Shown here: positions 1 through 64,000 of the stretch, one piece after another
Layout of the letters: every line of letters starts with the position of its first letter
How positions within the stretch are numbered: the first letter of the stretch is position 1
Source of the DNA: Bacillales bacterium UBA743
GTDB taxonomy: Bacteria > Bacillota_I > Bacilli_A > RFN20 > CAG-826
DNA length: 64,000 nucleotides
Direction: 5' to 3'
NCBI GenBank assembly: GCA_002297365.1
Contig: DBKT01000011.1
Coordinates: 18,650 to 82,649 of the forward strand
Position numbers and translations under genes: made by a program
Notes under the pieces: generated by a model
Databases searched by the model: none
What the model saw: the letters and a program-made list of their open reading frames with translations, nothing else
Told to the model about the DNA's origin: nothing

Positions 1-2039
1 AAAACGCGATTGGTCACTTTATCTGCCGCTTTCATCGTGGAAAGAATAGAATTGTTCAGATAATCGTAAGTGTCGGATATTTGGAACTCTTTTTTAAGAT
101 TCTCATTCGTATTTTCATCTAGGGTAATGACAGGGCTCAATTGATCCTCATCACCAACAAGAAGAAGGCCTTTCGCACGAGAAATAGGAATAAGAGAATG
201 CGCAATATCGGCTTGGCCCGCCTCATCCATAATCAAAAGATCAAAGAAAAAATCTCCATCCCCTAATCTTGAAGCGGAAATGTTGGTCGTGAATATCAAA
301 GGGAATACGTCTAGAAGAAGTTCAAGATTTTCATTTCCAGAAAGAAAGGAATTGAATTTCAAGGCTCTTTCATGAGGATCTTCAAGAGAAACGATATCAT
401 GAAGCGCATCATATTTCGGAGAATGAAGTTTGGCTAAATGTTTCAAAGAAGAGCAATAGAGATATTTCAAAGCGTCTTTATCCTCTTTCAAGGAAACGAA
501 ATGAGATATGATGTCTTTCTCACTCACGTAAGGAATCTCTTGTATTTGCTTTTGAAGCAAGGGTTTTTGTTTTCTTATGATGGAACTTCTTGCGCCCATC
601 TTTTCGACTTTTTCTAGGAATGCCAGGTTTTCCTTTGCGACACGACGTTTCTGGAAATTTGTCAGAGCAATAACCGCTTCTCTATTTTTGCTAAGAACCT
701 TCTTCCTTAAGGCTTCAAGCTCATTTAAGGAAAGATCGTTTTCTTCGTCTTCTATCTCAAAAGCAGCGCGAATTTGGAGGGTCGTTTCCCCTACCTTAGC
801 TAAATTTCCTAAGCGTAAGAAAGGGAATGGGATTTTATGATTTTCATAAGAAAAAGATAATTTCTCCACTATTCCGTCAAGGGGACGATTGTTATTCGTG
901 GAAACAAGAACCGTCTTTTTGGCAAAGAAGGCGGAGAGTATCGTGTTGAATATCGTTTGTGTTTTGCCTGTTCCTGGCGGTCCTTGAACATAGGTTACTT
1001 TGTTTTTCAAAGCTCCGTAAATAAGCAATGCTTGATCTACGTTCACTCGGTCATCAAAAAGAACGATGTTGGGAAGAATATGCCCATTGTTAGAGAGGCT
1101 GGAATTCCCGAAAAAGGCTTTCAATGGAGCGTTTAATGCATTCGCATTCCATCTTTCTTCAATCTTTCCAAAAAGCTCCGCAAAGTTGAGCTGAAAATCT
1201 CTTTGAAGGCAAAAGAAGTCAGGACGTGTATTGATTTTCTCAGAAGAAGAAATGCTTTGGCGAAGAATTTCAACCATTCCATCAAAGTCATTAAGGAGAA
1301 AATCCTTGAATTCAAACGGGTTTAGCTCGGTATAGGAATATAGAGAATGCTTGACCCCCTCAATCAAGAATGATTGATTGATTTTCAATCCTCCTTTGAT
1401 TTTTATCTTTTTGTCTTTTGGAGAGAAGAAAACATTCTGATAGGCGACGATATATTTCTTAGGCCCCTCGTCAATGGAAAGATGGGAGAGGGCCAGTTCC
1501 GATTTCTTATTCTCCCACTCATTCAAATCTTGACGAATCACATAACGAACAAGTTGATGAATTTGCTGGTCCGTAAGCTCCAACTCTTTTTCTTTTTCGA
1601 GAATCGAAGCGTCAATTCCATCTACCATGGAATAATTTTTGATATAGGGATCCGAATCCGCTTCACAACATTTTTCTAAGTACTGAAGAATGTTGTTATT
1701 GAAATTCTCAAACTTCAGCCAAGAAAAATCTTTCAAATGCTCATTGATTTTCCTAACGAGCTCTTCGTTGTATTTTCCCATCGTGAAAGAAAGAACCTTG
1801 GCATCTAGAATTCTTTCGTAGGCTAGGGTTAGGTCAATCGTGTCCACCCCTTTGTATTCATTAAAGACACTGACGAAAAGTTTTTTCTGCTTTGGATCGA
1901 TATCATTTACGAAACACCAAAAAGTCGTGTTTCTTTTTTCTTTAAAAGAATTGTAGACGACATGAAGCCATTTTCCTTCTTTGATAGAGAGGGAGATTTC
2001 TCGAGCAATCACGTTCTCTTTTGCTTTGTCTTGTTTCAT
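1..2039 (-). CDS. SF1 Upf1/DNA2-like helicase. N-terminal ~680 aa lie in the window; the C-terminus runs off the window start. An uncharacterised ~340-aa N-terminal domain precedes the helicase core.
   Basis: Manual minus-strand translation from ATG at 2039 with an in-frame stop just upstream. The ORF is missing from the track because it leaves the window. Walker A VTYVQGPPGTGKT maps to ~975-1013, motif II LLIMDEAGQA to ~215-240, and motif III LVGDEDQLSP follows. No recognisable nuclease motif in the N-terminal domain. Confidence 0.7.
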   Translation of the reverse strand, partial: MKQDKAKENVIAREISLSIKEGKWLHVVYNSFKEKRNTTFWCFVNDIDPKQKKLFVSVFNEYKGVDTIDLTLAYERILDAKVLSFTMGKYNEELVRKINEHLKDFSWLKFENFNNNILQYLEKCCEADSDPYIKNYSMVDGIDASILEKEKELELTDQQIHQLVRYVIRQDLNEWENKKSELALSHLSIDEGPKKYIVAYQNVFFSPKDKKIKIKGGLKINQSFLIEGVKHSLYSYTELNPFEFKDFLLNDFDGMVEILRQSISSSEKINTRPDFFCLQRDFQLNFAELFGKIEERWNANALNAPLKAFFGNSSLSNNGHILPNIVLFDDRVNVDQALLIYGALKNKVTYVQGPPGTGKTQTIFNTILSAFFAKKTVLVSTNNNRPLDGIVEKLSFSYENHKIPFPFLRLGNLAKVGETTLQIRAAFEIEDEENDLSLNELEALRKKVLSKNREAVIALTNFQKRRVAKENLAFLEKVEKMGARSSIIRKQKPLLQKQIQEIPYVSEKDIISHFVSLKEDKDALKYLYCSSLKHLAKLHSPKYDALHDIVSLEDPHERALKFNSFLSGNENLELLLDVFPLIFTTNISASRLGDGDFFFDLLIMDEAGQADIAHSLIPISRAKGLLLVGDEDQLSPVITLDENTNENLKKEFQISDTYDYLNNSILSTMKAADKVTNRV

Positions 2040-2324
2040 ATCATCCCCATATCGGTAATATGATACCAATCCGTCAAGTGTTTTGGGAATTTATTTCAAG
2101 TGATTCGAAAAAGAGACATGGCGAAAGAGACCACCGTGACAACGGTAGGACGCTCCAGACGATTTACATCTATGTGAGGGAAAGAGTTCGATCGGGGTCG
2201 CGCAGGGAATCTATGCCCAAAAGACGAGCAAAGCCAAATACGAGAGAAAGCAAAAGAAAACCAAAGAGGAAAAAGCAAAAAGAAACGATAAAAGCGTCTG
2301 CAAAACGTTGGTTGCCGCAACCGT

Positions 2325-4460
2325 TTACGATACTTGCTTGATAGACAATGAAATACGTTTCCTAGGAAGGTCAAGAGCAATGACCTTAACCTTGACGATT
2401 TGACCAAGCTCCAACTCGTCACTTGGATGTTTTATGAAATGGTCGGCAATCTCGGAAATGTGGACCAGCCCGTCTTGATGAACGCCTATGTCAACAAAAG
2501 CCCCGAAATCAGAAAGATTACGAACCGTTCCGTTTAGTATCATTCCAACTTGCAAATCTTTGATGTCTTTGACTTTGTTGTCTAATTCCGCAGTTACCGC
2601 TTTTTCGCGTGGGTCTCTGCCTGGTTTCTTTAGCTCTTCGATGATGTCTTTCAAGGTGTATTCGCCAATGCCGAGTTCTTTAGAAAGAGAGGGAATATCC
2701 AAAGGATAATTGAGTTTTGCATTGGATTTTTCCGTTCCCAAATCCGATAAGGAAACGCCCACTTTCTTTAAAAGAACATAGGTTGCTAAATAATCCTTGG
2801 GGTGAACGGCGCTGCGTTCTAAAGGGTTCTCGTTTTCTATGCGGAGGAAACCTGCCGCATCTAAGAAAGTCTTTTGCCCAAAGCCTTTTACCTTTAATAA
2901 ATCTTTTCTCTCTTTGAATGGGCCATGCTCATCACGATATGCAACAATGGCTTTAGCACTTCGTTCGTTTAGCCCTGAAACGTATTTCAAAAGAGAGGGC
3001 GAAGCGGTATTTAGCCATACTCCCACCTCATTTACCGCATCAATGGTCGTGTCTCCCAATGTTTGTTTTAAACGATTCACATCCATGTCGTGCTGATATT
3101 GGCCAACACCAATGGATTCTGGCGGGATTTTAACGAGTTCTGCCATAGGGTCAAGAAGCCTTCTCGCTAAGGAAACCGACGATCTTTCTTCAATGTCCAT
3201 ATTCGGGAATTCTTGAATAGCTAAGGGTGAGGCGCTATAAACGCTGGCTCCTGATTCATTTACGATGGCGATATGCACATTTTCAAGACGGCTTTTCTTT
3301 AAGAAAGATTCAAGGAAAGACTGGCTTTCTCTGCTGGCTGTTCCATTTCCTAAGGCAATATAGTCATATCCATATTTTTGATATAAAGAAAGCAATCTTG
3401 CTTCAGCGTCTTTTTCTTTTCCCACGGTAGGATAGATTATTCCCGTGGATAGGACTTGGCCATTCGCATCGATAAGAGCCAGCTTACAGCCGTTTTTATA
3501 TCCCGGATCGAAACCAAGGATTTGTTTGTCTTTCAAAGGAGGGGCCAATAAAAGCTGTTTTAAGTTTTTAGAAAACAAAGCGAGGGAGGAGTCTTGTGCT
3601 TTTTCAAAAAGCTCTTTGGTGATTTCGTTTTCTAATGATGGGCCTGTCAAACGGTCGTAGGAATCTTCCACTATCTTTTCCAAATAAGTAGAGAAGGAGG
3701 AATCCCTATGAATGATTTTTCTTTCGATATGATGGCAAATGGTAAGCTCATCATAGCTAAAAGAATAAGAGAGTTTCTTTTCTTTTTTAGCGCGTAGCAA
3801 AGCTAATATCTGATAAGACTTGATGCGGGAGATTGGACATTCAAACTGATTGTAATTCTGGTATTTGTTTTCGTTATCTTCTTTGGTTTGTTTAGCTTTG
3901 ATTTTTCCCGTTTTATAAATGTATTCCTTGGCGTAGAGATAAAAATCGGGGTTATCCGATATATTCTCAGCCAGGATATCCATCGCGCCTTGTAAGGCGT
4001 CTTCTAAAGTGGGAACGTCTTTTTTTAAAAATGTCGACGCGTATTCTTTTAAAGAAGAAAGGTCACCTTGTTGTTTTAAAAGGTACTCTGCTAAAGGCTC
4101 CAATCCTTTTTCTTTCGCTATAGATCCCCTTGTTTTTCTTTTTGGCTTATAGGGGCGATAAATGGCCTCTAAAAGAGACAAACTCGTGCATGTCTCCACT
4201 TTTTCTCTTAATTCCGGAGTTAGTTTGCCTTGCTCTTGAATAGATGAGAGAACGGTTTTCTTTCTCTCTTCAAGCTTCTCGAATTTCTCTTTTTCTTCTG
4301 CAAAAGCACGCAATGTCACGTCCGAGAGGTTTCCGGTTTCTTCCTTCTTATAACGGGCAATAAAGGGGATGGTCGCGCCTTCCTCTAAAAGACGAAGAGT
4401 TGCCTCTGCCTGTTTGAAGGAGATATTTAAAACGTTAGATAAATGTTGAGCGATTTCCAT
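2325..4460 (-). CDS. tex: Transcription accessory protein Tex (YqgF/RuvC-like, HhH and C-terminal S1 domains)
   Basis: 711-aa ORF. Typical Tex N-terminus MEIAQ...ISFKQAEATLRLLEEGATIPFIARYRKE-like. C-terminal S1 motif GMILNGTVRNLSDFGAFVDIGVHQDGLVHISE. Confidence 0.85.
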   Translation of the reverse strand: MEIAQHLSNVLNISFKQAEATLRLLEEGATIPFIARYKKEETGNLSDVTLRAFAEEKEKFEKLEERKKTVLSSIQEQGKLTPELREKVETCTSLSLLEAIYRPYKPKRKTRGSIAKEKGLEPLAEYLLKQQGDLSSLKEYASTFLKKDVPTLEDALQGAMDILAENISDNPDFYLYAKEYIYKTGKIKAKQTKEDNENKYQNYNQFECPISRIKSYQILALLRAKKEKKLSYSFSYDELTICHHIERKIIHRDSSFSTYLEKIVEDSYDRLTGPSLENEITKELFEKAQDSSLALFSKNLKQLLLAPPLKDKQILGFDPGYKNGCKLALIDANGQVLSTGIIYPTVGKEKDAEARLLSLYQKYGYDYIALGNGTASRESQSFLESFLKKSRLENVHIAIVNESGASVYSASPLAIQEFPNMDIEERSSVSLARRLLDPMAELVKIPPESIGVGQYQHDMDVNRLKQTLGDTTIDAVNEVGVWLNTASPSLLKYVSGLNERSAKAIVAYRDEHGPFKERKDLLKVKGFGQKTFLDAAGFLRIENENPLERSAVHPKDYLATYVLLKKVGVSLSDLGTEKSNAKLNYPLDIPSLSKELGIGEYTLKDIIEELKKPGRDPREKAVTAELDNKVKDIKDLQVGMILNGTVRNLSDFGAFVDIGVHQDGLVHISEIADHFIKHPSDELELGQIVKVKVIALDLPRKRISLSIKQVS

Positions 4461-4536
4461 GATGAAAATGATACAAAACCTTGAGGGAATAGACTATGTC
4501 ATAATTATGGCTTTTTAATGCTAAGCAACAAGGAAA

Positions 4537-6657
4537 TCAAGAATGGAAAAGCAAGTCGCCATACGTTGGAACTGGCCAGATTTCTTTCGCGACAAGAAGC
4601 TCCGCTTCATCGATGGATTTTCTAAGATTCGCCATTTCCTCTTTGAGCGTTGTCGCCGCAAAGAAGGCGTGTTCTTTTTCTTCGGCGTTTTCTTTTGCGT
4701 CTTCTTTGATGAAGGAATCCAAACGTTTCAAGGAAGAATAGGCGTCGTTGAGAACTTTTTCCAAAGCTGTTTTTTCCTCAGAAATGGCTTTGAATCCATC
4801 CTTGTAGAATCCCTTGTAGAATCCGTCTAGCTGAATCATCTCTCTTAACGCCTTATGGATGGCTGGCAAATAGAGCTTATGGACCATGCGGGACATGGTT
4901 TTCGCTTCGATGATCGCTTTCGAATGATAATCTTGGTATTTAATCGTCTTTCGAGAGTCGATTTCCGTTTCAGAGAAAATATGGCTATTGATCAAAAGAT
5001 CACGATTTTCTTTGCGTTCTAGAGCCGCGATCGCTTCAGGAGCGCTTCTAAGATTTGGAAGGCCGCGTTTTTCGGCTTCTTTTTCCCACTCTTTGGAATA
5101 ACCGTTTCCATTAAAAATAACCCGTTTGTGTTTTCGGATGGTTTCTTTAACCCATTCTATGGCTGTTTTTTCTTTATCTTCGGCTTTTTCCAACAAGGAG
5201 GAGACTTCGTTAAGGCCTTCTCCCAGCACCGCATTCAAATAAGTGTTCGGCTCAGCGATGTTTTGCTCGCTCCCAACCATACGAAACTCAAAACGGTTGC
5301 CAGTGAAGGCAAATGGCGAGGTTCTATTGCGATCGGCATCATCCTTTAAGAGAGTTGGCAAGCCTTTGCTTCCATTGATCTTCTCCTTAGAAAGCCCGTT
5401 GCAATTCGCCGCATTGGTGGTTTCTCCTTCAAGGAGTTTGCTTAGGCGATCGCCAAGATAGATACTGATGATTGCCGGAGGAGCCTCATTGGCGCCTAAG
5501 CGGAAATCATTTCCATAAGAAGCGACAGACTCTCTTAAAAGATCGGCATGGATATCAACCCCACGAATGATGGCAGCCATGAAAATCAAGAAAAGAAGGT
5601 TATTCTCGGGATCTTTCCCCGGCGAAAAGAAATTAATGCCCGTATCCGTCCCGACAGACCAATTGTTATGCTTGCCAGAGCCGTTGATTCCTTCGAAGGG
5701 CTTTTCTTCGAGCAAGCAAATCATGCCATGACGTTTCGCGATACGTTTAAGAAGCCTCATAACGAGCTGATTCTGGTCAGCCGCTAAGGAGGAAGGAGCG
5801 TAAATGCAAGCAAGCTCATGCTGAGATTGCGCGACTTCGTTATGCTCTGTTTTAGCGGGAATTCCCAATTTCCAAAGAACGTCGTTGACTTCCTTCATGT
5901 AAGAGGAGATTTTTTCTCTGATTGGACCGAAATAATGGTCGTCTAATTCTTGGCCTTTCGGAGCGCTTACGCCAAAAAGCGTGCGACCCGTGTATACAAG
6001 ATCTTTTCTTTTTAAATATTCTTCTCGATCCACGAGGAAATATTCTTGCTCGGGACCAGCATAGGAATAAACGCGCTTGGCAGTCTTATCTCCTAGAAGG
6101 CGCAAGAGACGCAAAGCGGAATCAGAAAGATATTCTTCTGAACGCAAAAGCGGGGTTTTGCCGTCGAGCGCTTCGCCATTATAGCTGCAAAACGCAGTCG
6201 GAATATAAAGGACGGCGCCATCTTCATCGTCTTCTAAAACAAAGGCGGGGCTCTGAGCGTCCCAAACGGTATAGCCTCTTGCTTCAAAGGTAGCGCGAAG
6301 TCCGCCAGAAGGGAAAGAGGATGCGTCTGGTTCCCCTTTAATCAATTCGTTTCCCTTAAAGTCATAAGCGATCTCGCCAAGAGCGTTTGGTTTCCCAATA
6401 AAGGCGTCATGCTTTTCAGCGGATAAGCCATTCAGAGGCTGAAACCAATGGGTGTAATGGGTTGCTCCTTTGGAAAGAGCCCACTTCAGCATCCCCGTAG
6501 CGATTTCATCAGCGTAGGAGTGATCGAGCTCTTTTCTTTCCTCGATCGCTTCCTTTAAAGCAAGGTAGGCTTCATTGGAAAGAAATTCTTTCCTTGCTTT
6601 ATCGTTGAAGACATTCGAACCAAACAACGAAATAACATCGGATTTGTTTTTGCTCAT
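4537..6657 (-). CDS. glnN: Glutamine synthetase type III (GlnN)
   Basis: 706 aa. Length and N-terminal region (FGSNVFND...KEAIE...) are typical of GSIII. Catalytic-domain-like segments are present. Confidence 0.8.
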   Translation of the reverse strand: MSKNKSDVISLFGSNVFNDKARKEFLSNEAYLALKEAIEERKELDHSYADEIATGMLKWALSKGATHYTHWFQPLNGLSAEKHDAFIGKPNALGEIAYDFKGNELIKGEPDASSFPSGGLRATFEARGYTVWDAQSPAFVLEDDEDGAVLYIPTAFCSYNGEALDGKTPLLRSEEYLSDSALRLLRLLGDKTAKRVYSYAGPEQEYFLVDREEYLKRKDLVYTGRTLFGVSAPKGQELDDHYFGPIREKISSYMKEVNDVLWKLGIPAKTEHNEVAQSQHELACIYAPSSLAADQNQLVMRLLKRIAKRHGMICLLEEKPFEGINGSGKHNNWSVGTDTGINFFSPGKDPENNLLFLIFMAAIIRGVDIHADLLRESVASYGNDFRLGANEAPPAIISIYLGDRLSKLLEGETTNAANCNGLSKEKINGSKGLPTLLKDDADRNRTSPFAFTGNRFEFRMVGSEQNIAEPNTYLNAVLGEGLNEVSSLLEKAEDKEKTAIEWVKETIRKHKRVIFNGNGYSKEWEKEAEKRGLPNLRSAPEAIAALERKENRDLLINSHIFSETEIDSRKTIKYQDYHSKAIIEAKTMSRMVHKLYLPAIHKALREMIQLDGFYKGFYKDGFKAISEEKTALEKVLNDAYSSLKRLDSFIKEDAKENAEEKEHAFFAATTLKEEMANLRKSIDEAELLVAKEIWPVPTYGDLLFHS

Positions 6658-6681
6658 GGATGTGACCTCTTATGAAATATT

Positions 6682-6829
6682 GGATGCGTTTTTCTTGCAT
6701 CCCATGGTTCTTTATTTTCGCTTATTTGAAGAAAATGTACATAAAAATTTTAGGAAGCCTAAAAATTTTTTCTTACGAGGCCATAGCAAAGCAAATTGCA
6801 AATTAAAAAACCGGTTTTGCCCGGTTTTT
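6682..6829 (-). promoter_or_regulatory. Structured 5' leader of glnN. One hairpin (GGATGC-N9-GCATCC, 6682-6702) sits just upstream of the RBS. An 8-bp AAAACCGG/CCGGTTTT hairpin (6807-6828) has a terminator-like U-tail.
   Basis: Inverted repeats read directly from the sequence. Position is relative to the glnN start at 6657 on the minus strand. Confidence 0.3.
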
Positions 6830-7011
6830 GATGCGAAATAAATGCTACGTGTCAATTAATGTTTTTCGTCGCAAAGCATAACGATTCCGGCGACGAGGCT
6901 AACAAAGAGCAAAGTGCAAACCTTGAATCCCGTAGTGAGCTTTTCCTCCTCTTTTAACAGAACGTTTTTATTTTATCCCCATCATCATTATAGTCAAGGC
7001 GTTGCCCCCTT

Positions 7012-8637
7012 TTGTCTAAATGCATATCAAATATTGTTACAGGCGTTATTGATTCAAAAGCAATACAATCAATATGTATGAGTTTCACCTTTATTTCTGC
7101 CACAAAAAAAGAAACGGATAAACGGGACTTGGCCTATCTTCAAGTGGATGATAGCCTTCGGCTTATAAAAGAAGACGTTCTTTCTTTTGAAGCGAGTAGC
7201 AAGGAGATTCACGATCTTTTAACCAATCAGGAAACGGGCGTGATTGCTTGGAATGGGTATGATGATTGCCGTCTTTTGTTAGATGAATTTAAGAAAATAG
7301 GCATAGAGCCTTTTGACTTTCAGCTTCTTGACGTTCGATATATGCTTAACGTCATCGAAGAAGATGACGATGAATACGAATTGGAATCCTTTATTCCTTT
7401 ATCCATTCAGAAGAAAGAAACTCATTCCTATCCATTGAAGAAATGTTATTTCATTTTATATGCTTTGAAGAACATCCTTTTTTCCCTTGGAGAGAATTTT
7501 GAGGCGTTTCTCAACAGAAATGATTTCGAATCCTGCTTCTATTATTCCCTTGATGCGTATTTAGGGGTCAATCCGAAAGACATTTATAATTCCCAGCTTG
7601 CCGTAAAAGAACTTCTGGAAAAAGATATCGACCATTATGTGTTTTTTGATTTCGAGTGCGCCAATTGCCTGAATAAAATAGGAAAAATATGCGAAATAGG
7701 CGCGCTCATAACAGACGCCTCTTTGAATACCATCAAAGAAATACATCACCCCATCAATCCGAACAGTGAGTTTCATCTTCTTTCTAACGACAAGATACAT
7801 GGTCTTCACCTTTTTTGGGAAGCGAATGACTATGAAGCCTATCGAAAGGCACCCGCTCTCCCCTATTTCTACGACGAATTCAAAACGCTGTTTTCAGATG
7901 GGAGAGCCATTTATGTAGGCCACGCTGTCGATAATGACATTTCCTTCCTTTATACGGATTTGAAAAGAAATGGCTTAGAGGAGTTTTTGGTTCGGGCGAT
8001 TGACACTCAAAGAATGTACCGAAAGCTAATCGACAAAACGAGCAAAAAGAGCATTAGTTTGGAAAACGCCTTAGTCGCTTTGCTTGGCGAAAATGAGCTT
8101 ATGAAATACACCCCGCATAAATCTTTAGACGATGCAAAAATGACGCTCGCTGTTTTTAGGGCCATCCTAGAAAAATCCGAAATGACTTTAGAAGAAATTT
8201 TAGCCATGTATCCGGGTTGTTTAAGAAGCACGGAGCAAATCGATCTATCTTTCGCCTTAAAAGAAGCGAAGTATGTCTTTCCTCTACCTTATAATTCCAC
8301 GTCAATCGTCCTATCCTCGCCAGAAGATCTTTATTGCGGCTACACCGCAGAGAATACCAGCGAAAGAATCTATCTTGAAGCGTGTCGCGACGATTTTGAG
8401 AAATCGGGAATCGAAACTTATAAAGGAGGAAGATTCTTTTTCCAAAATTTCATTAAAAAACGAAATGCCTATGAGGTCGAAGAAATGATATCTAGAGTGA
8501 AAGAAATGGGCGGAGTGCTTGTTAAGAACCCTCTTTATGCGGATGTGATTGTTTATGAGAAAACAATCGACATAAAGAATCTTCTACACAAGAAAAGCGT
8601 TTCCGTAAATGAGCTGCTTTCTGAAAAAGGCCGATAG
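7012..8637 (+). CDS. DnaQ-like DEDDh 3'-5' exonuclease with a degenerate N-terminal exonuclease-like duplicate and a C-terminal BRCT-like tail
   Basis: Exo I FFDFECAN...EIGAL. Exo II VGHAVDNDISFLYTD. Exo III HKSLDDAKMTLAVFRAI. The N-terminal region repeats the pattern (AWNGYDDCRLL) without the catalytic residues. The track start at 7012 is TTG; the first ATG is at 7078 (MSFTF...) and has no clear RBS. Confidence 0.55.
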   Translation: MSKCISNIVTGVIDSKAIQSICMSFTFISATKKETDKRDLAYLQVDDSLRLIKEDVLSFEASSKEIHDLLTNQETGVIAWNGYDDCRLLLDEFKKIGIEPFDFQLLDVRYMLNVIEEDDDEYELESFIPLSIQKKETHSYPLKKCYFILYALKNILFSLGENFEAFLNRNDFESCFYYSLDAYLGVNPKDIYNSQLAVKELLEKDIDHYVFFDFECANCLNKIGKICEIGALITDASLNTIKEIHHPINPNSEFHLLSNDKIHGLHLFWEANDYEAYRKAPALPYFYDEFKTLFSDGRAIYVGHAVDNDISFLYTDLKRNGLEEFLVRAIDTQRMYRKLIDKTSKKSISLENALVALLGENELMKYTPHKSLDDAKMTLAVFRAILEKSEMTLEEILAMYPGCLRSTEQIDLSFALKEAKYVFPLPYNSTSIVLSSPEDLYCGYTAENTSERIYLEACRDDFEKSGIETYKGGRFFFQNFIKKRNAYEVEEMISRVKEMGGVLVKNPLYADVIVYEKTIDIKNLLHKKSVSVNELLSEKGR

Positions 8638-8671
8638 CCCGTTTCAAAAAGAGAAGGGACGTGTATCAATT

Positions 8672-9664
8672 TCAATTGAAAAACTCGTTTTTCTTATCGC
8701 GAGAGAGAAGAGACTGAGCGGTTTCTTTCGCGTCTTTGTTGAGAGCTATGATTGCATGAACGCCATAAATGATGGGCATATCAATTTGATATTTGTCGCA
8801 AAGCTCTTTTGCGGCATCAAGAGAAAGCATGCCTTCGACTACCATGCCTACTTTATCAACCGCTTCTTTAGGGGTATAGCCTTGTCCAATATAATTGCCG
8901 GCTTGATTGTTGCGACTATGTTTGCTTGTGCAAGTGACGACAAGATCCCCTAATCCGGCTAAGCCAGAGAAAGTATTTGGATCGCATCCCATCGCGACCC
9001 CTAGTTTCCTTAATTCATGGACGCCTCTGGTGATCAAAGCCGCTTTGGCGTTATCGCCATAGCCAAGGCCATCGGAAATGCCACAGGCTATCGCAATGAT
9101 GTTCTTGAAAGCCCCGCAAAGCTCACAGCCCTTCCTGTCTGCGTTGGTATACACGCGAAAGGAATCGCCATGGAATATTTCTTGGGCCTTTTTGGCGTTT
9201 TCGAGGTTCTTACAAGCCGCAACGATGCAAGTTGGCAAGGAAAGCACCACTTCCTCAGCGTGCGTGGGTCCGGTCAAAGCAACCACTTCATCCTTGATTC
9301 CCAATACGTCTTCAATGATTTCGGAGGTGGTTAGCAAACTTTTTTCTTCAATGCCTTTTGCTAGATCGATGATAAGTTGTCCGCCATAATAAGGCTTTAT
9401 TTGTTCTGCCGTTTTTCGAATGTAGGTGGATGGAGTCGCGAAAACAATAACCCCGGAATCCTTTAAGCATCTATCTAAATCAGCGGAAAAAACGATTTTC
9501 GATGAAAGAATGGCTCCCGGAAGGTTTTTATGGAGGTGGGTTGAATTGAGCAAATCGGCTTGTTCTTTTCGATGAGAATAGCAAATTACGTCCTTGCCCT
9601 TTAGCGCCAAAAGATTAGAGATCGCACTTCCCCAAGTGCCGCTTCCTAAAACGCAGATTTTCAT
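8672..9664 (-). CDS. gpsA: NAD(P)H-dependent glycerol-3-phosphate dehydrogenase
   Basis: N-terminal Rossmann MKICVLGSGTWGSA. Strong family resemblance along the full 330 aa. Confidence 0.9.
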   Translation of the reverse strand: MKICVLGSGTWGSAISNLLALKGKDVICYSHRKEQADLLNSTHLHKNLPGAILSSKIVFSADLDRCLKDSGVIVFATPSTYIRKTAEQIKPYYGGQLIIDLAKGIEEKSLLTTSEIIEDVLGIKDEVVALTGPTHAEEVVLSLPTCIVAACKNLENAKKAQEIFHGDSFRVYTNADRKGCELCGAFKNIIAIACGISDGLGYGDNAKAALITRGVHELRKLGVAMGCDPNTFSGLAGLGDLVVTCTSKHSRNNQAGNYIGQGYTPKEAVDKVGMVVEGMLSLDAAKELCDKYQIDMPIIYGVHAIIALNKDAKETAQSLLSRDKKNEFFN

Positions 9665-9686
9665 CTTTTTTCCTCCGATCCCGACT

Positions 9687-10283
9687 TTATCCTTGCATGT
9701 CTCTCTTCTTTTTGATGAGAAGAAGTTTTTGATTTAATTTCTTATAGATATGTTCCACGAACCATTTCTCGGTAGAAAGAGTATACACATCCTCTAAATT
9801 AGCCCAACAAAGTCCGGAATTCTCATCTTCTTTGACAAGGAGCTGATCTTTCTCCTCTTCCTGAAGAAGATAGGTTAAATTTAGATGCAAATGGGAAGGG
9901 ACGTATACTCCCTTTCGATAATGAGAATCAACCGTGAGAACTTCCAAGGAAAAGATTTTGCCATCGTTTAACACCTGAAAATGAGAAAGCCCGCTTTCTT
10001 CCCTCGCTTCTTTTAAAGCAACTTTCAAACAATCGACTTCCCCATCGTTATGCCCGCCAAGCCAACTCCAAGATTGAAAGATCTTATGATAGCAAAGAAG
10101 GACTTTTTCCCAGTCTTTATTCACAATCCAGCAAGAGGAAGTTATGTGGCAGATTTGATTTTCTCTTCGAAAGATGTTTTTCTCCGTCTTTAAGGCGTGC
10201 AGAATGATTCTTTTATCCGCTTTTTCTTCTTCGTTAAAAGGGGAATAATCCTCAATTTGCTCAATCAGCTCTTCTTCCGTCAT
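9687..10283 (-). CDS. NUDIX hydrolase
   Basis: Nudix-box-like GGHNDGEVDCLKVALKEAREESGL, one residue longer than the consensus. Overlaps the upstream gene by 1 nt, so the two are in an operon. Confidence 0.65.
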   Translation of the reverse strand: MTEEELIEQIEDYSPFNEEEKADKRIILHALKTEKNIFRRENQICHITSSCWIVNKDWEKVLLCYHKIFQSWSWLGGHNDGEVDCLKVALKEAREESGLSHFQVLNDGKIFSLEVLTVDSHYRKGVYVPSHLHLNLTYLLQEEEKDQLLVKEDENSGLCWANLEDVYTLSTEKWFVEHIYKKLNQKLLLIKKKRDMQG

Positions 10284-10945
10284 TATAAAAGGCCCTCAAG
10301 ATGATCGATGAACTCTTGCAGCTTTAGGAAAACGTGGGCCAATGGAAAGCCATCCACCAAAGCATGCGATACCGTTATATTCAAAGTAAGATGGTACGTC
10401 CCATCCTCATGTTTCTTGTATTTATCCCAAAGAATACGCGGAACGGATAAATCATCATGATCGCCAGATGGAGTTGGGTGGCGAAAGGAAAGAACGCTTA
10501 AAAGAGGCAAACAGGAAGCATAGATAACATTTGGCTCGTTGCATAAAGGAGAAAGGTCCAGATGATCCTCCGGCTTCAATTTCTTCGCTTTCTCGTTTAA
10601 TTCGATGACTTCCTTATAGAAAGCGGGGAAATCTTCGTTGAAAGGGCAACCGACATTGCTATAAACGCCCGATTCCCCCATCACCGTCCAAGTCGGATGA
10701 ACTTGATCGTAATAATAAATGCGGCCATTCACTTCCCGAAGGTGAAGCTCATAGACGGAATTGATGGCTTTCGTTAAAAGATAGATGAAAATCGGGAAGA
10801 AAGAGATATGTTTTTCTTCTTTGCGCTGAACGATATTCGTCACGTCGATATCCACATCTAGGCCATAACTAGGATCAGGGAATTTGGAAAAATGAAAATA
10901 TTGGTTCCTTTTCTTGTATGTTTTCAAATCGATTTCCGTTCTCAT
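10283..10945 (-). CDS. Chloramphenicol-acetyltransferase (CAT) family acetyltransferase
   Basis: CAT-like blocks FFPIFIYLLTKAINS, HPTWTV and C-terminal LNITVSHALVDGFPLAHVFLKLQEF, compared with CAT VHHAVCDGFH. The catalytic His is conserved. Confidence 0.6.
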   Translation of the reverse strand: MRTEIDLKTYKKRNQYFHFSKFPDPSYGLDVDIDVTNIVQRKEEKHISFFPIFIYLLTKAINSVYELHLREVNGRIYYYDQVHPTWTVMGESGVYSNVGCPFNEDFPAFYKEVIELNEKAKKLKPEDHLDLSPLCNEPNVIYASCLPLLSVLSFRHPTPSGDHDDLSVPRILWDKYKKHEDGTYHLTLNITVSHALVDGFPLAHVFLKLQEFIDHLEGLL

Positions 10946-11583
10946 TCAATCGCTCCTTTCATTTTCAGCTCTTGCAAAAGCCATTCTTTGGCCAAGGGAT
11001 CTTTTTTCAAATCCCATTTATCCACATCAACATCAATCAAAGATTCTTTTGCATAGCTTTTTCTCATCATTTCGTCATATCCGTCATAAAGAAAACGGTA
11101 ATAGGAAATAAGTTCTTTCCCCAATTCAAAAGAACGGCCTCTGCTTTGAATGCGTTTTAAAACCGTGTCAAAAGATCCGTGAAGATAAATAAGGATTGTT
11201 TTCTTGCCTTCGGAGTTCGCTTGAAGCTCTTGCAGGATCTCTTTGAAGAAAGAATCGTATATTTTCATTTCCATCTCGCTGATATCACCTAATTCGAAGT
11301 TCTTCTTGGCGAAATAACGATCCTCGAAAATGCTGCGATCAAGGACAGCGTTTTCTTTCTTCAAAGCCTCGCGAATCGTATGGAATCTAGCACGCAAGAA
11401 AGATAATTGCAGAAGGAAAGGATAGCGTTTTCTTTCTTTTTCTTCTGGAGTGGCTTTGTAGAACAGGGGCAGGATTTCATTTCCTTTTACCGTTTCAAAA
11501 AAAGAGGGCAAGGAAAGTTCTTCTTCCAGCATCTTTGTCGTCGTTGTTTTTCCAATTCCGATCATTCCGCCTACGATTATCAT
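10942..11583 (-). CDS. Deoxynucleoside kinase (dAK/dGK/dCK family)
   Basis: P-loop MIIVGGMIGIGKTT at the N-terminus. dNK-like ERS/DRS...R motifs. The track start at 11592 is TTG. ATG at 11583 has RBS AGAGG 10 nt upstream. Confidence 0.8.
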   Translation of the reverse strand: MIIVGGMIGIGKTTTTKMLEEELSLPSFFETVKGNEILPLFYKATPEEKERKRYPFLLQLSFLRARFHTIREALKKENAVLDRSIFEDRYFAKKNFELGDISEMEMKIYDSFFKEILQELQANSEGKKTILIYLHGSFDTVLKRIQSRGRSFELGKELISYYRFLYDGYDEMMRKSYAKESLIDVDVDKWDLKKDPLAKEWLLQELKMKGAIE

Positions 11584-11863
11584 TTCCAACAAGCCTCTAA
11601 ATCTTTAAAGATTATCTACTCTTCCGTTTTTTATTTCCATAGAAAAGATTCGTGACAAAGAAGCAAAGAGGCAAACCCTATCTTTTCTTTTAAGAATTCC
11701 TGTGTAAAAAATTAAAAAAACTCTAAAAAGGATTTTCATTTATCGCTATAATGTTATTCCAAGGACGAAAGAAAGCTCCTGTTTAAAACAATGAGACTCA
11801 TTTGAAGCAATTGTGTTTTGATGGAAGCTTGTCCGAATTCATACATTAGGAGGAAAAACAAGT

Positions 11864-13093
11864 ATGAAAAAATCAGCCTTATTACTCTTAGGCGCTTCTA
11901 TCCTCACGCTCGCTTCTTGCGGAGCGAGAGGGAATGACGAAGACCCTAACGCCATCAAAATCGCATTAGTAACAGACTCAGGCACCCTTAACGACCACAA
12001 CTTCAACCAAACATCTTGGGAAGCCGTTAATGCATGGGCCGTTGAAAATGGCGGCGGAAAAGTCGAAAATCAAGTTGTTAGCAACGGAAGCGTGTTGACG
12101 AAATATTATCAGCCAACTGCCACCGGCAATGATTTCACCACTGCTGAGAGAGTCTCTGCGGTTAAAGCTGCTGCTGACTGGGGCGCAAAATTCATCGTTC
12201 TTCCTGGTTATCTTTTCCAACCAGTGGTAAAACAAATCCAAGAGATCAGCAAATATAAGGATATCCATTTCCTTGCTTTGGATTGCGTGAATCAAGACAG
12301 TGATAACAAATATAAGGAATTCACACTTAAATCCAATGTGTCTATGACTCAATATCAAGAAGAGCAAGCTGGCTTTATGGCTGGCTATGGCGCTGTCAAA
12401 GAAGGCTTGAGAAAATTAGGTTTCGTCGGTGGAATGGCTGTTCCAGCCGTTACCCGTTACGGATATGGGTATATTCAAGGCGCTGAAAAAGCTGCAACCG
12501 AACTCAGCTTAGCGGATAACGCCATTGACATGCAATATTACTATTCCGGAAAATTCGCTTCTACAGATGAGGCGACCGCCTTTGCCACTAAGTGGTATAA
12601 CGCAGGAACAGAAACCATCTTCGCCTGTGGCGGAGCCGTTTATAATTCCGTAACCACCGCCCTTTCCGGATTATCTGACAAGAGTGGCAAAACCTGGATT
12701 GGCGTTGATACCAACCAACACGCCGACACTTCCATCAAGCCAGAAGGCACGAGAGAATTGCTTCTCACCTCTGCTATGAAAGGCTTAGGAGAGTCTATCA
12801 AATCCGCTTTGAACGATTGGAAGAAGAACAACTACGAGAAATTCTCCGACAAATTAGCCGGAAAGATTGAAACCCTCGGAATCAACGATGATGCCGTTGC
12901 TCTTCCAACTCCAGAAACAACCGGTGACGAAGACTGCTGGGGATTTAAGAATTTCACCATTGAACAATACAAGACTTTAGTTAGCCAGATGAAAGCTGGA
13001 ACCATTACCGTTTCTGCCGACACCGACACAAAGCCAAGCGTTACAAAAGTTCAAGTCACTTACCACAACACCACCAGCACCGACAAAAAATAA
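11864..13093 (+). CDS. BMP-family (PnrA/Med-like) nucleoside-binding lipoprotein, the substrate-binding protein of the ABC transporter
   Basis: Signal peptide with lipobox LTLASC. BMP family blocks IALVTDSGTLNDHNFNQ. Strong RBS AGGAGG. Confidence 0.85.
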   Translation: MKKSALLLLGASILTLASCGARGNDEDPNAIKIALVTDSGTLNDHNFNQTSWEAVNAWAVENGGGKVENQVVSNGSVLTKYYQPTATGNDFTTAERVSAVKAAADWGAKFIVLPGYLFQPVVKQIQEISKYKDIHFLALDCVNQDSDNKYKEFTLKSNVSMTQYQEEQAGFMAGYGAVKEGLRKLGFVGGMAVPAVTRYGYGYIQGAEKAATELSLADNAIDMQYYYSGKFASTDEATAFATKWYNAGTETIFACGGAVYNSVTTALSGLSDKSGKTWIGVDTNQHADTSIKPEGTRELLLTSAMKGLGESIKSALNDWKKNNYEKFSDKLAGKIETLGINDDAVALPTPETTGDEDCWGFKNFTIEQYKTLVSQMKAGTITVSADTDTKPSVTKVQVTYHNTTSTDKK

Positions 13094-13105
13094 ATCGTCC
13101 GCTAT

Positions 13106-13140
13106 AGAGGGGGTCTTCTTTAGGGCCCCCTTTCTTTCAA
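13106..13140 (+). terminator. Intra-operon GC hairpin with U-tract between the SBP gene and the ATPase gene
   Basis: AGGGGG-loop-CCCCCT inverted repeat followed by TTTCTTTC. Attenuating terminators after highly expressed SBP genes are common. Confidence 0.45.
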
Positions 13141-13157
13141 AAAAGGAGTTCTTTAAT

Positions 13158-14780
13158 ATGGAGGAAAATGTTCTTGAGCTGCGACACATTTGCAAATATT
13201 TTCCTGGCATCAAAGCAAACGACGATATCTCTTTGACGCTAAGAAAAGGGGAAATACACGCTCTTCTGGGAGAAAATGGCGCAGGCAAATCCACCTTGAT
13301 GTCGATGGTCTCTGGCTTATATCAGCCAGATTCTGGCGAAATATTGCTTAATGGTGAAAAAGTTTCTATAAAAGATCCGCATGAAGCGTGCAAATTAGGG
13401 ATCGGAATGGTCCACCAACATTTCATGCTTGTAGGCGTTTTTTCAGCATTGGAAAACATCATTTTAGGAGAAGAGCCAACCGGTCTTTTTGGTTATATAA
13501 AGCCAGTCGAAGCAAGGGAGAAGTTAGAGAGCCTTTGCGAAAAATACAATTTCCATATCGATTTGGACGAAAAAATCGACGATATGTCTGTTGGCGAACA
13601 ACAAAAAGTCGAGATTCTAAAAATGCTTTTCCGCGATTCCAATATCTTGATTTTTGATGAGCCTACGGCTGTTTTGACGCCTCAAGAAATCGATGATTTG
13701 ATGATTTCCATGAAGAATTTGGCAAAAGAAGGGAAATCCATTCTCTTCATTTCGCACAAATTAAATGAAATAATGGCTGTCTCCGATCGCGTTAGCGTCC
13801 TAAGAAAAGGAAGATGCGTCAAAACGCTAGAGACAAAGGATACCACGGAAGAAGAGCTTTCTCGTCTAATGGTCGGAAGAGACGTTCAGCTCGTCGTTCA
13901 AAAAACGGAAGCAAAACCGGGGCCCGATGTCCTCACCATCCGTAACCTAACCGTTTTCAATCAAGAAAAAGGAAAGGACACCGTTAATAACGTCTCCCTT
14001 TCCGTCCGTCAGGGCGAAATCGTTTGCCTGGCTGGAATCGAGGGAAATGGACAAAGCGATTTAATCTACGCCTTAACGGGTATTTGCAAAGCCAAATCCG
14101 GCGAGATCATTCTTCATAACGTGAAGAACCCTCGTTTTAGCGAAAAGAAAAAAGAAGAACGGGAGAAAGCTGGCGAAGAATATGAAGAGGATCCATACAC
14201 TGACGTGCATTTAGAAAAATTGAGCATCCGCGAAAGAGCTTTGGCGGGCCTCTCTCACATTCCTGAAGACCGTCACAAATATGGTTTAGCTCTTGATTTT
14301 TCCTTGCAAGATAATCTTGTTTTGCAACGTTATTTTAAAAAACCGTTCTCATTTTTTGGCATAAGAAGCAAGAAAGCCATTCGCGAATACGCCCAAAAAC
14401 TAATTGATCAATATGACATTCGTTCCTCCTTAGGGGCAAACACAACAGTACGCTCAATGTCTGGCGGGAATCAGCAAAAAGCCATCATCGGTCGTCAATT
14501 GGATTTGGGCGCCCCTCTTTTAATCGCCGTGTCCCCTACACGCGGCTTGGATGTTGGCGCGATTGAGAAAATTCATCATCAATTGATAGAAAGCAGAGAT
14601 TCCGGCAAAGCCGTTCTTCTTGTTTCCCTCGAATTAGAGGAAGTCATGAATCTCTCTGACCGTATCCTTGTGATGCATAACGGCAAAATCGTTGCCAACT
14701 TAAATCCAAAAAAGACAACGGTCGAGGAAATCGGTCTCTATATGTCTGGTGCAAAAGTGCAAGAAGGATTGGGAGAATAA
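13158..14780 (+). CDS. ABC transporter ATP-binding protein with duplicated ATPase domains (nucleoside/sugar type)
   Basis: Two Walker A/ABC signature sets: GENGAGKST...LSGGNQQK. Confidence 0.9.
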   Translation: MEENVLELRHICKYFPGIKANDDISLTLRKGEIHALLGENGAGKSTLMSMVSGLYQPDSGEILLNGEKVSIKDPHEACKLGIGMVHQHFMLVGVFSALENIILGEEPTGLFGYIKPVEAREKLESLCEKYNFHIDLDEKIDDMSVGEQQKVEILKMLFRDSNILIFDEPTAVLTPQEIDDLMISMKNLAKEGKSILFISHKLNEIMAVSDRVSVLRKGRCVKTLETKDTTEEELSRLMVGRDVQLVVQKTEAKPGPDVLTIRNLTVFNQEKGKDTVNNVSLSVRQGEIVCLAGIEGNGQSDLIYALTGICKAKSGEIILHNVKNPRFSEKKKEEREKAGEEYEEDPYTDVHLEKLSIRERALAGLSHIPEDRHKYGLALDFSLQDNLVLQRYFKKPFSFFGIRSKKAIREYAQKLIDQYDIRSSLGANTTVRSMSGGNQQKAIIGRQLDLGAPLLIAVSPTRGLDVGAIEKIHHQLIESRDSGKAVLLVSLELEEVMNLSDRILVMHNGKIVANLNPKKTTVEEIGLYMSGAKVQEGLGE

Positions 14781-14781
14781 T

Positions 14782-16080
14782 ATGAAAGCATTTAAAGAAT
14801 CCATAAAAGTCTTCTTAGCCAAAACAAGTGCTTTCTTCAAGAAAGTCGGCTCTTTTCTGAACAAATACGTTTGGCATTATCTTCGTTATGTTTTTGTTCC
14901 GATTGGAAAATTCTTTTCTTGGCTATTCCATTTCCAAGCGGCCAGATCCATTATGAGCTCGATTATTTGTGTCTTTATTGGCATCTTCGTAGGTTTCATC
15001 GTCATGCTTATTCGTGATCCGGCTAATTGCTTTGCTGGATTGGGCGTTCTTCTGTCTTCTGGTTTCCAGGGGATTTCCGAAGGCGATTATGATGCGATAT
15101 CTCACGTTATAGGCGTCTTAACTCCGATGGTCTTAGCCGGTATATCCATATCCTTCGCTTTCAAACTTGGTTTGTTCAACATCGGCATTACAGGCCAATT
15201 AACCATGGGTGCCTTCCTTTCTTTGATTTTTTCCTTTATGGGAATGCCATGGTACGTTTGTTTATTAATCGGGATGGTTGGAGGCGCCCTTATCGGCTTC
15301 CTTTCCGGTTTCTTGAAAGCCAAATTCAACGTTAACGAAGTCCTTTCTGGCATCATGTTTAACTGGATCGTCTATTACCTTTGCGGTTTGATTGGCGATT
15401 ATTTGCCAAGCGACTGGATTGACTCTTCCAACAAAACCCAGCTTGCCAAAATGTCTCAAAACGGCAGACTTCCGACTCTTCTTTCTGAGAACACCGCTGA
15501 CGGATATATCAATCCGGCCTACTACAACGTGACGGCAGGCATTTTTATTGCGATTATCATTGCTGTTATCATCTGGTTCATTTTGAAATACACCAAATTT
15601 GGTTTCGAATTAAAGCTCTGTGGCTCAAATAAGTTTGCGGCGAAATATGCTGGCATTAATCAAAATTCCAACATCGTTCTTTCTTTGGCGATTTCTGGTG
15701 CAATCGCTGGAATTTGCGGATACATGGTCTTTGCCACCCCTTCTCCTAAAGGGTTCACTTTTGGAGCCTTAGATGGCGTTATGCTGTCCGACGGATTCAA
15801 CGGCATCTCGGTTGCGTTAATCGGCCAAACCGATCCTATCGGATGTATCTTCTCTTCGTTCTTCCTTGCTTATATTAATGAGGGGCAAACGCAAATCGTG
15901 AACGTCTCTATCCTTTATTCCAAATACTATATGGAATTGATTAAGGCAGTTATTATTTACGTTGCTTCATTTAGCGCTTTTATCGCTTATCTTATTAAAA
16001 GCTCTAACGAAAAGAGCAAAGGAAAAATCGACGCTAGTTTCAAAGAACTATATCGTTCCAAAAAGGAGGAAACAGTATGA
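14782..16080 (+). CDS. ABC transporter permease
   Basis: Multiple TM helices. ATG at 14782 has RBS GGGAGAA. The longer track start at 14749 overlaps the previous gene. Confidence 0.85.
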   Translation: MKAFKESIKVFLAKTSAFFKKVGSFLNKYVWHYLRYVFVPIGKFFSWLFHFQAARSIMSSIICVFIGIFVGFIVMLIRDPANCFAGLGVLLSSGFQGISEGDYDAISHVIGVLTPMVLAGISISFAFKLGLFNIGITGQLTMGAFLSLIFSFMGMPWYVCLLIGMVGGALIGFLSGFLKAKFNVNEVLSGIMFNWIVYYLCGLIGDYLPSDWIDSSNKTQLAKMSQNGRLPTLLSENTADGYINPAYYNVTAGIFIAIIIAVIIWFILKYTKFGFELKLCGSNKFAAKYAGINQNSNIVLSLAISGAIAGICGYMVFATPSPKGFTFGALDGVMLSDGFNGISVALIGQTDPIGCIFSSFFLAYINEGQTQIVNVSILYSKYYMELIKAVIIYVASFSAFIAYLIKSSNEKSKGKIDASFKELYRSKKEETV

Positions 16081-17111
16081 ATTTGCTTATTTTAGAAGGG
16101 ATTACCGTCTCTCCTTATGTTTGGGGAACGCTTATCTTCTCTTTCATCGTTTTCGGTGTCGGCTTCACTCTTGGGGCATTTGGCGGGATGTATTCAGAAT
16201 GTTCTGGCATCATCAACATTGCCTTAGATGGTTCTATGTTGTTAGGAGCTTTCTCTGGCATTCTTGTCTGCCAGCAAATCGGCGGCGCTTTAAAAGGAAG
16301 CGAGTTGTTGAATAATTGGGCTTTCGTCAATTTCATTTATGTGATAGGCCTCCTTGTTTGCGTGATTGTCGCTTTTGCTTTCTCCTTCCTGCTCTCTTTC
16401 GTTTCCATCCGTTTGAAAGCGGATCAAACAATCGTAGGCACCGCTTTAAATAGCCTTGTAGCTGCCATTGTTTTGATTGTCAACACGATTCATTTAGGGG
16501 CCGATCTTCCTGAAACCGATGTTTCGATGTTCTATAACGTCATGCTTTATAAGTTTGAGGGTATGGAGTTCTTTAACGGCATGTTCTCCAATTTGAACAT
16601 CACCGTTTTGATTGGAATCGTCCTGATTGTTCTTTTAGCCTTGATCATGAACAAAACAAGATTGGGCTTAAGAATACGCGCATGCGGGGAAAATCCGGCA
16701 GCTGCCGATTCCGTCGGTATCAAAGTCAATAAGATGAGATACATTGGCACCGCTATCGGCTCCGTGTCTGCCGCAATCGGCGGTTATATCATTTTCACTT
16801 GCTTGCGTTTAGGGGAATGGAGCCTCACTTCAGGTGTTTTTGGATATGGTTTCTTGGTGTTGGCAATTGAAATTTTAGGGAACTGGAAAGCGAAGAACAT
16901 TATTTTTGCCGCTTTGTTCTTTGCGTTCTTCACCTCATTTGGGACATTCATGACGACCACCTTCTCTGGCGGAGCGAAAGCCTTCTATAATTCCAAGGCT
17001 TTCTATTGCATGTTGCCCTACTTATTGGCAATCCTATCCCTTGTCTTCTTCTCAAAGAAGAGCCACGCTCCGAAAGCGGAAGGAATTCCTTACGACAAAT
17101 CAGCTCGTTAA
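16077..17111 (+). CDS. ABC transporter permease
   Basis: ATGA overlap with the upstream permease. Polytopic membrane protein. Confidence 0.85.
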   Translation: MNLLILEGITVSPYVWGTLIFSFIVFGVGFTLGAFGGMYSECSGIINIALDGSMLLGAFSGILVCQQIGGALKGSELLNNWAFVNFIYVIGLLVCVIVAFAFSFLLSFVSIRLKADQTIVGTALNSLVAAIVLIVNTIHLGADLPETDVSMFYNVMLYKFEGMEFFNGMFSNLNITVLIGIVLIVLLALIMNKTRLGLRIRACGENPAAADSVGIKVNKMRYIGTAIGSVSAAIGGYIIFTCLRLGEWSLTSGVFGYGFLVLAIEILGNWKAKNIIFAALFFAFFTSFGTFMTTTFSGGAKAFYNSKAFYCMLPYLLAILSLVFFSKKSHAPKAEGIPYDKSAR

Positions 17112-17219
17112 AAAGAACGAACACCTGTATCCATTTTCAAAAGAATTTGCGTTCTCTTAAGGCCAAGGGAACGCTTTTCATATATAATAGAAAAACTTGA
17201 AAAAGAGGATTTCCATATT

Positions 17220-17807
17220 ATGTATCAAGAGCTTCAAAAAGGATGGGTTGAGGTCATCACAGGGCCTATGTTTGCCGGCAAAAGCGAAGAATTGATTCGC
17301 CGCATAAAGACCCTTTCTTACACCAAAATGAGAATTATTGCCTTTAAACCGGCGATCGACGATCGTTACGATAAAACGGCCATTGCTTCTCATGATGGTG
17401 CCAAATATGAGGCCTACGCTATCAAAGAGGCTCATTCCATTCTGGAATTGGTAAAAGAAGACACCCAAGTTGTTGCCATCGATGAAATCCAATTCTTCGA
17501 TATGAGCGTTGTCGGAATCTGCGAAGAATTGGCCGATAGAGGAATCCGGGTCATTGTCGCAGGATTGGACTTGGATTTCAAAGGAGAGCCTTTTGGCCCA
17601 ATGCCAGAGCTCTTAGCAAGGGCTGAATTCGTGACAAAACTTTCCGCCGTCTGCACCGTTTGCGGATGCGCGGCAACAAGAACGCAACGTTTGATTGATG
17701 GAAAACCCGCTGATTTCAACGATCCCATTATTAAGGTTGGGGCAAAAGAAAATTACGAAGCCCGTTGCAGAAAACATCATATCGTTCCCAATAAGCCGAA
17801 ATTCTAG
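17220..17807 (+). CDS. tdk: Thymidine kinase
   Basis: [15 protein letters not shown]-loop and C-terminal zinc ribbon CTVCGCAAT...C. RBS AAAGAGG. Confidence 0.9.
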
Positions 17808-17822
17808 GTTTCAATCGATTTG

Positions 17823-17843
17823 AGAGCCTTTTGGCTCTTTTTC
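17823..17843 (+). terminator. Rho-independent terminator after tdk
   Basis: AGAGCC-TTTT-GGCTCT followed by TTTTC. Confidence 0.7.
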
Positions 17844-17911
17844 TATATCATTTTTTGCTAAGTTCTTAAAAAAATACAGCAAAGCCGTTTCTACGCTTAT
17901 AAAATAAAGAG

Positions 17912-20347
17912 GTGAACCTTGGTGATTTTTTAAAAAAACGTAGATTGGAGCTGAACCTTTCTTTGGCAAACGTCGGAGAGGCCATTTCTTATACTCCCCA
18001 AGCCATTTCCCGTTTCGAGAAAGGGCAAGTAAGGGTGGACATTTGCCTTTTGGCTGATTTAGCGAAGGTTTTGCATTGTAATGTTTCTTCTTTTTTCACA
18101 TTGGTTTTAATAGAAAAAAATGAGGGTTTCCGTGAATTCGATATTTCCCTTTTCGCGAAAGCTCTTTGTTTTTACCGCGAAAAAGAACTATATACCCACA
18201 CTTCTCTTGGAGAGAAAGCAGGGATTTCAAAAGCTAAGATAGGAAAATGGGAAAAAGGAGAAAATTTGCCTAATATCGACGAATTCAAATCTCTCTGCGA
18301 AATTCTAAAAGTAGACTATGAAACCCTTTATTTTGGCAAAGTTCCGGAGAATCCTCCCCAAACTCTTAAAAAGCCAAAAATCTCCTTGGCCAATAAGCTC
18401 CTTTTTGGAGGTTCATTATTCTGTCTTCTGGTAAGTATAGGCGTTTTCACAGGTTTTTCCGTCTATGGGGCGAATCCTTTTAAAGAGAATGGCACAAATC
18501 TTAATTCCACAAAGAAAGATCTAAGCCAATATGCTAAAGTGACTTATCATTACGATTTGCTTGATTTGGACCGCGTTGAACTAGTGCTTAGAGGAGAATG
18601 CGCTCCTTCCCCTTCTTTAGAGGAAGAGGGTTATCTTCTAAAAGGCTATTTCTATCAAGATAAGGAATTTGATTTTTCTTTGCCGATCATGAGCGATATC
18701 ACTCTCATAGGCAAACTAGAAACGAAGAGCTATGATGTCTATTTCATGTCTTTTGACTCTCAAAAAGTAATCGAGCATCAAAAGGTGGAGTTCAAGAAAG
18801 ACGCAATTCCCCCTACGGCTGAAATCATTCCTGGATTTCGTTTTGTTTCCTGGGGGAATTATCAGTGCATAAGAAGAGAGACATTCGTTTATCCTACATA
18901 TGAAAAACTAGGAGACATTACCGTCCATCTGGATCCTGATGGAGGGGATTTAGGTGAGCAAAGCGACACCATTGAGAAATATAGCCAAGACATGCATGAC
19001 TCTTTGCCAAAGCCAACAAAGAAAGGCTATACCTTCCAATATTGGGAATATCAAGGCAAAGAATTCCTTAAGACCACCCCTATCTCCAACGAGATTGTCT
19101 ATCTTAAAGCCATATATAAGGCAAACACCTATACGATTACTTTCGCTCAAACCTCAATATCGCCCATGGAAGTAAGCTATGGCCAAATATTGGAATGGGA
19201 AGACATGCCGGCTCTTGATCCTCTAAGCGGTTCAAAAATCTCCGGATGGTCATATAGCAACGAGCTCCTTACATTCCCCTTCACCTATTCCTATGACTTT
19301 AATATCGTCCTCTATCCCCACTTTGACTCGATCGGTTTCACCTATAGCGAAAATGAAGACGGAACGTTAACGCTTGTCAAAATAATCAATGGGAAAGAAA
19401 AGTCAGTCATCATTCCATCAGAAGCCCAGGGGAAAAGAATTTCCAAAATAGCCAACTCCTGTCTCGTCAACGACTCCGAGATTTCTCAAATCAGGTTTCT
19501 TTCAGAGCAAGTCGATATCGAAGAAGGCGCCTTCCAGAATCTTTCTGCTTTGCGGAAAGTAGACTTCGAAAACATTAAAAGCAGTTCTGTTTTTGCGCCA
19601 AATATTTTCGTGAATTGCCCTAATGTGACTTCCTTGACGATTGGTGAAGCGAAATCCCTTAACGGAGAGCCATATTATTTAAAAGACTATGGTTTAAAAG
19701 GAAAAGAGACTTTCAAATTAACATTCAATTCCTCCTTCGAAAACATTCCAGAGAAATTCAATGAAGGATTTGGGCAAATAGAGACCATCGTTCTTGGCGA
19801 TTCCATTCAAGAGGTTTCCTTTGGATGCCTACATACTTATGGTATTGGCTTGAAAGAATTTTATCCCGGTTTATCTTTAAGGAAGCTAGAGATAGCTTTG
19901 CCTGATTTGGATCAAAACATTCTCCAATTCAATTCCCCTATTGAATTTACGCTTGAAGGGGAGGCCAAAGGAAAGGTTAAACAGCTTATTCTCTCTGAAG
20001 GCGGAAGTCTAACGAACTTCAAAGGATTCACCGCAAACACGTTTAAATCCTTTGGCGATACGAAGTTTAATAACGAGACTCTTATTGCCAGTAAGGACGT
20101 TCATTTAGGGAAGAACGTCACTGTTTATAACACAGAAACGTTGTTTACCAATCTGGATGAGACGGGGATTGACATCACCTTCTATGGCACGAAAACTATA
20201 CCGACAGGCATTTCTAATATTCATTTTTATGTCGGAACGGGGGAAGAAAGAATTCATTTCAATAACGACATGGATTATGAAGAAATTGGTTCTGGCTCTT
20301 CCTCTGGAAATCTCTCTTACGAAGAAATCGGCGATGGAGAAAAATGA
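17912..20347 (+). CDS. Membrane-tethered transcriptional regulator. Two N-terminal XRE-family HTH domains, one TM helix, and a ~630-aa extracellular region ending in BspA-type leucine-rich repeats.
   Basis: HTH1 LSLANVGEAISYTPQAISRFEKGQ. HTH2 LGEKAGISKAKIGKWEKGENLP. TM LLFGGSLFCLLVSIGVFTGFSVY. LRR_5-like IPSEAQGKRISKIANSCLVNDSEISQIRF...EEGAFQNLSALRKVDF. GTG start with upstream stop TAA at 17900. Confidence 0.6.
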   Translation: MNLGDFLKKRRLELNLSLANVGEAISYTPQAISRFEKGQVRVDICLLADLAKVLHCNVSSFFTLVLIEKNEGFREFDISLFAKALCFYREKELYTHTSLGEKAGISKAKIGKWEKGENLPNIDEFKSLCEILKVDYETLYFGKVPENPPQTLKKPKISLANKLLFGGSLFCLLVSIGVFTGFSVYGANPFKENGTNLNSTKKDLSQYAKVTYHYDLLDLDRVELVLRGECAPSPSLEEEGYLLKGYFYQDKEFDFSLPIMSDITLIGKLETKSYDVYFMSFDSQKVIEHQKVEFKKDAIPPTAEIIPGFRFVSWGNYQCIRRETFVYPTYEKLGDITVHLDPDGGDLGEQSDTIEKYSQDMHDSLPKPTKKGYTFQYWEYQGKEFLKTTPISNEIVYLKAIYKANTYTITFAQTSISPMEVSYGQILEWEDMPALDPLSGSKISGWSYSNELLTFPFTYSYDFNIVLYPHFDSIGFTYSENEDGTLTLVKIINGKEKSVIIPSEAQGKRISKIANSCLVNDSEISQIRFLSEQVDIEEGAFQNLSALRKVDFENIKSSSVFAPNIFVNCPNVTSLTIGEAKSLNGEPYYLKDYGLKGKETFKLTFNSSFENIPEKFNEGFGQIETIVLGDSIQEVSFGCLHTYGIGLKEFYPGLSLRKLEIALPDLDQNILQFNSPIEFTLEGEAKGKVKQLILSEGGSLTNFKGFTANTFKSFGDTKFNNETLIASKDVHLGKNVTVYNTETLFTNLDETGIDITFYGTKTIPTGISNIHFYVGTGEERIHFNNDMDYEEIGSGSSSGNLSYEEIGDGEK

Positions 20348-20574
20348 AAAGCTCGTCTAGGGCTAGCTCAAAAGCATCCGTTTTAAGATTGGTTTTCTCT
20401 CCATTAACGTACTAGCTCTGACCAAGAAGCTTTCCCTCACTCTGTCATAGACGCCTATAAGCCTATGTTGTCCATGAACATTTTCTCTAGCGCACTAGGA
20501 ATAGAATGTTAGGAATCCTTGCTTTCGAAAAAGCGAGTTCCAAATGAAACAAAAAGGCAATCAAGAAAAAAGAA

Positions 20575-20799
20575 TCAATCGGAAAAAGTAATATCAGCGA
20601 AGGAATAGCAATCATTCCTTTTGTCATAGAGGAGCTCAAAAGGCAATCCTGCTTCAACAAGAAAACAACGGATATCCGAAAGATATCTAGCGAAGGTAAG
20701 GCTATTGATATCGCAATCATATAAAATATCCGCCTTACGAATCTTTTTTTGGGTGTAAAGGCGATAGAAAATAATCAAAACAACTTCACTTTTAGTCAT
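20575..20799 (-). CDS. Hypothetical small protein (74 aa) with no recognisable family
   Basis: ORF with ATG start in an otherwise empty 680-bp gap. Weak RBS. Could be spurious. Confidence 0.2.
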   Translation of the reverse strand: MTKSEVVLIIFYRLYTQKKIRKADILYDCDINSLTFARYLSDIRCFLVEAGLPFELLYDKRNDCYSFADITFSD

Positions 20800-20994
20800 A
20801 GCATTCTCATATGGCTTCCGCCATACGCTCCAGGGGTTTCCAGTTAGTTGTTTTCTCGAGATTCACTAACAAACTTATTTTCTAAGAGATACTCATTTTT
20901 TGATATGAACACGAATATCGTTTTTTAAACAAATCCGATTTTTTAAGTCTTTTTTGTTGAATTTATGGAAAATAAGGCATGCGTGCGCTTGTTT

Positions 20995-21024
20995 TCAAAA
21001 AAAGCCTTGCGTTTTAACAAGGCT
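20995..21024 (-). terminator. Rho-independent terminator ending the dehydratase-like operon
   Basis: On the minus strand, AAGCCTTG-loop-CAAGGCTT followed by T7, immediately after the stop at 21028-21030. Confidence 0.65.
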
Positions 21025-21027
21025 TCA

Positions 21028-21741
21028 TTATTTGTTTCCGTCTAACTCTTTTTGATGCATCTCCCTCATTCCTTCAACGGTGTCGCATATCTCCTTAAAG
21101 GAACAGGTCCTGCAATCCATCTTCAAAGTCTTCAGAACGTGGTCGAAAGCAACCGTAATGCCTTCCGCTTCTTTTTGAAGGGAGAGAAGCTTCTTATAAT
21201 CAAAGGAAGGATCGGTGACAAAGATTTGCTTAACATGGCGCAAGCTCTTCTCTTTTTTGTATTCCTGCAAAAAAGACATGCCGATATCTTTGAACGAGAT
21301 CCCTTTTTGAACGGCTTTTTTTGATACACGTCCCCCTTCTTTTAGGGAATTGGTATTAATTCTAAGCATGAATCCTATGGGAGATACCTTATAACGGGAA
21401 TATTCCAAATTGCGGAACAAACGATAGATGTCTTGATCCTTTTTGCCTTCTTCATCAATCAGAAAGAACGATAAATGAGCAAAAGGCGTTTCTTTTGGAA
21501 GAGAAGAGAGGTCTTTCCCAAGCAAAAGAATTTCATCTTTTTGAACGTAATCGGAATTCGAGGTATATCCCATGAAATAGGAGGAGTCCTTTATTCCGCC
21601 AAGCTCCACTTGTGCATCCTCTGGGAAAATGAACTCTTTTTGTTTTTGCGAAGGAAAAGAACTTTCTAAAGGGAAAGAAATCATCTCTTTCCCCTCAAAA
21701 AGCTTCAAAGCCTCTTTTATTAACGAATCGTATAGATTCAT
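21028..21741 (-). CDS. Hypothetical protein with C-terminal CxxCx6C motif, the last gene of the CooC/dehydratase-like operon
   Basis: 237 aa. No family recognised. C-terminal KMDCRTCSFKEICDT. Tightly packed after the activase gene. Confidence 0.5.
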   Translation of the reverse strand: MNLYDSLIKEALKLFEGKEMISFPLESSFPSQKQKEFIFPEDAQVELGGIKDSSYFMGYTSNSDYVQKDEILLLGKDLSSLPKETPFAHLSFFLIDEEGKKDQDIYRLFRNLEYSRYKVSPIGFMLRINTNSLKEGGRVSKKAVQKGISFKDIGMSFLQEYKKEKSLRHVKQIFVTDPSFDYKKLLSLQKEAEGITVAFDHVLKTLKMDCRTCSFKEICDTVEGMREMHQKELDGNK

Positions 21742-21924
21742 ATCTATTCCAAATGGCGATTCCTTTTTCTCTTATCGTATTTCTTGTTAATCCATTTTTG
21801 GACGTGAACGAGCAACTTCGAGTCCAAGTTAAACATATAGACGATAAACAAAATGATAAAAAGCAAAAGGATAAAGGCAAGAATGGAGCCTAAAACGATT
21901 AGAAGTATAACCCACCATTCCATG

Positions 21925-22728
21925 TTAATTCGCCTCTTTCAACCCTTTTTGACGGGCATATTCCGCAGCCCCTAAAGCACCCATTAGCTGAGGGTCGATC
22001 GGAAGGTCTTTGACTTTAAGATGCAAGACTTTCTCAATGGCTTGTTTCAAACCGGCGTTTTTCGCGCATCCGCCAGTTAAAGTGATAGAATCGGTGGCGC
22101 CCGCTTTTTTCGCCATCACAAAGCAACGTTTGGCAACCGACATCATGATTCCTGCCGCAATATCTTCCATCGGTTTCCCTTCGCCGACAAGAGAAATAAC
22201 CTCAGACTCGCAGAAGACGGTGCACTGCGAAGTGATTGGAATGATATTATTGGCTTTCAGAGAGAGATTGCAGAAATCGTCCAAATCCATTTCAAAGCTT
22301 CTTGCCATCGCCTCAAAGAAACGCCCCGTGCCAGCTGAGCACTTATCATTCATGGCGAAGTTTTGAACCGTGCCGTCTTTCGGATCGATGGCAATGCCTT
22401 TAATATCTTGACCACCGATATCGATAATGGAGGTAACACTTGGATCGGCAACATGCACGCCCATAGCGTGGCATGAGATTTCTGAGATGTTTTCGTTGGC
22501 AAATGGGACTTTGTTTCTTCCATATCCCGTGCCAATCAAATACGTTAAATCACTCGCATCATGAAGTTCGGGAACCTGTTTGATCGTTTCTTCTAGAGCG
22601 ATCTTAGCGCTCTCTACAGCATTGATTTTGCTCTTTAAAGTGGTATGAGCCACCATTCTCCCATTTTCATCTAAAATGACACATTTGGTATATGTCGAAC
22701 CTGCATCACAGCCACCAAAATATTTCAT
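21925..22728 (-). CDS. BadF/BadG/BcrA/BcrD-type ATPase, a CoA-substrate-specific enzyme activase (HgdC / DCCP reductase-like)
   Basis: MKYFGGCDAGSTYTKCVIL N-terminus and actin-fold ATPase blocks. ATG at 22728 has AAGGAA 7 nt upstream. The track start at 22761 is upstream of it. Confidence 0.8.
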   Translation of the reverse strand: MKYFGGCDAGSTYTKCVILDENGRMVAHTTLKSKINAVESAKIALEETIKQVPELHDASDLTYLIGTGYGRNKVPFANENISEISCHAMGVHVADPSVTSIIDIGGQDIKGIAIDPKDGTVQNFAMNDKCSAGTGRFFEAMARSFEMDLDDFCNLSLKANNIIPITSQCTVFCESEVISLVGEGKPMEDIAAGIMMSVAKRCFVMAKKAGATDSITLTGGCAKNAGLKQAIEKVLHLKVKDLPIDPQLMGALGAAEYARQKGLKEAN

Positions 22729-22741
22729 ATTCATTTCCTTT

Positions 22742-24295
22742 CTACCAGCGTTGAGCATCATCGAAATCCACTAAGGATGGATCCAACGGCTCTTCTCTCA
22801 GAACCGTTTTCATGTAACGATTCACGTCTTCGCGCATGTCTTTTCTTGTCGCTTTTGTCGGATTCATCAAAGCATGATACACCCAAACAATATGGATGCC
22901 TCTCTTTCTTCCTTCTTCTTCCAAAAGCCCGTGATATCCAGCCATGGATTTGCAGCCGATATGCTCATACATGATGACCATATCCGCATGATACTCTTCG
23001 CAATATTGCCAAAGTTGTTCCACGCCAACTTCGTATCCGCCATTGGAATGGTTACGCATAATCATGTTCATGTTGTATTCGCCTAAATCCAATAAAGCTT
23101 GCTCATGATCCTCATAATTGATTGGTTTTGTTAAGGTGAAAGAAAGCATATCACAAAGGCAAACGATTCCCCAGCAATTGGAAAGCCATTGGTTGAAGGC
23201 GGTGTAATATTGGGCATGGACGCCCCAAACAAGGGCTCTATGCCTAACTTCCTTGCAAGGCAAACGTTTTTCTTTGTAGCCTTTCTTTGCCAAGTCCGTA
23301 ATCTCTTGGTCGAATTTCAAGAAAGATGGGTCACGCCCGGAAATGACCATATATTCCGCATCGCGGTAAAGCATGACGTTGTTATTGACCACTTGCGGAT
23401 AATCGGTTTTGTTCATCTCCATCCATTCTTGGAATAAGGCGTTTTGAGCATTATAGGTCTTCATGTTTCTGGCAAAGGCATCCCAATCCCACTTCTCACC
23501 GGTATGTTTTTCAATAAAATGAATGGCTTCCACGATCTGATCGCGGGAATAAGCCAAAACCGATTTCTGTTGATGACGCATAGGGGCAGCCATTGTGAAA
23601 GAAGGCAAATCATCATGCCTGTCCTCGATTTGGTTGCCCATCAAAGAACCATCGCAAGTGGTGTTGCAGTGCACCGCGCAAACGCCGCAAATTGGATAAT
23701 CTTCATCGATGGCGCAGCCAAGTTCGGCGCAAGGCATAGGGCAAACATCGCCCGGGATTTGAAATTCCTCTGCCGTTTCGATGTAATGGAGGACTCCATC
23801 TTGAGCAATGGTTGATCCCGTATAAATGGCAGGAACCTCTTTCGAAAGAAATTTCAAGTTAGGGAAGCCGGTGGCGATAACCATCATTCCGTTTTCGTCC
23901 ATGATGACAAGTTTCTTGTTTAATTCATCGTATTTCCCGTGTTTGTTTCCAATACGCTTATCGCATTTGAAAAGAGTATCCATGGTTTGGGTAAGATGCT
24001 CCACGATGGAATCGTATTCGATATGGGCAATGCGAAGTTGTTCTCCGCGCACCCCTTCAACATGGCGGTCGATGTAGTCGAACGCAGCCAAATAATTGCC
24101 AAACCAACGGTAAGTGAACATCGCCTTTATGGTGGTTGGCTTCATGATGAACTTCGACATAACCAAAAGATTATGAAGCCATCTTGAAAAATCGTACATC
24201 GTGTCTTTGAAGCCTCTCCATTCACGACGTTTGGCTGTTTTTTTGCCGGGCTTATTCAGCTTTCCGAGATTTTGATCTCCCTTACGTTTTTCCAT
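22742..24295 (-). CDS. Alpha-like subunit of the 2-hydroxyacyl-CoA dehydratase / benzoyl-CoA reductase (HgdA/BcrC-like) family
   Basis: 517 aa. Family-typical length and conserved Cys content. Start overlaps the stop of the beta-like gene. Confidence 0.65.
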   Translation of the reverse strand: MEKRKGDQNLGKLNKPGKKTAKRREWRGFKDTMYDFSRWLHNLLVMSKFIMKPTTIKAMFTYRWFGNYLAAFDYIDRHVEGVRGEQLRIAHIEYDSIVEHLTQTMDTLFKCDKRIGNKHGKYDELNKKLVIMDENGMMVIATGFPNLKFLSKEVPAIYTGSTIAQDGVLHYIETAEEFQIPGDVCPMPCAELGCAIDEDYPICGVCAVHCNTTCDGSLMGNQIEDRHDDLPSFTMAAPMRHQQKSVLAYSRDQIVEAIHFIEKHTGEKWDWDAFARNMKTYNAQNALFQEWMEMNKTDYPQVVNNNVMLYRDAEYMVISGRDPSFLKFDQEITDLAKKGYKEKRLPCKEVRHRALVWGVHAQYYTAFNQWLSNCWGIVCLCDMLSFTLTKPINYEDHEQALLDLGEYNMNMIMRNHSNGGYEVGVEQLWQYCEEYHADMVIMYEHIGCKSMAGYHGLLEEEGRKRGIHIVWVYHALMNPTKATRKDMREDVNRYMKTVLREEPLDPSLVDFDDAQRW

Positions 24296-25491
24296 TATTC
24301 GCCTTCCCTTTCTTCTTGGAGTTTCTTGATTTCAACCGCTTCAATAAAAGCTTGGATGCGGGTTCTTAATTGGCCAGATTGGCCAACATTATAAGGCCTA
24401 TCGATTGAAAGGGTCTTATAGCCGTATTGGTGTTGCATCACCGCATTCATGAAGGCTCTGCCATATCCCCAATAATCGCAGAACTTGATTTGCTCGATGA
24501 TAAGGCCATCAACATGGTATTCTTTCCCGATTTTATCAACATAGGCATGCCTCTCATTCACTTTTTCGGTGGTAAGGAAACGAGGGCATTGTCCGGATTC
24601 CATATAGTAACGGCAAACTTGAGTCAAAGCATCTTCGTCTTTGCTAAGCTCGATGACTTGTCTTCCAGGAAGAGAGCCGAAACAATAACGGTCTGCGACT
24701 ACGATAAGGCCGCATTCCTCTGCTAGTTTGATTAATTGTGGATCATCGATTTCCGAGCCGACGATAGCAACGCGGCAACGATATGTCCCCTTCTTTTCGG
24801 GAACGCGGTTTTTCACTTCTTCGAGGGTTTCCTCCAATTTAGCGATGAGTTTGTCTTTCGGGCAGCAATAGGTCGCTAAGCAAAGAACGGCAAACTCATA
24901 TCCGGTAATGCGAGGGGTTTCATCTTTTCTGAAATCGCCAATTTCCGTAATGAGTTTGGAAATCTTGTTTTGCTCTTCAACAGCTTTACGGATCGCTTCG
25001 TCAGAGATATCGATTCCGAAATTCTCGTGCAATGGCTTTAAAACGTGTTCTTGCATTTGAAGAACGTAATGCTTCAAAGTGCTCGCATCGCTTTTCATGG
25101 GAACATCGACATAGGAAGCGAAGAAATGGGGTTTCGTGCAGCAATTTAAATGTTCGATGTTTTCGACGCAGCGATTCATCATGGCGCAGGCTTCAGGGGC
25201 AATGATGGCATCTAAGAAGTTGAAGCCTCCTTCTAACGCTCTTTCAAGAATTGCTCTGCAAGCTTCGCAGAAAATCGGGGAAAGGTAGTAGCTCCCCATT
25301 TCGATGCTTCCCGTACGCGGGGCTCTTAAACGTACGGAGAAAATGCCAGGAAGATTTAATAAAGGCTCAGGAATTTGATAGCAAACGTGACCAATGGCCA
25401 TCCTTCCTTCCCCTTGGGCTTCTCCGATTAACTCGTTATAAGAATTCTCAAGAAGCTTCTCGAAATAATACAAATGTTTCAGGTCTCTCAT
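24295..25491 (-). CDS. Beta-like subunit of the 2-hydroxyacyl-CoA dehydratase (HgdB-like, HGD-D) family
   Basis: ~400 aa. ATG at 25491 has AAGGAG 8 nt upstream and is preferred over the TTG at 25512. Overlaps the end of the CooC-like gene. Confidence 0.65.
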   Translation of the reverse strand: MRDLKHLYYFEKLLENSYNELIGEAQGEGRMAIGHVCYQIPEPLLNLPGIFSVRLRAPRTGSIEMGSYYLSPIFCEACRAILERALEGGFNFLDAIIAPEACAMMNRCVENIEHLNCCTKPHFFASYVDVPMKSDASTLKHYVLQMQEHVLKPLHENFGIDISDEAIRKAVEEQNKISKLITEIGDFRKDETPRITGYEFAVLCLATYCCPKDKLIAKLEETLEEVKNRVPEKKGTYRCRVAIVGSEIDDPQLIKLAEECGLIVVADRYCFGSLPGRQVIELSKDEDALTQVCRYYMESGQCPRFLTTEKVNERHAYVDKIGKEYHVDGLIIEQIKFCDYWGYGRAFMNAVMQHQYGYKTLSIDRPYNVGQSGQLRTRIQAFIEAVEIKKLQEEREGE

Positions 25492-25508
25492 CGATGTCTC
25501 CTTATATA

Positions 25509-26276
25509 TCAAAGAATATGTATTTTCTTCAACGCCTCTGATGTCCCTTTCACAATAGGCGCATCATCAGAAAGGAAGAAGACATTTTCTCCATCCATGT
25601 CAAAACGGGCTAATTCTTCGTCCATTGGGATCTTAGCTAAAACTGGAATTCCTCCGACGTCTAGCTCTTCCTTCATCGCTAAAGAGGAAAGGCGGTTCGC
25701 AATCACGCCGATTTCTTTGTACATAACGAGCTCATCCGCCACTTTTTTGATGGTCTTTACGACTTGTCTTCCTTTTTGGCTTTGATCGGTGACAAGCAAT
25801 AGGTGAGTCACTTTTTCCATGACGCGACGGTTAATTTGCTCAATTCCCGCTTCGCCATCGATCACGACATAATCGTAATGAGAAGAAATAGCCGAAATGA
25901 CTTCCTTGAGATAAGTATTAATCTTGCAATAACAACCGCTTGCTTCTGGGCGGCCGATAGCCATAAAAGAGAAACCGTTTTGATTCACGATGGCCTCTTC
26001 GATGGAATACTCGGCATTGCCAAGAACTTCCACAACGGCATTTTTGCCATCTTCTGAAGCGGCAATCGCTTCTTTTCTCACATCATCGATAGTCTTTTTC
26101 GTCTCAATTCCCAAAGCCGTAGAAAGCCCGACCGCTGGATCGGCATCGATGGCTAAGATTTTCTTATCCGGATAGTTCTTAGCCAAGAGCCTGACAATGC
26201 ATGCGGCAATAGACGTTTTGCCTACTCCGCCCTTACCTGCTACGGCAATGATACGCGGGGATATTTCCTTATTCAT
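25509..26276 (-). CDS. CooC/AcsF-like MinD-superfamily P-loop ATPase with CxC metal-binding motif
   Basis: Deviant Walker A AVAGKGGVGKTS. CooC-type SGCYCK motif. ATG at 26276 with AAGGAAAGG RBS. The track start at 26282 is TTG. Confidence 0.7.
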   Translation of the reverse strand: MNKEISPRIIAVAGKGGVGKTSIAACIVRLLAKNYPDKKILAIDADPAVGLSTALGIETKKTIDDVRKEAIAASEDGKNAVVEVLGNAEYSIEEAIVNQNGFSFMAIGRPEASGCYCKINTYLKEVISAISSHYDYVVIDGEAGIEQINRRVMEKVTHLLLVTDQSQKGRQVVKTIKKVADELVMYKEIGVIANRLSSLAMKEELDVGGIPVLAKIPMDEELARFDMDGENVFFLSDDAPIVKGTSEALKKIHIL

Positions 26277-26618
26277 AAACAAAGCCCTTTCCTTACTATA
26301 TGTATGTTTATCTTTTAAGATATCTATACCATTTTACCAATTTTCCTTATTTTTGAAAGAAAAACCGCATAGAATCGAAAGTTTGTAATCTTTAACTAAT
26401 ATAAAAAACAATAACGAAAAAAGCTTAATGAAATTAATAGATAATCCCACAGCCCTATTAATATGGTCTTCTATCCCAGCTATTTACTTTCTGGTGTAAG
26501 AAAGAGAACATCGTGGAAACCAACTATTTACTTCTAGAAAAAGAGCGATGTCTAAAGACTCGAATGGAAGAAAACGCTGTTTATTCGCGGTTTAACATTC
26601 ATTCTTCGAAGGACGGGT

Positions 26619-29042
26619 TCATTTGAACTTAGACATATTGTCTAGACGTCCTTTAAGCTCATCGATTTCGCCCTCAAATGTTCTGATTTGTGAATCCAGT
26701 CTTGTTACGATGCCCTTACTTATGAAAAAGATGAGAAGAAAATTTATTGCTGCCACAACGAAAGGCGCCCACCAAATAAAATGGGGCACGTTGGTGATAT
26801 TTCCAAAGCATAACAAAAAAACTATTGGAGGTGCAAGAAGGGGCGAAACCGAAAACACCATAAACAGCCGTTTTGCGACGCTTTCTGTGTGTTCCTTGCG
26901 TCGTTCCAGTTGCCCTAATTCGTTTGATTTTTGAGAAAGATCATCTTCAACACCCGAAAAAATTTCGTTTTTAGTCATCTCAAGTTTGCTTTCCTCTTCT
27001 TGGGAAGGAATACCATTTGCCTTGCCTTCTGATAGGCAAAAAGGACAGGCTATTTGCTTTTTTTCATATACGGTTCCGCAACGAGTGCAGTAAACCAAAT
27101 CATCATACTTTGCAATATTAACTGTGTCGCACCCTTGCCGATGAGCCAACTCACCAAAGCTTTGCGCACTTCGATAACTCTTCTCGATGCCTATGCCTTT
27201 TTCGTAGTTTTCAGCAAGGATGGCTGAAGCTTCTCCACAGCCCAAATCGGAAGCCTTCCGAAAATAAAGATTGGCCGCTTGTGGATCTTTGAATATGCCA
27301 CGCCCTTTTAGGTAGCAAATGCCAGTCCAGTAATTGGCCGCTTTGTATCCAAGCTTCGCCGCATCAAAAAATGCCTTCAGTTTGAGGGATGCTTCCATGG
27401 GTTTTGGACCCTCGCGAAGAAGCCGTTTTTGATTCAATTCCCCTGCATCTATTTTCTTTTGCAAGTAGGCTCTAAGATAGAACTCCCCCGCTAGCGTCAA
27501 AGAGGGCGATGTGCCGATTCCGATGTCGTAACATAGAGCCAGGTTCCATAAGGCGTTTGAATGCCCCAAAGAGTTTTCTTTGAGCTTTTCGAAAACATCC
27601 GGAATTTCCTTCAGCTCTTCTGGGGTAAGACGTTGGTTAATGAATTCTAAACTAGATTGTATGGTCTTTTGGGAAGACGTTCCCAGCAATACGGTTTTGT
27701 TATCCGAATCCAAAGACGAGGTGACGCACAGCTTTGTAATGAAGTTTTTAGGCCTTTCGTTTTTCGTTTTTTCAGAAGCTGCCGATAAAACGACATTTTG
27801 GAATCCGCTTGTCTCTGTTTCTGACTGTTTTGCATTTGATTTCGTTATCTTCTTTGATTCCGTCTCTTGGCTTCGACCAACGTCCTGGGAAGCAACACCG
27901 TAATGCTTTCTCGTCAAATATATAAGCAAAGCCACAATATGTTTGCAGGGGCTATGCCACCGCAAATAAGAAGGGCAGGAGCATCGGCAGTCGATTATTT
28001 GAGACTTATCGTTCGAAAGAAGAAGCTCGGTATCATAGACGTTTCCGTTTGATCCATGGACTTTAACAGCAAACCACGTCCCAGCGTCGTTAAACCGCAA
28101 ATCAAATAACCTCCCTTCGTTAACGTACTTCATCGCTTTTAGCGCCGTAACGTCCTTTTGGGATTCGTCCTTATGAGTCATGTATTGATAAATTTGCTCT
28201 GCGGAAAAGGAAGGAAAGAAAGAATCGGCGGTCTTAGAGTCCGTAACAGGTTTGGCCGCTCCCTGGTTCGGAATTGATCCATTTAGGCTCTTTAAAGCTT
28301 TTTTCGCTTGCGGGAAACCTAATTCAGCTGCTTCTTTGATAAGTGCTGCCCCTTCTTCTTTTTGGCCTCCGTTATACCTAAGAACGCCCAGTTGATACTT
28401 ACCCTCCGCACTTCCGCCATTCGCTGCTGTTTGAAAGAGGCTCAAAGCCTTTTTCATGTCCGGTTCCACGCCATATCCACGCAGAAAGCAATCCCCTAAA
28501 GCGCTTGCCGCTTCCATGAACCCGGCGGCAAAAGATAAAGTGAAGAAGGCCGCCGCCATTACGTCGTCTTCCTTCACCCCAGTTCCAGTCAAAAGGCAAA
28601 GACCGGCTTGGTAAGTGGCAATAGGATAGCCTTTTAAGGCGGCCTGGCTATAGGCCTCGTAGGTTGGAGTGAAGGGCACTATGTTTATCGCTTTTTCGTC
28701 AGGATCTTTTAGAATGATTTTCCCTTCATCCAATTGGGCTAGGGTCCAAGCCATTAGATAATGAGCATTGGCCAAATCGGGATCTTGTTTTGTTCCAATA
28801 CCGCAATCATAGCAAACGGCCAAATTCCAAAGCCCATTGGGATATCCCTGCGCTTTTTTCTCTAGAATTTGAAATAAGCCGGGTTCTTTTTTTAAAAGGT
28901 CGGACGATAGTTTTTTGCTGAGACATTCCTCTTGGGCGGGCGCCACTTCGGAAAAACCAATCGTCATCATGTATTTTCCATTAAGCCCATCGGTAACGGA
29001 TGGTGACCTAGATGGCCAAAGATTAATCACCGCTTTTTTCAT
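26619..29042 (-). CDS. Multidomain protein with two Sel1-repeat blocks, a SWIM zinc finger, a zinc ribbon, TM helices and a C-terminal coiled coil
   Basis: Sel1 blocks GLWNLAVCYDCGIGTKQD and ALWNLALCYDIGIGT. SWIM CRCSCPSYLRWHSPCKH. Zinc ribbon CTRCGTVY...CPFC. Hydrophobic LLAPPIVFLLCF...VVAAINFLLIFFI. Confidence 0.6.
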   Translation of the reverse strand: MKKAVINLWPSRSPSVTDGLNGKYMMTIGFSEVAPAQEECLSKKLSSDLLKKEPGLFQILEKKAQGYPNGLWNLAVCYDCGIGTKQDPDLANAHYLMAWTLAQLDEGKIILKDPDEKAINIVPFTPTYEAYSQAALKGYPIATYQAGLCLLTGTGVKEDDVMAAAFFTLSFAAGFMEAASALGDCFLRGYGVEPDMKKALSLFQTAANGGSAEGKYQLGVLRYNGGQKEEGAALIKEAAELGFPQAKKALKSLNGSIPNQGAAKPVTDSKTADSFFPSFSAEQIYQYMTHKDESQKDVTALKAMKYVNEGRLFDLRFNDAGTWFAVKVHGSNGNVYDTELLLSNDKSQIIDCRCSCPSYLRWHSPCKHIVALLIYLTRKHYGVASQDVGRSQETESKKITKSNAKQSETETSGFQNVVLSAASEKTKNERPKNFITKLCVTSSLDSDNKTVLLGTSSQKTIQSSLEFINQRLTPEELKEIPDVFEKLKENSLGHSNALWNLALCYDIGIGTSPSLTLAGEFYLRAYLQKKIDAGELNQKRLLREGPKPMEASLKLKAFFDAAKLGYKAANYWTGICYLKGRGIFKDPQAANLYFRKASDLGCGEASAILAENYEKGIGIEKSYRSAQSFGELAHRQGCDTVNIAKYDDLVYCTRCGTVYEKKQIACPFCLSEGKANGIPSQEEESKLEMTKNEIFSGVEDDLSQKSNELGQLERRKEHTESVAKRLFMVFSVSPLLAPPIVFLLCFGNITNVPHFIWWAPFVVAAINFLLIFFISKGIVTRLDSQIRTFEGEIDELKGRLDNMSKFK

Positions 29043-29361
29043 AACTTAGTCCTACTTTTTCCCAGAAAATCATTTTCTTTAATGTCGGTAAATTCGATTC
29101 ACTACCTTTTAGTCTAATTTAATTTCATCCTAGTAACTCTATGATCTTTGTTGAAGAAAGAATGGGCTCATTTCTTGATTGGCTTAAGCGACCCGTTCAA
29201 TTTTCATTTCTCCCAATAGAACTCCAACATTCAATTTCGTTTCAAATGATAACTATGGTGACGACCTCAAAATAGACGTTTCAATCGCATTTATAAACGA
29301 CAGTAATATTTATACACAAGAAAATCGCAAAAATAGATATAGTCAGGAGCGAATTAAAAAA

Positions 29362-29388
29362 AGCCCCGGAAGGCACAATTCCGGGGCT
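29362..29388 (-). terminator. Rho-independent terminator after kdgK
   Basis: AGCCCCGGA-loop-TCCGGGGCT 9-bp GC-rich stem. An A8 run on the + strand gives a U-tail on the minus transcript. Confidence 0.75.
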
Positions 29389-29416
29389 TATCACAGGAGT
29401 TCAAAAGAAATAAGAA

Positions 29417-30433
29417 TTAACGTTGGACACGGCCAGAGCCATCTCCATTGGCAAGTTTCTTCACCTCATCGACAGAGACGCAGTTATAGTCTCCTTCGAT
29501 GGAATGTTTCAAAGCGCTTGCGGCAATGGCGAATTCAATCGCATCTTGCGGATGATAATGATTCATCAAAGCGTAAATCATTCCGCCAGCAAAAGAATCT
29601 CCCCCGCCAACGCGGTCGATGATACGGAGGTTATATTCTCTAGATAAATAGGCGTTCCCATCGTAAAGCATGCCGCACCACTTGTTATCGCTTGCGGAGA
29701 TGGAAGTTCTCATCGTGATGGCGACGTATTTGAAGCCGAATTTGTCTTTAAGCTGTTTTGCAACCGAGACATACCCCTCTTTACTAAGTTTTCCAGAGAC
29801 GGTATCGGTGGCTTCGGCTTTGATGCCAAAGACATCGTTCGCATCGTCTTCATTTCCGAAAAGGACATCGACATATTGCATGAATTCGCTCATGATTTCA
29901 CGAGCCTTTTCTTTGCTCCAAAGCTTGTTGCGGTAGTTTAAATCGCAAGAAACGGTGACATGGTGTTTTTTGCAAGCAATCAAAGCTTGACGGGTGATTT
30001 CAACGACATTATCGCCCAAAGCTGGGGTGATTCCCGAGAAATGGAACCAGCTGACGCCCTCTAAAATCTTATCCCAGTCGTATTCTTCTGGCTTAGAAAG
30101 GGCAAATGCGCTATAGGCGCGGTCATAAATGACTTTGGAAGGTCTTTGGGAGGCGCCTTTCTCTAAGAAATAGATTCCTAAACGGTCTCCGCCTCTAATG
30201 ATCTTAGAGGTATCCACGCCATATCTTCTTAAAGAATTTAAAGCGGCTTGTCCGATTTCGTGGGACGGAAGTTTGCTAACGAATGCGGCATCAATTCCAT
30301 AATTGGCAAGGGATACGGCAACGTTTGCCTCTCCTCCTCCAAAAGTGGATTCCAAATGGTCGCATTCGACAAAACGCAGATAATTGTCTGGTTGGAGACG
30401 AAGCATGATTTCGCCTAAAGTAACTGCTTTCAT
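29417..30433 (-). CDS. kdgK: 2-dehydro-3-deoxygluconokinase (PfkB family)
   Basis: KdgK-like N-terminus MKAVTLGEIMLRL. PfkB motifs. ATG at 30433 with AAAGGA RBS. The track start at 30523 is an upstream extension overlapping eda. Confidence 0.85.
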   Translation of the reverse strand: MKAVTLGEIMLRLQPDNYLRFVECDHLESTFGGGEANVAVSLANYGIDAAFVSKLPSHEIGQAALNSLRRYGVDTSKIIRGGDRLGIYFLEKGASQRPSKVIYDRAYSAFALSKPEEYDWDKILEGVSWFHFSGITPALGDNVVEITRQALIACKKHHVTVSCDLNYRNKLWSKEKAREIMSEFMQYVDVLFGNEDDANDVFGIKAEATDTVSGKLSKEGYVSVAKQLKDKFGFKYVAITMRTSISASDNKWCGMLYDGNAYLSREYNLRIIDRVGGGDSFAGGMIYALMNHYHPQDAIEFAIAASALKHSIEGDYNCVSVDEVKKLANGDGSGRVQR

Positions 30434-30435
30434 AT

Positions 30436-31050
30436 TTATTTTCCTTTCACAAGCATAACGGCTTTCTTTGTATTTTCTTGGATTTCCTCGAAACTTCCTT
30501 TCATCATGAAGCTTCCACCGCAAGCGATGATATGAGGATAGGCAAGGTATTCCAGAATGTTTTCTTCATTGACTCCGCCTGTCGGCATGAAAGTCACTTG
30601 TGGGAATGGGCCATTTAAGGCTTTGATGGTTTTTAAGCCACCGTAATTCGATGCGGGGAAGAACTTAATCACATCAATGCCAAGCTCTAACGCTTTCATG
30701 ATCTCGGTTGGAGTGACGCATCCAGGAAGGTAAACGACTTTGTGGGCTTTGCAAACATTCGCGACTTCTTCGCTAAGCCCTGGGGAAACAATGAATTTCA
30801 CGCCAAGAGAAATAGCCTCCTCAGCTTGTTTGGCGTTAATGACCGTTCCTGCGCCAATTAAAGCCTCAGGGAATTTTTCGATGGCCAATTTGATCGCGTC
30901 TTTCGCACAAGCGGTGCGATAGGTGATTTCCGCAACAGGAAGACCGCCTTTGATAAGGGCTTCCATCGTTGGAATGGCGTCTTCGATTTTATGGATTGCC
31001 ACCACAGGCACCAAGCGATAGTGACGAATCTCTTCTAAAACATTTCCCAT
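30436..31050 (-). CDS. eda: 2-dehydro-3-deoxyphosphogluconate (KDPG) aldolase
   Basis: YRLVPVVAIHKIEDAIP...GGL.VAEIT typical Eda. RBS AGGAGA. Confidence 0.85.
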   Translation of the reverse strand: MGNVLEEIRHYRLVPVVAIHKIEDAIPTMEALIKGGLPVAEITYRTACAKDAIKLAIEKFPEALIGAGTVINAKQAEEAISLGVKFIVSPGLSEEVANVCKAHKVVYLPGCVTPTEIMKALELGIDVIKFFPASNYGGLKTIKALNGPFPQVTFMPTGGVNEENILEYLAYPHIIACGGSFMMKGSFEEIQENTKKAVMLVKGK

Positions 31051-31053
31051 ACA

Positions 31054-32382
31054 TTATTCTCCTAATAGTTTTTTGATATTTCCGTAAGAGATGTTGTAAG
31101 CAAGTTTCTTAGCGTCTTCTAAGAGATATTCCCCAGCATCGACTTTCTCCCCTAAGAAAGAAGAAAGAATTCTGCGGAAGAAATCGAATCTAGAATAAGA
31201 TGAGAAGGAGCGGGAATCGGTCAACATGCCAAGATTCGTTCCGATTGCGGCGTATTCCGAAACGATTTCAAGATTTCTCCTAACACCCAAGAGGGTATCA
31301 TTAAACCACCAGGCTGCACCCACGATAACATTGCGGAAAGCGCCAGAGATGCAAGCAACCTCGCGTAACATCTCAGGATTCAAAGAATAAAGGATGATGG
31401 TTGGTCTTTCTTCATCGCTAAGTTGATCCAAGAAATGGATGAGATCTTCAACATTAGCCCCTTCACCGATGACATCAAACCCCATGTCCACGCCAAGTTT
31501 CTTATACATTGGGGTGTTGATATTGCGAATGACAGAGAAATGAATTTGCATCAAGAGGCCTCTCTTTTTGTATTCTTTCATCAAGAAGACAAGAAGGTAG
31601 CCAAACAAGGAGTCTTTTTCTTCGCTAGTTAACGAGTCTCTCTTAAGATAAAGCGATTTTGCTTGCTCATAAGTCGCATACGCCTTCGGAAAAGAGCGGA
31701 AACCATGGTCAGTGATTTTGCAGCCCTTAGACTTAAAGAAATCAAGTCTCTCCTCTAGCGCTTTTTGGAAAGAATCCAGATCATTTAACGGATAGCCGAC
31801 AACTTTGCTGAGCTCTTCGATATATTTGGAATCGAAGTTATAAAGCTTATCTGGGCGGAAGGTCGGAGTGACATCCGTCTCATTTATCTTGCCGTGGTCT
31901 TTTAAATCTTCGGTTGGATCGTTGGTGGTTGCCACGAATTGAACGCGGAAGAGCTTCAAAAGTTTCTGAACGGAAAGCTCTTGAAGCTTCTTGTTTGCCT
32001 CGGCATAGATCTCCTCGGCGCTGTCCTTATTAAGTGGCTTATCGATGCCAAAAACCTGCTTAAGCTCGAAATGGGTCCAATAATAAAGAGGGTTGCCGAA
32101 TAATTGAGGCAGGATTTCCGCATAGTGAAGGAACTTCTCATGGAAAGAGGCATTGCCGGTGATGTAATATTCATCCACCCCGCACATTCTCATGGCTCTC
32201 CACTTGTAATGGTCGCCAGCAAGCCAAAGCTCACCAATGTCAGTGAATTTCTTATCGGCTTTGATGGCAGCCTGATCCAAATGGCAATGATAGTCGATAA
32301 TCGGCAAATCTTTAATGGACTCGTAGATCTTTTTGCTGGATTTTCCAGAAAGAAGAACGTTTTCCCCGAAAAATGAATTCAT
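31054..32382 (-). CDS. uxaC: Glucuronate isomerase
   Basis: IIDYHCHLD... UxaC signature near the N-terminus. 442 aa. Confidence 0.9.
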   Translation of the reverse strand: MNSFFGENVLLSGKSSKKIYESIKDLPIIDYHCHLDQAAIKADKKFTDIGELWLAGDHYKWRAMRMCGVDEYYITGNASFHEKFLHYAEILPQLFGNPLYYWTHFELKQVFGIDKPLNKDSAEEIYAEANKKLQELSVQKLLKLFRVQFVATTNDPTEDLKDHGKINETDVTPTFRPDKLYNFDSKYIEELSKVVGYPLNDLDSFQKALEERLDFFKSKGCKITDHGFRSFPKAYATYEQAKSLYLKRDSLTSEEKDSLFGYLLVFLMKEYKKRGLLMQIHFSVIRNINTPMYKKLGVDMGFDVIGEGANVEDLIHFLDQLSDEERPTIILYSLNPEMLREVACISGAFRNVIVGAAWWFNDTLLGVRRNLEIVSEYAAIGTNLGMLTDSRSFSSYSRFDFFRRILSSFLGEKVDAGEYLLEDAKKLAYNISYGNIKKLLGE

Positions 32383-32385
32383 AAA

Positions 32386-33237
32386 TCAAACTCCACTATA
32401 AGCGCTGAAGCCGCCATCAATTGGAAGAACGACACCAGTGATAAAGGAAGCGGCCTCGCTGTTAGAAAGGAAAAGCACGGCACCTAAAAGTTCATCTGGG
32501 GTGCCGAATCTTCCCATTGGGGTATTATTCAAAATCTTATGGGTTCTTTCGGTTGGAGTGCCATCCGGATTCCAAAGCAAAGCCTTATTTTGGGCGGTAG
32601 AGAAGAAGCCAGGAGCAATGGCGTTCACACGGATTCCGCTCTTAGCGAAATGGGTGGCAAGCCATTTGGTGAAATTGCTGACACCGGCTTTGGCTGCAGA
32701 ATAAGCAGGAATCTTGGTTAATGGGGTGAAAGCATTCATGGAAGAGATGTTTAAGATGGAGCATCCTTCTTTGCCAAGCATATCATTGGCGAACACTTGA
32801 GTAGGAAGCAAGGTACCAAGGATATTGAGATTGAAAACAAATTGGAATCCTTCGGTCTTTAAATCGAAAAAGGAGATGGTAGAAGAATCCACTTTTGGCT
32901 CATAGAACTCTTGGGAGGTAGATGCTTTTGGAGAATTTCCGCCGGCGCCATTGATAAGAATGTCGCATTTGCCGAAATCGGCAAGGATCGCTTGATGCGC
33001 TTTCTCAAGAGAGTCTTTATCTAGAACGTTGGCCTCATAGCCTTTTGCGATGCCACCAAGCGCACGAATTTCTTCGGCTTTGGCTTCAGCTGCAGAATAA
33101 TGCAAATCCAAAAGAGCCACTTTCGCATGGCAAAGAGCAAAAGCTCTCGCCATTTCGGAGCAAAGGACTCCTCCCGCTCCCGTAATCACAACAACTTTGT
33201 TGGAATAATCGACGAACAAAGGTAATTTTTTATCCAT
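32386..33237 (-). CDS. uxuB: SDR-family oxidoreductase, a probable short-chain-type D-mannonate oxidoreductase
   Basis: Rossmann VVVITGAGGVLC. The catalytic YxxxK motif is present as PAYSAAKAG. Its position between uxaC and uxuA supplies the one step missing from the pathway. Confidence 0.6.
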   Translation of the reverse strand: MDKKLPLFVDYSNKVVVITGAGGVLCSEMARAFALCHAKVALLDLHYSAAEAKAEEIRALGGIAKGYEANVLDKDSLEKAHQAILADFGKCDILINGAGGNSPKASTSQEFYEPKVDSSTISFFDLKTEGFQFVFNLNILGTLLPTQVFANDMLGKEGCSILNISSMNAFTPLTKIPAYSAAKAGVSNFTKWLATHFAKSGIRVNAIAPGFFSTAQNKALLWNPDGTPTERTHKILNNTPMGRFGTPDELLGAVLFLSNSEAASFITGVVLPIDGGFSAYSGV

Positions 33238-33257
33238 AATTTATTCAAGCCTTTCTT

Positions 33258-34301
33258 TTATTTTCCAAAGCGTTCGACCGCTTCGAATAAACCATTAATA
33301 TAAGCGCATCCAAGCGCACGATCATAAAGACCATATCCTGGTTTTTGATCTTCGCCCCAGATATTTCTTCCGTGATCGGGCCTCACATAGCCATCAAAGC
33401 CATTATCAACGAGGTTTTTCACGATAAGAGCCATATCCAAGGAACCGTATTTGGAGAAATGCCCCACTTCGGTGAAAGAATCCTTATCATCCGTGTATTT
33501 CACGTTTCTTAAATGGACAAAGTAGATCCTCCCCTCTTTGGCATATTTAGCAGCCATATGCGGGATATCATTCTTCCTTCCTGCCCCAAAGCTTCCAGTG
33601 CAAAGAGTCAAACCATTATGAATATCTGGAACAGCAGCAAAGAGCTTATCCAAATCTTCTTCATTGGAAATAATTCTTGGAAGGCCGAAGACGTCCCATG
33701 GCGGATCATCTGGGTGAATCGCCATATTGATGCCATATTGGTCGCAAATCGGCATGATTTGTTTCAAGAAATAGACAAGATTGGCAAACAATTGCTCATG
33801 AGAGACATGCTTGTATTTCTCCAGAAGATCTTGTAACTCATCCGGGGAATAAGATTCATCCCATCCAGGTAGGTGAAGATGTTTCGGATCGACCTTATCA
33901 AAATCATCGCGGGAATAGGAAAGAGCATTGCTTCCGTCGAATAGGACATGGTGCATATCTGTCCTAAGCCAATCGAAGACAGGCATGAAGTTATAGCAAA
34001 CGACTTTGACGCCGTTTTTCGCGCAAAGCTCAAGATTCTTCTTAAAAGCCTCGATATGCGCATCTCTTTTCTCCGTTCCCATCTTAATATCTTCGGAAAC
34101 CGGAATGGACTCGATGACTTCCATTTTCAGACCGTTCTTTTCGCAAGCCGCTTTCAGTTTCAAAAGAGAGGACTCTTCCCAAACTTCGCCGGCTTTTTTA
34201 TCATAGACGGAAGTAACGATCGTTGACATATTTGGTATTTGACGAATGTATTCCAAAGGGATGGAATCATTAAGGCCATACCAACGAAACGATAGTTTCA
34301 T
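33258..34301 (-). CDS. uxuA: Mannonate dehydratase
   Basis: MKLSFRWYG N-terminus typical of UxuA. 347 aa. Confidence 0.9.
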   Translation of the reverse strand: MKLSFRWYGLNDSIPLEYIRQIPNMSTIVTSVYDKKAGEVWEESSLLKLKAACEKNGLKMEVIESIPVSEDIKMGTEKRDAHIEAFKKNLELCAKNGVKVVCYNFMPVFDWLRTDMHHVLFDGSNALSYSRDDFDKVDPKHLHLPGWDESYSPDELQDLLEKYKHVSHEQLFANLVYFLKQIMPICDQYGINMAIHPDDPPWDVFGLPRIISNEEDLDKLFAAVPDIHNGLTLCTGSFGAGRKNDIPHMAAKYAKEGRIYFVHLRNVKYTDDKDSFTEVGHFSKYGSLDMALIVKNLVDNGFDGYVRPDHGRNIWGEDQKPGYGLYDRALGCAYINGLFEAVERFGK

Positions 34302-34324
34302 AATTTTTCTCCTAACAAAATTTA

Positions 34325-34361
34325 TTGTAAGCGCATACTTACAATATTGAATTGCAATATT
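34325..34361. promoter_or_regulatory. Operator-like inverted repeats in the uxuA/araC divergent region. TTGTAAG-N6-CTTACAA spans 34325-34344 and AATATTG-N5-CAATATT, which contains TTGCAAT, spans 34343-34361.
   Basis: Perfect 7-bp arms read from the sequence, 20-40 nt upstream of the uxuA start. Confidence 0.45.
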
Positions 34362-34532
34362 TTATGTTTTTCCTTGCATTATTTTATATATATTCCTTTG
34401 GAATAGCAACTTTTCAATTAGAAAACGCCTTTTAATGGATTTTGTTACTAGATATTGCAAACATAACATAATTAGATTGCGTTTTTATTTTTATATCCTA
34501 TAATCAAATCAAATCAAAAGAAGGTATTCATT

Positions 34533-35318
34533 ATGTTTTCTTTCGTAAAACAAGACGTAGATTTCTCCCATAAATTAGACTATGCATCCTCCCCAAAAGA
34601 TGAATATAGCAAACACATGCACGTTTTTTACGAGCTCATTCTTTTCGTAAGAGGCGATGTCGACTATCACGTTGAAGGAGAGACGAGACACCTCGAAAGC
34701 GGGGACATCATTTTGATGAACCCGGGCAAATTTCATTTCGCGACCGTAAACAAAGACGTCAGCTATGAACGCTACGTCTTTAAGTTCCCCGTTTCCTTTC
34801 TTCCTTCTTCCTTGCAAGAGAGGCTGAAAAACATGTGCCCTTTCTTTCCTAATAAAAGGAACGTGGAGTCTGCCGTTCGTGCTTTCGACACCTTTTATGA
34901 TCTCTATAACGATGAGGATCTGTATCTTCTTGCTCGATGCAAAATGCAAGAAATCATGGTCTATCTCGTAAACTCCAGAGGAAGCATTCCGGAGTTTCAG
35001 AATAACGACATCATCAGCGTTTTAATCGATTATATTGAGAACCATATCAAAGAGGATCTAGCGTTAGAGAATATCGCCAAGGATCTGCACTATTCGGAAT
35101 CCTATCTTTCGAACCAATTCAAGAAAGCGATGAAATGCTCTTTGATGAAATACATCCGTTCGAAGAAAATCGTTCTCGCCCAGCAAATGATTCGCGAAGG
35201 AAAGAAAGCGGTCGATGTTGCCGAAGAGCTGTCTTTTAATGACTACTCCACTTTCTACAGAAGTTATCTTAAGGTGACGGGGATCAGTCCTGCTGCCGAG
35301 AAGGGAAACAAACATTAG
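34533..35318 (+). CDS. AraC-family transcriptional regulator (cupin sensor plus HTH)
   Basis: C-terminal AraC HTH LALENIAKDLHYSESYLSNQFKK. Transcribed divergently from the uxu operon. Confidence 0.8.
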   Translation: MFSFVKQDVDFSHKLDYASSPKDEYSKHMHVFYELILFVRGDVDYHVEGETRHLESGDIILMNPGKFHFATVNKDVSYERYVFKFPVSFLPSSLQERLKNMCPFFPNKRNVESAVRAFDTFYDLYNDEDLYLLARCKMQEIMVYLVNSRGSIPEFQNNDIISVLIDYIENHIKEDLALENIAKDLHYSESYLSNQFKKAMKCSLMKYIRSKKIVLAQQMIREGKKAVDVAEELSFNDYSTFYRSYLKVTGISPAAEKGNKH

Positions 35319-35330
35319 TAATAATCATTT

Positions 35331-35373
35331 TTGCAATAAGTGAGAACCATTATTGCAATTTTAAGCGCTTACA
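35331..35373. promoter_or_regulatory. TTGCAATAA-N10-TTATTGCAA inverted repeat (35331-35358) followed by the cre-like site TTTAAGCGCTTACA (35360-35373), upstream of the transporter gene
   Basis: The cre consensus TGWAANCGNTNWCA is matched at 13 of 14 positions. The TTGCAAT motif recurs at 34352, 39256 and 39278. Confidence 0.45.
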
Positions 35374-35444
35374 TTGGTCTTTAAAATTTATAAGTTCATG
35401 AGGTTCATCCTCAATACGATTGTTAGGAATGGAGGTTTTCTTCT

Positions 35445-37259
35445 ATGGAGAAAACAGAAAAACACAATTTCTTCGATAAGCCCATTTTCAGGACGAAGAT
35501 CAAATCCGCAAACGTCAAGCTCTTCCCTGAGGCGGGCTTAGGCTATCTTCTTGGGCCGATCCTTGCTTTAATGAGCAACGGCGTCGTAAACGTATGGCTC
35601 GTCCAATATTGGGACAAAGTCTTGCTTTTAGGGGATTGGAATCCTCTTTTCCAGACGCTATTGCCAATTGTCTCTGCCATATTCGTCGTAATTGGCAACC
35701 TTCTTGTCGGCCATTTAATGGAAAGGAAGCCAAGCATTGTCGGAAAGGCAAGGCCGCTTATCTTGTTGGGCATGCCTCTTATCGCCATTGCTTTGCTGGT
35801 TCTTTTCCTTGTCCCTCTCCCGACAGGGGCTGGAGGAGAGGCCTCTAATCTTCTTGCCTCTATCCTTGTTGCGGTTGGCTATAACCTCTACTACGCCTTA
35901 GCCTGGCCAATCTACTACACATCCCACTCTGCTCTTGTGAATCTCTCCACCCGTGATGGTTCAAAGAGAAATCTTCTCTCCACTTGCATTATGGCCGCCC
36001 AGCTTGGCGCTGCAGGACTTGCGGGCATGGCTGGAGGATTCTTAGTCGACCTCATTGGCCTTCTCCCCGTTTATCAATATGGCGTCAAAGCCGATGGTTC
36101 GCCTTTGACGACCAACATCCTTGAAGAAGCAAATTCTTTAGCGAACGGCTTCGAAGTGAAAACCCTAATTTCCCCAGAAAAGGCCAACAGCAAATGGACC
36201 ATCCTTATGGTTGTCATGATTGTCTGTTTGGTAATCGGCTGTTTGCTTGAGTTCTATTTCACCCGTGAAAGAATCACAGAAGAGAACGTCAAAAACGCAG
36301 CCGTCAAGGAAGACGAAGAACTTGCGAAGGTAGAGAAAACCTCGATGAAGGAGCAAATCAAAATCTGTTCTCGCGATAAATATTGGTGGCTCATCATCAT
36401 TTTCTTCTTCCTTTATCAATTTGGCGGCCAAATGAAGAACAACGATCTTTCTTTCTATTCCCAAGCGATGACTGGCGAGAATAAATTATCTTCCACCATT
36501 AATACCGTTGGAGCCATTCCAACAGCACTTGGGATGCTTATCGTTTGGCCAATCGCCAAGAAATTAACGAAGTCCAAAACAATCAGCTTGGGTGCCCTCT
36601 TAGCCGTTATTGGCGGAGCCATCGCCTTTGTTGCTTTGATTCCTTCCATCGGAAACAATGATGGCGCGGTTTGGGGATTATCCATCGCTTCCTTTGTCGT
36701 GAAAGCCTTAGGAACCGCCCCCGCTATGTATATCTCCCTTGCGTTATTGGCTAACGTCTTAGACCATCAAGAAGCCGTTTATGGCAAGAGGACCGATGGA
36801 TTCACGATGGCAGTATACGGCTCTATCATGGTTTGCATGTCCGGTATCTGCAATGGCATCATCGCCGGCATTAACACGGCCGCGAAAAGCTCTGGCATGG
36901 ATTTGAAACTCGTCAACACAATCCTCGGCTATGGCGTGGAGTCCGCTTGTTATCTCTTAATGGGCATCATGTTCCTCTTCATGAACGTTGAGAAGTTCAC
37001 CAAAGAAGATCAAATCAAGATTCTTGAAGATCAAAAAGCGGCTTGCCTTGCCCGTGGCGAAGAATGGATCGATCCACAAACCAGAATGGAAATGGAAGAA
37101 AAAGAAACAGCTCGTCAAATCGAAGAAGCGCGTATTAAAGAATTAAAGGAAAAATGCGCTAAAAAGGGCTGGAATTTCGAAGAGAAAGAAGCGGAATATC
37201 AGGCCAAAAAAGCCAAAATGGAAGCGAAGAAAGCCGCTAAAAAGAAAGGAAAACAATGA
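35445..37259 (+). CDS. GPH/MFS-family glycoside (probably glucuronide) transporter with a Lys/Glu-rich C-terminal tail
   Basis: 12 predicted TM helices. Lies in the glucuronide locus, immediately upstream of and overlapping the GH2 gene. Confidence 0.7.
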   Translation: MEKTEKHNFFDKPIFRTKIKSANVKLFPEAGLGYLLGPILALMSNGVVNVWLVQYWDKVLLLGDWNPLFQTLLPIVSAIFVVIGNLLVGHLMERKPSIVGKARPLILLGMPLIAIALLVLFLVPLPTGAGGEASNLLASILVAVGYNLYYALAWPIYYTSHSALVNLSTRDGSKRNLLSTCIMAAQLGAAGLAGMAGGFLVDLIGLLPVYQYGVKADGSPLTTNILEEANSLANGFEVKTLISPEKANSKWTILMVVMIVCLVIGCLLEFYFTRERITEENVKNAAVKEDEELAKVEKTSMKEQIKICSRDKYWWLIIIFFFLYQFGGQMKNNDLSFYSQAMTGENKLSSTINTVGAIPTALGMLIVWPIAKKLTKSKTISLGALLAVIGGAIAFVALIPSIGNNDGAVWGLSIASFVVKALGTAPAMYISLALLANVLDHQEAVYGKRTDGFTMAVYGSIMVCMSGICNGIIAGINTAAKSSGMDLKLVNTILGYGVESACYLLMGIMFLFMNVEKFTKEDQIKILEDQKAACLARGEEWIDPQTRMEMEEKETARQIEEARIKELKEKCAKKGWNFEEKEAEYQAKKAKMEAKKAAKKKGKQ

Positions 37260-39169
37260 GAAAATCCATATTATTGAATGAGGATTGGACATTTCAAATC
37301 GCCTCTCGTCCAGAAGAGCATATTTCCCTTCCGCATACGTGGAATGGGGAAGATGGGCAAGATGGCGGCAACGACTATTTAAGAGATGTTGGCACCTATG
37401 CCAAACATTTCCATAAACCCGAAATCAAAGAGGAAGACGTTTATCTTCAATTTGATGCCGTCAATTCTCTTTGCGATGTCATTCTAAACGGCGAGAACAT
37501 TTTCCATCACGAAGGTGGCTATTCCCGTTTCATTGTGAAAATCACCGATTATCTGAAAGATGAGAACGAGCTTATCGTCAAAGTAGACAACCGATCCTAT
37601 GCTCGTATATATCCAGATGCCGCCGATTTCACCTTCTATGGCGGGATTTACCGCGATGTCAATCTTTTGATCCTTCCAAAGGAGCACTTTGAGTTCCAAA
37701 AAGACTCATCTCCCGCTTTGAAATGCTTCCCATCCGTCAAAGATGGCAAAGCCACCTTGCGTGTCGAAGCGAAGGCTAACACAAATGACGAAATCGCCAT
37801 TGAGCTCTTAGACAAAGAAGGAAACATCATCGTAAAGGGCAAGCCGAACGAAGAAATCGCCATACCTGACGTTCATTTATGGAATGGCTTAAAGGATCCA
37901 TATTTGTATACCGTCAAAGGGAAGCTTATAAGAGAAGGAAAACTTCTCGATGAAGTCACTAGCAAAGTTGGTTTCCGTTTCTTCAAAGTGGACCCTAAGA
38001 AAGGCTTCTTCTTAAATGGCAAGCCATATCCATTAAGAGGGGTGGCAAAGCATCAAGACCGCCCACGCGTTGGCAACGCCATTAGCAAAGCCGACATGGA
38101 TGAAGACATGAAGTTAGTCAAAGAGATTGGTGCCAACACTCTTCGCCTTTCCCATTATCAGCATGATCAGTATTTCTACGATCTCTGTGATGAAAACGGC
38201 ATCGTCGTTTGGTCGGAAATCCCTTATATCTCCAAATACTCCAAAGCAGCGGATTCGAATGCCAGAAGCCAATTAGACGAACTTATCCATCAATGTTTCA
38301 ACCATCCATCGATTATCTGCTGGGGCATTTCCAACGAAATCACCATGTTCCGCAAGCAATTCGGCAAAGATTGCAGAGCCAACCATAAAGAATTAAACGA
38401 GCACGCCCATCAAGAAGACCCATCAAGAATAACGGGCGTGGCTTGTTTCTCCATGATGACGATCTTCAATCGCGTTGCCCATATCACCGATATTGCCTCC
38501 TATAACTTATATTGGGGATGGTACGTGCCATTTACCCCCGTCACGGGATGGATATTGGATTGGTGGCACTTCTTCTATCCGCACGGCCCAATCGGACTTA
38601 GTGAATATGGTGCGGAAGGCATGCCAAATCTCCACTCCTCTCACCCAAAAAGATTCGATAACACAGAGGAGTATCAAGCAGAGTATCACGAGAAGATGCT
38701 CAAATGTTTCGAAAAGAGGCCTTATCTTTGGGCCACGCACGTCTGGAATATGTTTGATTTCGGAAGCGATGGGAGAAACCAAGGCGGAGAAAAAGGAATC
38801 AACCATAAGGGCTTAGTCACCTTTGACCGCAAGACAAGGAAAGACGCTTTCTATATCTATAAAGCCTATTGGAGCGAAGATCCATTCGTCCACATCTGCT
38901 CAAAACGTTATGTGAACCGCACCGATAAAAAAGCCGTCATCAAAATCTATTCCAATCAGAATGAGGTCACTCTTTATAATAACGGCAAGAAAATCGGAAC
39001 AAAGAAAGGAAAGAAAATCTTTAAATTCAAGATTGCCTTGGAGGCCGTAAACGAAATCAAAGCGGTCTCTGGCAACCTGAAAGATTCCGCAAAGATCATC
39101 CGCGTGAAAGAAAAAGACAAGAGCTACATCTTGCCAAAAGGCGGAAACAATCTGTCTTGGCAAAAATAG
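37256..39169 (+). CDS. uidA: GH2 beta-glucuronidase
   Basis: Blocks closely match E. coli GUS: LQFDAVNSLCDVILNGENIFHHEGGY, NHPSIICWGISNEI for the acid/base Glu region, NLYWGWYV, and GLSEYGAEG for the nucleophile region. 637 aa. Hexuronate catabolic context. Confidence 0.75.
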   Translation: MRKSILLNEDWTFQIASRPEEHISLPHTWNGEDGQDGGNDYLRDVGTYAKHFHKPEIKEEDVYLQFDAVNSLCDVILNGENIFHHEGGYSRFIVKITDYLKDENELIVKVDNRSYARIYPDAADFTFYGGIYRDVNLLILPKEHFEFQKDSSPALKCFPSVKDGKATLRVEAKANTNDEIAIELLDKEGNIIVKGKPNEEIAIPDVHLWNGLKDPYLYTVKGKLIREGKLLDEVTSKVGFRFFKVDPKKGFFLNGKPYPLRGVAKHQDRPRVGNAISKADMDEDMKLVKEIGANTLRLSHYQHDQYFYDLCDENGIVVWSEIPYISKYSKAADSNARSQLDELIHQCFNHPSIICWGISNEITMFRKQFGKDCRANHKELNEHAHQEDPSRITGVACFSMMTIFNRVAHITDIASYNLYWGWYVPFTPVTGWILDWWHFFYPHGPIGLSEYGAEGMPNLHSSHPKRFDNTEEYQAEYHEKMLKCFEKRPYLWATHVWNMFDFGSDGRNQGGEKGINHKGLVTFDRKTRKDAFYIYKAYWSEDPFVHICSKRYVNRTDKKAVIKIYSNQNEVTLYNNGKKIGTKKGKKIFKFKIALEAVNEIKAVSGNLKDSAKIIRVKEKDKSYILPKGGNNLSWQK

Positions 39170-39318
39170 CAAAGATATGATGCGAAAAAGGGTTTCCTTG
39201 ATGGAAATCCTTTTTTCTTTACCGATTTATCGAGAAATGCAAACAATAAATGATTTTGCAATGTTTCCTTAATTTATTTGCAATTGGTTTTCCTGTTTCA
39301 GGGACTAAAATCATATCA

Positions 39319-39332
39319 TGTAAGCGCTTTTA
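39319..39332. promoter_or_regulatory. cre-like site TGTAAGCGCTTTTA upstream of the 39395 gene. Two TTTGCAAT motifs lie at 39255-39262 and 39277-39284.
   Basis: 13 of 14 positions match the CcpA cre consensus. Confidence 0.4.
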
Positions 39333-39394
39333 TCGTCACGATACACAGCAAACTACACATACATATGGCTCGTTTGGCATTTTTAGGAGGTAAT

Positions 39395-40534
39395 ATGAGC
39401 ACACCAGAAAAAGAAAATGCTAAAACCAAGGTGGGATTAGAGAAAATTCTCAAAATCTCCATTCCTTGCGTTTTGGCAATCGGCTTCCTTGGTTCAATCC
39501 TTGGCGTCATTTTGACTAGTCCCGAGTTGAAAAACGATGAAGAGGGAACAAACGTCACCAAAGGACTTCTTCGCGTGAATCAAGCCGAATACCGCACCCA
39601 ATATTTTGCGGGCGAACACTTCAGTTTCAACAAAGAAACCGCCTTAGTCACGTTGGTTGCTAAGGACCCGCTTATCGAAGACATAGTCAAAGTCGATAAT
39701 TTGCCTGCGCCGGAATATGGTTTCGTTGTCGGGAAAACCATGGATGAGAACGGGAATCTCGTTTATGAAAGCGAGCTTGCTAGCGAAAGTCAAATCATAA
39801 CAAGCCAAGAAAACTCTTCTCAAGAAGACGTTTCTTCCTCTGAAACGCATAAATACACGACCGTTTATTCCGAATTCGTTTTAGACCCCGCGGAAATAAT
39901 CATGGAAAAGAACATGGGAACCGTCTATCTTGTTTCCAAAAGATATTCCGATCTGCGCTATCCATTAAGCACAAAGGTCTATAGCGCCTTAACGGAAGAA
40001 AATTTAACCAATGACGTAACCTTAGAGGCAGAAAGCGCGGATCTTTATCAAGACGATAAGCTCCTTTCTTATGAAGAAAAAGTAAGCAAATCCTTGCTTA
40101 GCAACGTCGGAAACAACCCTCTAAGCGAAGAGCAGGCCGCTAAATTGTCTCAGGGCGCATGTCTAAGAAATTTTAATGCCAATAATATGAAAGTGGATTT
40201 CATTGTCCCTGCTAGCAAAGATTGCGAAGTCACGATTGAGGTAGATTTCTGCGCCAGGCCAAAAGGCGGGCTCTTCTCTAGTTTCTTCCAGGTTTCCGTT
40301 AATGATGAGGCTTGTGAGCCAATCAACAACCAAAACGTTCCGGACGGAGAAGCGAAGCAATATTTCAACCCGGCAAAGCTGACCCCTGTTGCCATTTCAT
40401 TAAAAGAAGGCTTCAACCATATCACTTTCGTAAGCGGTGCCAAAGTAGGCACAGGCAGTCCCTTTAATCTAGATGCGATTCATCTAACTGCATCGGATGA
40501 TTGCATCAGCAGCCTTGCTGCTTTGGAAAAATAG
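39395..40534 (+). CDS. Hypothetical N-terminally membrane-anchored extracellular protein with a C-terminal beta-sandwich (CBM-like?) domain
   Basis: ATG at 39395 with perfect RBS TAGGAGG. TM ISIPCVLAIGFLGSILGVIL. Confidence 0.5.
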   Translation: MSTPEKENAKTKVGLEKILKISIPCVLAIGFLGSILGVILTSPELKNDEEGTNVTKGLLRVNQAEYRTQYFAGEHFSFNKETALVTLVAKDPLIEDIVKVDNLPAPEYGFVVGKTMDENGNLVYESELASESQIITSQENSSQEDVSSSETHKYTTVYSEFVLDPAEIIMEKNMGTVYLVSKRYSDLRYPLSTKVYSALTEENLTNDVTLEAESADLYQDDKLLSYEEKVSKSLLSNVGNNPLSEEQAAKLSQGACLRNFNANNMKVDFIVPASKDCEVTIEVDFCARPKGGLFSSFFQVSVNDEACEPINNQNVPDGEAKQYFNPAKLTPVAISLKEGFNHITFVSGAKVGTGSPFNLDAIHLTASDDCISSLAALEK

Positions 40535-40544
40535 GAGAATCCAT

Positions 40545-41039
40545 ATGAAGAATTTCTTTCAAAAACTCGCTGATTACTATCTCCATCTCCTAAAGAACAA
40601 ACGCGCGGGATTCTATCTTTGCGCCCTTACGGCTGTTTTGATGATCCTACAAGCCGCCGTCTACTCGATGGCGCCTAGCGAAGTCTTCAATTCCCTTGGC
40701 GTCACCTTAAGCGTCGTTGGCATCGTCTTATTTGTCGTTTTTTCTTTCTCCGTCAAGCAACTCGAAATCCTTGCGCCCGTTTCTTTGATGGTCATCAATT
40801 TCTCTTGTCTTGTCGCCTACGCTAAAGCAGACGACCTTCTTGACTATTTCTCCACTCAATTCTTTTCCGGTTTCTCTTTAAAGACCTTATTCTCTCTTCC
40901 CATCGGAGTTTGGCTGCCCATCATTCTTTTCCTTGCGAATTTCATCTTCTCTTCCGTCGCGATGTATTTGCCGCAAAGCAAAAAAGAGAGTGAGGAAAAG
41001 GCAAACAGAGCCCTTTCTGAAGGAGGTAACAACCAATGA
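40545..41039 (+). CDS. Small polytopic membrane protein
   Basis: ATG at 40545 with RBS AGGAGAA. Four hydrophobic segments. ATGA-coupled to the GH3 gene. Confidence 0.45.
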   Translation: MKNFFQKLADYYLHLLKNKRAGFYLCALTAVLMILQAAVYSMAPSEVFNSLGVTLSVVGIVLFVVFSFSVKQLEILAPVSLMVINFSCLVAYAKADDLLDYFSTQFFSGFSLKTLFSLPIGVWLPIILFLANFIFSSVAMYLPQSKKESEEKANRALSEGGNNQ

Positions 41040-44000
41040 AAAAATTTAAACGCACATTCACCGCTTCCAAGATTGTTTTCCACGTGGCTTTCGTCGCATA
41101 TTCTTTAGCAAGCGTGGCTACCCCTATCCTTTTAGGAAACGCAAGCATCATCAATACCACCTTAGGCATCAAAACAACCGAAGGGAATGCTTCCACAGCC
41201 GAAGGGAACATGTATTTCAACACCAAATTCAAGAGCATGGCAGAAGTCCATCAAGCATCATTGGATATCATCGATGAAACGTTGAAAGAAGGTACGGTTC
41301 TCCTTAAAAACGAAAATCACGCTCTTCCTTTGGCAAAAGAAAGCACCGTCAATATGTATGGTGCCGCATCTTATTATTCCGTCCACACCGGAGAAGGCTC
41401 CTCTGGATGCAATAAAGGCCAAGTCGTGAACAAGAGAGTCACTCTTTATGAAGGACTCACCAATGCTGGTTTGAAGGTCAACAGTTCCCTTAACGATTGG
41501 TATAAAGAACAAGGCAGCTCCAGCTTAGGAGACAATAACAACAAGCATTTCATGGGGCATGGCGACCAAGAAAGCCAGATGGTCGTCAAAGATATCGCCT
41601 GGGATTCCATCGATAACGCCAAAAATGATGAGGCGGATACCGCCATCTTTGTAATCGCTAGAAACTCTGGCGAAGCGATTGATATGTATATGGACACTAC
41701 CATGGAGGATGGCTCAAGAACAATCGTTTCCAGAGATCACAACGGCGATCCGAATGGCTCGGTTGGAGATTCTTTGGTTTTAAGCGAGAACGAAAGGAAT
41801 GTCCTAAGCAATCTCAAAATCTTGAAAGATACCGGAAAAGTCAAAAAAATCGTTGTCCTATTGAACTTAGCAAGCCCAATGCAAGGAGCCTTCCTGGAAG
41901 AGGAAAACCTTGGCATTGACGCCTGTATGTGGATTGGCCACTTGGCAGAAAATGGCGCTAATGCCGTAGGGAAGCTCTTGACTGGCGAATATAACCCGAG
42001 TGGCAAATTGACCGACACCTATTTCTCCGAGAGCAAATACAATCCCGTCTATTACAACTTCGGCAGCATGAAATACGAAGACGCCGACACCTATCTAAAG
42101 AAATATTTCAAGACAAGGGATGCTTATAACAATCTCTATTATGTCGCTTATCAAGAGGGTATTTATAACGGCTACAAATATACCGAAACAAGATATGAGG
42201 ACGAAGTAACGAATCGTAGCAATGTCGGAGACTTCGATTATAAAGAAGCGGTCTCTTTCCCGTTTGGATATGGCCTTTCCTATTCCAGTTTCGAATACTC
42301 GAATATGAATGTCGATTATGATGCAAAGAAAGACGAATACACCGTTACTCTCGACGTGGAAAACACCTCTGACATCGATGGTAAGGAAGCAGTCCAAGTC
42401 TATTTGCAAAAACCATATACAGACAAAGACATTCAAAACGGAATCGAAAAAGCTTCCGTTGAATTAGTCGGCTTTGACAAAGTCGAAGTTCCTGCTCATG
42501 AAAAAAAGAAGGCAACCATCAAAATAAAAGGCAAATATCTCGCCTCATATGATGCCAATTACGAAAAGACGTACGTGATTGGATCGGATAATAAAAACGA
42601 CAAGTATCTTCTTACGGCCGCGAAAGATTCCCATGATGCCATTAACAACATTCTGAAATGGAAGGCGAACAATGGCGTGGCCATTCAATCTGAAAAAATG
42701 ACCTCTCTCCCAGAGAGGGGTATGGGCGAGGCCTCTTTGGTTTATAGCAAATATCTTGCCTATGATAACGTCACTTATTCCACAAACGCCTTCATCGAAG
42801 AGCAAAACGCCACTTTGAAACCACGCTACAACGGGGAGAAAGTCAATTGGGGCGTAAACAAAATCACCAATCAATTCGATGACGTAGACTACACTAAGGC
42901 CAATCTATTCAATCAAGAGGAAACTTCTCAACCCTACACCACCCGTAACAACTGGAAAGACACGCTGGGCAAGAGAATCACTTTAAGTGCTTCTAAAGCA
43001 TTGGCCGAAGCGCAAAAGAGCGAAAAAGTCGAAAAAGACAGCATCCCATATCCGGTCTATGACGAAATCGGCTTCTATGAGACGGCCGACACTTTCGATG
43101 AAATCAAATTGATTTATCTAAAAGGCAAAGATTATAACGATTCCCTTTGGGATACCCTTTTAGACCGCGTTTCCTTCGAAGAAACCTGCGCCGTCTTGCA
43201 GGATGCGCTTCGTTATACCAATGGGGTGGATTCCATTTCCGCGCCCAAGAGCTCCCAGCAAAATGGCGCAGTCGGCCCAGTTCATTCCAGAACGGATGGC
43301 AATATCCCTGAGCAAAACGCTTTCCGTGGCTTTGCCGAACTTCTGGATAACGAGCACAAAGACGAATTCCCTGCCGTTTTCCCTTCTAATGCCACAGTAG
43401 GCGCGACATACAATATCGATCTGATTGAGAGACTAGGCGAGCAAACTGGCGAAGAAGCTGCTTGGGCTGGTTTTAATGGCATTTATGGCTTAGGGGTGAA
43501 TATTCACCGTGGCGCCTATTGCGGAAGAACTTTCGAATATTATTCCGAAGATGGCTTTTTAACGGGCGTTGCCGCTGGGTATGAAGCAGTCGGCCTTCAT
43601 AAGAAAGGCGTCTTCGTTATTGCGAAACACGCCGTTTTGAACGATCAAGAAACAAGACGAGCCGGCCTAAACGTTTGGGCTAATGAGCAAACGATTCGTG
43701 AAATCTATTCCAGAGCCTTGGAAGTTGCGATTGAAATTGACCGCGAATATACGCCTAACAGCGTCTTCGGAGTCATGACGGGCATGAATCGCCTTGGCGC
43801 AAAGTGGACGGGCGCGCAGGGTTTCTGCAATACCGTTTTGAAAGCGGAATACGGCATGAGGGGCTACGCTATCTCAGACTATAATTCATCCCGTCTTTAT
43901 ATGAGCCCGATCCAAGGCGTTTTGAATGGAAACGACCTTCCCGATGGTCAACCAGCCGGCGCCAAGGGCGGATACGACGATGATGGAAATGACATTCGTT

Positions 44001-44284
44001 TCTCTTCCTATTCCGTCGGATACGGAAAATTAGCTTGGGCCATGCGCGATTCATTGAAAGCCACCCTTTATACGGTTGTCAATTCCAACGCAATGAATGG
44101 CATTAGCGCCGACTCTTCCTTCCGCACGATCACCCCGACTTGGGAAAGGGTTTTGCCAATCGTTACGAGAGTGACGATGACCGTCTTTATTTGGTCTGCC
44201 GTCCTCTTTGGCTGCCTTTATCTTTACAACGTCTCTCTGGATGTCGTTAACTCCTTAAATTTAAAGAAAAAGGAAGATAAATAA
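41036..44284 (+). CDS. GH3 family glycosidase, 1082 aa, with N-terminal signal anchor and C-terminal TM anchor and apparently reversed domain order
   Basis: The C-domain-like TVLLKNENHALPLAKESTVNMYGAAS comes early. The barrel motifs GRTFEYYSEDGFL...KHAVLNDQE and GYAISDY are located late. C-terminal TM FIWSAVLFGCLYLY. Confidence 0.75.
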   Translation: MKKFKRTFTASKIVFHVAFVAYSLASVATPILLGNASIINTTLGIKTTEGNASTAEGNMYFNTKFKSMAEVHQASLDIIDETLKEGTVLLKNENHALPLAKESTVNMYGAASYYSVHTGEGSSGCNKGQVVNKRVTLYEGLTNAGLKVNSSLNDWYKEQGSSSLGDNNNKHFMGHGDQESQMVVKDIAWDSIDNAKNDEADTAIFVIARNSGEAIDMYMDTTMEDGSRTIVSRDHNGDPNGSVGDSLVLSENERNVLSNLKILKDTGKVKKIVVLLNLASPMQGAFLEEENLGIDACMWIGHLAENGANAVGKLLTGEYNPSGKLTDTYFSESKYNPVYYNFGSMKYEDADTYLKKYFKTRDAYNNLYYVAYQEGIYNGYKYTETRYEDEVTNRSNVGDFDYKEAVSFPFGYGLSYSSFEYSNMNVDYDAKKDEYTVTLDVENTSDIDGKEAVQVYLQKPYTDKDIQNGIEKASVELVGFDKVEVPAHEKKKATIKIKGKYLASYDANYEKTYVIGSDNKNDKYLLTAAKDSHDAINNILKWKANNGVAIQSEKMTSLPERGMGEASLVYSKYLAYDNVTYSTNAFIEEQNATLKPRYNGEKVNWGVNKITNQFDDVDYTKANLFNQEETSQPYTTRNNWKDTLGKRITLSASKALAEAQKSEKVEKDSIPYPVYDEIGFYETADTFDEIKLIYLKGKDYNDSLWDTLLDRVSFEETCAVLQDALRYTNGVDSISAPKSSQQNGAVGPVHSRTDGNIPEQNAFRGFAELLDNEHKDEFPAVFPSNATVGATYNIDLIERLGEQTGEEAAWAGFNGIYGLGVNIHRGAYCGRTFEYYSEDGFLTGVAAGYEAVGLHKKGVFVIAKHAVLNDQETRRAGLNVWANEQTIREIYSRALEVAIEIDREYTPNSVFGVMTGMNRLGAKWTGAQGFCNTVLKAEYGMRGYAISDYNSSRLYMSPIQGVLNGNDLPDGQPAGAKGGYDDDGNDIRFSSYSVGYGKLAWAMRDSLKATLYTVVNSNAMNGISADSSFRTITPTWERVLPIVTRVTMTVFIWSAVLFGCLYLYNVSLDVVNSLNLKKKEDK

Positions 44285-44298
44285 TCGAGGAACATTCT

Positions 44299-47077
44299 AT
44301 GAACAAGAAAAACAAAACTCTTATAACGGGCATGGCTTCTTTGATGATGTTTATTCCTGCCATGGTTTCCTGCAGCGGGAATAAGAATCACGGCGTTCAT
44401 GAACATGCTTTCTATCCCGTAATGGCGAAAGAGGCAACCTGCGTTTCTACAGGGAATATCGCCTATGATCAATGCATCTATTGCAAACAGATTGAAGTGA
44501 ATGGCGAAAGAAAAACCCTAGAAGAGGTCACTCTTCCTATGGACCCAGACGCTCATAAGCATCTGGAGGATTTCGCTGCCATCGCCCCTACTTGCATAAG
44601 CGGAGGCAATACCGCCTATTCTTATTGCGAGGATTGCGGAAAATACGTCATTGACGGGGAGACGGTAAACGGCAATGAGTCCGCTCTTCTCCCAATCGAG
44701 CCAAATAACCACCACTTAGAGGAATTAGCCTACAAAGCCCCAACATGCGGAACAGATGGCTATAAAGCCCATATGGAATGCACCCTTTGCCATAAAGATT
44801 TCATTGACGGCCAAGAGGTAAGCGAAGATAGCATCTTCATCCCTAAGACAAAGCAACACGTCTACGATGAAAACGGGGCGGATAACGTTTGCAAAAAAGC
44901 CTTCCAATTCGACAATCAGGTCTTTGATGACAATAACGCCTATAGCCTATCCGCTTGCTCAAAAGGAAAGGAGATGAATTCCACCCAAGAGAAAGCCCCT
45001 ATCGCTGAGGCGCTTAAAAACGAAAGAATGACTTTCATCACCCAAACCGATGGAGAAACTGCCACCACCGTTTCCAATGAGAATGGGGATATATCCCTCA
45101 CTCATAAAGTGGACAAAGACAATCCTCAGGCCTTCACCCGAATCGCTCCCGGTGTCAAAAAGAATGATGGGACAATAGAGACTTACGTTGGCAAATTCCT
45201 TTTCTCAATGGATGTCACATTCAAAGAGAATGTCTATGTCGCTCGTGTGGGAGCCATGATCGTCAACAGCTCCTTTTCCGTTATTTCCGCAAACAGCCAA
45301 GCGAAATTGTTGGGGAGAACAGGCGCCAATTCCGAAGGGAAGGCGGACCGTAGCTTCGAAGCGGGCGTGACCTATCGTTTCGTTTATTCCATGGAGACGA
45401 CCGACGAAACCCAACTGATACAATTGTGGGGTTGCTCTAATATGACAACGATTACCTATTCTAATTTCCACCTCATCCCTCTTACGGAAGCGGAAAATAA
45501 AGTAAGCTCCACTTTCCTTTATTTTGGGAAGACGGATATGGCAAATAATGAATTCCATGTCGAACCGAAACCAAATCCTGATCCAGCAAAGAAGAGCGTT
45601 CTTATGCCCAATGAGCAAAACTTCTTTGACGCCGCCAATTGGACAAAAGCGACCTCTAACGACCAAGAGGCCCTCGGAGAAGGCATCTACGAATCCGATG
45701 GAAGCCTATCTTTTGATAAAAACAGCGCGGCTCGAATCAATCTTTTCCATGTTAAGGCAAACGATGGAACGTTGATTCACGTCGGAGATAACGCCTCCAA
45801 GAAAGCCGAGCAACTCGCCGGAATCTATTCCAAAGAATATTCCTATAGTTTGGAAATGCTTGTGAATGGCAGCTTCGACATGGGCATATTAGCCGCAGGC
45901 AAAGCCTTGAATAAATCCATAACCGAACAAGCCGCGCTCTATCTTACCTTCTTAGAGGATGGCTCCATTAGCATGAGTCAAACCTCTGGCGACCCCTCTT
46001 CCGTCTTCACCGATCACTTCAACGTAGCCTCCGGAAGCTATGAGCAAGGTAAGAAATTCACCTTCACGATCAAGTTGCATAGAACGGATGCGAAAACCTT
46101 AAAAGTTCAATTTTTAATCAATGGCGCCGCTTTGAAATGGAATGGAGATGCCATCACCACCAAAACGGGATATTCCTATGGTTTTGATGAGAATGGCGTA
46201 TTCACTTCCAGCAAATATCTTGCCAACATTGGAATGGGCCAGAGATTAAGCGTCCTTCCTACCAGCGAATCCTCTAAGGTGACGATCTCGGATTTGAAGA
46301 TCGAAACGAAAACCGTTGAAACCCCTGCAGAGCCTGAAGCCTCTCTTGACGCATTAGAAGTCAGCAATCCCTACACGATGTATAACGGCTATGACTTGTT
46401 TGCCTCTGGCAATTGGACTGCCGCAAACGAAAACAAAACGGCAAGAGATGACGAAACGATCAAAGATTCCGATGGAAATCTCGTTTTCAAAAAGGATACT
46501 TCCAGTCGGATTGATTTCTTTCATGTGGCAAAAGACGCGAAGGGGAATCTCCGTCACCTTGCGGATAAGAAAGACAATATCGCTTCTTTGGACATCAAAA
46601 ACAAAGACTATCGCTTTGACTTGGATATGAGTTCTTCTGGGGCGTTTGATTTGATGATGCTCGGGAATGCCTCCGCTTTTGGCAAATCAGACAAGAACAA
46701 TTCTTTCTATCTGAGTGCCGATGCCGAGGGCACGCTCTCCTTATCTTTCGCGCTCAATAAGACTTTCATGTCCACGTTTGTAAGCGAAGCGAAATTCGAT
46801 TTCACGAAAAAAGCAACGCATTTCCATCATCATGAATCGAGTGAACGATTCCGACATCGATATTTCAATCTACCTCGATTACAAACAAGTGAAATGGATG
46901 GGCGAATCTTCTAAGCCAAACACTTCTTCCGCTCTTTCCGTTAATGAAGAGGGGAAAGTATCTTTAACCGGTTTATTAGCCACTGTCGGCCTTGGGCAAA
47001 GATTAGGCGTCATGCCAGCAGATTCTTCCACAGTGAAAATCTTAGGCGCAGCCTTCCTGCCTTCTCCGACAAAATAA
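44299..47077 (+). pseudogene. Surface lipoprotein of ~925 aa. It carries three Cys-rich ~45-aa tandem modules followed by ~230-aa repeats. The reading frame is broken by a +1 frameshift at an A6 tract.
   Basis: Lipobox-like AMVSC. ORF 44299-46914 ends in out-of-frame residues (THFHHHESSERF...). The +1 frame 46832-47077 continues the third repeat: GLGQRLGVMPADSS aligns with GMGQRLSVLPTSES. Removing one A from AAAAAA at 46807-46812 restores a single ORF. Confidence 0.6.
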
Positions 47078-47087
47078 GATAACAATC

Positions 47088-47118
47088 GAAAGAAACGGGC
47101 TTCGGCTCGTTTTCTTTT
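47088..47118. terminator. Bidirectional terminator between the convergent lipoprotein and hydrolase genes
   Basis: ACGGGC-TTCG-GCTCGT followed by TTTTCTTTTT. Confidence 0.5.
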
Positions 47119-48092
47119 TATTTTTGATAATTTATATTTTCCTTGTCTAAAAGCGCGTAAGAGAGCATTTTCTCGCCTTCTATATCGATGTTAGAAAGCT
47201 TCACCGCATTGATTTGATGATTGTTATATGTCTTGTAATAGTAGATTCCATCATCAAGGTTGCAACACGAGGAATAAATCGTGATTTCGTATTTATTGGA
47301 GGAAAGCTCACAACAGCCTCTTTGTTGATCTACGGAATCAAGAATATGGAAGAATTGGTTCACGCTGGAGATCTCATCTTTATCGCACACGGAGTTGTAT
47401 TTGGTGAAAGCCGCCCTCACAAAACGAGATGTGGAGGATAGCCCTCCGGGGAGAAAATTCGTTCCCATGCCCCTGCTATATTTCTTTAAATCAATTCTTG
47501 AGGAGAAGGCGTTCTCAGGATCCCTTGATGTAATGCCCATGTACTGGTTTAAGAGAGCAAGATGAATGTTATAAGAAGGGTTATTCGTAAGCACTCCGAT
47601 GGAATTTTCATATACATGGGTCCCATCTTTTTGAAATTCCACCACAATGGATTCCTTTTTATCCGCAATAAGATAATGGAGCTCGGCGCATGGATAAGTC
47701 TCATTATAGGGAGTATCGCATATGTTTAATGTGAGCAGGGATTGTTTTACTTGCTCAACCGTTTCAAAAGAAGAAAGAACATAAAGGATAAACTCATATT
47801 GAGCGACATCGCATCCCTCGTTCGTTGGTTTATTGTATTTCGCGTTACCAACAAAATTAAGCCCTGCTATAGCAAGTCCTTTTTCATTAAAGCCATCATA
47901 GAAAAGAGGATATCCTTCATGGATATGCGCCATGCCCAATAAAGCGTAATGACGTTTTTTACCTTCTGAATATCGGAAAGAAATAGGATAGTTTCTCGGT
48001 AAGATAACAATTTCTTCCCCGTAAGAGAACTCATAGTCAAGGTTTCTCCCGAAATAATGATTCTGGGTGGTGAAAGTTATGGATGTGCACAT
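47118..48092 (-). CDS. Choloylglycine hydrolase family (bile salt hydrolase / penicillin V acylase-like Ntn hydrolase)
   Basis: MCTSITF N-terminus, with the nucleophile Cys2 directly after the start Met. ATG at 48092 with AAAGGAGAAG RBS. The track start at 48158 is an extension. Confidence 0.8.
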   Translation of the reverse strand: MCTSITFTTQNHYFGRNLDYEFSYGEEIVILPRNYPISFRYSEGKKRHYALLGMAHIHEGYPLFYDGFNEKGLAIAGLNFVGNAKYNKPTNEGCDVAQYEFILYVLSSFETVEQVKQSLLTLNICDTPYNETYPCAELHYLIADKKESIVVEFQKDGTHVYENSIGVLTNNPSYNIHLALLNQYMGITSRDPENAFSSRIDLKKYSRGMGTNFLPGGLSSTSRFVRAAFTKYNSVCDKDEISSVNQFFHILDSVDQQRGCCELSSNKYEITIYSSCCNLDDGIYYYKTYNNHQINAVKLSNIDIEGEKMLSYALLDKENINYQK

Positions 48093-48277
48093 AAAATCTT
48101 CTCCTTTATTTAATTTCATTCTAACAAGGAGATTGTGAAATGGAAGAGAAGGATTCAAAACGAATGCACGCCCTAGCTCTTTTTAAAATCACGTTTTGCC
48201 TTAACCGGTTGAAGGAAGATTAATCCCACGTTTTTAATTTTTCCTGTCTTTAAAAAATTGGTTATTCAAAAAGAAAA

Positions 48278-48303
48278 GGAACATCTCGGAAAGGAGATGT
48301 TCC
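48278..48303 (-). terminator. Rho-independent terminator after the cupin gene
   Basis: Perfect 10-bp stem GGAACATCTC/GAGATGTTCC followed on the minus strand by a U-rich tract. Confidence 0.7.
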
Positions 48304-48322
48304 TTTTACAAACGGTTAGATA

Positions 48323-48646
48323 TTAGAAAACGACCGTAAGCAACATCTTGAAATTCGTTTCGCCATATACGGCGTGAGGATGTTTGGCTGGCATGATGAT
48401 AGACTCCCCTTCATGAAGAAGATATTCCTTGCCATCGATAGTCAATTTGCCTATGCCTTCTAAACAAGTCACAAGCGCATCCCCACTGGATTCGTGGGTG
48501 CTGATTTCCTCTCCTTTCCAAAAAGAGAAGATCGTCATGCTTAAGGCGTCGTTTTGCGCAAGGGTTTTGCTAACGATTTGGCCCTCTTGGTATTCGACTT
48601 GCTCTTTTAATGATAGAACGGTCGCTTTTTCAATATTTTTTAGCAT
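48323..48646 (-). CDS. Cupin-domain protein
   Basis: 107 aa. Cupin motifs HESSGDALVTCLEG...HPHAVYG. Confidence 0.6.
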   Translation of the reverse strand: MLKNIEKATVLSLKEQVEYQEGQIVSKTLAQNDALSMTIFSFWKGEEISTHESSGDALVTCLEGIGKLTIDGKEYLLHEGESIIMPAKHPHAVYGETNFKMLLTVVF

Positions 48647-48665
48647 GGCTTTATTCCTTTTGCTT

Positions 48666-50357
48666 TTAAGCTCCTAATATTCCAACAAGGAAAACGTAAC
48701 TGACTTGCCCGGTCACGGAGCTTGTTTGCTGCCCAAGGAAAGGCTGAAGAGTGAGATTCTTTTGGCCGATGGCCTTGCTATAAATAGTGTACGTATTCCC
48801 GTCACTATCGGATTCCACGCTCTTTGTGAAACCAGCCGTTTCAAGCCTCGCATAATAGCTAGTTAAGAGCTCTTCCCCTTCTTCTAGGGTTGATATTCTT
48901 GCTTGAAGGTAAGGAATTCCTCCGCTACCCCCGCAGGATCCTTCGGAATAGACTCCGCCAAAAGTAGGGATGGCATTAAGAAGGGCTTCCCCCCCTAAAA
49001 TTTGAGCAAGATAGCTATAATCGTTTTCATCACGGATGATTTGTTCCCATGTTAAATTAGAAGAGTCTTCCTTGATTTGATAGGTGGGTGCGCTCTTTTT
49101 TCCGAAATTGCTGAAAACCATCTCTTCTTTTGCGCCGAAAATGGTACGGCCATTCCCTTCGTTGGTAGAAGTAAAAGTGATTTTATCGTCCTCGAAGTTG
49201 ATGGTTAAGGTTTGGATGCTGTCGCTTACGAAAGGAGTGTAAATCGTCGTGGAAGCGAACATTCCCAAATATTTGCTGTCGAGAGTGAACACTCCGTCTT
49301 TTTCATCGAAGAAGACGCTGGAGATGTCGTAAGTTGGCCAGAAATCAGTAATCTTGGAATCCATAGGCTTCCCAGAAAGATAAGCCTCTCCATCATACAG
49401 AGCAAGCCTTTGGGCTTTTGAATCCCTCATCACATAGGAAGCTTCTTCCGTGACTTTATTCGCATTATTCAAGAAACGGTAAGTGAATCCGTCCCCCCAA
49501 GAAGAAGAGACGACGCTTTCTGTTTCTTCATATCTTCCATCCTTGGCTTTAATCTCATAGTTTGTTCCATTGGCTTCGAAATTAAGCGCGGCAATCTTCT
49601 TCATTCCATTTTGGAAGGTCTTGTTTTCCTCTTTATTGATGGGTTGAATGTCTTGAACGCTCTCTCCCATACTCACGAAGGTGCCCTCATAAACGCTGGA
49701 AATGCTGATCTCGCTTATGTAGGTGATGGTGTATTGCTCCAATTCGGCCTTAAAAGAGACGCTGCCGTCTTCATTCATGGTCAAAACCATGGAAGAAATG
49801 GAAGATTCGCTGCTTCTTGGATAACCACGAAGCTGGCTTCCCATGTATTTGGCGGCTGCAAGATTGCTCGCTTTTTTAAAGACGTATGTCCCGTCTTTTT
49901 TTTCAAAGTTCTCTGCTTTGAAAACGGTGAAAGCGTTCTTTAGGAAAGAAGCGCTCCAGCTTTTCCCTTCAACGGGGGTTGAGGTAACTGTATTGGCTAA
50001 GCTGAGGGTGTGCTCAACGATTTTCTTATCCTCTTCCGCATAAAGATAATCATCATTCACAACGCTCTTATCGGGATTTCCTGAGAGAGTTTGATCATAA
50101 ATGATGTGACGGTATTTTGAGGAATCTCCGTAGATTTCTTCGTAGCCTTTATAGATGGTTTCGCTGCCAGAAGTGCTTTCAACGGCTTTATAAGTGGAGG
50201 TAGCAAGCAATTCAAGATGATAGCCGCCTTTTAGTTTCTCCAAGGTTTCATCCAGGGTGAGAGGAGATTTTTTCTCAGAGCTTTCCGTTACTTCATTTGA
50301 AGAGCAGCCCGCAAGTAAAACAAATGCGGACAATAATAAGATAGATGATTTTTTCAT
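48666..50357 (-). CDS. Lipoprotein of unknown function
   Basis: Signal peptide with lipobox LLAGC. Contains an A8 tract in the coding strand at 49897-49904. Confidence 0.6.
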   Translation of the reverse strand: MKKSSILLLSAFVLLAGCSSNEVTESSEKKSPLTLDETLEKLKGGYHLELLATSTYKAVESTSGSETIYKGYEEIYGDSSKYRHIIYDQTLSGNPDKSVVNDDYLYAEEDKKIVEHTLSLANTVTSTPVEGKSWSASFLKNAFTVFKAENFEKKDGTYVFKKASNLAAAKYMGSQLRGYPRSSESSISSMVLTMNEDGSVSFKAELEQYTITYISEISISSVYEGTFVSMGESVQDIQPINKEENKTFQNGMKKIAALNFEANGTNYEIKAKDGRYEETESVVSSSWGDGFTYRFLNNANKVTEEASYVMRDSKAQRLALYDGEAYLSGKPMDSKITDFWPTYDISSVFFDEKDGVFTLDSKYLGMFASTTIYTPFVSDSIQTLTINFEDDKITFTSTNEGNGRTIFGAKEEMVFSNFGKKSAPTYQIKEDSSNLTWEQIIRDENDYSYLAQILGGEALLNAIPTFGGVYSEGSCGGSGGIPYLQARISTLEEGEELLTSYYARLETAGFTKSVESDSDGNTYTIYSKAIGQKNLTLQPFLGQQTSSVTGQVSYVFLVGILGA

Positions 50358-50376
50358 GTTTATTTCCTTTTCTTAA

Positions 50377-52434
50377 TTAGTTTAGCATCAAATATGCTAA
50401 GCGACTTGTTTTTCCTAAGTAGATGCCATTCGCCCCCTCAAAAAGAACGACGACAACCTTCACACTGCCCCCTTTGGAATCCTTAAAAGAGATTTGCTTG
50501 TCTTTGACTTCGAAGTCGCCGGTCGTTTTTTTGTTATTCGTATCCTCGACAACAAACGTTCCGGCTGTGGATGAGCCTTCCTTTAAGGCGAATTCAGCCG
50601 TCAAATAGGCAGATTGCGTATTTAAAGAATTCCATTTTGCCTTCGTTAAATAGGAAGCGATGCCTTCATCGGTATAAGCAAAGACGTTTACTTCTCTTAC
50701 TTCGGTTTCCACTCCTCCTGAGCTTTTTGCCTTCAAAGAGATTTTGCCTGGTTTGCTTGTATGAAGAACATAGCTAAAAGGAGAAGACGAATCCTTGGTG
50801 ATTGTGGCGCCAATTTCATTGGTAACGAATTCGATGGTCGTATCATCATCCGCCCCTTCATTGGCGGTTAAAGTAAATGGCGTATCGCCCACGATAACGT
50901 TTTCGGAAAGATAAGTTCCATCTTTCACATTAAGGTTAGCAAAGTGCGGTTTCGCAGAGAACTCTAAGCTGGTGATCTCATGCCTTTCGATTTCCACTTC
51001 AAGCTTGAAGCCGGTTAATAATGTCGTTTTGTAATTAAAGACGTAATTCCCTTCCTTTTTGATCGTAAGGGCATTGCCATCTAAGAGATAGGAATCTTCT
51101 GGGGCGGTTTCCCCGTCTTTTGTGACAGAAACTAAGGTAAGAGGATCGATATTGGTAGACCCAGTCCCGTTTTTCGTGACGATGACATAATATTTTTCGT
51201 TCAATTTGAAATCCGTCACCGGATTGGTCGCATAAGGATTTGCGCCCAAGAAAATAATCAACTCGTTTTTGTCCTTAAAGAAGAATTGATCAAGGTCTAA
51301 AGTCGTGCTTTCTCTTTGACCGATTGTTTCTTCCAGAGTGACGGCCGTATCGAAAGTCAAACGACGCTTGGAACCATCTGTTTCAGAATCGTATGACTTA
51401 ATATGCGCATCCATGGAAGAGAGATATCCTTCGGCATTGAGCTTTATGCTCATGCTATATTCCATATAAACGTTTTTGCCGACGTCATCTTTTACGATTT
51501 CGGAGGTATTCAATGTATAAACGCCATCTTTTTCCTCCAATAACGCGTTTCTCCTTGCTTCGATGGAGGAGAATTTGCTTACCCCGTCGAAATAATTATC
51601 TAAAACATAGCGCAAGGCACCGACTTTGTCAGAGAATTCGCCTTTATTCAGGAAGGCGTTGGTTTCATCTAAATCCGTGATTTCTTTGCTGGATGATTTT
51701 TGCTCATTCACGCTGTATTTATCATCGGAATAATCGCTTACGACATCCACAAGACGATTATGGGCTATGCCATATTGGTGAAGGGTTTTTGTGTCTTTCT
51801 CATCTTTATCGCTTTCGGTGATTTCGATGCTGGTTTTGGAATCGGCGTAAAAAGAAGCGTTCCAAGTCGTTCCTTTGGAGCGGTTAATGACGTTTTCCCA
51901 TTCTTGGGTGTCGCTGTTTTGCCGATAATAATATTCGTCGCTTTGAACGGATAAAGTGAGCTTAGACACTTTGGATGGATCTTTTTCTTCCGCATTCTCT
52001 AGGAGCTTTAGGAAGGTAGGATAAGCGGTAGAATCGATCTTCGCCTCAACGATGATGCTTATAGGTTCGCTTGTCTTTCCGGCAATGCTTGCGCTGATTT
52101 GAGCCTCGCCTTGCGAAATGCCTTTGATTTTTCCGGTATTGTCTACACTTAAAACATCAGCGTCGGAACTTTTCCAAATGAGGGTATCGCTTGGCTTTGC
52201 GTTTTCGACTTGAGCTTGTAATTGAAGTTCATCTCCAACCGTGATTTTATTCGTGGCGGGAGCGAGGATAGAAACCGAGACTTCCAAGAAGGATTCATCG
52301 CTTGGGGAAGAATGAATAATTTCACTATTTTCATATGGTGAGGCGCTAGAAGGAGTCTCCGTTTGAGCGCAAGCGGCCAAGCCTAATAAGGCAAAGACGC
52401 TTAATAAAGTTAGGCGAACTGGTTTTTTCATCAT
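50377..52434 (-). CDS. Lipoprotein with Ig-like (Big_2) domain
   Basis: Lipobox LAAC. Big_2-like block DTLIWKSSDADVLSVDNTGKIKGISQGEAQISAS. RBS AAGGAG. Confidence 0.6.
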   Translation of the reverse strand: MMKKPVRLTLLSVFALLGLAACAQTETPSSASPYENSEIIHSSPSDESFLEVSVSILAPATNKITVGDELQLQAQVENAKPSDTLIWKSSDADVLSVDNTGKIKGISQGEAQISASIAGKTSEPISIIVEAKIDSTAYPTFLKLLENAEEKDPSKVSKLTLSVQSDEYYYRQNSDTQEWENVINRSKGTTWNASFYADSKTSIEITESDKDEKDTKTLHQYGIAHNRLVDVVSDYSDDKYSVNEQKSSSKEITDLDETNAFLNKGEFSDKVGALRYVLDNYFDGVSKFSSIEARRNALLEEKDGVYTLNTSEIVKDDVGKNVYMEYSMSIKLNAEGYLSSMDAHIKSYDSETDGSKRRLTFDTAVTLEETIGQRESTTLDLDQFFFKDKNELIIFLGANPYATNPVTDFKLNEKYYVIVTKNGTGSTNIDPLTLVSVTKDGETAPEDSYLLDGNALTIKKEGNYVFNYKTTLLTGFKLEVEIERHEITSLEFSAKPHFANLNVKDGTYLSENVIVGDTPFTLTANEGADDDTTIEFVTNEIGATITKDSSSPFSYVLHTSKPGKISLKAKSSGGVETEVREVNVFAYTDEGIASYLTKAKWNSLNTQSAYLTAEFALKEGSSTAGTFVVEDTNNKKTTGDFEVKDKQISFKDSKGGSVKVVVVLFEGANGIYLGKTSRLAYLMLN

Positions 52435-52447
52435 TGTTTCTCCTTAA

Positions 52448-54052
52448 TTATTTATTCACACCGTAATGGATGGCTTTTACGCCGGTGCACCAGGTAGCAT
52501 CAAAAAGATACGGCCTTTCTTGGAAGGAAACATTCACGGTGAGATTTGGGCAAGAAGTTATCGCAGATGCGCGGGCTTCTAGGACGCTATCAGGAACGAA
52601 TATCTCCTTTAACGATTCGTCCCTATCAAAAAGGTTGCTTTCTAATTCGACGACGCTATCGGGAATATTGATGGAGGTGAGCTTTTCGCAATTTCCAGCA
52701 AAGCCAGTTCCTAAAACAGTCGGCCTATTGAGAAGCTGGATGCTTGTGAGGGAAGAACAAGAATTAAAGAGATTCCCACCCATATTTTTAACGGTGGCGG
52801 GAATGCTCATGGAAGTAAGGGATGTCATCTGAAAGAAAGCGTCATCCCCTATCGTTTCAACGCTAGCAGGGATGGTGAAGGAAGAGATGCCCTTCGCATC
52901 CCTTAGGCATTGCGAAGCTAAAACAACCGTGTGTTCATCTAATTCCAAAGATGTCGCATTTGCGTCTTTCAATCCCATAAAAACATGATATGGGTTCTCT
53001 TTGTTTCCTAAATAATTGCCGCCGTCTTTCTCGTTATAAACCAAAGCGCCCGGGTTGTCATATTCCGTAAAGGCATAAAACCCCACTTCTTTCACGCTGG
53101 AAGGGATATTGATGGCGGTGAGTTTGATCGCTCCGGAGAAGGCTTCGTTGCCGATTGTCTCCAACGAATTGCCGCTTATGGTGCAGGTTGTCATATTCGC
53201 ACAGCCCGTAAAAGCGTATTCATCGATGCGTTTCACGCTGGAAGGGATTTCAATGGACTCAAACGGGCAAGAGCGGAATGCGGAAGCGCAAATAACCTCC
53301 AATCCTTCGTTTAAGGTGACTTTGGCAAGCGATTCCTCACTTTCAAAAAGAGAGCCTCCGATGATTTTCGTATCCGGATGGAATTCGGCTTCTTCAGGAG
53401 CTGGGTTTTTCGCATTCACTTTGTAAGCGATCAAATGGGGGTTGTTAGAATTCCCTAAATACTCAATGCCTTTATATAGGGAGGTAACGAGTTTATCGGA
53501 TTGGAAAAGATTGGAACCCAAATCCTTTAACGTAGAAGGGAATGAGACGTTTTCCAGATTCACGCAATTGGAGAAAACGGAATCGCCAATCGTTTCCACT
53601 CCTTCTGGAATATGAATATCTTTCATGTAGCGAAGCCCAACGAAGGCTCTTCTTCCAATATGTCTTAGGCTTGAAGGCAAAGACACTTCTTCGATATTGG
53701 TACAACCCAGGAAAGCATCCACGCCGATAGAGACGACGTTCTCAGGAACAATGACTTTCGTAATCTTCGTTTTGTCTTTGAATGCCCCATCTAAAATGCG
53801 GGTGACAGGTTTTCCTTCATAGGTTGCGGGTATATTGGCAACGAGAGAACTCCCATTTACCTTTTTAAGGACAGCCTCCTCTCCGCTGATGCCCATCTCA
53901 TATTGAATAGGCGTTCCTTCTTGGCTGGAGGAAGAATTTTTTTCGCTGCTTTCTATGCTAGAAATCTCAGCGCTTGAAGAAGGCGTATCTTGAGCTTGGC
54001 AAGCAGCCAAAAACAAGAACGCAGGAATAAGAACAAGATTGATTTTTCTCAT
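52448..54052 (-). CDS. Lipoprotein with BspA-type leucine-rich repeats
   Basis: Lipobox LAAC. LRR_5-like units IPEGVETIGDSVFSNCVNLENVSFPSTL repeated. ATG at 54052 preferred, with RBS GAGGT. Confidence 0.65.
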   Translation of the reverse strand: MRKINLVLIPAFLFLAACQAQDTPSSSAEISSIESSEKNSSSSQEGTPIQYEMGISGEEAVLKKVNGSSLVANIPATYEGKPVTRILDGAFKDKTKITKVIVPENVVSIGVDAFLGCTNIEEVSLPSSLRHIGRRAFVGLRYMKDIHIPEGVETIGDSVFSNCVNLENVSFPSTLKDLGSNLFQSDKLVTSLYKGIEYLGNSNNPHLIAYKVNAKNPAPEEAEFHPDTKIIGGSLFESEESLAKVTLNEGLEVICASAFRSCPFESIEIPSSVKRIDEYAFTGCANMTTCTISGNSLETIGNEAFSGAIKLTAINIPSSVKEVGFYAFTEYDNPGALVYNEKDGGNYLGNKENPYHVFMGLKDANATSLELDEHTVVLASQCLRDAKGISSFTIPASVETIGDDAFFQMTSLTSMSIPATVKNMGGNLFNSCSSLTSIQLLNRPTVLGTGFAGNCEKLTSINIPDSVVELESNLFDRDESLKEIFVPDSVLEARASAITSCPNLTVNVSFQERPYLFDATWCTGVKAIHYGVNK

Positions 54053-54205
54053 AAGGAACCTCACCACTATAACTATAAAATTATATTGTAGATAACGAGA
54101 ATGGAAAAGGACGAAAGAAGAGCAAGAAAATGCTCCTGGGGTTTCTTTTTAGTGACATAGTTTTTATTACTAGGTATACTAGAGATTGAAAAAAGGGGTT
54201 TTGTT

Positions 54206-55096
54206 ATGAAAAACTTTGTATTATCTTGCGAATCGACCGTGGATCTTCCTTATTCCTATGTCATGGAGCGCGGTTTGAAAGTCTTGTTTTATTCTTATAG
54301 CGTAGAAGGGAAAACCTATATTGATGATATGGGAAAAGATCCGAATTCTTTGAATCGTTTTTATGATTTCTTGAAAAAAGGCCATATTCCAACCACTTCC
54401 CAAATCAACGAATTCACTTACGAAGAATTTTTCCGCAAAGAGCTAAGCGAAGGAAATGATTTGCTGCATCTTTGTTTCGGAACGGGAATGACGCAATCTT
54501 ACAATCAGGCAATAAACGCTGCCGAAGTCGTGCGCAAAGAGTTCCCTGAAAGAAAGCTCATCGTCATTGACACGACTTGTTCCTCTTCAGGATATGGAAT
54601 GATTGTCGATGATGCAGCCGACCTATGGGATAAAGGGATGAGTCTAGAGGAAGTTGCAGCCTATGTAGAAAAAACGAAATACAATATCCACCACCAATTC
54701 TTCACGACGGATTTAAAGTATTTCAAACGCACTGGCCGTGTTTCGGGACCGGCCGCTTCTTTAGGAGCCGTGCTAAGGATTTGCCCGCTTATGCATCTGA
54801 ATCATGCTGGCAGGATCATTGCCTATTCTAAGGTCATCGGCAAAAGAAACGCCATTAAAGCAACCCTTGATTGGATGGAAAAGCATGCCCAAGATGGCAA
54901 AAACTATAACGGAAAAATCTTCATTTCCCATTCCCATGCATTAGAGGATGCGGAAACAGTCAAATCCCAAATCGAAGAACGTTTCCCAAATCTCAAAGGC
55001 AAGGTAAGAATCTTTGATATCGGCACCATCATCGCTTCGCATACGGGCCCTGGAACGGTCGCGGTTTATTTCCATGGGGATCCAAGGGCGGAATAA
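54206..55096 (+). CDS. DegV-family fatty-acid-binding protein
   Basis: 296 aa. DegV blocks LSCESTVDLP...IDTTCSSSG. Confidence 0.85.
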   Translation: MKNFVLSCESTVDLPYSYVMERGLKVLFYSYSVEGKTYIDDMGKDPNSLNRFYDFLKKGHIPTTSQINEFTYEEFFRKELSEGNDLLHLCFGTGMTQSYNQAINAAEVVRKEFPERKLIVIDTTCSSSGYGMIVDDAADLWDKGMSLEEVAAYVEKTKYNIHHQFFTTDLKYFKRTGRVSGPAASLGAVLRICPLMHLNHAGRIIAYSKVIGKRNAIKATLDWMEKHAQDGKNYNGKIFISHSHALEDAETVKSQIEERFPNLKGKVRIFDIGTIIASHTGPGTVAVYFHGDPRAE

Positions 55097-55113
55097 AACG
55101 GCTTCGGCCGTTT

Positions 55114-56193
55114 TTATTTTTGATCGGAATGGTAACGTTTCTTTTCTTTGTACATGTTTTCGTCGAAATTCTGCAAGAACTCCTCTGGGGATTGTCCTTT
55201 TAAATAGGTCGCATATCCTAAGGAGGCAAAAAGCTCATAAGGTTTTTTCCTAGAATTGTTGAACTCCTCAAATCCGAGATTGATATGGTCAATATAACGA
55301 GAGATCTCTTTTTTGTCAGCCGTTCTGATAAGAACGACGAACTCATCGCCAGAAAGGCGGATAATCGGTGCGAAATGGCCAACGGATTTCATCAGCAAAG
55401 AAGCAAAATCAGTAAGGGCCTTGTCACCGAAATCATGTCCAAAACAATCATTGATGCTCTTAAAATCATTGATATCAAGCATGATTCCCGTCAAAACAGG
55501 CCGTTTCTTTCCTTGCATGGAACGGACAATGTAATTGAAATAGGCGCGATTAAGCAAACCCGTGAGCTCATCGCGGAAAATGCGCTCGCTTTTAATGGAG
55601 GCAATCATCCCCGCTAAGCCAATTATGAAAGATGGCCAAAGGACGCTCACATTAGAGACAAAAGTTTGAAAAAATATGCCAAAGACAACAGGAACCAAGA
55701 ATAAATAATAAGGGAAAAAGCGTGTGGTTTTCCCTTTTTTTAAGGCGTACAGATACATGAAAAGAGAATAAATCAAGCAAAAGACATCCAAGGAAAGAGG
55801 CAAATAATATCCATATAAACGGATATAGAGGTTATTTTCGTTTATCTGGAAGATGAAAGGGACAAAAAGATTGACGATAACGGCTCCAAACACCGCCAAA
55901 GCCAAAAGGCTCATCAAGATAAAACTTATTAGGCTCTCGCCATGGAAGAAATGTCGGTGAAGAAACAAAAGGATGGTAAAGGCAAATACCGTCACCATGA
56001 GGTAGCCCAATGAATTCGAAATATAGGAGAGATAAAAAGAAGCGGTCCCAGGCATCCCGTCGACTACATCCGCAAGAATTTCGTTAAGCGTGCCAAAAAG
56101 AGCAACCCCAAAAAGAACAAGCAGAATCCTATTCTCTTTTTCCTTTTGATGCAAAGTACGGTAATTTGCAACAAAAAGGACAAACAGAAGCAT
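55114..56193 (-). CDS. Membrane protein with C-terminal GGDEF domain carrying the SGDEF active-site variant, a putative diguanylate cyclase
   Basis: Six TM helices followed by RDELTGLLNR...DINDFKSINDCFGHDFGD...RLSGDEF. The track TTG start is at 56196 and the ATG at 56193. Confidence 0.7.
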   Translation of the reverse strand: MLLFVLFVANYRTLHQKEKENRILLVLFGVALFGTLNEILADVVDGMPGTASFYLSYISNSLGYLMVTVFAFTILLFLHRHFFHGESLISFILMSLLALAVFGAVIVNLFVPFIFQINENNLYIRLYGYYLPLSLDVFCLIYSLFMYLYALKKGKTTRFFPYYLFLVPVVFGIFFQTFVSNVSVLWPSFIIGLAGMIASIKSERIFRDELTGLLNRAYFNYIVRSMQGKKRPVLTGIMLDINDFKSINDCFGHDFGDKALTDFASLLMKSVGHFAPIIRLSGDEFVVLIRTADKKEISRYIDHINLGFEEFNNSRKKPYELFASLGYATYLKGQSPEEFLQNFDENMYKEKKRYHSDQK

Positions 56194-56335
56194 CAATTGG
56201 TTGCTAGCATGGAAATCAAAAAGGAGGAAACATTCATAACATAATTAATTCATTAGAAAAATTATATTACAAAGTCCCTCCTTTTATTAGCGATATGCCT
56301 AAAAAGACGTTCTTTGAAATGCCAGAGGATTGCCT

Positions 56336-59047
56336 TTAGGATTTTTTGGAAGACAATTTCTTCTTCAAGAACAAAACGAAAACAACGATTTCATGGACAA
56401 CAAGAGGGCTTATCCCCAACCCAAACAGCCATAAGAAATCCCATCCTTCAAGAGGGACGACTTGGAAAAGGGTGTTGACGCCTGGAACGAAAATAACAAA
56501 GAATTGCAAAGCCATCCCAATAACAAAGGAAAGCCAAAGCAAGATGTTTTTATCCTTAAAGACACGAACGAAACTATGTCTTGTATCCGTCATTCCTAAC
56601 ATATGGAACAACTCGCTCATCGAGAGAACACAGAATGCCATAGCCTGGGCTTCTTCTAAAACGGCGACATCGCAGGTGTCAAAGAAATTTCGAATTTCCA
56701 CTGGGTTCAAGGTAAAGCCCATTCTCATCCACGCAACGGATAAGAACGCAACCAAAGTGATAATGCCAATCCATGCGCCATAGCCAAAAGTAACCCCATA
56801 TCCGCCATGGGAGAATAAAGACTCTTTTGGATCTCTTGGTTTCTCTTCCATGATGCCTTTCGGTTTTTTATCGGCGCCTAGTGCAACGGCAGGCAAGGAA
56901 TCCGTAATCAAATTCACCCAAAGAAGATGAATGGCGATAAGGGGCGAGGGGAGGCCGATTATCGCAGCTAAAAGCATCCCGATGACTTCGCCAACGTTGC
57001 TAGAAAGAAGGAAAAGAATCGTTTTTTTGATATTGGCGTAAATGCCTCTTCCTTCTTCCACCGCTTTTTCGATAGAAGCAAAATTATCATCGGTAAGAAC
57101 CATATCTGCCGCGCCTTTTGCAACATCCGTCCCCGTAATGCCCATAGCGATTCCAATATCGGCTCCTTTCAAAGATGGAGCGTCATTGACCCCGTCTCCG
57201 GTCATCGCGACGACATTCCCATTGGCGCGAATGGCTTTGACGATAGAGACTTTGTTTTGAGGGGATACGCGGGCAAAAACGCGTATTGTTTTCACTTTTT
57301 CTCTTAACTCTTCTTCAGAGCACGCATCAATTTGCTCACCGCTCATCGCTTGAGAAGGATCCTCAGCGATTCCAAGTTCCTTGGCGATGGCAAAAGCGGT
57401 GTCTTTGTGATCGCCAGTAATCATAATCGTCGTAATTCCGGCTTTCTTTAATGTATCGACTGCGGGTTTGGCTTCCTTTCTTGGAGGATCAACCATGCCA
57501 ACAAGGCCAACGAAAGTGAGATTCTCTTCTTGAATCTGATTGCCATAGGAAACAGCCAATGCCAAGACACGTAAAGCGTTGTTGGACATATTCTTAGCCG
57601 CTTCTTCAATATGATCGCGTTTTTCCTTTGTTAGGGGGGATACTTTTTCATTTATAAGTATATGGGTCGCATGTTTTAGGATTTGATCCATCGCGCCTTT
57701 GGTATAGATGACTTTCTTATCTCCCTCCTGGTGCATCGTCGACATCATTTTTCTTACGGAGTCGAAAGGCAACTCGTCGATACGGGGTTCTTCTTTTTCC
57801 AAATCACCCTTATGCATGCCAAAAGAATTAGCGAATTCAACCAAGGCAACCTCGGTAGGATCGCCATATACCCCTCCGTCGACTTTAGCATCCGAACAAA
57901 GGGACATGCCTTTCGCTAAAAGGGAGAGTTCCTTTTTGTCGAATTCTTGCTGGGTGAAGGTCTTTTCGTCCGCATAAGCCGAAACAACCGTCATCTTATT
58001 TTGAGTAAGAGTCCCTGTTTTATCAGAGCAGACAACGGATACAGCCCCAAGGGTTTCAACTGAAGCGAGGCGACGAACAATGGTATTCACCTTTACCATC
58101 TTGCTCATGCCCATCGCCAAAACAATCGTGACGACCGCCGTCAAACCTTCTGGAATTGCGGCGACCGCTAACGCGACGGAGTCCAATAAAGCGTTGCTCC
58201 ACTCACTAACAAAATTGTTATTCACAAGCGTCCAAAGGATTTTGATCCCTAACATCAGGATAACGATGATGATGGTCAATATCCCCAAAAACTTAGATAA
58301 ACCCGTTAACTTCTTTTGCAAAGGCGTTTCTTCTTCACCTTCGTTGGAAAGCATGGAAGCAATCTTTCCGATTTCCGTATGCATGCCAGTGGAAACAACA
58401 ACGCCTTCCCCACGCCCATAAACGACTGGCGTGGACATGAAGACCTCATTGATGCGGTCACCCACTCCGGATTCGCTTGAAAGAACGCAATCGGCATTCT
58501 TCTCGACCGGAAGGGATTCACCAGTGAGCGAGGATTCGTCTGTTTTCAAAGAGAAGCTTTTAATCAGACGCAAATCAGCTGGAACCGTTCTTCCCTCTTC
58601 TAAGATAACGATGTCGCCAACAACGAGATCCTCCGCTGGAACTTCGATGATTTTCCCATCTCTTCTTACGGTTGCGGTTGGCGCAGACATTTTCTTTAAG
58701 GCTTCTAGGGCCTTTTCCGCTTTCATCTCTTGGATGGTGCCAATCAAAGCGTTTATTAAAACGACGCCGAAAATAATGAAGACGTCGGCCAAACCTTCCG
58801 CCCCTTCCTTATCCCAGTTTAAGATAGCTAAAACAAGGGAAATAATCGCCGCGATGGCGAGCACCAAAGTCATTGGATCGGCAATGTTGTCCCAAAAAAT
58901 CTTATACCATGGGTCCCCTCTTTTTTCGTGAAGCTTGTTGTGCCCATCTCTTTTTTGCCTAAGCTCCGCTTCCTCTTGACTTAATCCTCTTTCGGCATCA
59001 ACGGAAAAAGAAGATAAAGTCTCTTTGACGTTTTTGTTTTCAAACAT
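56336..59047 (-). CDS. P-type cation-transporting ATPase (Ca2+ pump, SERCA/PMCA-like, P2 type)
   Basis: DKTGTLT, TGD...GDGVNDAPSL and ten TM helices. ATG at 59047 with GAGGAG RBS. The track start at 59164 is an extension. Confidence 0.85.
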   Translation of the reverse strand: MFENKNVKETLSSFSVDAERGLSQEEAELRQKRDGHNKLHEKRGDPWYKIFWDNIADPMTLVLAIAAIISLVLAILNWDKEGAEGLADVFIIFGVVLINALIGTIQEMKAEKALEALKKMSAPTATVRRDGKIIEVPAEDLVVGDIVILEEGRTVPADLRLIKSFSLKTDESSLTGESLPVEKNADCVLSSESGVGDRINEVFMSTPVVYGRGEGVVVSTGMHTEIGKIASMLSNEGEEETPLQKKLTGLSKFLGILTIIIVILMLGIKILWTLVNNNFVSEWSNALLDSVALAVAAIPEGLTAVVTIVLAMGMSKMVKVNTIVRRLASVETLGAVSVVCSDKTGTLTQNKMTVVSAYADEKTFTQQEFDKKELSLLAKGMSLCSDAKVDGGVYGDPTEVALVEFANSFGMHKGDLEKEEPRIDELPFDSVRKMMSTMHQEGDKKVIYTKGAMDQILKHATHILINEKVSPLTKEKRDHIEEAAKNMSNNALRVLALAVSYGNQIQEENLTFVGLVGMVDPPRKEAKPAVDTLKKAGITTIMITGDHKDTAFAIAKELGIAEDPSQAMSGEQIDACSEEELREKVKTIRVFARVSPQNKVSIVKAIRANGNVVAMTGDGVNDAPSLKGADIGIAMGITGTDVAKGAADMVLTDDNFASIEKAVEEGRGIYANIKKTILFLLSSNVGEVIGMLLAAIIGLPSPLIAIHLLWVNLITDSLPAVALGADKKPKGIMEEKPRDPKESLFSHGGYGVTFGYGAWIGIITLVAFLSVAWMRMGFTLNPVEIRNFFDTCDVAVLEEAQAMAFCVLSMSELFHMLGMTDTRHSFVRVFKDKNILLWLSFVIGMALQFFVIFVPGVNTLFQVVPLEGWDFLWLFGLGISPLVVHEIVVFVLFLKKKLSSKKS

Positions 59048-59253
59048 ATCTCTCTCCTCATCGAAAACTCGGTAAGGTCTTGCGAGGCAGATGCCGCTTG
59101 GTTCCGGCCTTAAGGCGTGCTGACGAAATCCAAGCTTAACGCTACTCTCCTTAGCGCAAAACATTTTAGCAACTAAATGATTTTAGAGAAAGATATCAAA
59201 TCGAAAGAAATATCAGATTTGACAAATAATAACGAAAGAAACAAAATAGCCGC

Positions 59254-59517
59254 ATGCAGTCCTATTCTTTGTTTCTTTATGTCTCTTCAACGTGTGCGAA
59301 ATGCATGATGATTGAGCCTCTTTTGAAAGATTATCTGAAAATGAGGCCAGATATATCCTATTTTGAGATTAATGTGGATAAAAAAGAGGGATTCCAGCTT
59401 GCTTTGAAGAACAATGTGTTTTCCTTGCCTACGCTTCTGATTCTTTTAGACGGAAAGGAAACAAAACGTTTTACATCTAATTTCGCTTTAGAGGATATCA
59501 AAGAATATTTGGATTAG
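59254..59517 (+). CDS. Thioredoxin-fold small protein with CxxC
   Basis: CAKC motif and thioredoxin-like length. Weak RBS. Its 3' end overlaps recN by 4 nt in convergent orientation. Confidence 0.45.
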   Translation: MQSYSLFLYVSSTCAKCMMIEPLLKDYLKMRPDISYFEINVDKKEGFQLALKNNVFSLPTLLILLDGKETKRFTSNFALEDIKEYLD

Positions 59518-61175
59518 TTCCCAAGCACCATTTCTTTGGCGTATTCCAATTGCTTTTCCGTCACCTTCCCTCCGGAAATCAAATAGGCGATCTGGCGAAT
59601 TTTTTCTTCTAAGGAGAGCTCTTTTACGCTGGAATACGTTCTTCCGTCTTTTACCGTTTTGGAAATTAATATTGGGTGATCGGATAAAGAGGCAACTTGA
59701 GGCATATGGGTGATCGATATCACTTGGGTCGTCAAAGAGATTTCTTTGATCTTCCTTGCCACAGCTTGCGCCGTTTCGCCTGAAATACCTGTGTCAATCT
59801 CATCGAAAATAATGGTTGGTATGCGGTTTGCTTTGATAAAGAGAGCCTTGAAAGCAAGCATAATACGCGAAGCTTCCCCGCCGGATATCACCTTAGAAAG
59901 AGGCTTTAATCCTTCGCCAATGTTTGTTTCAATCAGGAAATCGACATCGTCGATGCCATTCTCTTTCAAAGAGGTTTCATCTTCTTTTGTTTCTCTAAAC
60001 AGAATTTGGAAACGCACCTTTAAAAGAAGGTCTTTTAGACTATGGGTAAGCTCCTTTTCAATGGTTTTAGCGTTTCTTTTTCTTAATAAGGTAAGCTCTT
60101 TTGCTTTGGAAATGGTTTCTTTCAAGGATTGAAGCATTTCTTCTTTCTTCTCTTCTAGTGAATCCTCAAAGGAAGAATTCTTTCCTAAAATGGTTCCCAA
60201 TTCATCACGGTAAGCGATTAACTCTGGAATGCTTTTTTTGTATTTTCTTTGCAAGGACGACAAATCGGAATCTCTTTGCTCTAAATCGTTTAAACGGTTT
60301 GGGTCATAATCCAAAGAGCGGAATTCTTTCTTAAGACTGTTAAGGACGTCTTCGATTTCATAATAACGCTCATCTATCTTTTCATGCGATTCTTCATATT
60401 GTTTTTGATAGTTCGCAAGTTTCGCTAAGTTGTCCGATAAGCGATAGAAATCGTCCATAAAGGAACCATTGATGATTTCGTTGGTTTCTTGCACTAAAGA
60501 ATAGATCTTATCGTAATTGCGTAATAAGGATATTTCCGAGGAGATTTCCTCCTCTTCGCCTTCTTTAAGATCAGCGGCTTTTAATTCACCGTATTGATAC
60601 TCATAGAAGTCCCTTGCTTCTTCGAGTTTGGCTTTCTTTTCTAAAAGGAGATTATATTCTTCTTTCTTCTCTTTGTATTGATTTAAGAGGGACGTGTATT
60701 CATCTTTAAGACGAGTAGACAATTCGAAAGAGAATCCATCAATGATATCTAAGTAGTTCTCAGGATTCAGAATCTTCTCAAAATCGAATTGGCTATGGAT
60801 ATTAGCGAGATATTTGGAAATTTTAATCAAATCATTTAGAGAAACGGGAACGGAATTGATTTTCACGGCATTCTTATTTATGCCAATAAGGCGTTCCACT
60901 ACAATTTCATCATCGTTAATCGGAACATTGATTTTGCTTAAATAAGCGCTTAATTCAGGTCTTTCAACAGAAAAATAACCGGTAACGGACGCTTTGCTTT
61001 CGCCTGAGCGGATAAGTTCAGAGGAAGCTCTCATCCCCAAAAGAAGAGAGAGGGAATCGATCATTAAGCTCTTTCCTGCGCCTGTTTCGCCTAGCAAAAC
61101 AGAAAAACCATCTTGAAAAGAGACATCAACATTTTCAAAGATGGCTAAATTATGAATGATTAAGCGTTTTAACAT
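59514..61175 (-). CDS. recN: DNA repair protein RecN
   Basis: N-terminal GETGAGKS, SMC-like coiled coil, and C-terminal signature LSGGE...DEID. Confidence 0.9.
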   Translation of the reverse strand: MLKRLIIHNLAIFENVDVSFQDGFSVLLGETGAGKSLMIDSLSLLLGMRASSELIRSGESKASVTGYFSVERPELSAYLSKINVPINDDEIVVERLIGINKNAVKINSVPVSLNDLIKISKYLANIHSQFDFEKILNPENYLDIIDGFSFELSTRLKDEYTSLLNQYKEKKEEYNLLLEKKAKLEEARDFYEYQYGELKAADLKEGEEEEISSEISLLRNYDKIYSLVQETNEIINGSFMDDFYRLSDNLAKLANYQKQYEESHEKIDERYYEIEDVLNSLKKEFRSLDYDPNRLNDLEQRDSDLSSLQRKYKKSIPELIAYRDELGTILGKNSSFEDSLEEKKEEMLQSLKETISKAKELTLLRKRNAKTIEKELTHSLKDLLLKVRFQILFRETKEDETSLKENGIDDVDFLIETNIGEGLKPLSKVISGGEASRIMLAFKALFIKANRIPTIIFDEIDTGISGETAQAVARKIKEISLTTQVISITHMPQVASLSDHPILISKTVKDGRTYSSVKELSLEEKIRQIAYLISGGKVTEKQLEYAKEMVLGN

Positions 61176-61284
61176 CCTAACGATTATAAAAGAAATCAGA
61201 AAAAAGATTAATGGTTCCCGTAACTTTCCGCGACGATTCCAAAGATTCCGCCAAGAAGGAAGAAGATGTCACCACTGCAAGCCC

Positions 61285-61554
61285 CTAAACAATCGATAGG
61301 ATATGAGGTGCCAAGTCAGTTTTACGATTACCGATTGCCTTTCTCCCTTTCGTTCCAAGAATGGTAACTAAAAGATAAACGAAAGCAATGATTGCACCGG
61401 CAATAACCATCGTCATGCCAGCCGCTTTGGGCTCGGCATCTTCAGCCATGAAATAAGCGGCGAGACCGCCTCCCAGCATAAAAATGCCAGCAACAAGGCC
61501 AAGGACGGCAAAAATCGTGCCAACTATGTACATGATTCTTGCTGCTGTTTTCAT
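61285..61554 (-). CDS. Small two-TM membrane protein
   Basis: 89 aa, with two hydrophobic helices. Confidence 0.35.
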   Translation of the reverse strand: MKTAARIMYIVGTIFAVLGLVAGIFMLGGGLAAYFMAEDAEPKAAGMTMVIAGAIIAFVYLLVTILGTKGRKAIGNRKTDLAPHILSIV

Positions 61555-61566
61555 ATTTGTCCTTCC

Positions 61567-62586
61567 TTAATTGATTGCTCCAAATTTACGAATAACCCAG
61601 AGCATAAAGGCAGAGGAAGCCTTTCCTACCCAGTTATTGAAAGCTGGCCAAAAAACATGAGGATGGAAGCGGAGCATTTTCCATTGTTTTGGATTGTCCT
61701 TCTTTAAAGCGTTAATGAATCCCGCTTTTTCTTTCTTCGAAACGCTCTTTTCTTTAAAAGAGGTATACATTAAAGGCGAAGTGACCATCATTACCAATTG
61801 ATGTCTCATGAGGTAATAAAGGCGATTGTTTGATTTTTTTATGCTCTTTAAATCCAAGGTATTGAAAGCCAATTCCGCCACTCTCATAAGATTCTCGTTT
61901 CTTTTAATGAGATTGCTTGTTTGCATGGATTGCCCATCTCTTCCTAAAAGGTATTGATATAGAGGCGTGTCCAAATACACCAGTTTTTTCACAAAAGGAA
62001 GAGGGGCGTATATCAAATAATTGTCTTCATAAAAACAATGTTCCGGAAGGATAATGCCCGATTCTTTCAAAGTCCCTAAGCGGTAAACAACAGAATGCAA
62101 GGTGAAGTTGTGACTGGCGTCAAAACGCTTGATGCCATTCCATCCGACGATTTGATTTGGCTTGATAAAGAAATTGTAGCTAATCAGCCTTCCGTTCTTA
62201 TTTTCAAAAGAACGGCGGTATTTATACGGCATTAAGATAAGATCGGCTTCTTTATTGGCGCGAATGAAATCCAAAAGCCTTTTTAGCCCTTCTTCTTCCA
62301 CCCAATCATCGGAATCCAAAACCTTGAAATAGGTACCTGTCGCTAAAGAGATAGCGGTATTGATCGCGCCGCCATGTCCTTTGTTTTCTTGGTGAACGGC
62401 CTTAAAAATATTCGGGTAGCGTCTTTCATAATCTTTAGCGATGGCCAAAGTGTTGTCTTTTGAGCCATCGTCAATGATAAGAACCTCAATTTCCTCTCCA
62501 CCAGGAATCAATGAATCTAAAGCGTGATATAAATAATCTTGTGAGTTATAAGAAGGCACGCAAAACGTAATTAATTTGCTCGACAT
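61567..62586 (-). CDS. Family 2 glycosyltransferase
   Basis: GT2 N-terminus FCVPSYNSQDYL...IDDGSKD and DSDD motif. Confidence 0.8.
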   Translation of the reverse strand: MSSKLITFCVPSYNSQDYLYHALDSLIPGGEEIEVLIIDDGSKDNTLAIAKDYERRYPNIFKAVHQENKGHGGAINTAISLATGTYFKVLDSDDWVEEEGLKRLLDFIRANKEADLILMPYKYRRSFENKNGRLISYNFFIKPNQIVGWNGIKRFDASHNFTLHSVVYRLGTLKESGIILPEHCFYEDNYLIYAPLPFVKKLVYLDTPLYQYLLGRDGQSMQTSNLIKRNENLMRVAELAFNTLDLKSIKKSNNRLYYLMRHQLVMMVTSPLMYTSFKEKSVSKKEKAGFINALKKDNPKQWKMLRFHPHVFWPAFNNWVGKASSAFMLWVIRKFGAIN

Positions 62587-64000
62587 GTTTTAGCCTCTTT
62601 CTCCCTCTTTTTCTGCTCTTTTTTCAGTTTTTTCCTCTCGTGCCCCATTTTGTTGAAATGATGCAAACCTTTCCAGAAATGCCCATTGAACATCATGATA
62701 AGCCCGTCTAACTGAGCCATGCTCATTGCTCCGCCCGTCATGCGGGAGAGTGCTCGCACAGGATTGTAGTATACGCCCATTACCAAAGTATTGGCAGTAG
62801 TTCTTTTCCCAATCTTTCTTAAGAAACGAATTCCAAAGAGGATGGCGCCCGCAAAAAGACGGCCTGTCCATCCTTTCGCATAATGAAGATCGCTGATGGA
62901 GGAATTGTAGTCCACTTTGATACGATGTTTCTTCACGTAAGCGACATTCTTAGGAGGGAGCTCTCTTCCTAAAAGCTCTTTAAATTCTTCGTCTCCGATT
63001 TCCCTTACTTCTCCAGCGAAATAATGAGGGAGCTTGCTCTTGTCGTAAATGCCCTTTGCGTCAATCCCCTCTTTTTCAATCTCCCCAACCAAAGGAAGAT
63101 CTTTGCTGGATGCGCCAACATAGATTTGATATTTCCCCGCTTCCACTTCAAATTTATTTTCTTTGATATCCCAGAAACGGAACGCATATTCATCAAAAGG
63201 AATGAAGACTTCTTTGCTTTCGTGCGCTTTCAAGAAGACTTTCTGGAAACCCTTTAATTCACGGGCGGCGCGGAAAACATTTGAGTCTTTCATGCCGATG
63301 TACATCTGAGCGATCTCTTTTCCATCGACATCGCCTGTGTTTGTTAAGGTGAAACGAACGCCATCATCTGAGACTTTAAGATTGTCATATCGGAAGGTCG
63401 TATAGCTTAAGCCATAGCCAAACGGGAAACGAGCACCAACCATCGTATCCCCCGAATAATAGCGATAGCCAATAAAGAGGCCTTCGCGGTATTCGATGTT
63501 CTTATCATTCTTTCCAAAATGGTCGGCAGATGGGCAATCGGCATATCCATATGGGTAGGATTCCGCAAGTTTTCCAGAAGGATTCACTTTGCCAGTGAGG
63601 ATATTCAAAATTGCTTTCGCACCGGCTTCTCCTGGCAAATAAGCATGAAGGATGGCATCAACACGGTCGGCAAATGGCATCTCGATTGGAGCGCCACATT
63701 CCAAAATCAAAATAACCTTTTTGCCTGTGTGGTATATAGCGGAGATCAAATCCCTTTGATTCCCAGGCAAACGAATATTGGCTCGATCGATGCCTTCCGC
63801 TTCGGTAACCTCATCAAGACCGGCAAAGAGAAGAACGGTATCCGCCTTCTCAGCAAGTTTCAACGCTTTATCAATTAAACGTTGGCTCTTTTTCCCATAA
63901 CGCTTGAAGCCTTTCTCATATCCGACGACGTTCAAAGGATATTCGCCAATCACTTCATTGATTTGATCGACTTTAAGAGGGTTCACGACGCTACTGCCTG
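62571..64000 (-). CDS. C-terminal portion of a GH3 beta-glucosidase-like enzyme. Its N-terminal catalytic domain lies outside the window.
   Basis: Canonical GH3 C-terminal domain: VLLFAGLD...KKVILILECGAPIEMPF...KVNPSGKL. The reading frame stays open to position 64000 and the track start is a GTG within it. Overlaps the GT2 gene by 16 nt. Confidence 0.7.
   Translation of the reverse strand, partial: GSSVVNPLKVDQINEVIGEYPLNVVGYEKGFKRYGKKSQRLIDKALKLAEKADTVLLFAGLDEVTEAEGIDRANIRLPGNQRDLISAIYHTGKKVILILECGAPIEMPFADRVDAILHAYLPGEAGAKAILNILTGKVNPSGKLAESYPYGYADCPSADHFGKNDKNIEYREGLFIGYRYYSGDTMVGARFPFGYGLSYTTFRYDNLKVSDDGVRFTLTNTGDVDGKEIAQMYIGMKDSNVFRAARELKGFQKVFLKAHESKEVFIPFDEYAFRFWDIKENKFEVEAGKYQIYVGASSKDLPLVGEIEKEGIDAKGIYDKSKLPHYFAGEVREIGDEEFKELLGRELPPKNVAYVKKHRIKVDYNSSISDLHYAKGWTGRLFAGAILFGIRFLRKIGKRTTANTLVMGVYYNPVRALSRMTGGAMSMAQLDGLIMMFNGHFWKGLHHFNKMGHERKKLKKEQKKREKEAKTCRAN

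Follow-up and report, generated by a model that had tools for sequence, protein, structure and literature searches.

Organization of the locus

The window analyzed here, a 64,000-nucleotide stretch of contig DBKT01000011.1 of Bacillales bacterium UBA743, carries a large gene whose product joins two helix-turn-helix (HTH) domains to a presumed transmembrane (TM) segment and a long C-terminal part. Convergent with it lies a small companion gene, upstream of which sits a conserved cis element (Table 1). The hosts of this XRE-TM gene family are uncultured gut Bacilli, represented by "Mollicutes"-like MAGs.

Table 1. Features of the XRE-TM locus, in positions of the window
Feature	Position	Strand	Remarks or basis
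Control region of ~73 nt travelling with the large gene	17839..17911	+	Conserved in L002, L003 and L004
Gene for the tandem-XRE/TM/Flg_new/LRR protein	17912..20347	+	811 aa, GTG start, stop included; ORF call
HTH1, XRE/Cro-C1 type, residues 1–65	17912..18106	+	Recognition helix SYTPQAISRFEKG; HTH_31 at 3–55
HTH2, XRE/Cro-C1 type, residues 81–145	18152..18346	+	GISKAKIGKWEKGENLP; HTH_3 at 88–137
Hydrophobic segment, presumed signal-anchor TM helix, residues 161–187	18392..18472	+	NKLLFGGSLFCLLVSIGVFTGFSVYGA; hydropathy
Flg_new-type (Listeria-Bacteroides repeat) beta modules, about four, residues 207–478	18530..19345	+	Pfam, repeats, model
Degenerate BspA-type LRR, residues 481–760	19352..20191	+	Relatives, fold, LRR_5 below cut-off
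Deletion scar	20360..20556	.	blastn of the gap against L085 and L002; gene tables
Companion gene, 74-aa minimal winged-helix (HTH_11-like) protein	20575..20799	-	Motif TFARYLSDIRCFL; orthologues, AF2, hmmsearch
Cis element AACAAAAAAG-N16-TTTGTTTAA (20925–20958), N15, GTTCAT (core 20905–20933)	20905..20958	-	Upstream of companion
Sigma-70-like promoter match TTGAAA-18-TATTTT	20969..20998	-	Consensus scan only; just upstream of cis element

The 811-aa ORF is real and intact. Its product is identical to protein P0001 and is also found unchanged on L092, an independent contig, while other orthologues are 76–81% identical. Relatives were sought in metagenomes with an alignment of an 11-member subfamily as the query. 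The search for homologues that the earlier, sequence-only reading had proposed returned the same HTH-TM-ectodomain layout at full length in 22 aligned relatives, with identities to the window protein down to 22%, and the gene is kept on more than 25 independent contigs. Over the entire length of the protein, dN/dS is ~0.10; by region, omega is 0.01–0.04 in HTH1 and 0.07–0.14 in the ectodomain. Diversifying selection on the ectodomain was not seen at the region level, where resolution is poor because dS is near saturation. This full-length conservation under constraint throughout rules out a fusion of two ORFs, an artefact that the earlier reading had allowed for, as well as a pseudogene. Since the Shine-Dalgarno-like AAAGAGGTGA overlaps the GTG codon, a downstream start was also sought; nearby TTG and GTG codons are out of frame and run into a stop after 4 codons, and the TTG at 17942, though in frame, lacks conservation, so that the GTG at 17912 stands as the start.

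The control region ahead of the gene is kept in the three orthologous loci even where the context farther upstream differs. It holds TATCA-N5-TGcTA, which in orthologues is the perfect palindrome TATCA-N5-TGATA, and a -10-like TATAAAAT (17898–17905) only 6 nt ahead of the GTG, a close layout that recurs in other clades of the family. A simple sigma-70 scan of the region upstream of the large gene gave nothing convincing and no assignable -35 box.

Downstream, what had been read as a 680-bp gap holding just an orphan ORF proved to be the scar of a ~2-kb deletion together with the conserved companion. At the scar, close relatives carry ~2 kb with genes for two proteins, a GH5 cellulase and a zinc-ribbon (DZR) membrane protein. 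In most relatives, the small gene comes first in a short series of genes for envelope proteins, comprising a GH5 cellulase, a DZR membrane protein, lipoproteins, SHOCT and Band_7 proteins, or a giant Flg_new/LRR lipoprotein. Because these cargo genes were deleted in the window, the module may be partly decayed there. For the 811-aa protein, PHROGs gave generic HTH matches alone and the neighbors are housekeeping genes, so a prophage origin was rejected; so was membership of a defence system, since PADLOC matched the HTH region to generic HTH models alone (HTH_VI, RmrA N-terminus, CapH).

Tandem XRE domains and a presumed membrane segment

Two consecutive XRE/Cro-type HTH domains had been claimed for the N-terminus, and Pfam bears this out, with HTH_3 (PF01381) at 60.4 bits against a cut-off of 23 and HTH_31 (PF13560) at 55.1 against 27, in separate stretches of the window protein (residues 3–55 and 88–137). 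AF2 modeled the HTH domains with a pLDDT of 82–88 (82–87 for HTH1). A Foldseek search with the whole model, answering the structure prediction that had been suggested for the N-terminus, superposed the fold on the P22 c2-operator complex, SinR-DNA, C.AhdI, and 434 at an rmsd of 1.0–1.1 Å over ~60 residues and target TM-scores of 0.8–0.9, each match aligning one HTH of the window protein, either HTH1 or HTH2. HTH2 also matches the P22 c2 repressor by sequence. Identity to distant members is 40% and 34% in the HTH domains (40% for HTH1) and 12–29% in the other regions; no part of the family is better conserved than the HTH domains, and HTH1 is the most constrained. With recognition helices conserved and a conserved inverted repeat close by, the XRE domains are predicted to bind DNA in a sequence-specific manner.

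The single TM helix that had been placed after these domains agrees with the hydropathy profile. Kyte-Doolittle analysis of the window protein gives one peak at or above 1.6 (windows 157–187, maximum 2.05), and the hydrophobic segment occupies the same position in 21 of the 22 family members. AF2 did not model it as a helix (pLDDT 26–39). Lysine and arginine residues flanking the segment average 3.95 on the N-terminal side versus 1.05 on the C-terminal side across the family, and 4 versus 3, a weak bias, in the window protein. We infer an N-in/C-out topology, which would place both HTH domains in the cytoplasm. By its sequence, then, the protein has the design of a transmembrane transcription regulator (TTR), with a DNA-binding domain and at least one predicted TM segment in one polypeptide.

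A composite and exchangeable ectodomain

The C-terminal part of ~620 aa begins with ~270 aa of Flg_new-type repeats and continues with ~280 aa of degenerate LRR. The earlier claim of ~630 aa of BspA-like LRR thus stands for residues ~481–760, which are LRR-like, and fails for residues ~207–478, which are of the Flg_new type instead. Flg_new (PF09479) matches residues 337–384 at 27.8 bits against a cut-off of 27, the internal repeats at 207–275 (R1) and 338–406 (R3) are similar with z = 6.7, the AF2 model of residues 207–478 is all-beta at a pLDDT of ~85, and Flg_new is matched in 14 of the 22 relatives (best E 1e-36). LRR_5 (PF13306) reaches 22.3 bits in the window protein, under its cut-off of 27.7, and is matched in 17 of the 22 colinear relatives (best E 6.6e-55). 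Residues 510–650 were modeled with a pLDDT of 91–94, and Foldseek matched the LRR region to 4gt6, 4fs7, and 4cp6 at E ~2e-4 to 1e-3, and also to 6mlx and 4oju. The LRR assignment is one that rests on relatives and fold, not on the window protein's own score.

The first LRR repeat aligns with the LRR_5 lipoprotein encoded at 52448–54052 (minus strand), whose identification as an LRR lipoprotein was confirmed by a lipobox (FLAAC) and an LRR_5 score of 255.7 bits. Other surface proteins of the window carry the same repeats as the ectodomain, and its families and folds are types found in cell-surface proteins. In more distant members (L105, L108, L109, L111, L112, and L115), the same two-HTH-plus-TM module bears unrelated ectodomains, an exchange that looks like sensor swapping. 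The retention of the N-terminal module while the ectodomain is swapped would fit the behavior of a sensor.

The winged-helix companion

Far from being an orphan without a partner, as had been supposed, the 74-aa ORF is a conserved winged-helix gene that adjoins tandem-XRE-TM genes in at least six different arrangements. Its orthologues are ~80% identical, and homologues occur in other clades (BLASTP 3e-7, hmmsearch 4e-13). The window copy has no match in Pfam, PADLOC, or PHROGs; its homologues match HTH_11 at 27.9 bits against a cut-off of 25, as well as HTH_Mga. The AF2 model (pLDDT 92.8) has the topology a1-b1-a2-a3-b2-b3, and its top folds, F-112, CapW, Sso10a, BrxR, and PurR-N, were returned with weak E-values (4.5e-3 or higher). 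These best folds are DNA-binding winged helices, and the model confidently suggests that the 74-aa protein is one as well.

Among 13,030 ORFs, the small protein matched 22, every one beside an XRE-TM family gene. A reciprocal test starting from the small protein found a tandem-XRE-TM neighbor at three of five new loci; the other two lacked the large gene. The two genes are divergent at P0008/P0009, L105, L108, L109, L110, L111, and L115, co-directional in L088 and L112, and convergent in the window, where 228 nt including the scar separate them. Within 6 kb of the large gene, the companion is absent from the well-sampled clade L094–L100, L103. A 73-aa divergent ORF in L095 was considered as a cryptic companion and rejected, as sister loci do not conserve it and its sequence does not resemble that of the small protein.

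A conserved cis element beside the companion

No target had been obvious to the sequence-only reading, a statement now countered by the conserved element beside the companion gene. The search for operator-like palindromes that it had recommended found the pattern AACAAAAA...TTTGTTTA-N15/16-GTTCAT once in the window against 0.00 expected, and the same held for each pattern. Elsewhere the patterns were found only beside family genes, at 10 of 87 and 11 of 110 loci in three clades; because they were defined after two clades had been seen, independence is limited to recurrences within a clade and in the third clade. L098 has no small gene, and the element is located there between the large gene and a divergent lipoprotein gene, so that it tracks the XRE-TM gene. 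With that exception, it is absent within 6 kb in the clade that lacks the companion.

The arms of the repeat are ~26 bp apart from center to center, an unusual spacing for either an XRE dimer or a tandem HTH, and it differs in L098 (6-nt loop) and L088. It is just as possible that the small protein itself uses the element as its operator. As a marker for a regulon in the window, the half-site TTTGTTTAAA was rejected, with 17 observed against 17.6 expected; specificity lies in the composite element alone. The large gene's own upstream in the window clade holds only a half-site-like TTTTTTGcTAA. A micro-ORF (ATGAAC...) over the repeat encodes 7 aa in the window clade and 20–27 aa in the P0008 clade, a variation in length that makes a peptide unlikely and points to conservation at the DNA level. 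The sigma-70-like sequence just upstream of the element is a consensus match and not proof of function, and an Rfam search of the spacers found no known RNA element. On sequence grounds, the XRE-TM gene, the small winged-helix gene, and the DNA element that they share make up a previously undescribed two-gene module.

Relation to known systems

Transmembrane transcription regulators with HTH_3 domains are an established class (Demey et al. 2023, PMC10269533). In that census, HTH_3 proteins account for ~9% of TTRs, RodZ-type HTH_25 proteins for 11%, and single-pass proteins for ~56% (PMC10269533). Like these one-component regulators, the window protein would combine a cytoplasmic DNA-binding domain, a single-pass TM segment, and an extracytoplasmic part; unlike them, it has a tandem HTH, an ectodomain of Flg_new and BspA-LRR type, a winged-helix companion, and a cis element. 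"LRR" as a string is absent from the available part of the census supplement (PMC10269533), and a literature search for either an HTH-TM-LRR protein or an XRE protein anchored in the membrane and bearing an ectodomain gave nothing specific, which is no proof of novelty.

The comparison with ToxR that had been offered at the outset holds in general terms, as that of a membrane-tethered XRE regulator without a signal peptide and with an outer sensor, and not as membership of the ToxR family. As in ToxR/TcpP-ToxT, VtrA-VtrB, and CadC, a membrane regulator sensing the outside would switch on a nearby gene for a second regulator (ToxT, VtrB), and the predicted N-in topology without a signal peptide would likewise be shared with ToxR-like receptors. 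However, the window protein gave no Trans_reg_C match at E ≤ 1, and it falls outside the ToxR family because its DNA-binding domains are XRE HTH_3 rather than OmpR/PhoB-type winged helices. ToxS, TcpH, and VtrC act as co-sensors in the periplasm or membrane (PMC10269533), whereas the companion is a 74-aa winged helix predicted to be cytoplasmic, and the lineage of the XRE-TM family is Gram-positive or wall-reduced.

Ectodomain blocks and folds are shared with T. forsythia BspA, PcpA, TpLRR, and the Listeria internalin B-repeat, as is a probable ligand-binding role toward host or surface. Those BspA and Flg_new surface proteins differ in being secreted, lipid- or wall-anchored adhesins without a cytoplasmic DNA-binding domain, and the LRR of the window protein is degenerate by comparison, at 22.3 bits.

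A membrane-bound XRE protein is also known from Enterococcus faecalis, where BcrR senses bacitracin within the membrane and regulates a neighboring operon by means of one HTH and four TM helices, with no ectodomain. The direct tethering of an XRE HTH to the membrane is common to both, while the window protein has two HTH domains, one TM segment, and the ~620-aa ectodomain. Separately, a 4-TM HTH_3 protein of BcrR-like layout is encoded just upstream of the P0008-clade genes.

Possible modes of action

Our leading reading, held tentatively and at not quite an even chance, is that the 811-aa protein is the membrane sensor-regulator half of a two-gene module, controlling the promoter from which the small regulator and the envelope genes that follow are expressed. 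The protein would insert with its N-terminus inside, leaving the two cytoplasmic XRE domains ~15–25 residues from the single TM helix, and an N/S/T-rich stalk, the Flg_new modules, and the degenerate LRR solenoid outside as the part that senses a ligand or contact. While still at the membrane, the tandem HTH would bind the composite element, which would overlap the promoter of the winged-helix gene. In response to a signal from outside, a small diffusible regulator and surface cargo could thereby be expressed.

A more specific version, possible although doubtful, would be a CI/Cro-like switch of two regulators in which the XRE partner is membrane-tethered with exchangeable sensors, such that contact flips a local promoter for the winged helix and the envelope cargo. 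As in phage CI/Cro and CI/MOR pairs, an XRE gene accompanies a second DNA-binding-type protein of ~70 aa, the genes are divergent in most clades, and inverted repeats occupy a short spacer. The lambda cI transcript is leaderless, with a -10 box almost abutting the start codon, and the XRE-TM gene has a similarly placed -10 box. In contrast to phage CI, the XRE-TM protein has a TM segment and ectodomain instead of an oligomerization or S24 domain, and the small protein, in contrast to a Cro-like partner, has an HTH_11-like winged-helix fold and no PHROG match. There is also no phage context, and the window genes are convergent rather than divergent.

It is conceivable, if rather unlikely, that the tandem HTH does not bind DNA and instead keeps the winged-helix protein membrane-bound until a ligand outside frees it to autoregulate its operon via the element, much as in the logic of anti-sigma/sigma, CI/MOR, or BlaR1/BlaI. 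The XRE HTH domains of RodZ do serve as protein-binding modules, the large and small genes co-occur tightly, and SD(I/F/L)RC(F/Y)L is a conserved surface motif of the small protein. Moreover, wherever the small gene is present, the element directly precedes it, and the wide spacing of the element's arms suits a pair of winged-helix dimers no worse than XRE domains. Sequestration would nonetheless leave unexplained why the HTH domains keep canonical recognition helices and match operator-bound repressors at ~1 Å, why the element occurs in L098 without a small gene within 6 kb, and why one clade has the large gene alone; nor, across clades, did the HTH1 helix visibly covary with the motif of the small protein.

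Two further explanations are each improbable. One holds that the protein is an inactive precursor, from which shedding and intramembrane cleavage free a tandem-HTH fragment able to act anywhere on the chromosome. A released fragment would not be limited in reach as a tethered regulator is, and the single pass through a Gly-rich segment (5 Gly in 27 residues), the short juxtamembrane linker, and the low-complexity stalk after the TM segment would all be amenable to such release. Yet no linked site-1 or site-2 protease gene was found in the contexts examined, there is no conserved cleavage motif in a juxtamembrane and stalk region that is the least conserved, and the element is near the gene in every clade that has it, as expected of a local, tethered regulator.

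The other, just as improbable, treats the protein as mainly a Flg_new/BspA-LRR surface protein for adhesion or binding, with the HTH-TM part as a signal-anchor and the HTH domains relics or autoregulatory. Homology of the ectodomain to very many giant surface proteins, the presence of others with the same repeats in the window, and purifying selection on the ectodomain would agree with this. However, the HTH domains rather than the ectodomain are most conserved and constrained, the N-terminal module persists through ectodomain exchange, and a plain anchor needs neither two intact HTH domains nor a linked regulator gene and conserved cis element.

Finally, a RodZ-like morphogenetic membrane protein whose HTH binds MreB and not DNA would share the gross layout of an N-terminal XRE-superfamily HTH, one TM segment, and an extracellular C-terminal domain, but it is highly improbable given two HTH domains instead of one, no HTH_25 or DUF4115 match in the window protein (HTH_25 matched in 1 of the 22 relatives), and a narrow family whose ectodomains vary and whose genes have a small regulator linked to them.

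Implications

Membrane-tethered one-component regulators are common, very few have been studied, and how they reach their DNA targets is an open question (PMC10269533). The XRE-TM family offers a compact case, with a constant tandem-XRE-TM output, swappable ectodomains, a 70-aa winged-helix regulator, and a nearby element. This combination makes it testable which protein binds what, whether the tether limits the regulator to local targets, and whether a soluble relay extends its reach. The surface LRR and Flg_new proteins of these hosts probably mediate contact with host or particles, and a sensor built of the same repeats would be a candidate for coupling adhesion to gene control. If the CI/Cro-like reading were true, the family would represent an unrecognized signal-transduction module of reduced-genome gut Bacilli.

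Domain architecture and predicted topology

The open reading frame (ORF) first proposed from sequence alone as a one-component membrane XRE regulator is real, running for 811 aa from a GTG start codon, and its two XRE-type helix-turn-helix (HTH) regions were borne out as separate Pfam domains at residues 3–55 and 88–137 (HTH_3, 60.4 bits against a cut-off of 23; HTH_31, 55.1 against 27). NCBIfam yielded nothing above threshold, its matches being to XRE repressors such as RstR, DicA and Wmk. In an AlphaFold2 model built from an alignment of 8 sequences, both HTH domains reached a pLDDT of 82–88, and Foldseek searches of the PDB placed them at ~1 Å from operator-bound P22 c2, SinR, C.AhdI and 434. 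The single transmembrane (TM) segment likewise held up as the sole Kyte-Doolittle hydrophobic peak (windows 157–187, maximum 2.05), with KKPK on its N-terminal side. Model confidence was low for residues 146–204, which include this segment, and for the tail at 759–811.

The remainder of the protein had been read as a ~630-aa ectodomain of BspA-type leucine-rich repeats (LRRs). Such repeats do occur, in degenerate form and over ~280 aa, but another ~270 aa are Flg_new-type modules, and the ectodomain is thus a composite of the two. Pfam gave a single match to the Flg_new (Listeria-Bacteroides) repeat at residues 337–384 (27.8 bits, cut-off 27) and placed LRR_5 at 512–637 under its cut-off (22.3 bits, 27.7 required). 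The model was confident over both an all-beta region at 205–400 (pLDDT ~85) and a solenoid block at 510–650 (91–94), and in Foldseek the C-terminal block resembled the BspA-type cell-surface LRR proteins 4gt6, 4fs7, PcpA (4cp6), TpLRR (6mlx) and 4oju. Two beta modules, at 207–275 and 338–406, resemble one another significantly (z = 6.7, 0/300 shuffles), and the two that lie between them have diverged.

The repeat type was also said to be shared with a lipoprotein encoded elsewhere in the window. That lipoprotein is genuine (lipobox FLAAC; LRR_5, 255.7 bits), and the opening repeats of lipoprotein and regulator candidate can be aligned with each other. The lipoprotein belongs to a row of three probable surface proteins at 48666–54067(-), which may be a surface-protein cluster sharing its repeat repertoire with the sensor ectodomain. 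A further protein of the window, of 807 aa, joins a SWIM zinc finger to Sel1 repeats, an unusual combination; its DUF2207-like membrane C-terminus was matched only below threshold (18 bits, cut-off 33).

A constant, presumably cytoplasmic module with exchangeable ectodomains

The protein database holds one identical sequence, six clusters at 76–81% identity, and full-length relatives at 29–36% identity whose precomputed domains are the same. An exhaustive profile search returned thousands of giant Flg_new/LRR surface proteins matching the ectodomain repeats only, together with ~19 separate 50%-identity clusters of 750–840 aa that are colinear with the protein from position 1. These clusters and a 22-member alignment rule out a fusion artefact, the architecture recurring at full length in independent relatives. 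HTH_3 occurs in 22/22 aligned members, LRR_5 in 17 (best E 6.6e-55) and Flg_new in 14 (best 1e-36), and one hydrophobic segment lies at ~160–197 in 21; across the alignment, the 15 residues N-terminal of this segment carry a mean of 3.95 K/R versus 1.05 on the C-terminal side. The HTH domains are the best-kept part: compared with distant members they retain 40% and 34% identity, versus 12–29% for the remainder, and the recognition helices are canonical across the family (...YTPQAISRFEKG... and ...QTISKWExGESLP...). Close orthologues show purifying selection over the full length of the gene (omega ~0.10), with HTH1 tightest (0.01–0.04) and the ectodomain at 0.07–0.14, values that are rough given a dS near saturation.

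The hosts are uncultured gut Bacilli or 'Mollicutes' metagenome-assembled genomes (MAGs), including UMGS237, Bacilli MAG154, MAG314 and Ca. Onthovivens. One contig with an 80%-identical orthologue, CAVGNR010000020.1 (L004), is titled 'Escherichia coli isolate ... cleanbin_000009'; its low-GC Bacilli gene context and this orthologue show it to be evidently a mislabelled or mis-binned MAG. In a Ca. Onthovivens MAG (L008), a 351-aa ORF with tandem HTH, TM and the first beta module only must be a truncated pseudogene or else a family member that is short by nature.

In six further loci (L105, L108, L109, L111, L112 and L115), similarity to the query is confined to the first ~190 residues. These proteins have two HTH_3 domains, mostly with the same YTPQA(I/L)SRFE helix, one TM segment and a Ser/Thr-rich stalk, and the 250–520 aa that follow had neither a Pfam match nor Flg_new or LRR similarity. 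A signal transducer would be expected to show just this arrangement, in which one constant module, presumably cytoplasmic, carries extracellular domains that can be exchanged.

A linked winged-helix gene

The sequence-only reading had found no obvious partner and had set aside the 74-aa ORF downstream as an orphan. This view did not survive, as a conserved small protein recurs beside the large genes of several clades. The ORF is the conserved core of a 96-aa gene call in relatives, ~80% identical from an internal Met. In the window a frameshift disrupts the N-terminal extension, which makes 74 aa the likely true product. Its AlphaFold2 model (pLDDT 92.8) has an a1-b1-a2-a3-b2-b3 winged-helix topology, and the structures closest to it belong to DNA-binding winged helices, though at weak E-values.

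In the distant P0008/P0009 clade, whose large genes are 35% identical, an uncalled 70-aa copy lies adjacent and divergent (BLASTP 3e-7, colinear), and the small proteins match HTH_11 (27.9 bits, cut-off 25) and also HTH_Mga. The still more distant P0010 gene is followed after 168 nt by a co-directional copy (hmmsearch 4e-13), and in four metagenomic loci (L105, L108, L109 and L110) the small gene adjoins the tandem-HTH gene divergently. An improved profile found 22 copies among 13,030 ORFs (1.38 Mb), all adjoining family genes, and none elsewhere in that set even at E <= 10.

In a reciprocal test, 66 small-protein homologues were picked independently of the large gene, and five on long contigs were examined. 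In three (L111, L112 and L115), the direct neighbour is a 447–478-aa protein that combines the tandem-XRE module with one TM segment and a stalk rich in S/T; in a fourth (L114), a truncated remnant of the large gene, 96 aa long and with HTH1 only, lies 1.7 kb away; and the fifth (L113) has no tandem-XRE gene near the small gene. The L114 remnant suggests a sensor gene in decay with its small genes kept. The small gene occurs twice in tandem in both L110 and L114. The pairing is not universal, since no companion was found within 6–8 kb in clade L094–L100/L103 (799–815 aa, ~30% identity), in L008 or beside the single-HTH protein P0017.

A candidate operator and the large gene's own control region

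Upstream of the small gene, the minus strand of the window reads TTCAACAAAAAAG-N15-TTTGTTTAAAAAA-N-GTTCAT, and the 128-nt divergent spacer of the P0008 clade reads TTTAAACAAAAAG-N12-CTTTTTTGTTTAAA-N-GTTCAT. With patterns defined post hoc from inspection of these two clades, AACAAAAA-N(8-24)-TTTGTTTAA has one copy in the 64-kb window against 0.00 expected (100 shuffles) and is confined, among 87 loci, to the 10 that bear the gene pair; the core TTTGTTTA-N15/16-GTTCAT also has one copy in the window (0.00 expected) and occurs in 11/110 loci, all adjoining family genes. By itself, the half-site shows no enrichment across the window, and Rfam showed no RNA family at the element. A degenerate form, ACAAAAAA-N16-TGTTTAAA, occurs in L088.

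In L098, from the clade lacking the small gene, the element lies between the large gene and a divergent lipoprotein gene, and its occurrence thus follows the XRE-TM gene, not the small one. This mildly favours the XRE protein as the binder. The arms are spaced ~26 bp centre to centre, with a 6-nt loop in L098, unlike a classical XRE dimer. In a higher-GC subgroup (L105, L108, L109, L111 and L115), the short spacer before the small gene instead has a perfect GTTCGAAC palindrome, accompanied by a CAAACAA box in L105, L108 and L109; these may correspond to the GTTCAT and AAACAA boxes found in the window's clade.

The large gene has a control region of its own. Orthologues share a conserved stretch of ~73 nt ahead of the GTG, and a ~75-nt control region is kept even in L002, where the orthologue sits at a rearrangement breakpoint and an IS110-family transposase directly upstream replaces the thymidine-kinase side. 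The block contains TATCA-N5-TGATA, with compensatory ATATCA/TGATAT in L085 and a degenerate form in the window. A -10-like TATAAAAT in the window ends 6 nt before the GTG (within 17898–17914), which is itself embedded in the SD-like AAAGAGGTGA. In the P0008 clade, TTAAAAT stands 12 nt ahead of the ATG and there is no Shine-Dalgarno (L001, ~7975–8003); a perfect extended -10, TGGTATATAAT, stands 8 nt ahead of the ATG in the L095-type clade (L095, ~2510–2535). With such boxes 6–12 nt from the start in three clades, two of them lacking a Shine-Dalgarno, near-leaderless mRNAs are likely across the family. Near-leaderless transcripts are a known trait of cI-type repressor genes.

Locus context

Upstream of the large gene, the window and its close relatives share a Bmp-ABC transporter and a thymidine kinase. 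On the downstream side, close relatives have the 96-aa gene and two others, which are located at the scar position (L085, L086, L002 and L090–L093) and co-directional with the small gene (gaps of 48 and 103 nt): one for a DZR zinc-ribbon membrane protein (166 aa, 2 TM) and one for a GH5 cellulase (464 aa, signal-anchor). Where intact, the genes behind the small gene encode envelope proteins, as these two do; the window has lost such cargo by deletion. A conserved cluster lies directly beyond the small gene, both in the window and in relatives, and comprises a CdhC-like protein of 237 aa, an ORF of 59 aa, an activator ATPase of the BcrAD/BadFG type and two HGD-D subunits (2-hydroxyacyl-CoA dehydratase-like).

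Features of the window and of comparison loci, in the coordinates of each
Locus	Feature	Coordinates	Strand	Remark
Window	XRE-TM regulator candidate	17912-20347	+	
Window	Deletion scar	20360-20556		~2 kb lost (blastn against relatives)
Window	Small winged-helix gene	20575-20799	-	
Window	Conserved cluster	21028-25512	-	
Window	SWIM/Sel1 protein	26619-29042	-	
Window	563-aa protein	48666-50357	-	No Pfam match
Window	685-aa Big_2 protein	50377-52434	-	
Window	LRR_5/LRR_8 lipoprotein	52448-54052	-	
L001	Second membrane XRE type	6814-7608		
L083	Second membrane XRE type	5814-6608		
L112	Second membrane XRE type	2043-2864		
L002	IS110-family transposase	6626-7813		
L002	Conserved cluster	12951-17415		
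L008	351-aa ORF	7977-9029		
L110	Tandem small genes	223-787		
L114	Tandem small genes	4631-5231		
L114	HTH1-only remnant	3047-3337		
L105	GTTCGAAC palindrome	~1175		
L108	GTTCGAAC palindrome	~5865		
L109	GTTCGAAC palindrome	~3105		
L111	GTTCGAAC palindrome	4946-4953		
L115	GTTCGAAC palindrome	5006-5013		
L115	Cargo			Lipoprotein + 6-TM protein
L112, L114	Cargo			SHOCT membrane proteins
L111	Cargo			Lipoprotein >1,600 aa, Flg_new + LRR_5
L098	Cargo			Lipoprotein
P0008 clade	Cargo			Two Big_2 surface proteins after large gene

Next to the module, both L112 and the P0008/P0009 clade encode a second type of membrane XRE protein (one HTH_3, 3–4 TM, 264–273 aa), with a BcrR-like layout. Membrane-tethered XRE regulators thus seem plentiful in these lineages.

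Relation to known systems and proposed function

Transmembrane transcription regulators (TTRs) with HTH_3 domains are common, accounting for 4,523 entries (9%) in a published census, with single-pass forms dominant (PMC10269533), so the general kind is already known. The likeness to ToxR, suggested at the outset, fails as family membership because Pfam found no OmpR-type DNA-binding domain. The closest system in logic is the ToxR-to-ToxT relay, and the closest in gene layout is the CI/Cro-type switch, except that here the XRE partner is membrane-tethered. In the searchable literature, no description was found of a tandem-XRE and TM module with exchangeable ectodomains, of a Flg_new/BspA-LRR ectodomain on a regulator, of a linked ~70-aa winged-helix gene or of a conserved element by XRE-TM genes.

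A TTR acting on its own neighbourhood is the best-supported reading, though a tentative one that falls a little short of even odds. It is rather unlikely that the HTH module instead acts by sequestration, holding the small protein, and proteolytic release of an HTH fragment is improbable. Equally doubtful is an adhesin with a vestigial HTH: the exchange of ectodomains on a constant N-terminal module speaks against the HTH as a passive anchor. A RodZ-like role is very improbable and RodZ itself is ruled out, as the protein has neither HTH_25 nor DUF4115.

As a TTR, the protein would insert N-in/C-out and receive its input through the Flg_new/LRR ectodomain, and its tandem HTH would bind the nearby element from the membrane. 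It would control the gene for the small winged-helix protein together with the envelope genes that follow that gene.

Follow-up and report, generated by a model that had tools for sequence, protein, structure and literature searches.

The closest described relatives of the locus analysed here are enzymes of the superfamily that joins benzoyl-CoA reductase (BCR) and 2-hydroxyacyl-CoA dehydratase to the double-cubane cluster protein (DCCP). Class I BCRs, BzdNO/MbdON with BzdPQ/MbdPQ (PDB 8S02, 9G87, 9GAI), are heterodimers of two HGD-D paralogues served by a BcrAD-type ATP-dependent electron injector with two different ATPase subunits; BzdN holds an [8Fe-9S] double cubane through six cysteines, and BzdO and MbdO carry a three-cysteine [4Fe-4S] cluster with an open iron. 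The HadBC/HadI and HgdAB/HgdC systems (PDB 3O3M, 1HUX, 4EHT) join an HGD-D alpha-beta heterodimer to an activase homodimer that is the product of one gene, and HadC has one [4Fe-4S] cluster on three cysteines. DCCP with DCCP-R (Carboxydothermus CHY_0487; PDB 6ENO, 7YYL) consists of one protein, which carries a 7-Cys motif and forms homodimers, and is served by a homodimeric activase reductase. To the same superfamily belong PlsA/PlsR (anaerobic plasmalogen synthase) and Ger (glycerol ester reductase), which use membrane-lipid substrates, not CoA esters, and like the present locus have no CoA-transferase (PMC13159169). Both PlsA and Ger are large fusions that include two activase domains as well as DUF2229 (PF09989), a domain for which Pfam gave no match in either HGD-D subunit described below.

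In the window (the whole stretch of 64,000 nucleotides analysed), six genes form an operon on the minus strand in the order cooC, beta, alpha, activase, 59-aa peptide and acsL. The original prediction had placed five genes here with overlaps of 1–21 nt. Reading the sequence directly, we found all five open reading frames at those coordinates, and a sixth (21744–21923) that had been missed. The overlaps depend on the longest reading frames, with TTG starts; with the ATG starts used by gene callers in relatives, which give 255, 398 and 267 aa for the CooC-like ATPase, beta and the activase, neighbouring genes range from overlapping by 1 nt to standing 17 nt apart, and the tight packing itself holds. 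Directly after the acsL stop codon lies the expected terminator, an intrinsic-terminator-like hairpin (20995–21025, minus strand; AAGCCTTG / CAAGGCTT plus a T-run) whose G+C-rich paired part of 8 bp spans 21002–21025 and is followed by the T-run on the minus strand. The 336-nt intergenic leader upstream of cooC (26283–26618, minus strand) is the presumed promoter region; an Rfam search of 20500–27000 at E ≤ 1 gave no credible match, to a riboswitch or otherwise, and in seven related loci the region upstream of the module was likewise free of Rfam matches. Given the tight junctions, the single terminator and the recurrence of the same six genes in different flanks, we take the six genes to be one unit.

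The core enzyme has the architecture of the BzdNO type of class I BCR. The assignment of two subunits to the HGD-D superfamily was borne out, with Pfam HGD-D matched twice, by beta (24295–25491, minus strand; 398 aa from ATG 25491, longest reading frame from TTG 25512) at E = 4e-83 and by alpha (22742–24295, minus strand; 517 aa) at E = 2e-38. BzdN (8s02_B, E = 5e-23) is the best PDB match of beta, with DCCP and HadC ranking next. Six invariant cysteines of beta, C37, C75, C102, C270, C302 and C338, align with those of BzdN and DCCP in a spacing that fits the DCCP motif, and beta is predicted from these residues to carry an [8Fe-9S] double-cubane cluster. The best NCBIfam model for beta is 'double_cubane', yet it scores 131 bits where the cutoff is 350, and the seventh, non-ligand cysteine of DCCP is missing. 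An earlier proposal of a DCCP-type reductase therefore survives in part: a low-potential, ATP-driven relative of DCCP agrees with the six double-cubane cysteines, whereas a DCCP-type homodimer was rejected in favour of a heterodimer of a double-cubane subunit and a separate 3-Cys catalytic subunit.

For alpha, the AF2 model (pLDDT 84.7) has the catalytic subunits BzdO, HadB and MbdO as its top fold matches (E 1e-13 to 1e-12, TM 0.72–0.77), HadB being about as good a match as BzdO. The alignment places C185, C214 and C448, all invariant, opposite cysteines of MbdO and DCCP; further invariants are C374, H474 and D215. From the modelled fold and the three aligned cysteines, alpha is predicted to be the catalytic subunit with a three-Cys [4Fe-4S] cluster. 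It differs from its class I BCR counterparts in sharing only about 15% identity with them, in having a conserved, Arg-rich helical N-terminal extension of about 125 aa and in placing an invariant Ser at the position of BzdO His131. The module also scores far under the cutoffs of the NCBIfam BCR models, and no ferredoxin or aromatic-pathway genes accompany it.

The third component shared with these systems is the ATP-dependent electron-transfer activase, or 'archerase' (21925–22728, minus strand; 267 aa from ATG 22728, longest reading frame from 22761), which is of the BadF/BcrAD/HgdC type, as had been proposed. It matches Pfam BcrAD_BadFG at E = 7e-54 and NCBIfam CoA_E_activ with 218 bits (cutoff 125), its PDB matches include MbdQ (2.5e-60), HgdC (1hux, 1.4e-56) and HadI (1.3e-54), and C130 and C169 are invariant. 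Since a single gene encodes it, as in the dehydratases and DCCP but not in class I BCR, the activase is presumably a homodimer.

The remaining three products, the CooC-like ATPase, the mini-ACS (acsL) and the membrane peptide, lack any equivalent in class I BCR. The peptide gene (21744–21923, minus strand; 59 aa, MEWWVILLIVLGSILAFILLLFIILFIVYMFNLDSKLLVHVQKWINKKYDKRKRNRHLE) fills what appeared to be a 183-nt gap between the activase stop at 21925 and the acsL start at 21741, leaving spacers of 1 nt and 2 nt to the flanking genes. One hydrophobic helix leads into the conserved segment YFxNLDxKLL, and the tail is basic; no Pfam family matches it, but gene callers annotate it in relatives, at 62–92% identity. 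The peptide motif occurs in 66 of 90 loci, in every case immediately upstream of acsL or directly following an alpha paralogue, and a locus with two alpha paralogues has two peptides. Judging by its hydrophobicity, the peptide may sit at the membrane and tether alpha.

CooC/AcsF and acetyl-CoA synthase (ACS) are a known chaperone–client pair, in which nickel is inserted into C- and A-clusters. The ATPase of the module (25509–26276, minus strand; 255 aa from ATG 26276, longest reading frame from TTG 26282) is, by its sequence, a genuine CooC relative. As a P-loop ATPase with the Walker A motif GKGGVGKT, it matches Pfam CbiA, AAA_31 and ArsA_ATPase; its SGCYCK motif, recognised in the original prediction, contains the CxC pair C115/C117, which is invariant in 25 homologues. 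Its top PDB match is CooC1 (3kje, E = 5e-17); the alignment covers the full length and puts the two CxC motifs opposite each other. Some sources label this ATPase 'CO dehydrogenase maturation factor'.

The operon partner of this ATPase, a 237-aa protein left unassigned before (21028–21741, minus strand), is a stand-alone ACS fragment, consisting of the A2 (middle, CoA-binding) domain and a C-terminal CxxCx5C segment. It scores 27.2 bits against Pfam CdhC, above the gathering score of 24, and aligns with ACS residues ~297–479; in fold comparisons of its AF2 model (pLDDT 86), all 23 PDB matches with E ≤ 1e-4 are ACS, and the next best has E = 0.23. The family is stand-alone, about 237 aa long, and has 743 representatives. 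The CRTCSFKEIC motif noted earlier is present, and the C-terminal invariants are C210-x2-C213-x5-C219, D220, E223, G224 and H229. Sequence and ACS alignment show no Cys-Gly-Cys nickel site, no A1, no full A3 and no fourth cubane cysteine, and unlike the CooC/AcsF–ACS pair the module encodes neither CODH nor a complete ACS. Because CooC/AcsF normally serves ACS, recognising this protein as a truncated ACS sharpens the CooC link. Of all components, acsL shows the lowest conservation among close relatives (48–72% identity against 86–95% for alpha), which fits the expectation for a helper.

The operon had been considered striking for one genome; instead, it is widespread in gut Bacillota, and hundreds of anaerobes from gut and rumen share it, with at least 500 species matches and 538 metagenome matches. 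The same gene set is present in 34 of the 53 acsL-anchored loci with enough upstream flank, and 38 of 48 alpha-anchored loci are complete (acsL in 46, cooC in 43), so the arrangement is not due to chance. With differing flanks, the six genes turn up in Bacilli, Christensenellales, Lachnospiraceae, Oscillospiraceae, Clostridium, Anaerovoracaceae and a spirochaete, and all-against-all clustering of neighbours showed that only these six recur. Across phyla, cooC and acsL stay with the enzyme genes despite altered gene order. In Oscillospiraceae, 18 loci hold a divergent acsL subfamily that is not next to the enzyme genes, and one Lachnospiraceae locus has no adjacent cooC. As had been claimed, there is no CoA-transferase in the window, and none recurs in about 170 related loci; no CoA-ligase or riboswitch recurs near the module, and neither the window nor the conserved neighbours offer a clue to the substrate.

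We consider it probable (about 0.6) that the six genes encode an ATP-driven, low-potential radical Fe-S enzyme of this superfamily, membrane-tethered and equipped with a CooC/mini-ACS maturation unit. The electron path is known from solved homologous structures and is transferred here by analogy. The activase homodimer, with its bridging [4Fe-4S] cluster, would accept an electron from ferredoxin or flavodoxin, bind ATP and dock on beta, where hydrolysis would inject the electron into the [8Fe-9S] double cubane held by the six invariant cysteines. From beta it would pass to the [4Fe-4S] cluster of alpha (C185, C214, C448), whose fourth iron would be open to a pocket with a lining of invariant residues, both acidic and aromatic. 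Reducing the substrate there by one electron would lead either to elimination (dehydratase-like, with catalytic ATP) or to net reduction (BCR/DCCP-like, with stoichiometric ATP), and the 59-aa peptide would anchor alpha, and hence the complex, to the membrane. Nothing requires that the substrate be made by a dedicated CoA-transferase.

The CooC-type ATPase, probably a dimer metal-bridged through CxC, may cooperate with the mini-ACS as AcsF/CooC do with ACS, in a maturation or repair unit that would deliver a metal ion or Fe-S unit to the enzyme, with the mini-ACS as scaffold or adaptor. Of the earlier idea of a dedicated metallocluster-assembly ATPase, the CooC kinship is thus confirmed, and the assembly role is one that we infer by analogy. 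The clusters of DCCP and BzdNO assemble on heterologous production in E. coli (MC4100 for BzdNO) without a dedicated chaperone, so a double-cubane maturase is not obviously needed. For the mini-ACS, the role of a subunit with a structural or redox function is as plausible as that of a helper.

That the locus encodes an ordinary 2-hydroxyacyl-CoA dehydratase, a Hgd/Had/Lcd/Fld orthologue with its CoA-transferase elsewhere in the genome and cooC and acsL as unrelated neighbours, seems very improbable. The dehydratases do share its Pfam family and activase type, but beta has six cluster cysteines where HadC has three, the identity between alpha and HadB is about 15%, and the NCBIfam equivalog scores lie far under their cutoffs (87 against 700 for HadC, 29 against 750 for HadB). 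No 2-hydroxyacid dehydrogenase accompanies the module, and the retention of cooC and acsL across phyla speaks against unrelated neighbours. An unlikely alternative is that CooC loads nickel into a site of the mini-ACS (alone, as a dimer or at an interface with alpha), with the cysteines C210, C213 and C219 plus D220, E223 and H229 as proposed ligands, creating a new catalytic Ni-Fe-S centre; if true, the enzyme would be the first in the archerase-driven superfamily to depend on nickel. To our knowledge, nickel insertion into the C- or A-cluster is the role of all characterised CooC family members, and the ATPase has CooC1 as its top PDB match and an invariant CxC; CooC-type CxC sites, however, bind zinc too. 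acsL retains the stretch that opens the ACS cubane motif, whose second cysteine bridges to the proximal nickel, a position that we take from the ACS alignment and published ACS structures, and its invariant Cys, Asp, Glu and His gather at the C-terminus. The ACS Cys-Gly-Cys nickel ligands are nevertheless missing, acsL ending 18 residues past the third cysteine, and no nickel transporter is encoded in the window or the conserved neighbours. In another branch the module stands beside HypA, HypB and IsrA-like reductases thought to need nickel, but HypA and HypB go with the adjacent IsrA-like gene and are not part of the module.

It is also quite doubtful that the A2 domain of the mini-ACS binds a CoA or phosphopantetheine thioester and presents it to alpha, replacing a CoA-transferase, with CooC as a regulatory or assembly ATPase. 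In ACS, acetyl-CoA is contacted mainly by A2 residues (bioRxiv 10.1101/2024.08.05.606187), a conserved A2 RVSK stretch is common to acsL and ACS, and the lack of a recurring CoA-transferase agrees with such a role, as does the invariant Arg-rich extension of alpha, which would suit a phosphorylated substrate tail. In the alignment, however, the ACS Trp that stacks on the CoA adenine is replaced by Arg in acsL, which evolves faster than the catalytic core; BzdO and HadB bind CoA by themselves, and thioester-forming chemistry would be impossible without a nickel site.

We found no prior description of the six-gene set in the literature searched, and no curated family names it. Within that literature, the CooC-type ATPase, the cut-down ACS and the tiny membrane peptide are partners new to BCR- and dehydratase-type enzymes, and PlsA and Ger provide a precedent for a non-CoA, membrane-associated substrate.

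The module is a six-gene operon on the minus strand (21028–26276/26282) that encodes, in order, a CooC-like ATPase, two HGD-D proteins (beta, then alpha), an activase, a 59-aa membrane peptide and acsL, a 237-aa protein. The five ORFs of the original prediction were all found in place, with the motifs EASGCYCK and CRTCSFKEIC, and do form a tight, co-oriented unit; the number of genes has to be raised to six, since the 183 nt between the activase gene and acsL hold, on reading the sequence, an overlooked ORF of 59 aa (21744–21923). Gaps of 1 nt and 2 nt separate this ORF from its neighbors, and gene callers annotate it in every close relative. If the ATG starts of the relatives are used (255, 398 and 267 aa), adjacent genes overlap by 1 nt at the closest and are 17 nt apart at the widest, and a hairpin with a T-run stands directly 3′ of the last stop codon. 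It is on the extra ORF, the tight junctions and this terminal hairpin that the operon assignment is based.

A separate transcription unit for the cooC gene was considered and rejected, as no internal terminator on the coding strand exceeds chance (11 sites against 6 ± 2 expected, the sole intergenic one being the terminal one) and synteny is kept. The terminator scan also picked up an imperfect inverted repeat of ~20 bp at 21660–21704 (minus strand), in the initial 80 nt of the acsL gene; its Rfam match to an miRNA stays below threshold, and the repeat may be only coding sequence. A riboswitch or leader RNA as a clue to the ligand was rejected, as Rfam showed nothing credible in 20500–27000 and, in seven related loci, no match in the DNA upstream of the module.

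Pfam assigned the window ORFs to a CbiA/MinD-type P-loop ATPase, to HGD-D twice (E = 4e-83 and 2e-38) and to BcrAD_BadFG (E = 7e-54). Against the HGD-D profile (PF06050, cutoff 28.4 bits), beta scores 280 and alpha 133 bits. The best PDB match of beta is BzdN of class I benzoyl-CoA reductase (BCR; E = 5e-23), followed by the double-cubane cluster protein (DCCP) and HadC. Its cysteines C37, C75, C102, C270, C302 and C338 are invariant and correspond one-to-one to those of BzdN and DCCP, in which the six ligate an [8Fe-9S] double cubane; their spacing fits the published DCCP motif except for the non-ligand second Cys, which beta lacks. With six cysteines, three per domain, beta is predicted to be a double-cubane subunit of the BzdN/DCCP type.

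The alpha sequence (gene at 22742–24295) is very divergent, with MbdO as its best PDB match (E = 5e-6). Its invariant C185, C214 and C448 align with cysteines of MbdO and DCCP and correspond to the three [4Fe-4S] ligands of BzdO (Cys95, Cys128 and Cys380). The AlphaFold model (pLDDT 84.7) is closest in fold to BzdO, HadB and MbdO (E ~1e-13, TM 0.72–0.77) and fits the N/beta-type subunits and DCCP less well; the top 20 fold matches all belong to the HGD-D/BCR/HAD/DCCP superfamily, where HAD denotes 2-hydroxyacyl-CoA dehydratase. Sequence and model thus point to a catalytic subunit of the BzdO/HadB type, predicted to carry a [4Fe-4S] cluster on three cysteines with an open fourth iron. Other conserved features of alpha are an Arg-rich N-terminal extension of ~125 aa and the further invariant residues D133-E134-N135, D215, S217, C374, D382 and H474.

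The activase is of the BcrAD_BadFG (HgdC) type, the only such gene in the module, and matches HgdC, HadI and MbdQ with E = 1e-56 to 1e-60. It scores 218 bits against TIGR00241 (cutoff 125), and its invariant C130 and C169 would supply the two Cys per monomer of a bridging [4Fe-4S] cluster, as expected of an archerase, an ATPase of the ASKHA fold.

Overall, the core of the module has the BzdNO architecture, a double-cubane relay subunit with a three-Cys catalytic subunit, combined with a homodimeric activase in the dehydratase/DCCP style. All curated equivalog models (HadB/C, BzdN/O, BcrB/C and double_cubane) score far under their cutoffs, and for this reason the enzyme is, judged by sequence, not an orthologue of any characterized enzyme. 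A canonical 2-hydroxyacyl-CoA dehydratase is rejected by the six rather than three beta cysteines, by the scores (HadC 87 bits against a cutoff of 700, HadB 29 against 750) and by the absence of a CoA-transferase from the window and the recurring neighbors. A class I benzoyl-CoA reductase would have two distinct ATPase subunits (BcrAD or BzdPQ) instead of one activase gene; no aromatic-pathway genes are present, and bzdN and bzdO reach 87.5 and 16.5 bits against cutoffs of 454 and 449. DCCP is a homodimer of one 7-Cys protein, whereas the module has two different HGD-D genes, and NF040772 scores 131 bits against 350. The original prediction of an alpha and beta pair of the dehydratase/BCR/DCCP superfamily stands; its suggestion of a possibly DCCP-type reductase does not, the enzyme being no homodimer of that type. 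PlsA and Ger, of the same superfamily, are able to act on membrane lipids without CoA (PMC13159169). This ether-forming type was also rejected: PF09989 (DUF2229) is absent from alpha and beta at E ≤ 0.01, and the activase of the module is a separate single-domain protein, while PlsA and Ger have fused double activase domains.

The accessory proteins set the module apart. The first of them was expected to be a CooC-type ATPase with a CxC motif, and this is what we found: a SIMIBI ATPase with a deviant Walker A (GKGGVGKT) whose best match is CooC1 (3kje; full-length alignment, E = 5e-17, next-best family 3e-8) and whose invariant C115-x-C117 aligns on the Ni-binding CxC of CooC1. The clade, which some sources label "CO dehydrogenase maturation factor", is very large, with no fewer than 7,800 clusters at E ≤ 1e-10. 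Neither CODH nor full-length ACS (acetyl-CoA synthase) is encoded in the module or the window.

The 237-aa protein acsL had been considered unassignable, which no longer holds, since its match to Pfam CdhC, at 27.2 bits, exceeds the gathering score of 24. The part of ACS to which it aligns is residues ~297–479, the middle (A2) domain, and its AlphaFold model (pLDDT 86) retrieved only ACS structures, with 23 matches at E ≤ 1e-4 and the next at E = 0.23. After A2 follows a low-confidence C-terminal segment with invariant C210-x2-C213-x5-C219, D220, E223, G224 and H229; by its position, this presumably matches the start of the CxxCx8Cx9C cubane motif in ACS. Alignments to ACS by phmmer and by profile end at acsL residues 181–191, short of CxxCx5C, and homology of the latter to the cubane motif therefore rests on position and on the ACS literature. 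The protein ends at residue 237, with only these three cysteines past A2, and has neither the fourth cubane Cys nor the Cys-Gly-Cys nickel ligands; we thus rejected ACS/CdhC proper, which has four cubane cysteines and Cys-Gly-Cys, and retained homology to the A2 domain. A profile search of 1.84 billion representatives returned 743 relatives (174 at E ≤ 1e-30), and the best 150 of the 743 are all stand-alone proteins of ~230–300 aa. From these sequences, acsL is recognizable as an established family and not a pseudogene.

The 59-aa peptide has one long hydrophobic helix and a basic tail, with a conserved YFxNLDxKLL segment after the helix that recurs in 66 of 90 loci; it matches no Pfam family.

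Conservation of the gene set was examined from two anchors. The acsL-anchored scan covered a single genome of each species and yielded 500 or more confirmed matches, among others in uncultured Bacilli, Christensenellales, Oscillospiraceae and Lachnospiraceae, the last with the cultured Pseudobutyrivibrio sp. 49. By tblastn with the six window proteins, the complete set is present in 34 of the 53 loci with enough upstream sequence, and the 18 that lack it fall into a single divergent subfamily of acsL (35–39% identity, 246 aa; L036 5591–9741, L056 5618–9741 and ~16 further Oscillospiraceae/Clostridiales loci). Most members of this subfamily sit after SPFH (SPFH/Band-7), Zn-ribbon and TPM genes; neither the small peptide nor HGD-D genes adjoin acsL, with HGD-D genes 1–9 kb away in L040 and L042. 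The alpha-anchored finds add Clostridium gasigenes, Clostridium sp., Anaerovoracaceae, a spirochaete MAG and environmental contigs, and a metagenome scan with alpha gave 538 matches. Among the 48 alpha-anchored loci with at least 2.4 kb on either side, all six genes occur in the same order in 38, acsL in 46 and cooC in 43, so that the grouping of cooC, alpha/beta, activase and acsL is indeed retained across lineages. Cultured strains with the module are Pseudobutyrivibrio sp. 49, Clostridium gasigenes and Lachnospiraceae bacterium XBB1006.

All-against-all ORF clustering of 90 and 86 loci showed that the only recurring neighbors are the six module genes themselves, while the flanks vary by lineage. 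Neighboring genes thus give no clue to the substrate, MatE, ABC transporters and the like being lineage-specific. CoA-transferase, CoA-ligase and acyl-CoA genes do not recur in the clustered loci and are absent from the 64-kb window, in agreement with the original prediction that the operon has no CoA-transferase.

The set is also kept despite reordering, as in one locus with the order small peptide, acsL, alpha (L010). In two loci, L039 (862–9696) and L047 (742–9735), alpha occurs as two paralogues of 526 and 597 aa; a separate small YFxNLDxK peptide follows each of them, while beta, CooC, activase and acsL are single. This suggests that alpha and the small peptide are an exchangeable specificity pair. 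Among close relatives, for example Christensenellales, tblastn identity is 86% for alpha, 79% for activase, 78% for beta, 74% for CooC, 62% for the peptide and 51% for acsL; at greater distance (Lachnospiraceae, Oscillospiraceae), alpha falls to 36–50%, with activase at 75–83% and CooC at 57–69%. From these relative identities we infer that alpha determines specificity, that activase and CooC serve as generic machinery, and that acsL is helper-like and not part of the catalytic core. Alpha is 86–95% identical between uncultured Bacilli and Christensenellales (the window compared with L006, L012 and L023), that is, across Bacillota classes, and the module flanks are unrelated, suggesting recent horizontal transfer, unusually strong constraint, or both.

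In one branch (~55% identity; Clostridium gasigenes, Clostridium sp., a spirochaete MAG and environmental contigs), an Fe-S flavoprotein of 890–916 aa with Fer4, Fer4_20 and Pyr_redox_2 domains lies directly beside acsL in five of six sampled loci (L091 4995–18611, L093 808–16151, L094 13444–16482, L095 13865–16552 and L096 13391–16066). In L096 it is on the same strand as acsL with a 23-nt gap, and HypA and/or HypB often accompany it. Homologues of IsrA, a putative isoprene reductase with a suspected nickel need, are mostly flanked by HypA, HypB, TetR and DUF5692 (PMC10134865), and from the domain architecture and these same neighbors we take the flavoprotein to belong to the IsrA family. It may be an electron donor or pathway partner of the module. 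As a universal partner it was rejected: it occurs in this branch only, and neither the window nor the gut lineages among the clustered loci have it.

Several other genes of the window should be noted. The gene at 26619–29042, immediately upstream of the operon and co-oriented with it at a spacing of 336 nt, encodes a protein of 807 aa that combines Sel1 repeats with a SWIM zinc finger; it is also present in the near-identical contig L001 and elsewhere is not conserved with the module. A hexuronate-utilization cluster (29417–34301 and 34533–39169) encodes KDG kinase (PfkB), a KDPG aldolase-like protein, UxaC, an SDR and UxuA, adjoined by an AraC regulator, an MFS sugar transporter and a GH2 glycosidase. 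A nucleoside-salvage block (10942–17807; deoxynucleoside kinase, Bmp-family lipoprotein with ABC transporter, thymidine kinase) supports the earlier view of the genome as salvage-oriented. The choloylglycine (bile-salt) hydrolase family gene at 47118–48158 (Pfam CBAH, E = 5e-94) is consistent with a gut origin of the organism, and three large tandem genes at 48666–54067, one with BspA-type leucine-rich repeats (PF13306, E = 8e-77) and one with a Big_2 domain, probably encode cell-surface proteins.

By homology to the solved systems, electrons would pass from the [4Fe-4S] cluster of the activase through the [8Fe-9S] cluster of beta to the [4Fe-4S] cluster of alpha with its open iron, driven by ATP hydrolysis, and would serve one-electron chemistry on a substrate in the alpha pocket. 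The small peptide may tether the complex to the membrane, and CooC with acsL would act as a chaperone–client-like maturation unit derived from the AcsF/CooC–ACS pair. The core-enzyme part of this explanation, taken alone, we hold with high confidence; to the maturation reading overall we give a probability of about 0.6.

The alternatives concern mainly acsL. A nickel site, catalytic or structural, built on acsL itself would agree with the aligned CxC of the CooC-like protein, but acsL lacks the nickel ligands of ACS, and we consider this unlikely. Equally doubtful is a broader proposal, in which CooC and the mini-ACS build or carry a Ni Fe-S center working with the BCR-like alpha–beta core at the membrane on a possibly lipophilic or non-CoA substrate; if true, it would be a new class of radical enzyme, dependent on nickel and driven by ATP, and a common one in Bacillota of the human gut and the rumen. 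The A2 domain of ACS is its main acetyl-CoA binding surface (bioRxiv 10.1101/2024.08.05.606187), and acsL shares with it an RVSK stretch, as a CoA- or thioester-handling subunit might; the adenine-stacking Trp of ACS, however, aligns with Arg in acsL, and such a role appears improbable. Least probable is an ordinary dehydratase with unrelated neighbors, which would fit the superfamily of alpha and beta but not the gene set kept with them from lineage to lineage.

Full-text literature searches found no paper describing the module, and no curated model names it; a BCR/HAD/DCCP-type enzyme with the accessory set of CooC, truncated ACS and membrane peptide has not been previously described, nor has this set been reported for any superfamily member. 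The chemistry of the superfamily is among the most reducing in biology, including Birch-type ring reduction, ketyl-radical dehydration and ether-lipid formation. The module represents an overlooked branch of it, for which species matches number in the hundreds and CooC-like protein clusters in the thousands, gut and rumen being the main sources. It is widely distributed among gut anaerobes, occurs in cultured strains and is biochemically testable. Labels such as "CO dehydrogenase maturation factor" or "CdhC" in such genomes do not equate to CO or acetyl-CoA metabolism. The presence of a CooC chaperone and a fragment of ACS in organisms that lack the Wood–Ljungdahl pathway would alter the presumed roles of both families, and the finding may point to a new metallocofactor or a new route of cluster assembly.

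What the first reader, a model, noticed from the sequence alone, without database searches (positions are those of the whole stretch)
44299..47077. Large Cys-repeat surface lipoprotein interrupted at an in-gene A6 homopolymer, a candidate phase-variation switch
The ORF 44299-46914 ends in an obviously out-of-frame tail (…FTKKATHFHHHESSERFRHRYFNLPRLQTSEMDGRIF). The +1 frame continues the internal ~230-aa repeat up to 47077: GLGQRLGVMPADSSTVKI aligns with GMGQRLSVLPTSESSKVTI in the previous repeat. The frame switch falls on AAAAAA at 46807-46812. With A5 the sequence reads FDFTKKQRISIIMNRVNDSDIDISIYL, which aligns with FTFTIKLHRTDAKTLKVQFL of repeat 1, and gives a single ~925-aa lipoprotein. Slipped-strand mispairing at poly-A tracts is the classic ON/OFF mechanism for Mollicute/Firmicute surface lipoproteins. 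Alternatively this is a sequencing indel or a fixed pseudogene.
Basis: seen in the sequence. Interest (0 to 1): 0.65.

Follow-up and report, generated by a model that had tools for sequence, protein, structure and literature searches.

The report
Sporadic one-base frameshift in lipoprotein gene
One extra A in a short run of A's cuts off the last tenth of a sugar-binding surface lipoprotein in this single strain of an uncultured gut-type Clostridia bacterium; every other known copy is intact, so it looks like an ordinary mutation and not an on/off switch.

Summary
ORF 44299-46914 leaves its frame at A6 (46807-46812). The +1 frame continues the internal repeat to 47077, and removing one A gives a 925-aa lipoprotein. 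Twelve of 13 conspecific alleles (at least 99% identical) are intact 925-aa proteins, as are all orthologues at 70-84% identity. The nearest local haplotype (L012) reads TTC ACG AAA AAG CAA (A5+G), so the window carries a +1 A insertion. That is the only indel in 14.9 kb.

The phase-variation reading is not supported:
- The tract is short and ordinary. The window has 116 A/T runs of 6 or more.
- Its purity is not conserved: orthologues read AAG AAG, AAG AAA or AAA AAA.
- It lies 90% of the way into the gene.
- It removes only the second half of a terminal lectin-like domain that shorter homologues lack altogether.
- No other out-of-frame allele was found.
- In a sister species, +1 homopolymer indels hit the neighbouring GH3 gene as well.

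The most likely explanation is a recent, strain-specific frameshift. Less likely is a consensus error. The protein itself has a lipobox, three His/Cys mini-repeats and three ConA-like beta-sandwich domains. It sits in a GH2/GH3/MFS sugar-utilisation cluster and has no Pfam or NCBIfam family.

The parts
44287..44292 (+). Shine-Dalgarno-like GAGGAA, 6 nt before the ATG. It lies only 14 nt after the stop of the upstream GH3 gene, so the two genes are probably co-transcribed.
   Evidence: Read directly from the sequence. GH3 ORF ends at 44284.
44299..46914 (+). The ORF as it stands: 871 aa, of which the last 33 aa are out-of-frame junk.
   Evidence: The frame-0 tail has no similarity to repeat 1.
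44299..44373 (+). Lipoprotein signal peptide: MNKKNK n-region, a hydrophobic core, and the lipobox A-M-V-S-C with Cys25.
   Evidence: Sequence. Cys25 is invariant in 14 homologues. The model has pLDDT below 50 for residues 1-33, as expected for a signal peptide.
44398..44898 (+). Three small beta-hairpin repeats of about 50 aa with the pattern H-x11-13-C-x10-C-x2-C, plus a fourth degenerate copy (H187, C198).
   Evidence: H34, C48, C59, C62, H86, C99, C110, C113, H187 and C198 are invariant. Secondary structure. No Pfam or NCBIfam model.
44899..45552 (+). Beta-sandwich domain A (aa 201-418), ConA-like lectin fold.
   Evidence: AlphaFold model with block pLDDT mostly 87-94. Foldseek PDB hits to laminin-G, galectin and CBM domains.
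45586..46317 (+). Internal repeat 1 (aa 430-673), a beta-sandwich domain with the conserved GMGQRLSVLP motif.
46360..47077 (+). Internal repeat 2 (aa 688-925 of the intact protein), interrupted by the frameshift after residue 838.
   Evidence: Repeat alignment E=9e-30 across the junction. Intact in 12 conspecific alleles.
46807..46812 (+). The A6 run that holds one A too many. The intact local haplotype has A5 followed by G.
   Evidence: Window TTCACGAAAAAAGCAACGC against L012 TTCACGAAAAAGCAACGC. This is the only gap in 14,875 aligned nt.
46813..47077 (+). The +1-frame continuation. From 46814 it encodes QRISIIMNRV...GLGQRLGVMP...SPTK and the stop, and it is not translated in this allele.
   Evidence: Identical in amino-acid sequence to the C-terminus of P0001, P0031 and P0032.
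47092..47123 (+). Terminator-like hairpin plus T-run placed just after the full-length stop codon.
   Evidence: 9-bp stem, tail CTTTTTATTT.

Best explanation
This is a non-programmed, recent, strain-specific frameshift. One A was inserted (A5 to A6, ordinary replication slippage) into the Lys-Lys codons AAA-AAG at codons 837-838 of a 925-codon gene.

The gene encodes a surface-anchored lipoprotein made of three His/Cys mini-repeats and three ConA-like (lectin or CBM-type) beta-sandwich domains. It is the last gene of an MFS-GH2-GH3 sugar-utilisation cluster in an uncultured Clostridia-type bacterium, and it probably binds a glycan at the cell surface.

The mutant allele makes an 871-aa product. 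It lacks the last 87 residues, which form 6 of the 15 strands of the third sandwich domain and include the conserved GLGQRLGVMP motif. They are replaced by 33 junk residues. The signal peptide, the repeats and the first two sandwich domains stay intact, so the protein is clipped rather than switched off.

Shown here:
- the insertion and its polarity;
- the intactness of all other alleles;
- the fold;
- the ordinariness of the tract.

Inferred:
- that the insertion is a true mutation and not a consensus error;
- the glycan-binding role;
- residual function of the clipped protein.
For: - Twelve of 13 distinct sequences in the >=90% identity cluster are 925 aa. Only the window's allele is 871 aa.
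- Orthologues at 70-84% identity are all intact and keep TKKQR at the junction.
- Six conspecific contigs from six assemblies are in frame. The window's only indel against each of them is at this site.
- The local haplotype (C46803, G46813, sites 46585-46870) equals L012 plus one A.
- There is no excess of window-unique substitutions in the gene: 3 of 9 in 6,240 nt. There are none downstream of the shift, so the lesion is young.
- The tract is ordinary. The window has 116 A/T runs of 6 or more (1.8 per kb), against 0.72 per kb in this gene.
- The same 871-aa product is on record from JGI/IMG and from Logan. I take the Logan record to be an independent reassembly of public reads. This was not verified, because one search showed only the JGI contig. 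If it holds, the extra base is in the read consensus.
- Control: in the sister species, contig L008 differs from L006 (99.93% identical) by two +1 indels. One is A7 to A8 and splits the GH3 gene. The other is T6 to T7. Such indels are therefore not specific to the lipoprotein.
- Structure and fold. Cluster context.
- Homologues P0006-P0008 naturally end after repeat 1.
Against: - No reads were available, so a consensus error at the homopolymer cannot be excluded, and neither can a minority A5 subpopulation.
- Only one lesion is present, so 'pseudogene' in the sense of long-term decay is not shown.
- Short poly(A) tracts (A6/A7) in Firmicutes have been proposed as reversible inactivation sites (Orsi et al. 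2010, PMC2831843). A low-rate reversion is therefore physically possible.
Confidence: 0.7

Rival explanations
1. Sequencing or consensus error. The real strain has A5 and an intact 925-aa gene, and the extra A is an artefact of homopolymer calling or assembly.
For: - Homopolymer +1/-1 errors are the commonest indel artefact (general knowledge).
- The reading frame downstream is perfectly preserved, with no further lesion.
- Contig L008 in the sister species shows two +1 homopolymer indels against only four substitutions. That ratio looks like platform error, so such artefacts do occur in these public assemblies.
Against: - The window's assembly is otherwise free of indels: one gap in 14,875 nt against L012, including intergenic DNA.
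- A6 is short for a systematic Illumina error (general knowledge).
- The identical 871-aa product is also listed from Logan, which I take to be a separate assembly of public reads. This was not verified.
- The 325-kb contig suggests good coverage.
Confidence: 0.2
2. Phase variation. The A run is a contingency tract whose reversible A5/A6 slippage toggles the lipoprotein between full-length and truncated forms in the population.
For: - The lesion is exactly a one-unit length change in a homopolymer inside a surface lipoprotein gene.
- Precedent exists for short poly(A) tracts. In L. monocytogenes inlA, A6 to A7 occurs at 5.5e-7 and A7 to A6 at 3.9e-8, about 1000-fold above the point-mutation frequency (PMC2831843).
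Against: - The tract is far shorter than the cut-offs used for phase-variable A/T tracts: T>=11, G>=9 (PMC5953494).
- The measured A6/A7 rates are about 1e-7. That is too low for a mixed ON/OFF population.
- Tract purity is not conserved: ACT AAG AAG, ACC AAG AAA, ACA AAA AAG and ACG AAA AAA in orthologues.
- It sits at 90% of the ORF, whereas inactivating tracts cluster at 5' ends (PMC2831843).
- It removes only part of a terminal module that homologues P0006-8 lack.
- Only one of 13 alleles is out of frame. None of the five hapA contigs with an equally long in-frame A6 is shifted.
- A6 runs are common in the window and under-represented in this gene.
Confidence: 0.06
3. Recoding. The frameshift is decoded by +1 ribosomal frameshifting (tRNA-Lys slipping from AAA to AAG on AAA-AAA-G) or by transcriptional slippage on the A run, so full-length protein is still made.
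For: - The sequence A-AAA-AAG is slippery in principle. tRNA-Lys can re-pair one base downstream (general knowledge of slippery sites such as dnaX A-AAA-AAG).
- The downstream frame is intact.
Against: - The shift is absent from all 12 conspecific alleles and all orthologues, so it is not a conserved programmed site.
- The required shift is +1, and the -1 frame hits a stop within about 10 codons.
- The next 0-frame codon is an ordinary GCA, not a stop or a rare codon.
- RNA-polymerase slippage usually needs runs of about 9 or more (general knowledge).
Confidence: 0.03

Closest known systems
Strain-specific homopolymer frameshift alleles of Firmicute surface proteins, such as L. monocytogenes inlA A7/A6 (Orsi et al. 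2010, PMC2831843)
   Same: A one-base change in a short poly(A) run inside a surface-protein gene truncates the product. It occurs in some strains only, while the intact allele dominates.
   Different: - The inlA tract lies at codon ~5-8 and abolishes the protein, and the shift arose at least twice. Here the tract is at codons 837-838 of 925, it clips one terminal domain, and it is seen in one allele only.
- The intact state here is A5+G or A6+C, with no sign of selection for the tract.
Classical SSR contingency loci (Neisseria, Campylobacter, Haemophilus, and Mycoplasma variable lipoproteins)
   Same: The mechanism class is the same: slipped-strand mispairing in a mononucleotide run that changes the reading frame of a surface protein.
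   Different: Those tracts are long (G/C of about 7-9 or more, A/T of about 9-11 or more, often much longer). They are conserved as tracts, polymorphic in length in most isolates, and placed in promoters or 5' coding regions. None of these four properties is met here.
ConA-like lectin / laminin-G / CBM beta-sandwich modules (galectins, CBM40, CBM66, legume lectins), and surface glycan-binding lipoproteins of polysaccharide-utilisation loci
   Same: - Three tandem beta-sandwich domains with Foldseek probability about 1.0 to laminin-G, galectin and CBM structures.
- Lipid-anchored, and encoded next to GH2, GH3 and a sugar transporter.
   Different: - Only 8-14% sequence identity to any solved structure.
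- No Pfam or NCBIfam family.
- The N-terminal His/Cys repeats are not part of known CBM families.
- Sugar binding is untested.

Membership tests
SSR/homopolymer phase-variable (contingency) gene | A hypermutable tract long enough for high-frequency slippage. Survey cut-offs are G>=9 and T/A>=11. The shortest proposed poly(A) cases are A6-A8. | tested here: not met
   The tract is A6 in the window and A5 or A6 in intact alleles. Cut-offs come from PMC5953494. Measured A6/A7 rates are about 1e-7 to 1e-8.
SSR/homopolymer phase-variable (contingency) gene | Tract-length polymorphism giving ON and OFF frames in many strains or samples. | tested here: not met
   Only one of 13 distinct conspecific protein alleles is out of frame. 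Six of six other conspecific contigs and six orthologous contigs are in frame.
SSR/homopolymer phase-variable (contingency) gene | The tract is kept pure and conserved among orthologues. | tested here: not met
   Orthologues read AAG AAG, AAG AAA, AAA AAG and AAA AAA at the two Lys codons. The third codon positions vary freely.
SSR/homopolymer phase-variable (contingency) gene | The tract lies in the promoter or the 5' part of the ORF, so that OFF abolishes the product. | tested here: not met
   The tract is at codons 837-838 of 925, 90% into the ORF. The loss is limited to part of the last domain, which homologues P0006-8 lack altogether.
SSR/homopolymer phase-variable (contingency) gene | Within-population length heterogeneity at the tract in the reads. 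| not testable with these tools
   No read data are available. Only consensus contigs can be inspected.
Bacterial lipoprotein (Lgt/LspA substrate) | A positively charged n-region, a hydrophobic h-region, and a lipobox ending in an invariant Cys. | tested here: met
   MNKKNK-TLITGMASLMMFIPAMVS-C25. C25 is invariant in 14 homologues. Lipidation itself was not tested.
ConA-like lectin / LamG-type carbohydrate-binding beta-sandwich | A two-sheet jelly-roll fold that matches solved members. | tested here: met
   The model has pLDDT 84. Foldseek PDB hits: laminin-511 LG E=1e-10, galectin-9 1e-7, CBM40 1e-4, CBM66 3e-4. This is a fold-level match only.
ConA-like lectin / LamG-type carbohydrate-binding beta-sandwich | Demonstrated sugar binding or conserved ligand-binding residues. 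| not testable with these tools
   Sequence identity is only 8-14%, so binding-site residues cannot be transferred.
Programmed frameshift / transcriptional-slippage gene | The frameshift site is conserved in orthologues, with a slippery motif in the right register and a stimulator. | tested here: not met
   All other alleles and orthologues are encoded in a single frame. The needed shift is +1, and the -1 frame is closed.
Pseudogene (decaying) | Disruption relative to intact orthologues, plus accumulation of further lesions or relaxed constraint. | tested here: inconclusive
   The disruption is shown. There is only one lesion, and the gene carries 3 window-unique substitutions (2 nonsynonymous, 1 synonymous) against a background of 9 in 6,240 nt. 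That is too few to judge constraint.

The most novel reading that the evidence does not exclude
The short A5/A6 run acts as a low-rate, reversible 'module-clipping' site. Slippage removes only the terminal lectin-like domain of a glycan-binding lipoprotein and changes ligand range or antigenicity without silencing the protein. Selection in the gut would enrich one or the other form in different hosts.
Probability: 0.05. Interest if true: 0.4.

Novelty: new member of a known kind. Interest (0 to 1): 0.12.

Why it matters
It matters little for biology as a switch. The result shows that an eye-catching frameshift at a poly-A run in a surface lipoprotein can be an ordinary strain-specific lesion. 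It also shows which cheap comparative checks separate that from a contingency locus: the nearest haplotype, tract conservation, position in the gene, and a census of similar runs. For annotation, the two ORFs 44299-46914 and 46832-47077 should be merged as one frameshifted gene. The protein family itself has no family assignment. It combines a lipobox, His/Cys mini-repeats and three ConA-like domains, and it sits next to GH2, GH3 and an MFS transporter. It is a reasonable candidate surface glycan-binding protein of uncultured gut Clostridia, which is of modest interest.

Tried and rejected
1. G-insertion hypothesis. After the first comparison the nearest intact contigs read ACG AAA AAA CAA. 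The window then seemed to carry an inserted G at 46813 and not an extra A. I rejected this when L012 turned up with TTC ACG AAA AAG CAA. L012 shares C46803, G46813 and the whole 46585-46870 haplotype with the window. One slippage event on an observed haplotype is simpler than a non-templated G insertion on an unobserved one.

2. First genome-contig scan, using the lipoprotein alignment. It gave no confirmed locus. The second scan, with the GH3 protein, gave only two distant MAGs: uncultured Clostridia and Christensenellaceae, 61-66% identity. Only L010 has a distant homologue of the lipoprotein, at about 30% identity.

3. Metagenome pattern scan for all tract variants. It returned only L012 and missed the window's own JGI contig and L015, so it is not an exhaustive population survey.

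4. Protein search with the out-of-frame tail, to find other frameshifted alleles. It returned nothing at all, not even the intact alleles, so it is uninformative.

5. Pfam and NCBIfam scans of the protein gave no family.

6. The afdb50 fold library was unavailable.

7. A literature search for the sample and assembly accessions found nothing.

8. Paralogues in the window that might act as a variable gene family: none.

9. Accelerated decay of the gene: not seen.

Full report
**1. The observation**

- ORF 44299-46914 (871 aa) starts with MNKKNK...MVSC and ends in a 33-residue tail, ATHFHHHESSERFRHRYFNLPRLQTSEMDGRIF.
- AAAAAA lies at 46807-46812, between G46806 and G46813.
- The +1 frame is open from the tract to the stop at 47075-47077. 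Deleting one A gives a single ORF of exactly 925 codons.
- The internal duplication is real. Residues 426-685 against 686-925 align at 31% identity over 231 residues, E=9e-30, straight through the junction.
- The +1 tail alone hits repeat 1 at E=3e-10, while the frame-0 tail hits nothing.
- A terminator-like hairpin (47092-47113 plus a T-run) follows the full-length stop, not the premature one.

**2. What the intact gene looks like elsewhere**

It also found intact orthologues of 927-933 aa at 84, 73, 72 and 70% identity. All of them read ...FD[FL]TKKQR[IV]SII... at the junction.

The 90%-identity cluster holds 13 distinct sequences. Twelve are 925 aa, and the only truncated one is the window's own 871-aa product. 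That product is on record from JGI/IMG, GEM, NCBI, ENA and Logan. The JGI contig, 3300029947 Ga0116655_100002 (325,570 bp), is 100% identical to window 39299-51914.

NCBI names one member 'Firmicutes/Bacillota bacterium' (a MAG). The neighbouring GH3 protein finds only uncultured Clostridia and Christensenellaceae MAGs, at 61-66% identity. The host is therefore an uncultured Clostridia-type Bacillota, not a Mollicute.

**3. Polarity of the lesion**

The contigs encoding P0001 read ACG AAA AAA CAA, which is A6 followed by C. The window's only indel against them then looked like an extra G at 46813.

Fetching more alleles resolved this. The species carries two intact haplotypes at the site:
- hapA is TTT ACG AAA AAA CAA (L001, L002, L013, L014, L015).
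- hapB is TTC ACG AAA AAG CAA (L012).

The window reads TTC ACG AAAAAA G CAA. It shares C46803, G46813 and every variable site from 46585 to 46870 with L012, apart from one unique synonymous change. L012 is 99.55% identical to the window over 14,875 nt with exactly one gap, at this tract.

**4. Is it a switch? Five independent tests say no**

(a) Length. A5/A6 is far below the thresholds used to call phase-variable mononucleotide tracts: G>=9 and T>=11 in PhasomeIt (PMC5953494). Short poly(A) tracts have been argued to act as reversible inactivators, in L. monocytogenes inlA. The measured frequencies there were 5.5e-7 (A6 to A7) and 3.9e-8 (A7 to A6) (PMC2831843). These are orders of magnitude too low to keep a mixed ON/OFF population.

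(b) Conservation. The two Lys codons read AAG AAG, AAG AAA, AAA AAG and AAA AAA in different orthologues and haplotypes. The homopolymer is simply the drift state of two Lys codons.

(c) Position. The tract is at codons 837-838 of 925. Inactivating tracts are concentrated at 5' ends (PMC2831843).

(d) Population. Only one of 13 alleles is out of frame. The five hapA contigs, which carry an equally long in-frame A6, are all in frame.

(e) Ordinariness. The 64-kb window holds 116 A/T runs of 6 or more (1.8 per kb). The gene has fewer than average, at 0.72 per kb.

As a control, the sister-species contig L008 differs from L006 (99.93% identical) by two indels. Both are +1 in homopolymers. One is A7 to A8 and splits the neighbouring GH3 gene. 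The other is T6 to T7. Such events, or errors, hit whatever gene carries a run, not specifically the lipoprotein.

**5. Real mutation or error?**

No reads could be inspected. Three points favour a real mutation:
- The assembly is otherwise free of indels against conspecific contigs.
- A6 is short for a systematic error.
- The same 871-aa product is also listed from Logan. I take that record to be an independent reassembly of public reads, though this was not verified (one search showed only the JGI contig).

The lesion is young. There is no second lesion and no window-unique substitution downstream of the shift. The gene holds 3 window-unique substitutions, against 9 in the 6,240 nt shared with at least four relatives.

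I put about 0.7 on a true strain-specific frameshift, about 0.2 on a consensus error, about 0.06 on phase variation, and about 0.03 on recoding. Recoding is disfavoured for three reasons. The shift is not conserved, it must be +1, and the -1 frame closes within about 10 codons.

**6. What the protein is**

There is no Pfam or NCBIfam family. An AlphaFold model of the intact allele P0001 has mean pLDDT 84 and shows:
- a disordered signal peptide (1-33) ending in the lipobox Cys25, which is invariant in 14 homologues;
- three small beta-repeats of about 50 aa, each with invariant H-x11-13-C-x10-C-x2-C (34-164), plus a degenerate fourth;
- three beta-sandwich domains (201-418, 430-673, 688-925).

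Foldseek against the PDB matches laminin-G, galectin, CBM40, CBM66, legume-lectin and Emp47 domains. That is the ConA-like lectin fold, at 8-14% identity.

The gene follows, on the same strand and with a 14-nt gap, a GH3 gene. Before that come two unknown proteins, a GH2 and an MFS_2 sugar transporter. I infer a surface glycan-binding lipoprotein of a Gram-positive sugar-utilisation cluster. This is an inference from fold and context, not a test.

**7. Consequence of the frameshift**

The shift after residue 838 removes six of the fifteen strands of the third sandwich, together with the conserved GLGQRLGVMP motif. That domain cannot fold. The anchor, the repeats and the first two sandwiches are untouched. 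Homologues P0006-P0008 (623-688 aa, 33-49% identity) naturally end after repeat 1, so the lost module is a lineage-specific extra. The allele is better described as clipped than as OFF. This is a further reason why the site makes a poor ON/OFF switch.

**8. Verdict**

This is an ordinary lesion of a known kind in an otherwise uncharacterised protein family, so the interest is low.

Noticed in passing
window 41036-44284 (+): The upstream GH3 protein (1082 aa) has its Pfam domains in permuted order: GH3 C-terminal domain at 87-380, Fn3-like at 451-511, GH3 N-terminal domain at 780-950. It also has hydrophobic stretches at both ends.
   Followed up: no
L008 544 and 7716 (against L006): A sister-species contig that is 99.93% identical to two others carries two +1 homopolymer indels. 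A7 to A8 splits the GH3 gene into 288 + 785 aa, and the other is T6 to T7. There are only four substitutions, so this may be platform error or real.
   Followed up: partly
window 44398-44898 (+): - The three-fold His/Cys mini-repeat (H-x11-13-C-x10-C-x2-C) has invariant H and C residues and may be a Cys3His metal site.
- It has no Pfam or NCBIfam model.
- The same module is the only part shared with many 1000-1600-aa proteins, some with LRR/BspA-type domains (P0010-P0025).
- It gives a weak hit to PDB 9qa6_A 'IgA protease' (E=0.0017).
   Followed up: partly
window 44478-46870: The window's allele is a mosaic. Variable sites 44478-46300 follow contigs L013-L015, while sites 46585-46870 follow L012/L001. 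This indicates recombination between conspecific haplotypes inside the gene.
   Followed up: partly
P0006, P0007, P0008: Homologues of 623-688 aa have the same architecture but stop after repeat 1. The second repeat is therefore a recent tandem domain duplication in the window's lineage.
   Followed up: partly
window 48666-54067 (-): Three consecutive genes (563, 685 and 539 aa) all begin with lipoprotein-type signal peptides (LLAGC, GLAAC, FLAAC). They have no or only weak family hits (Big_2). Together with the studied gene they form a lipoprotein-rich surface locus.
   Followed up: no
window 47118-48158 (-): A convergent gene encodes a choloylglycine/bile-salt-hydrolase-family protein (CBAH, E=5e-94), which suggests a gut habitat. 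The ORF listing extends it to 346 aa from a TTG start, whereas other assemblies aa.
   Followed up: no
window 39278-41039 (+): Two ORFs between GH2 and GH3 (called as 389 and 164 aa in the JGI record) have no Pfam or NCBIfam family. The only hit is a sub-threshold match to a T7SS EccD membrane protein.
   Followed up: no
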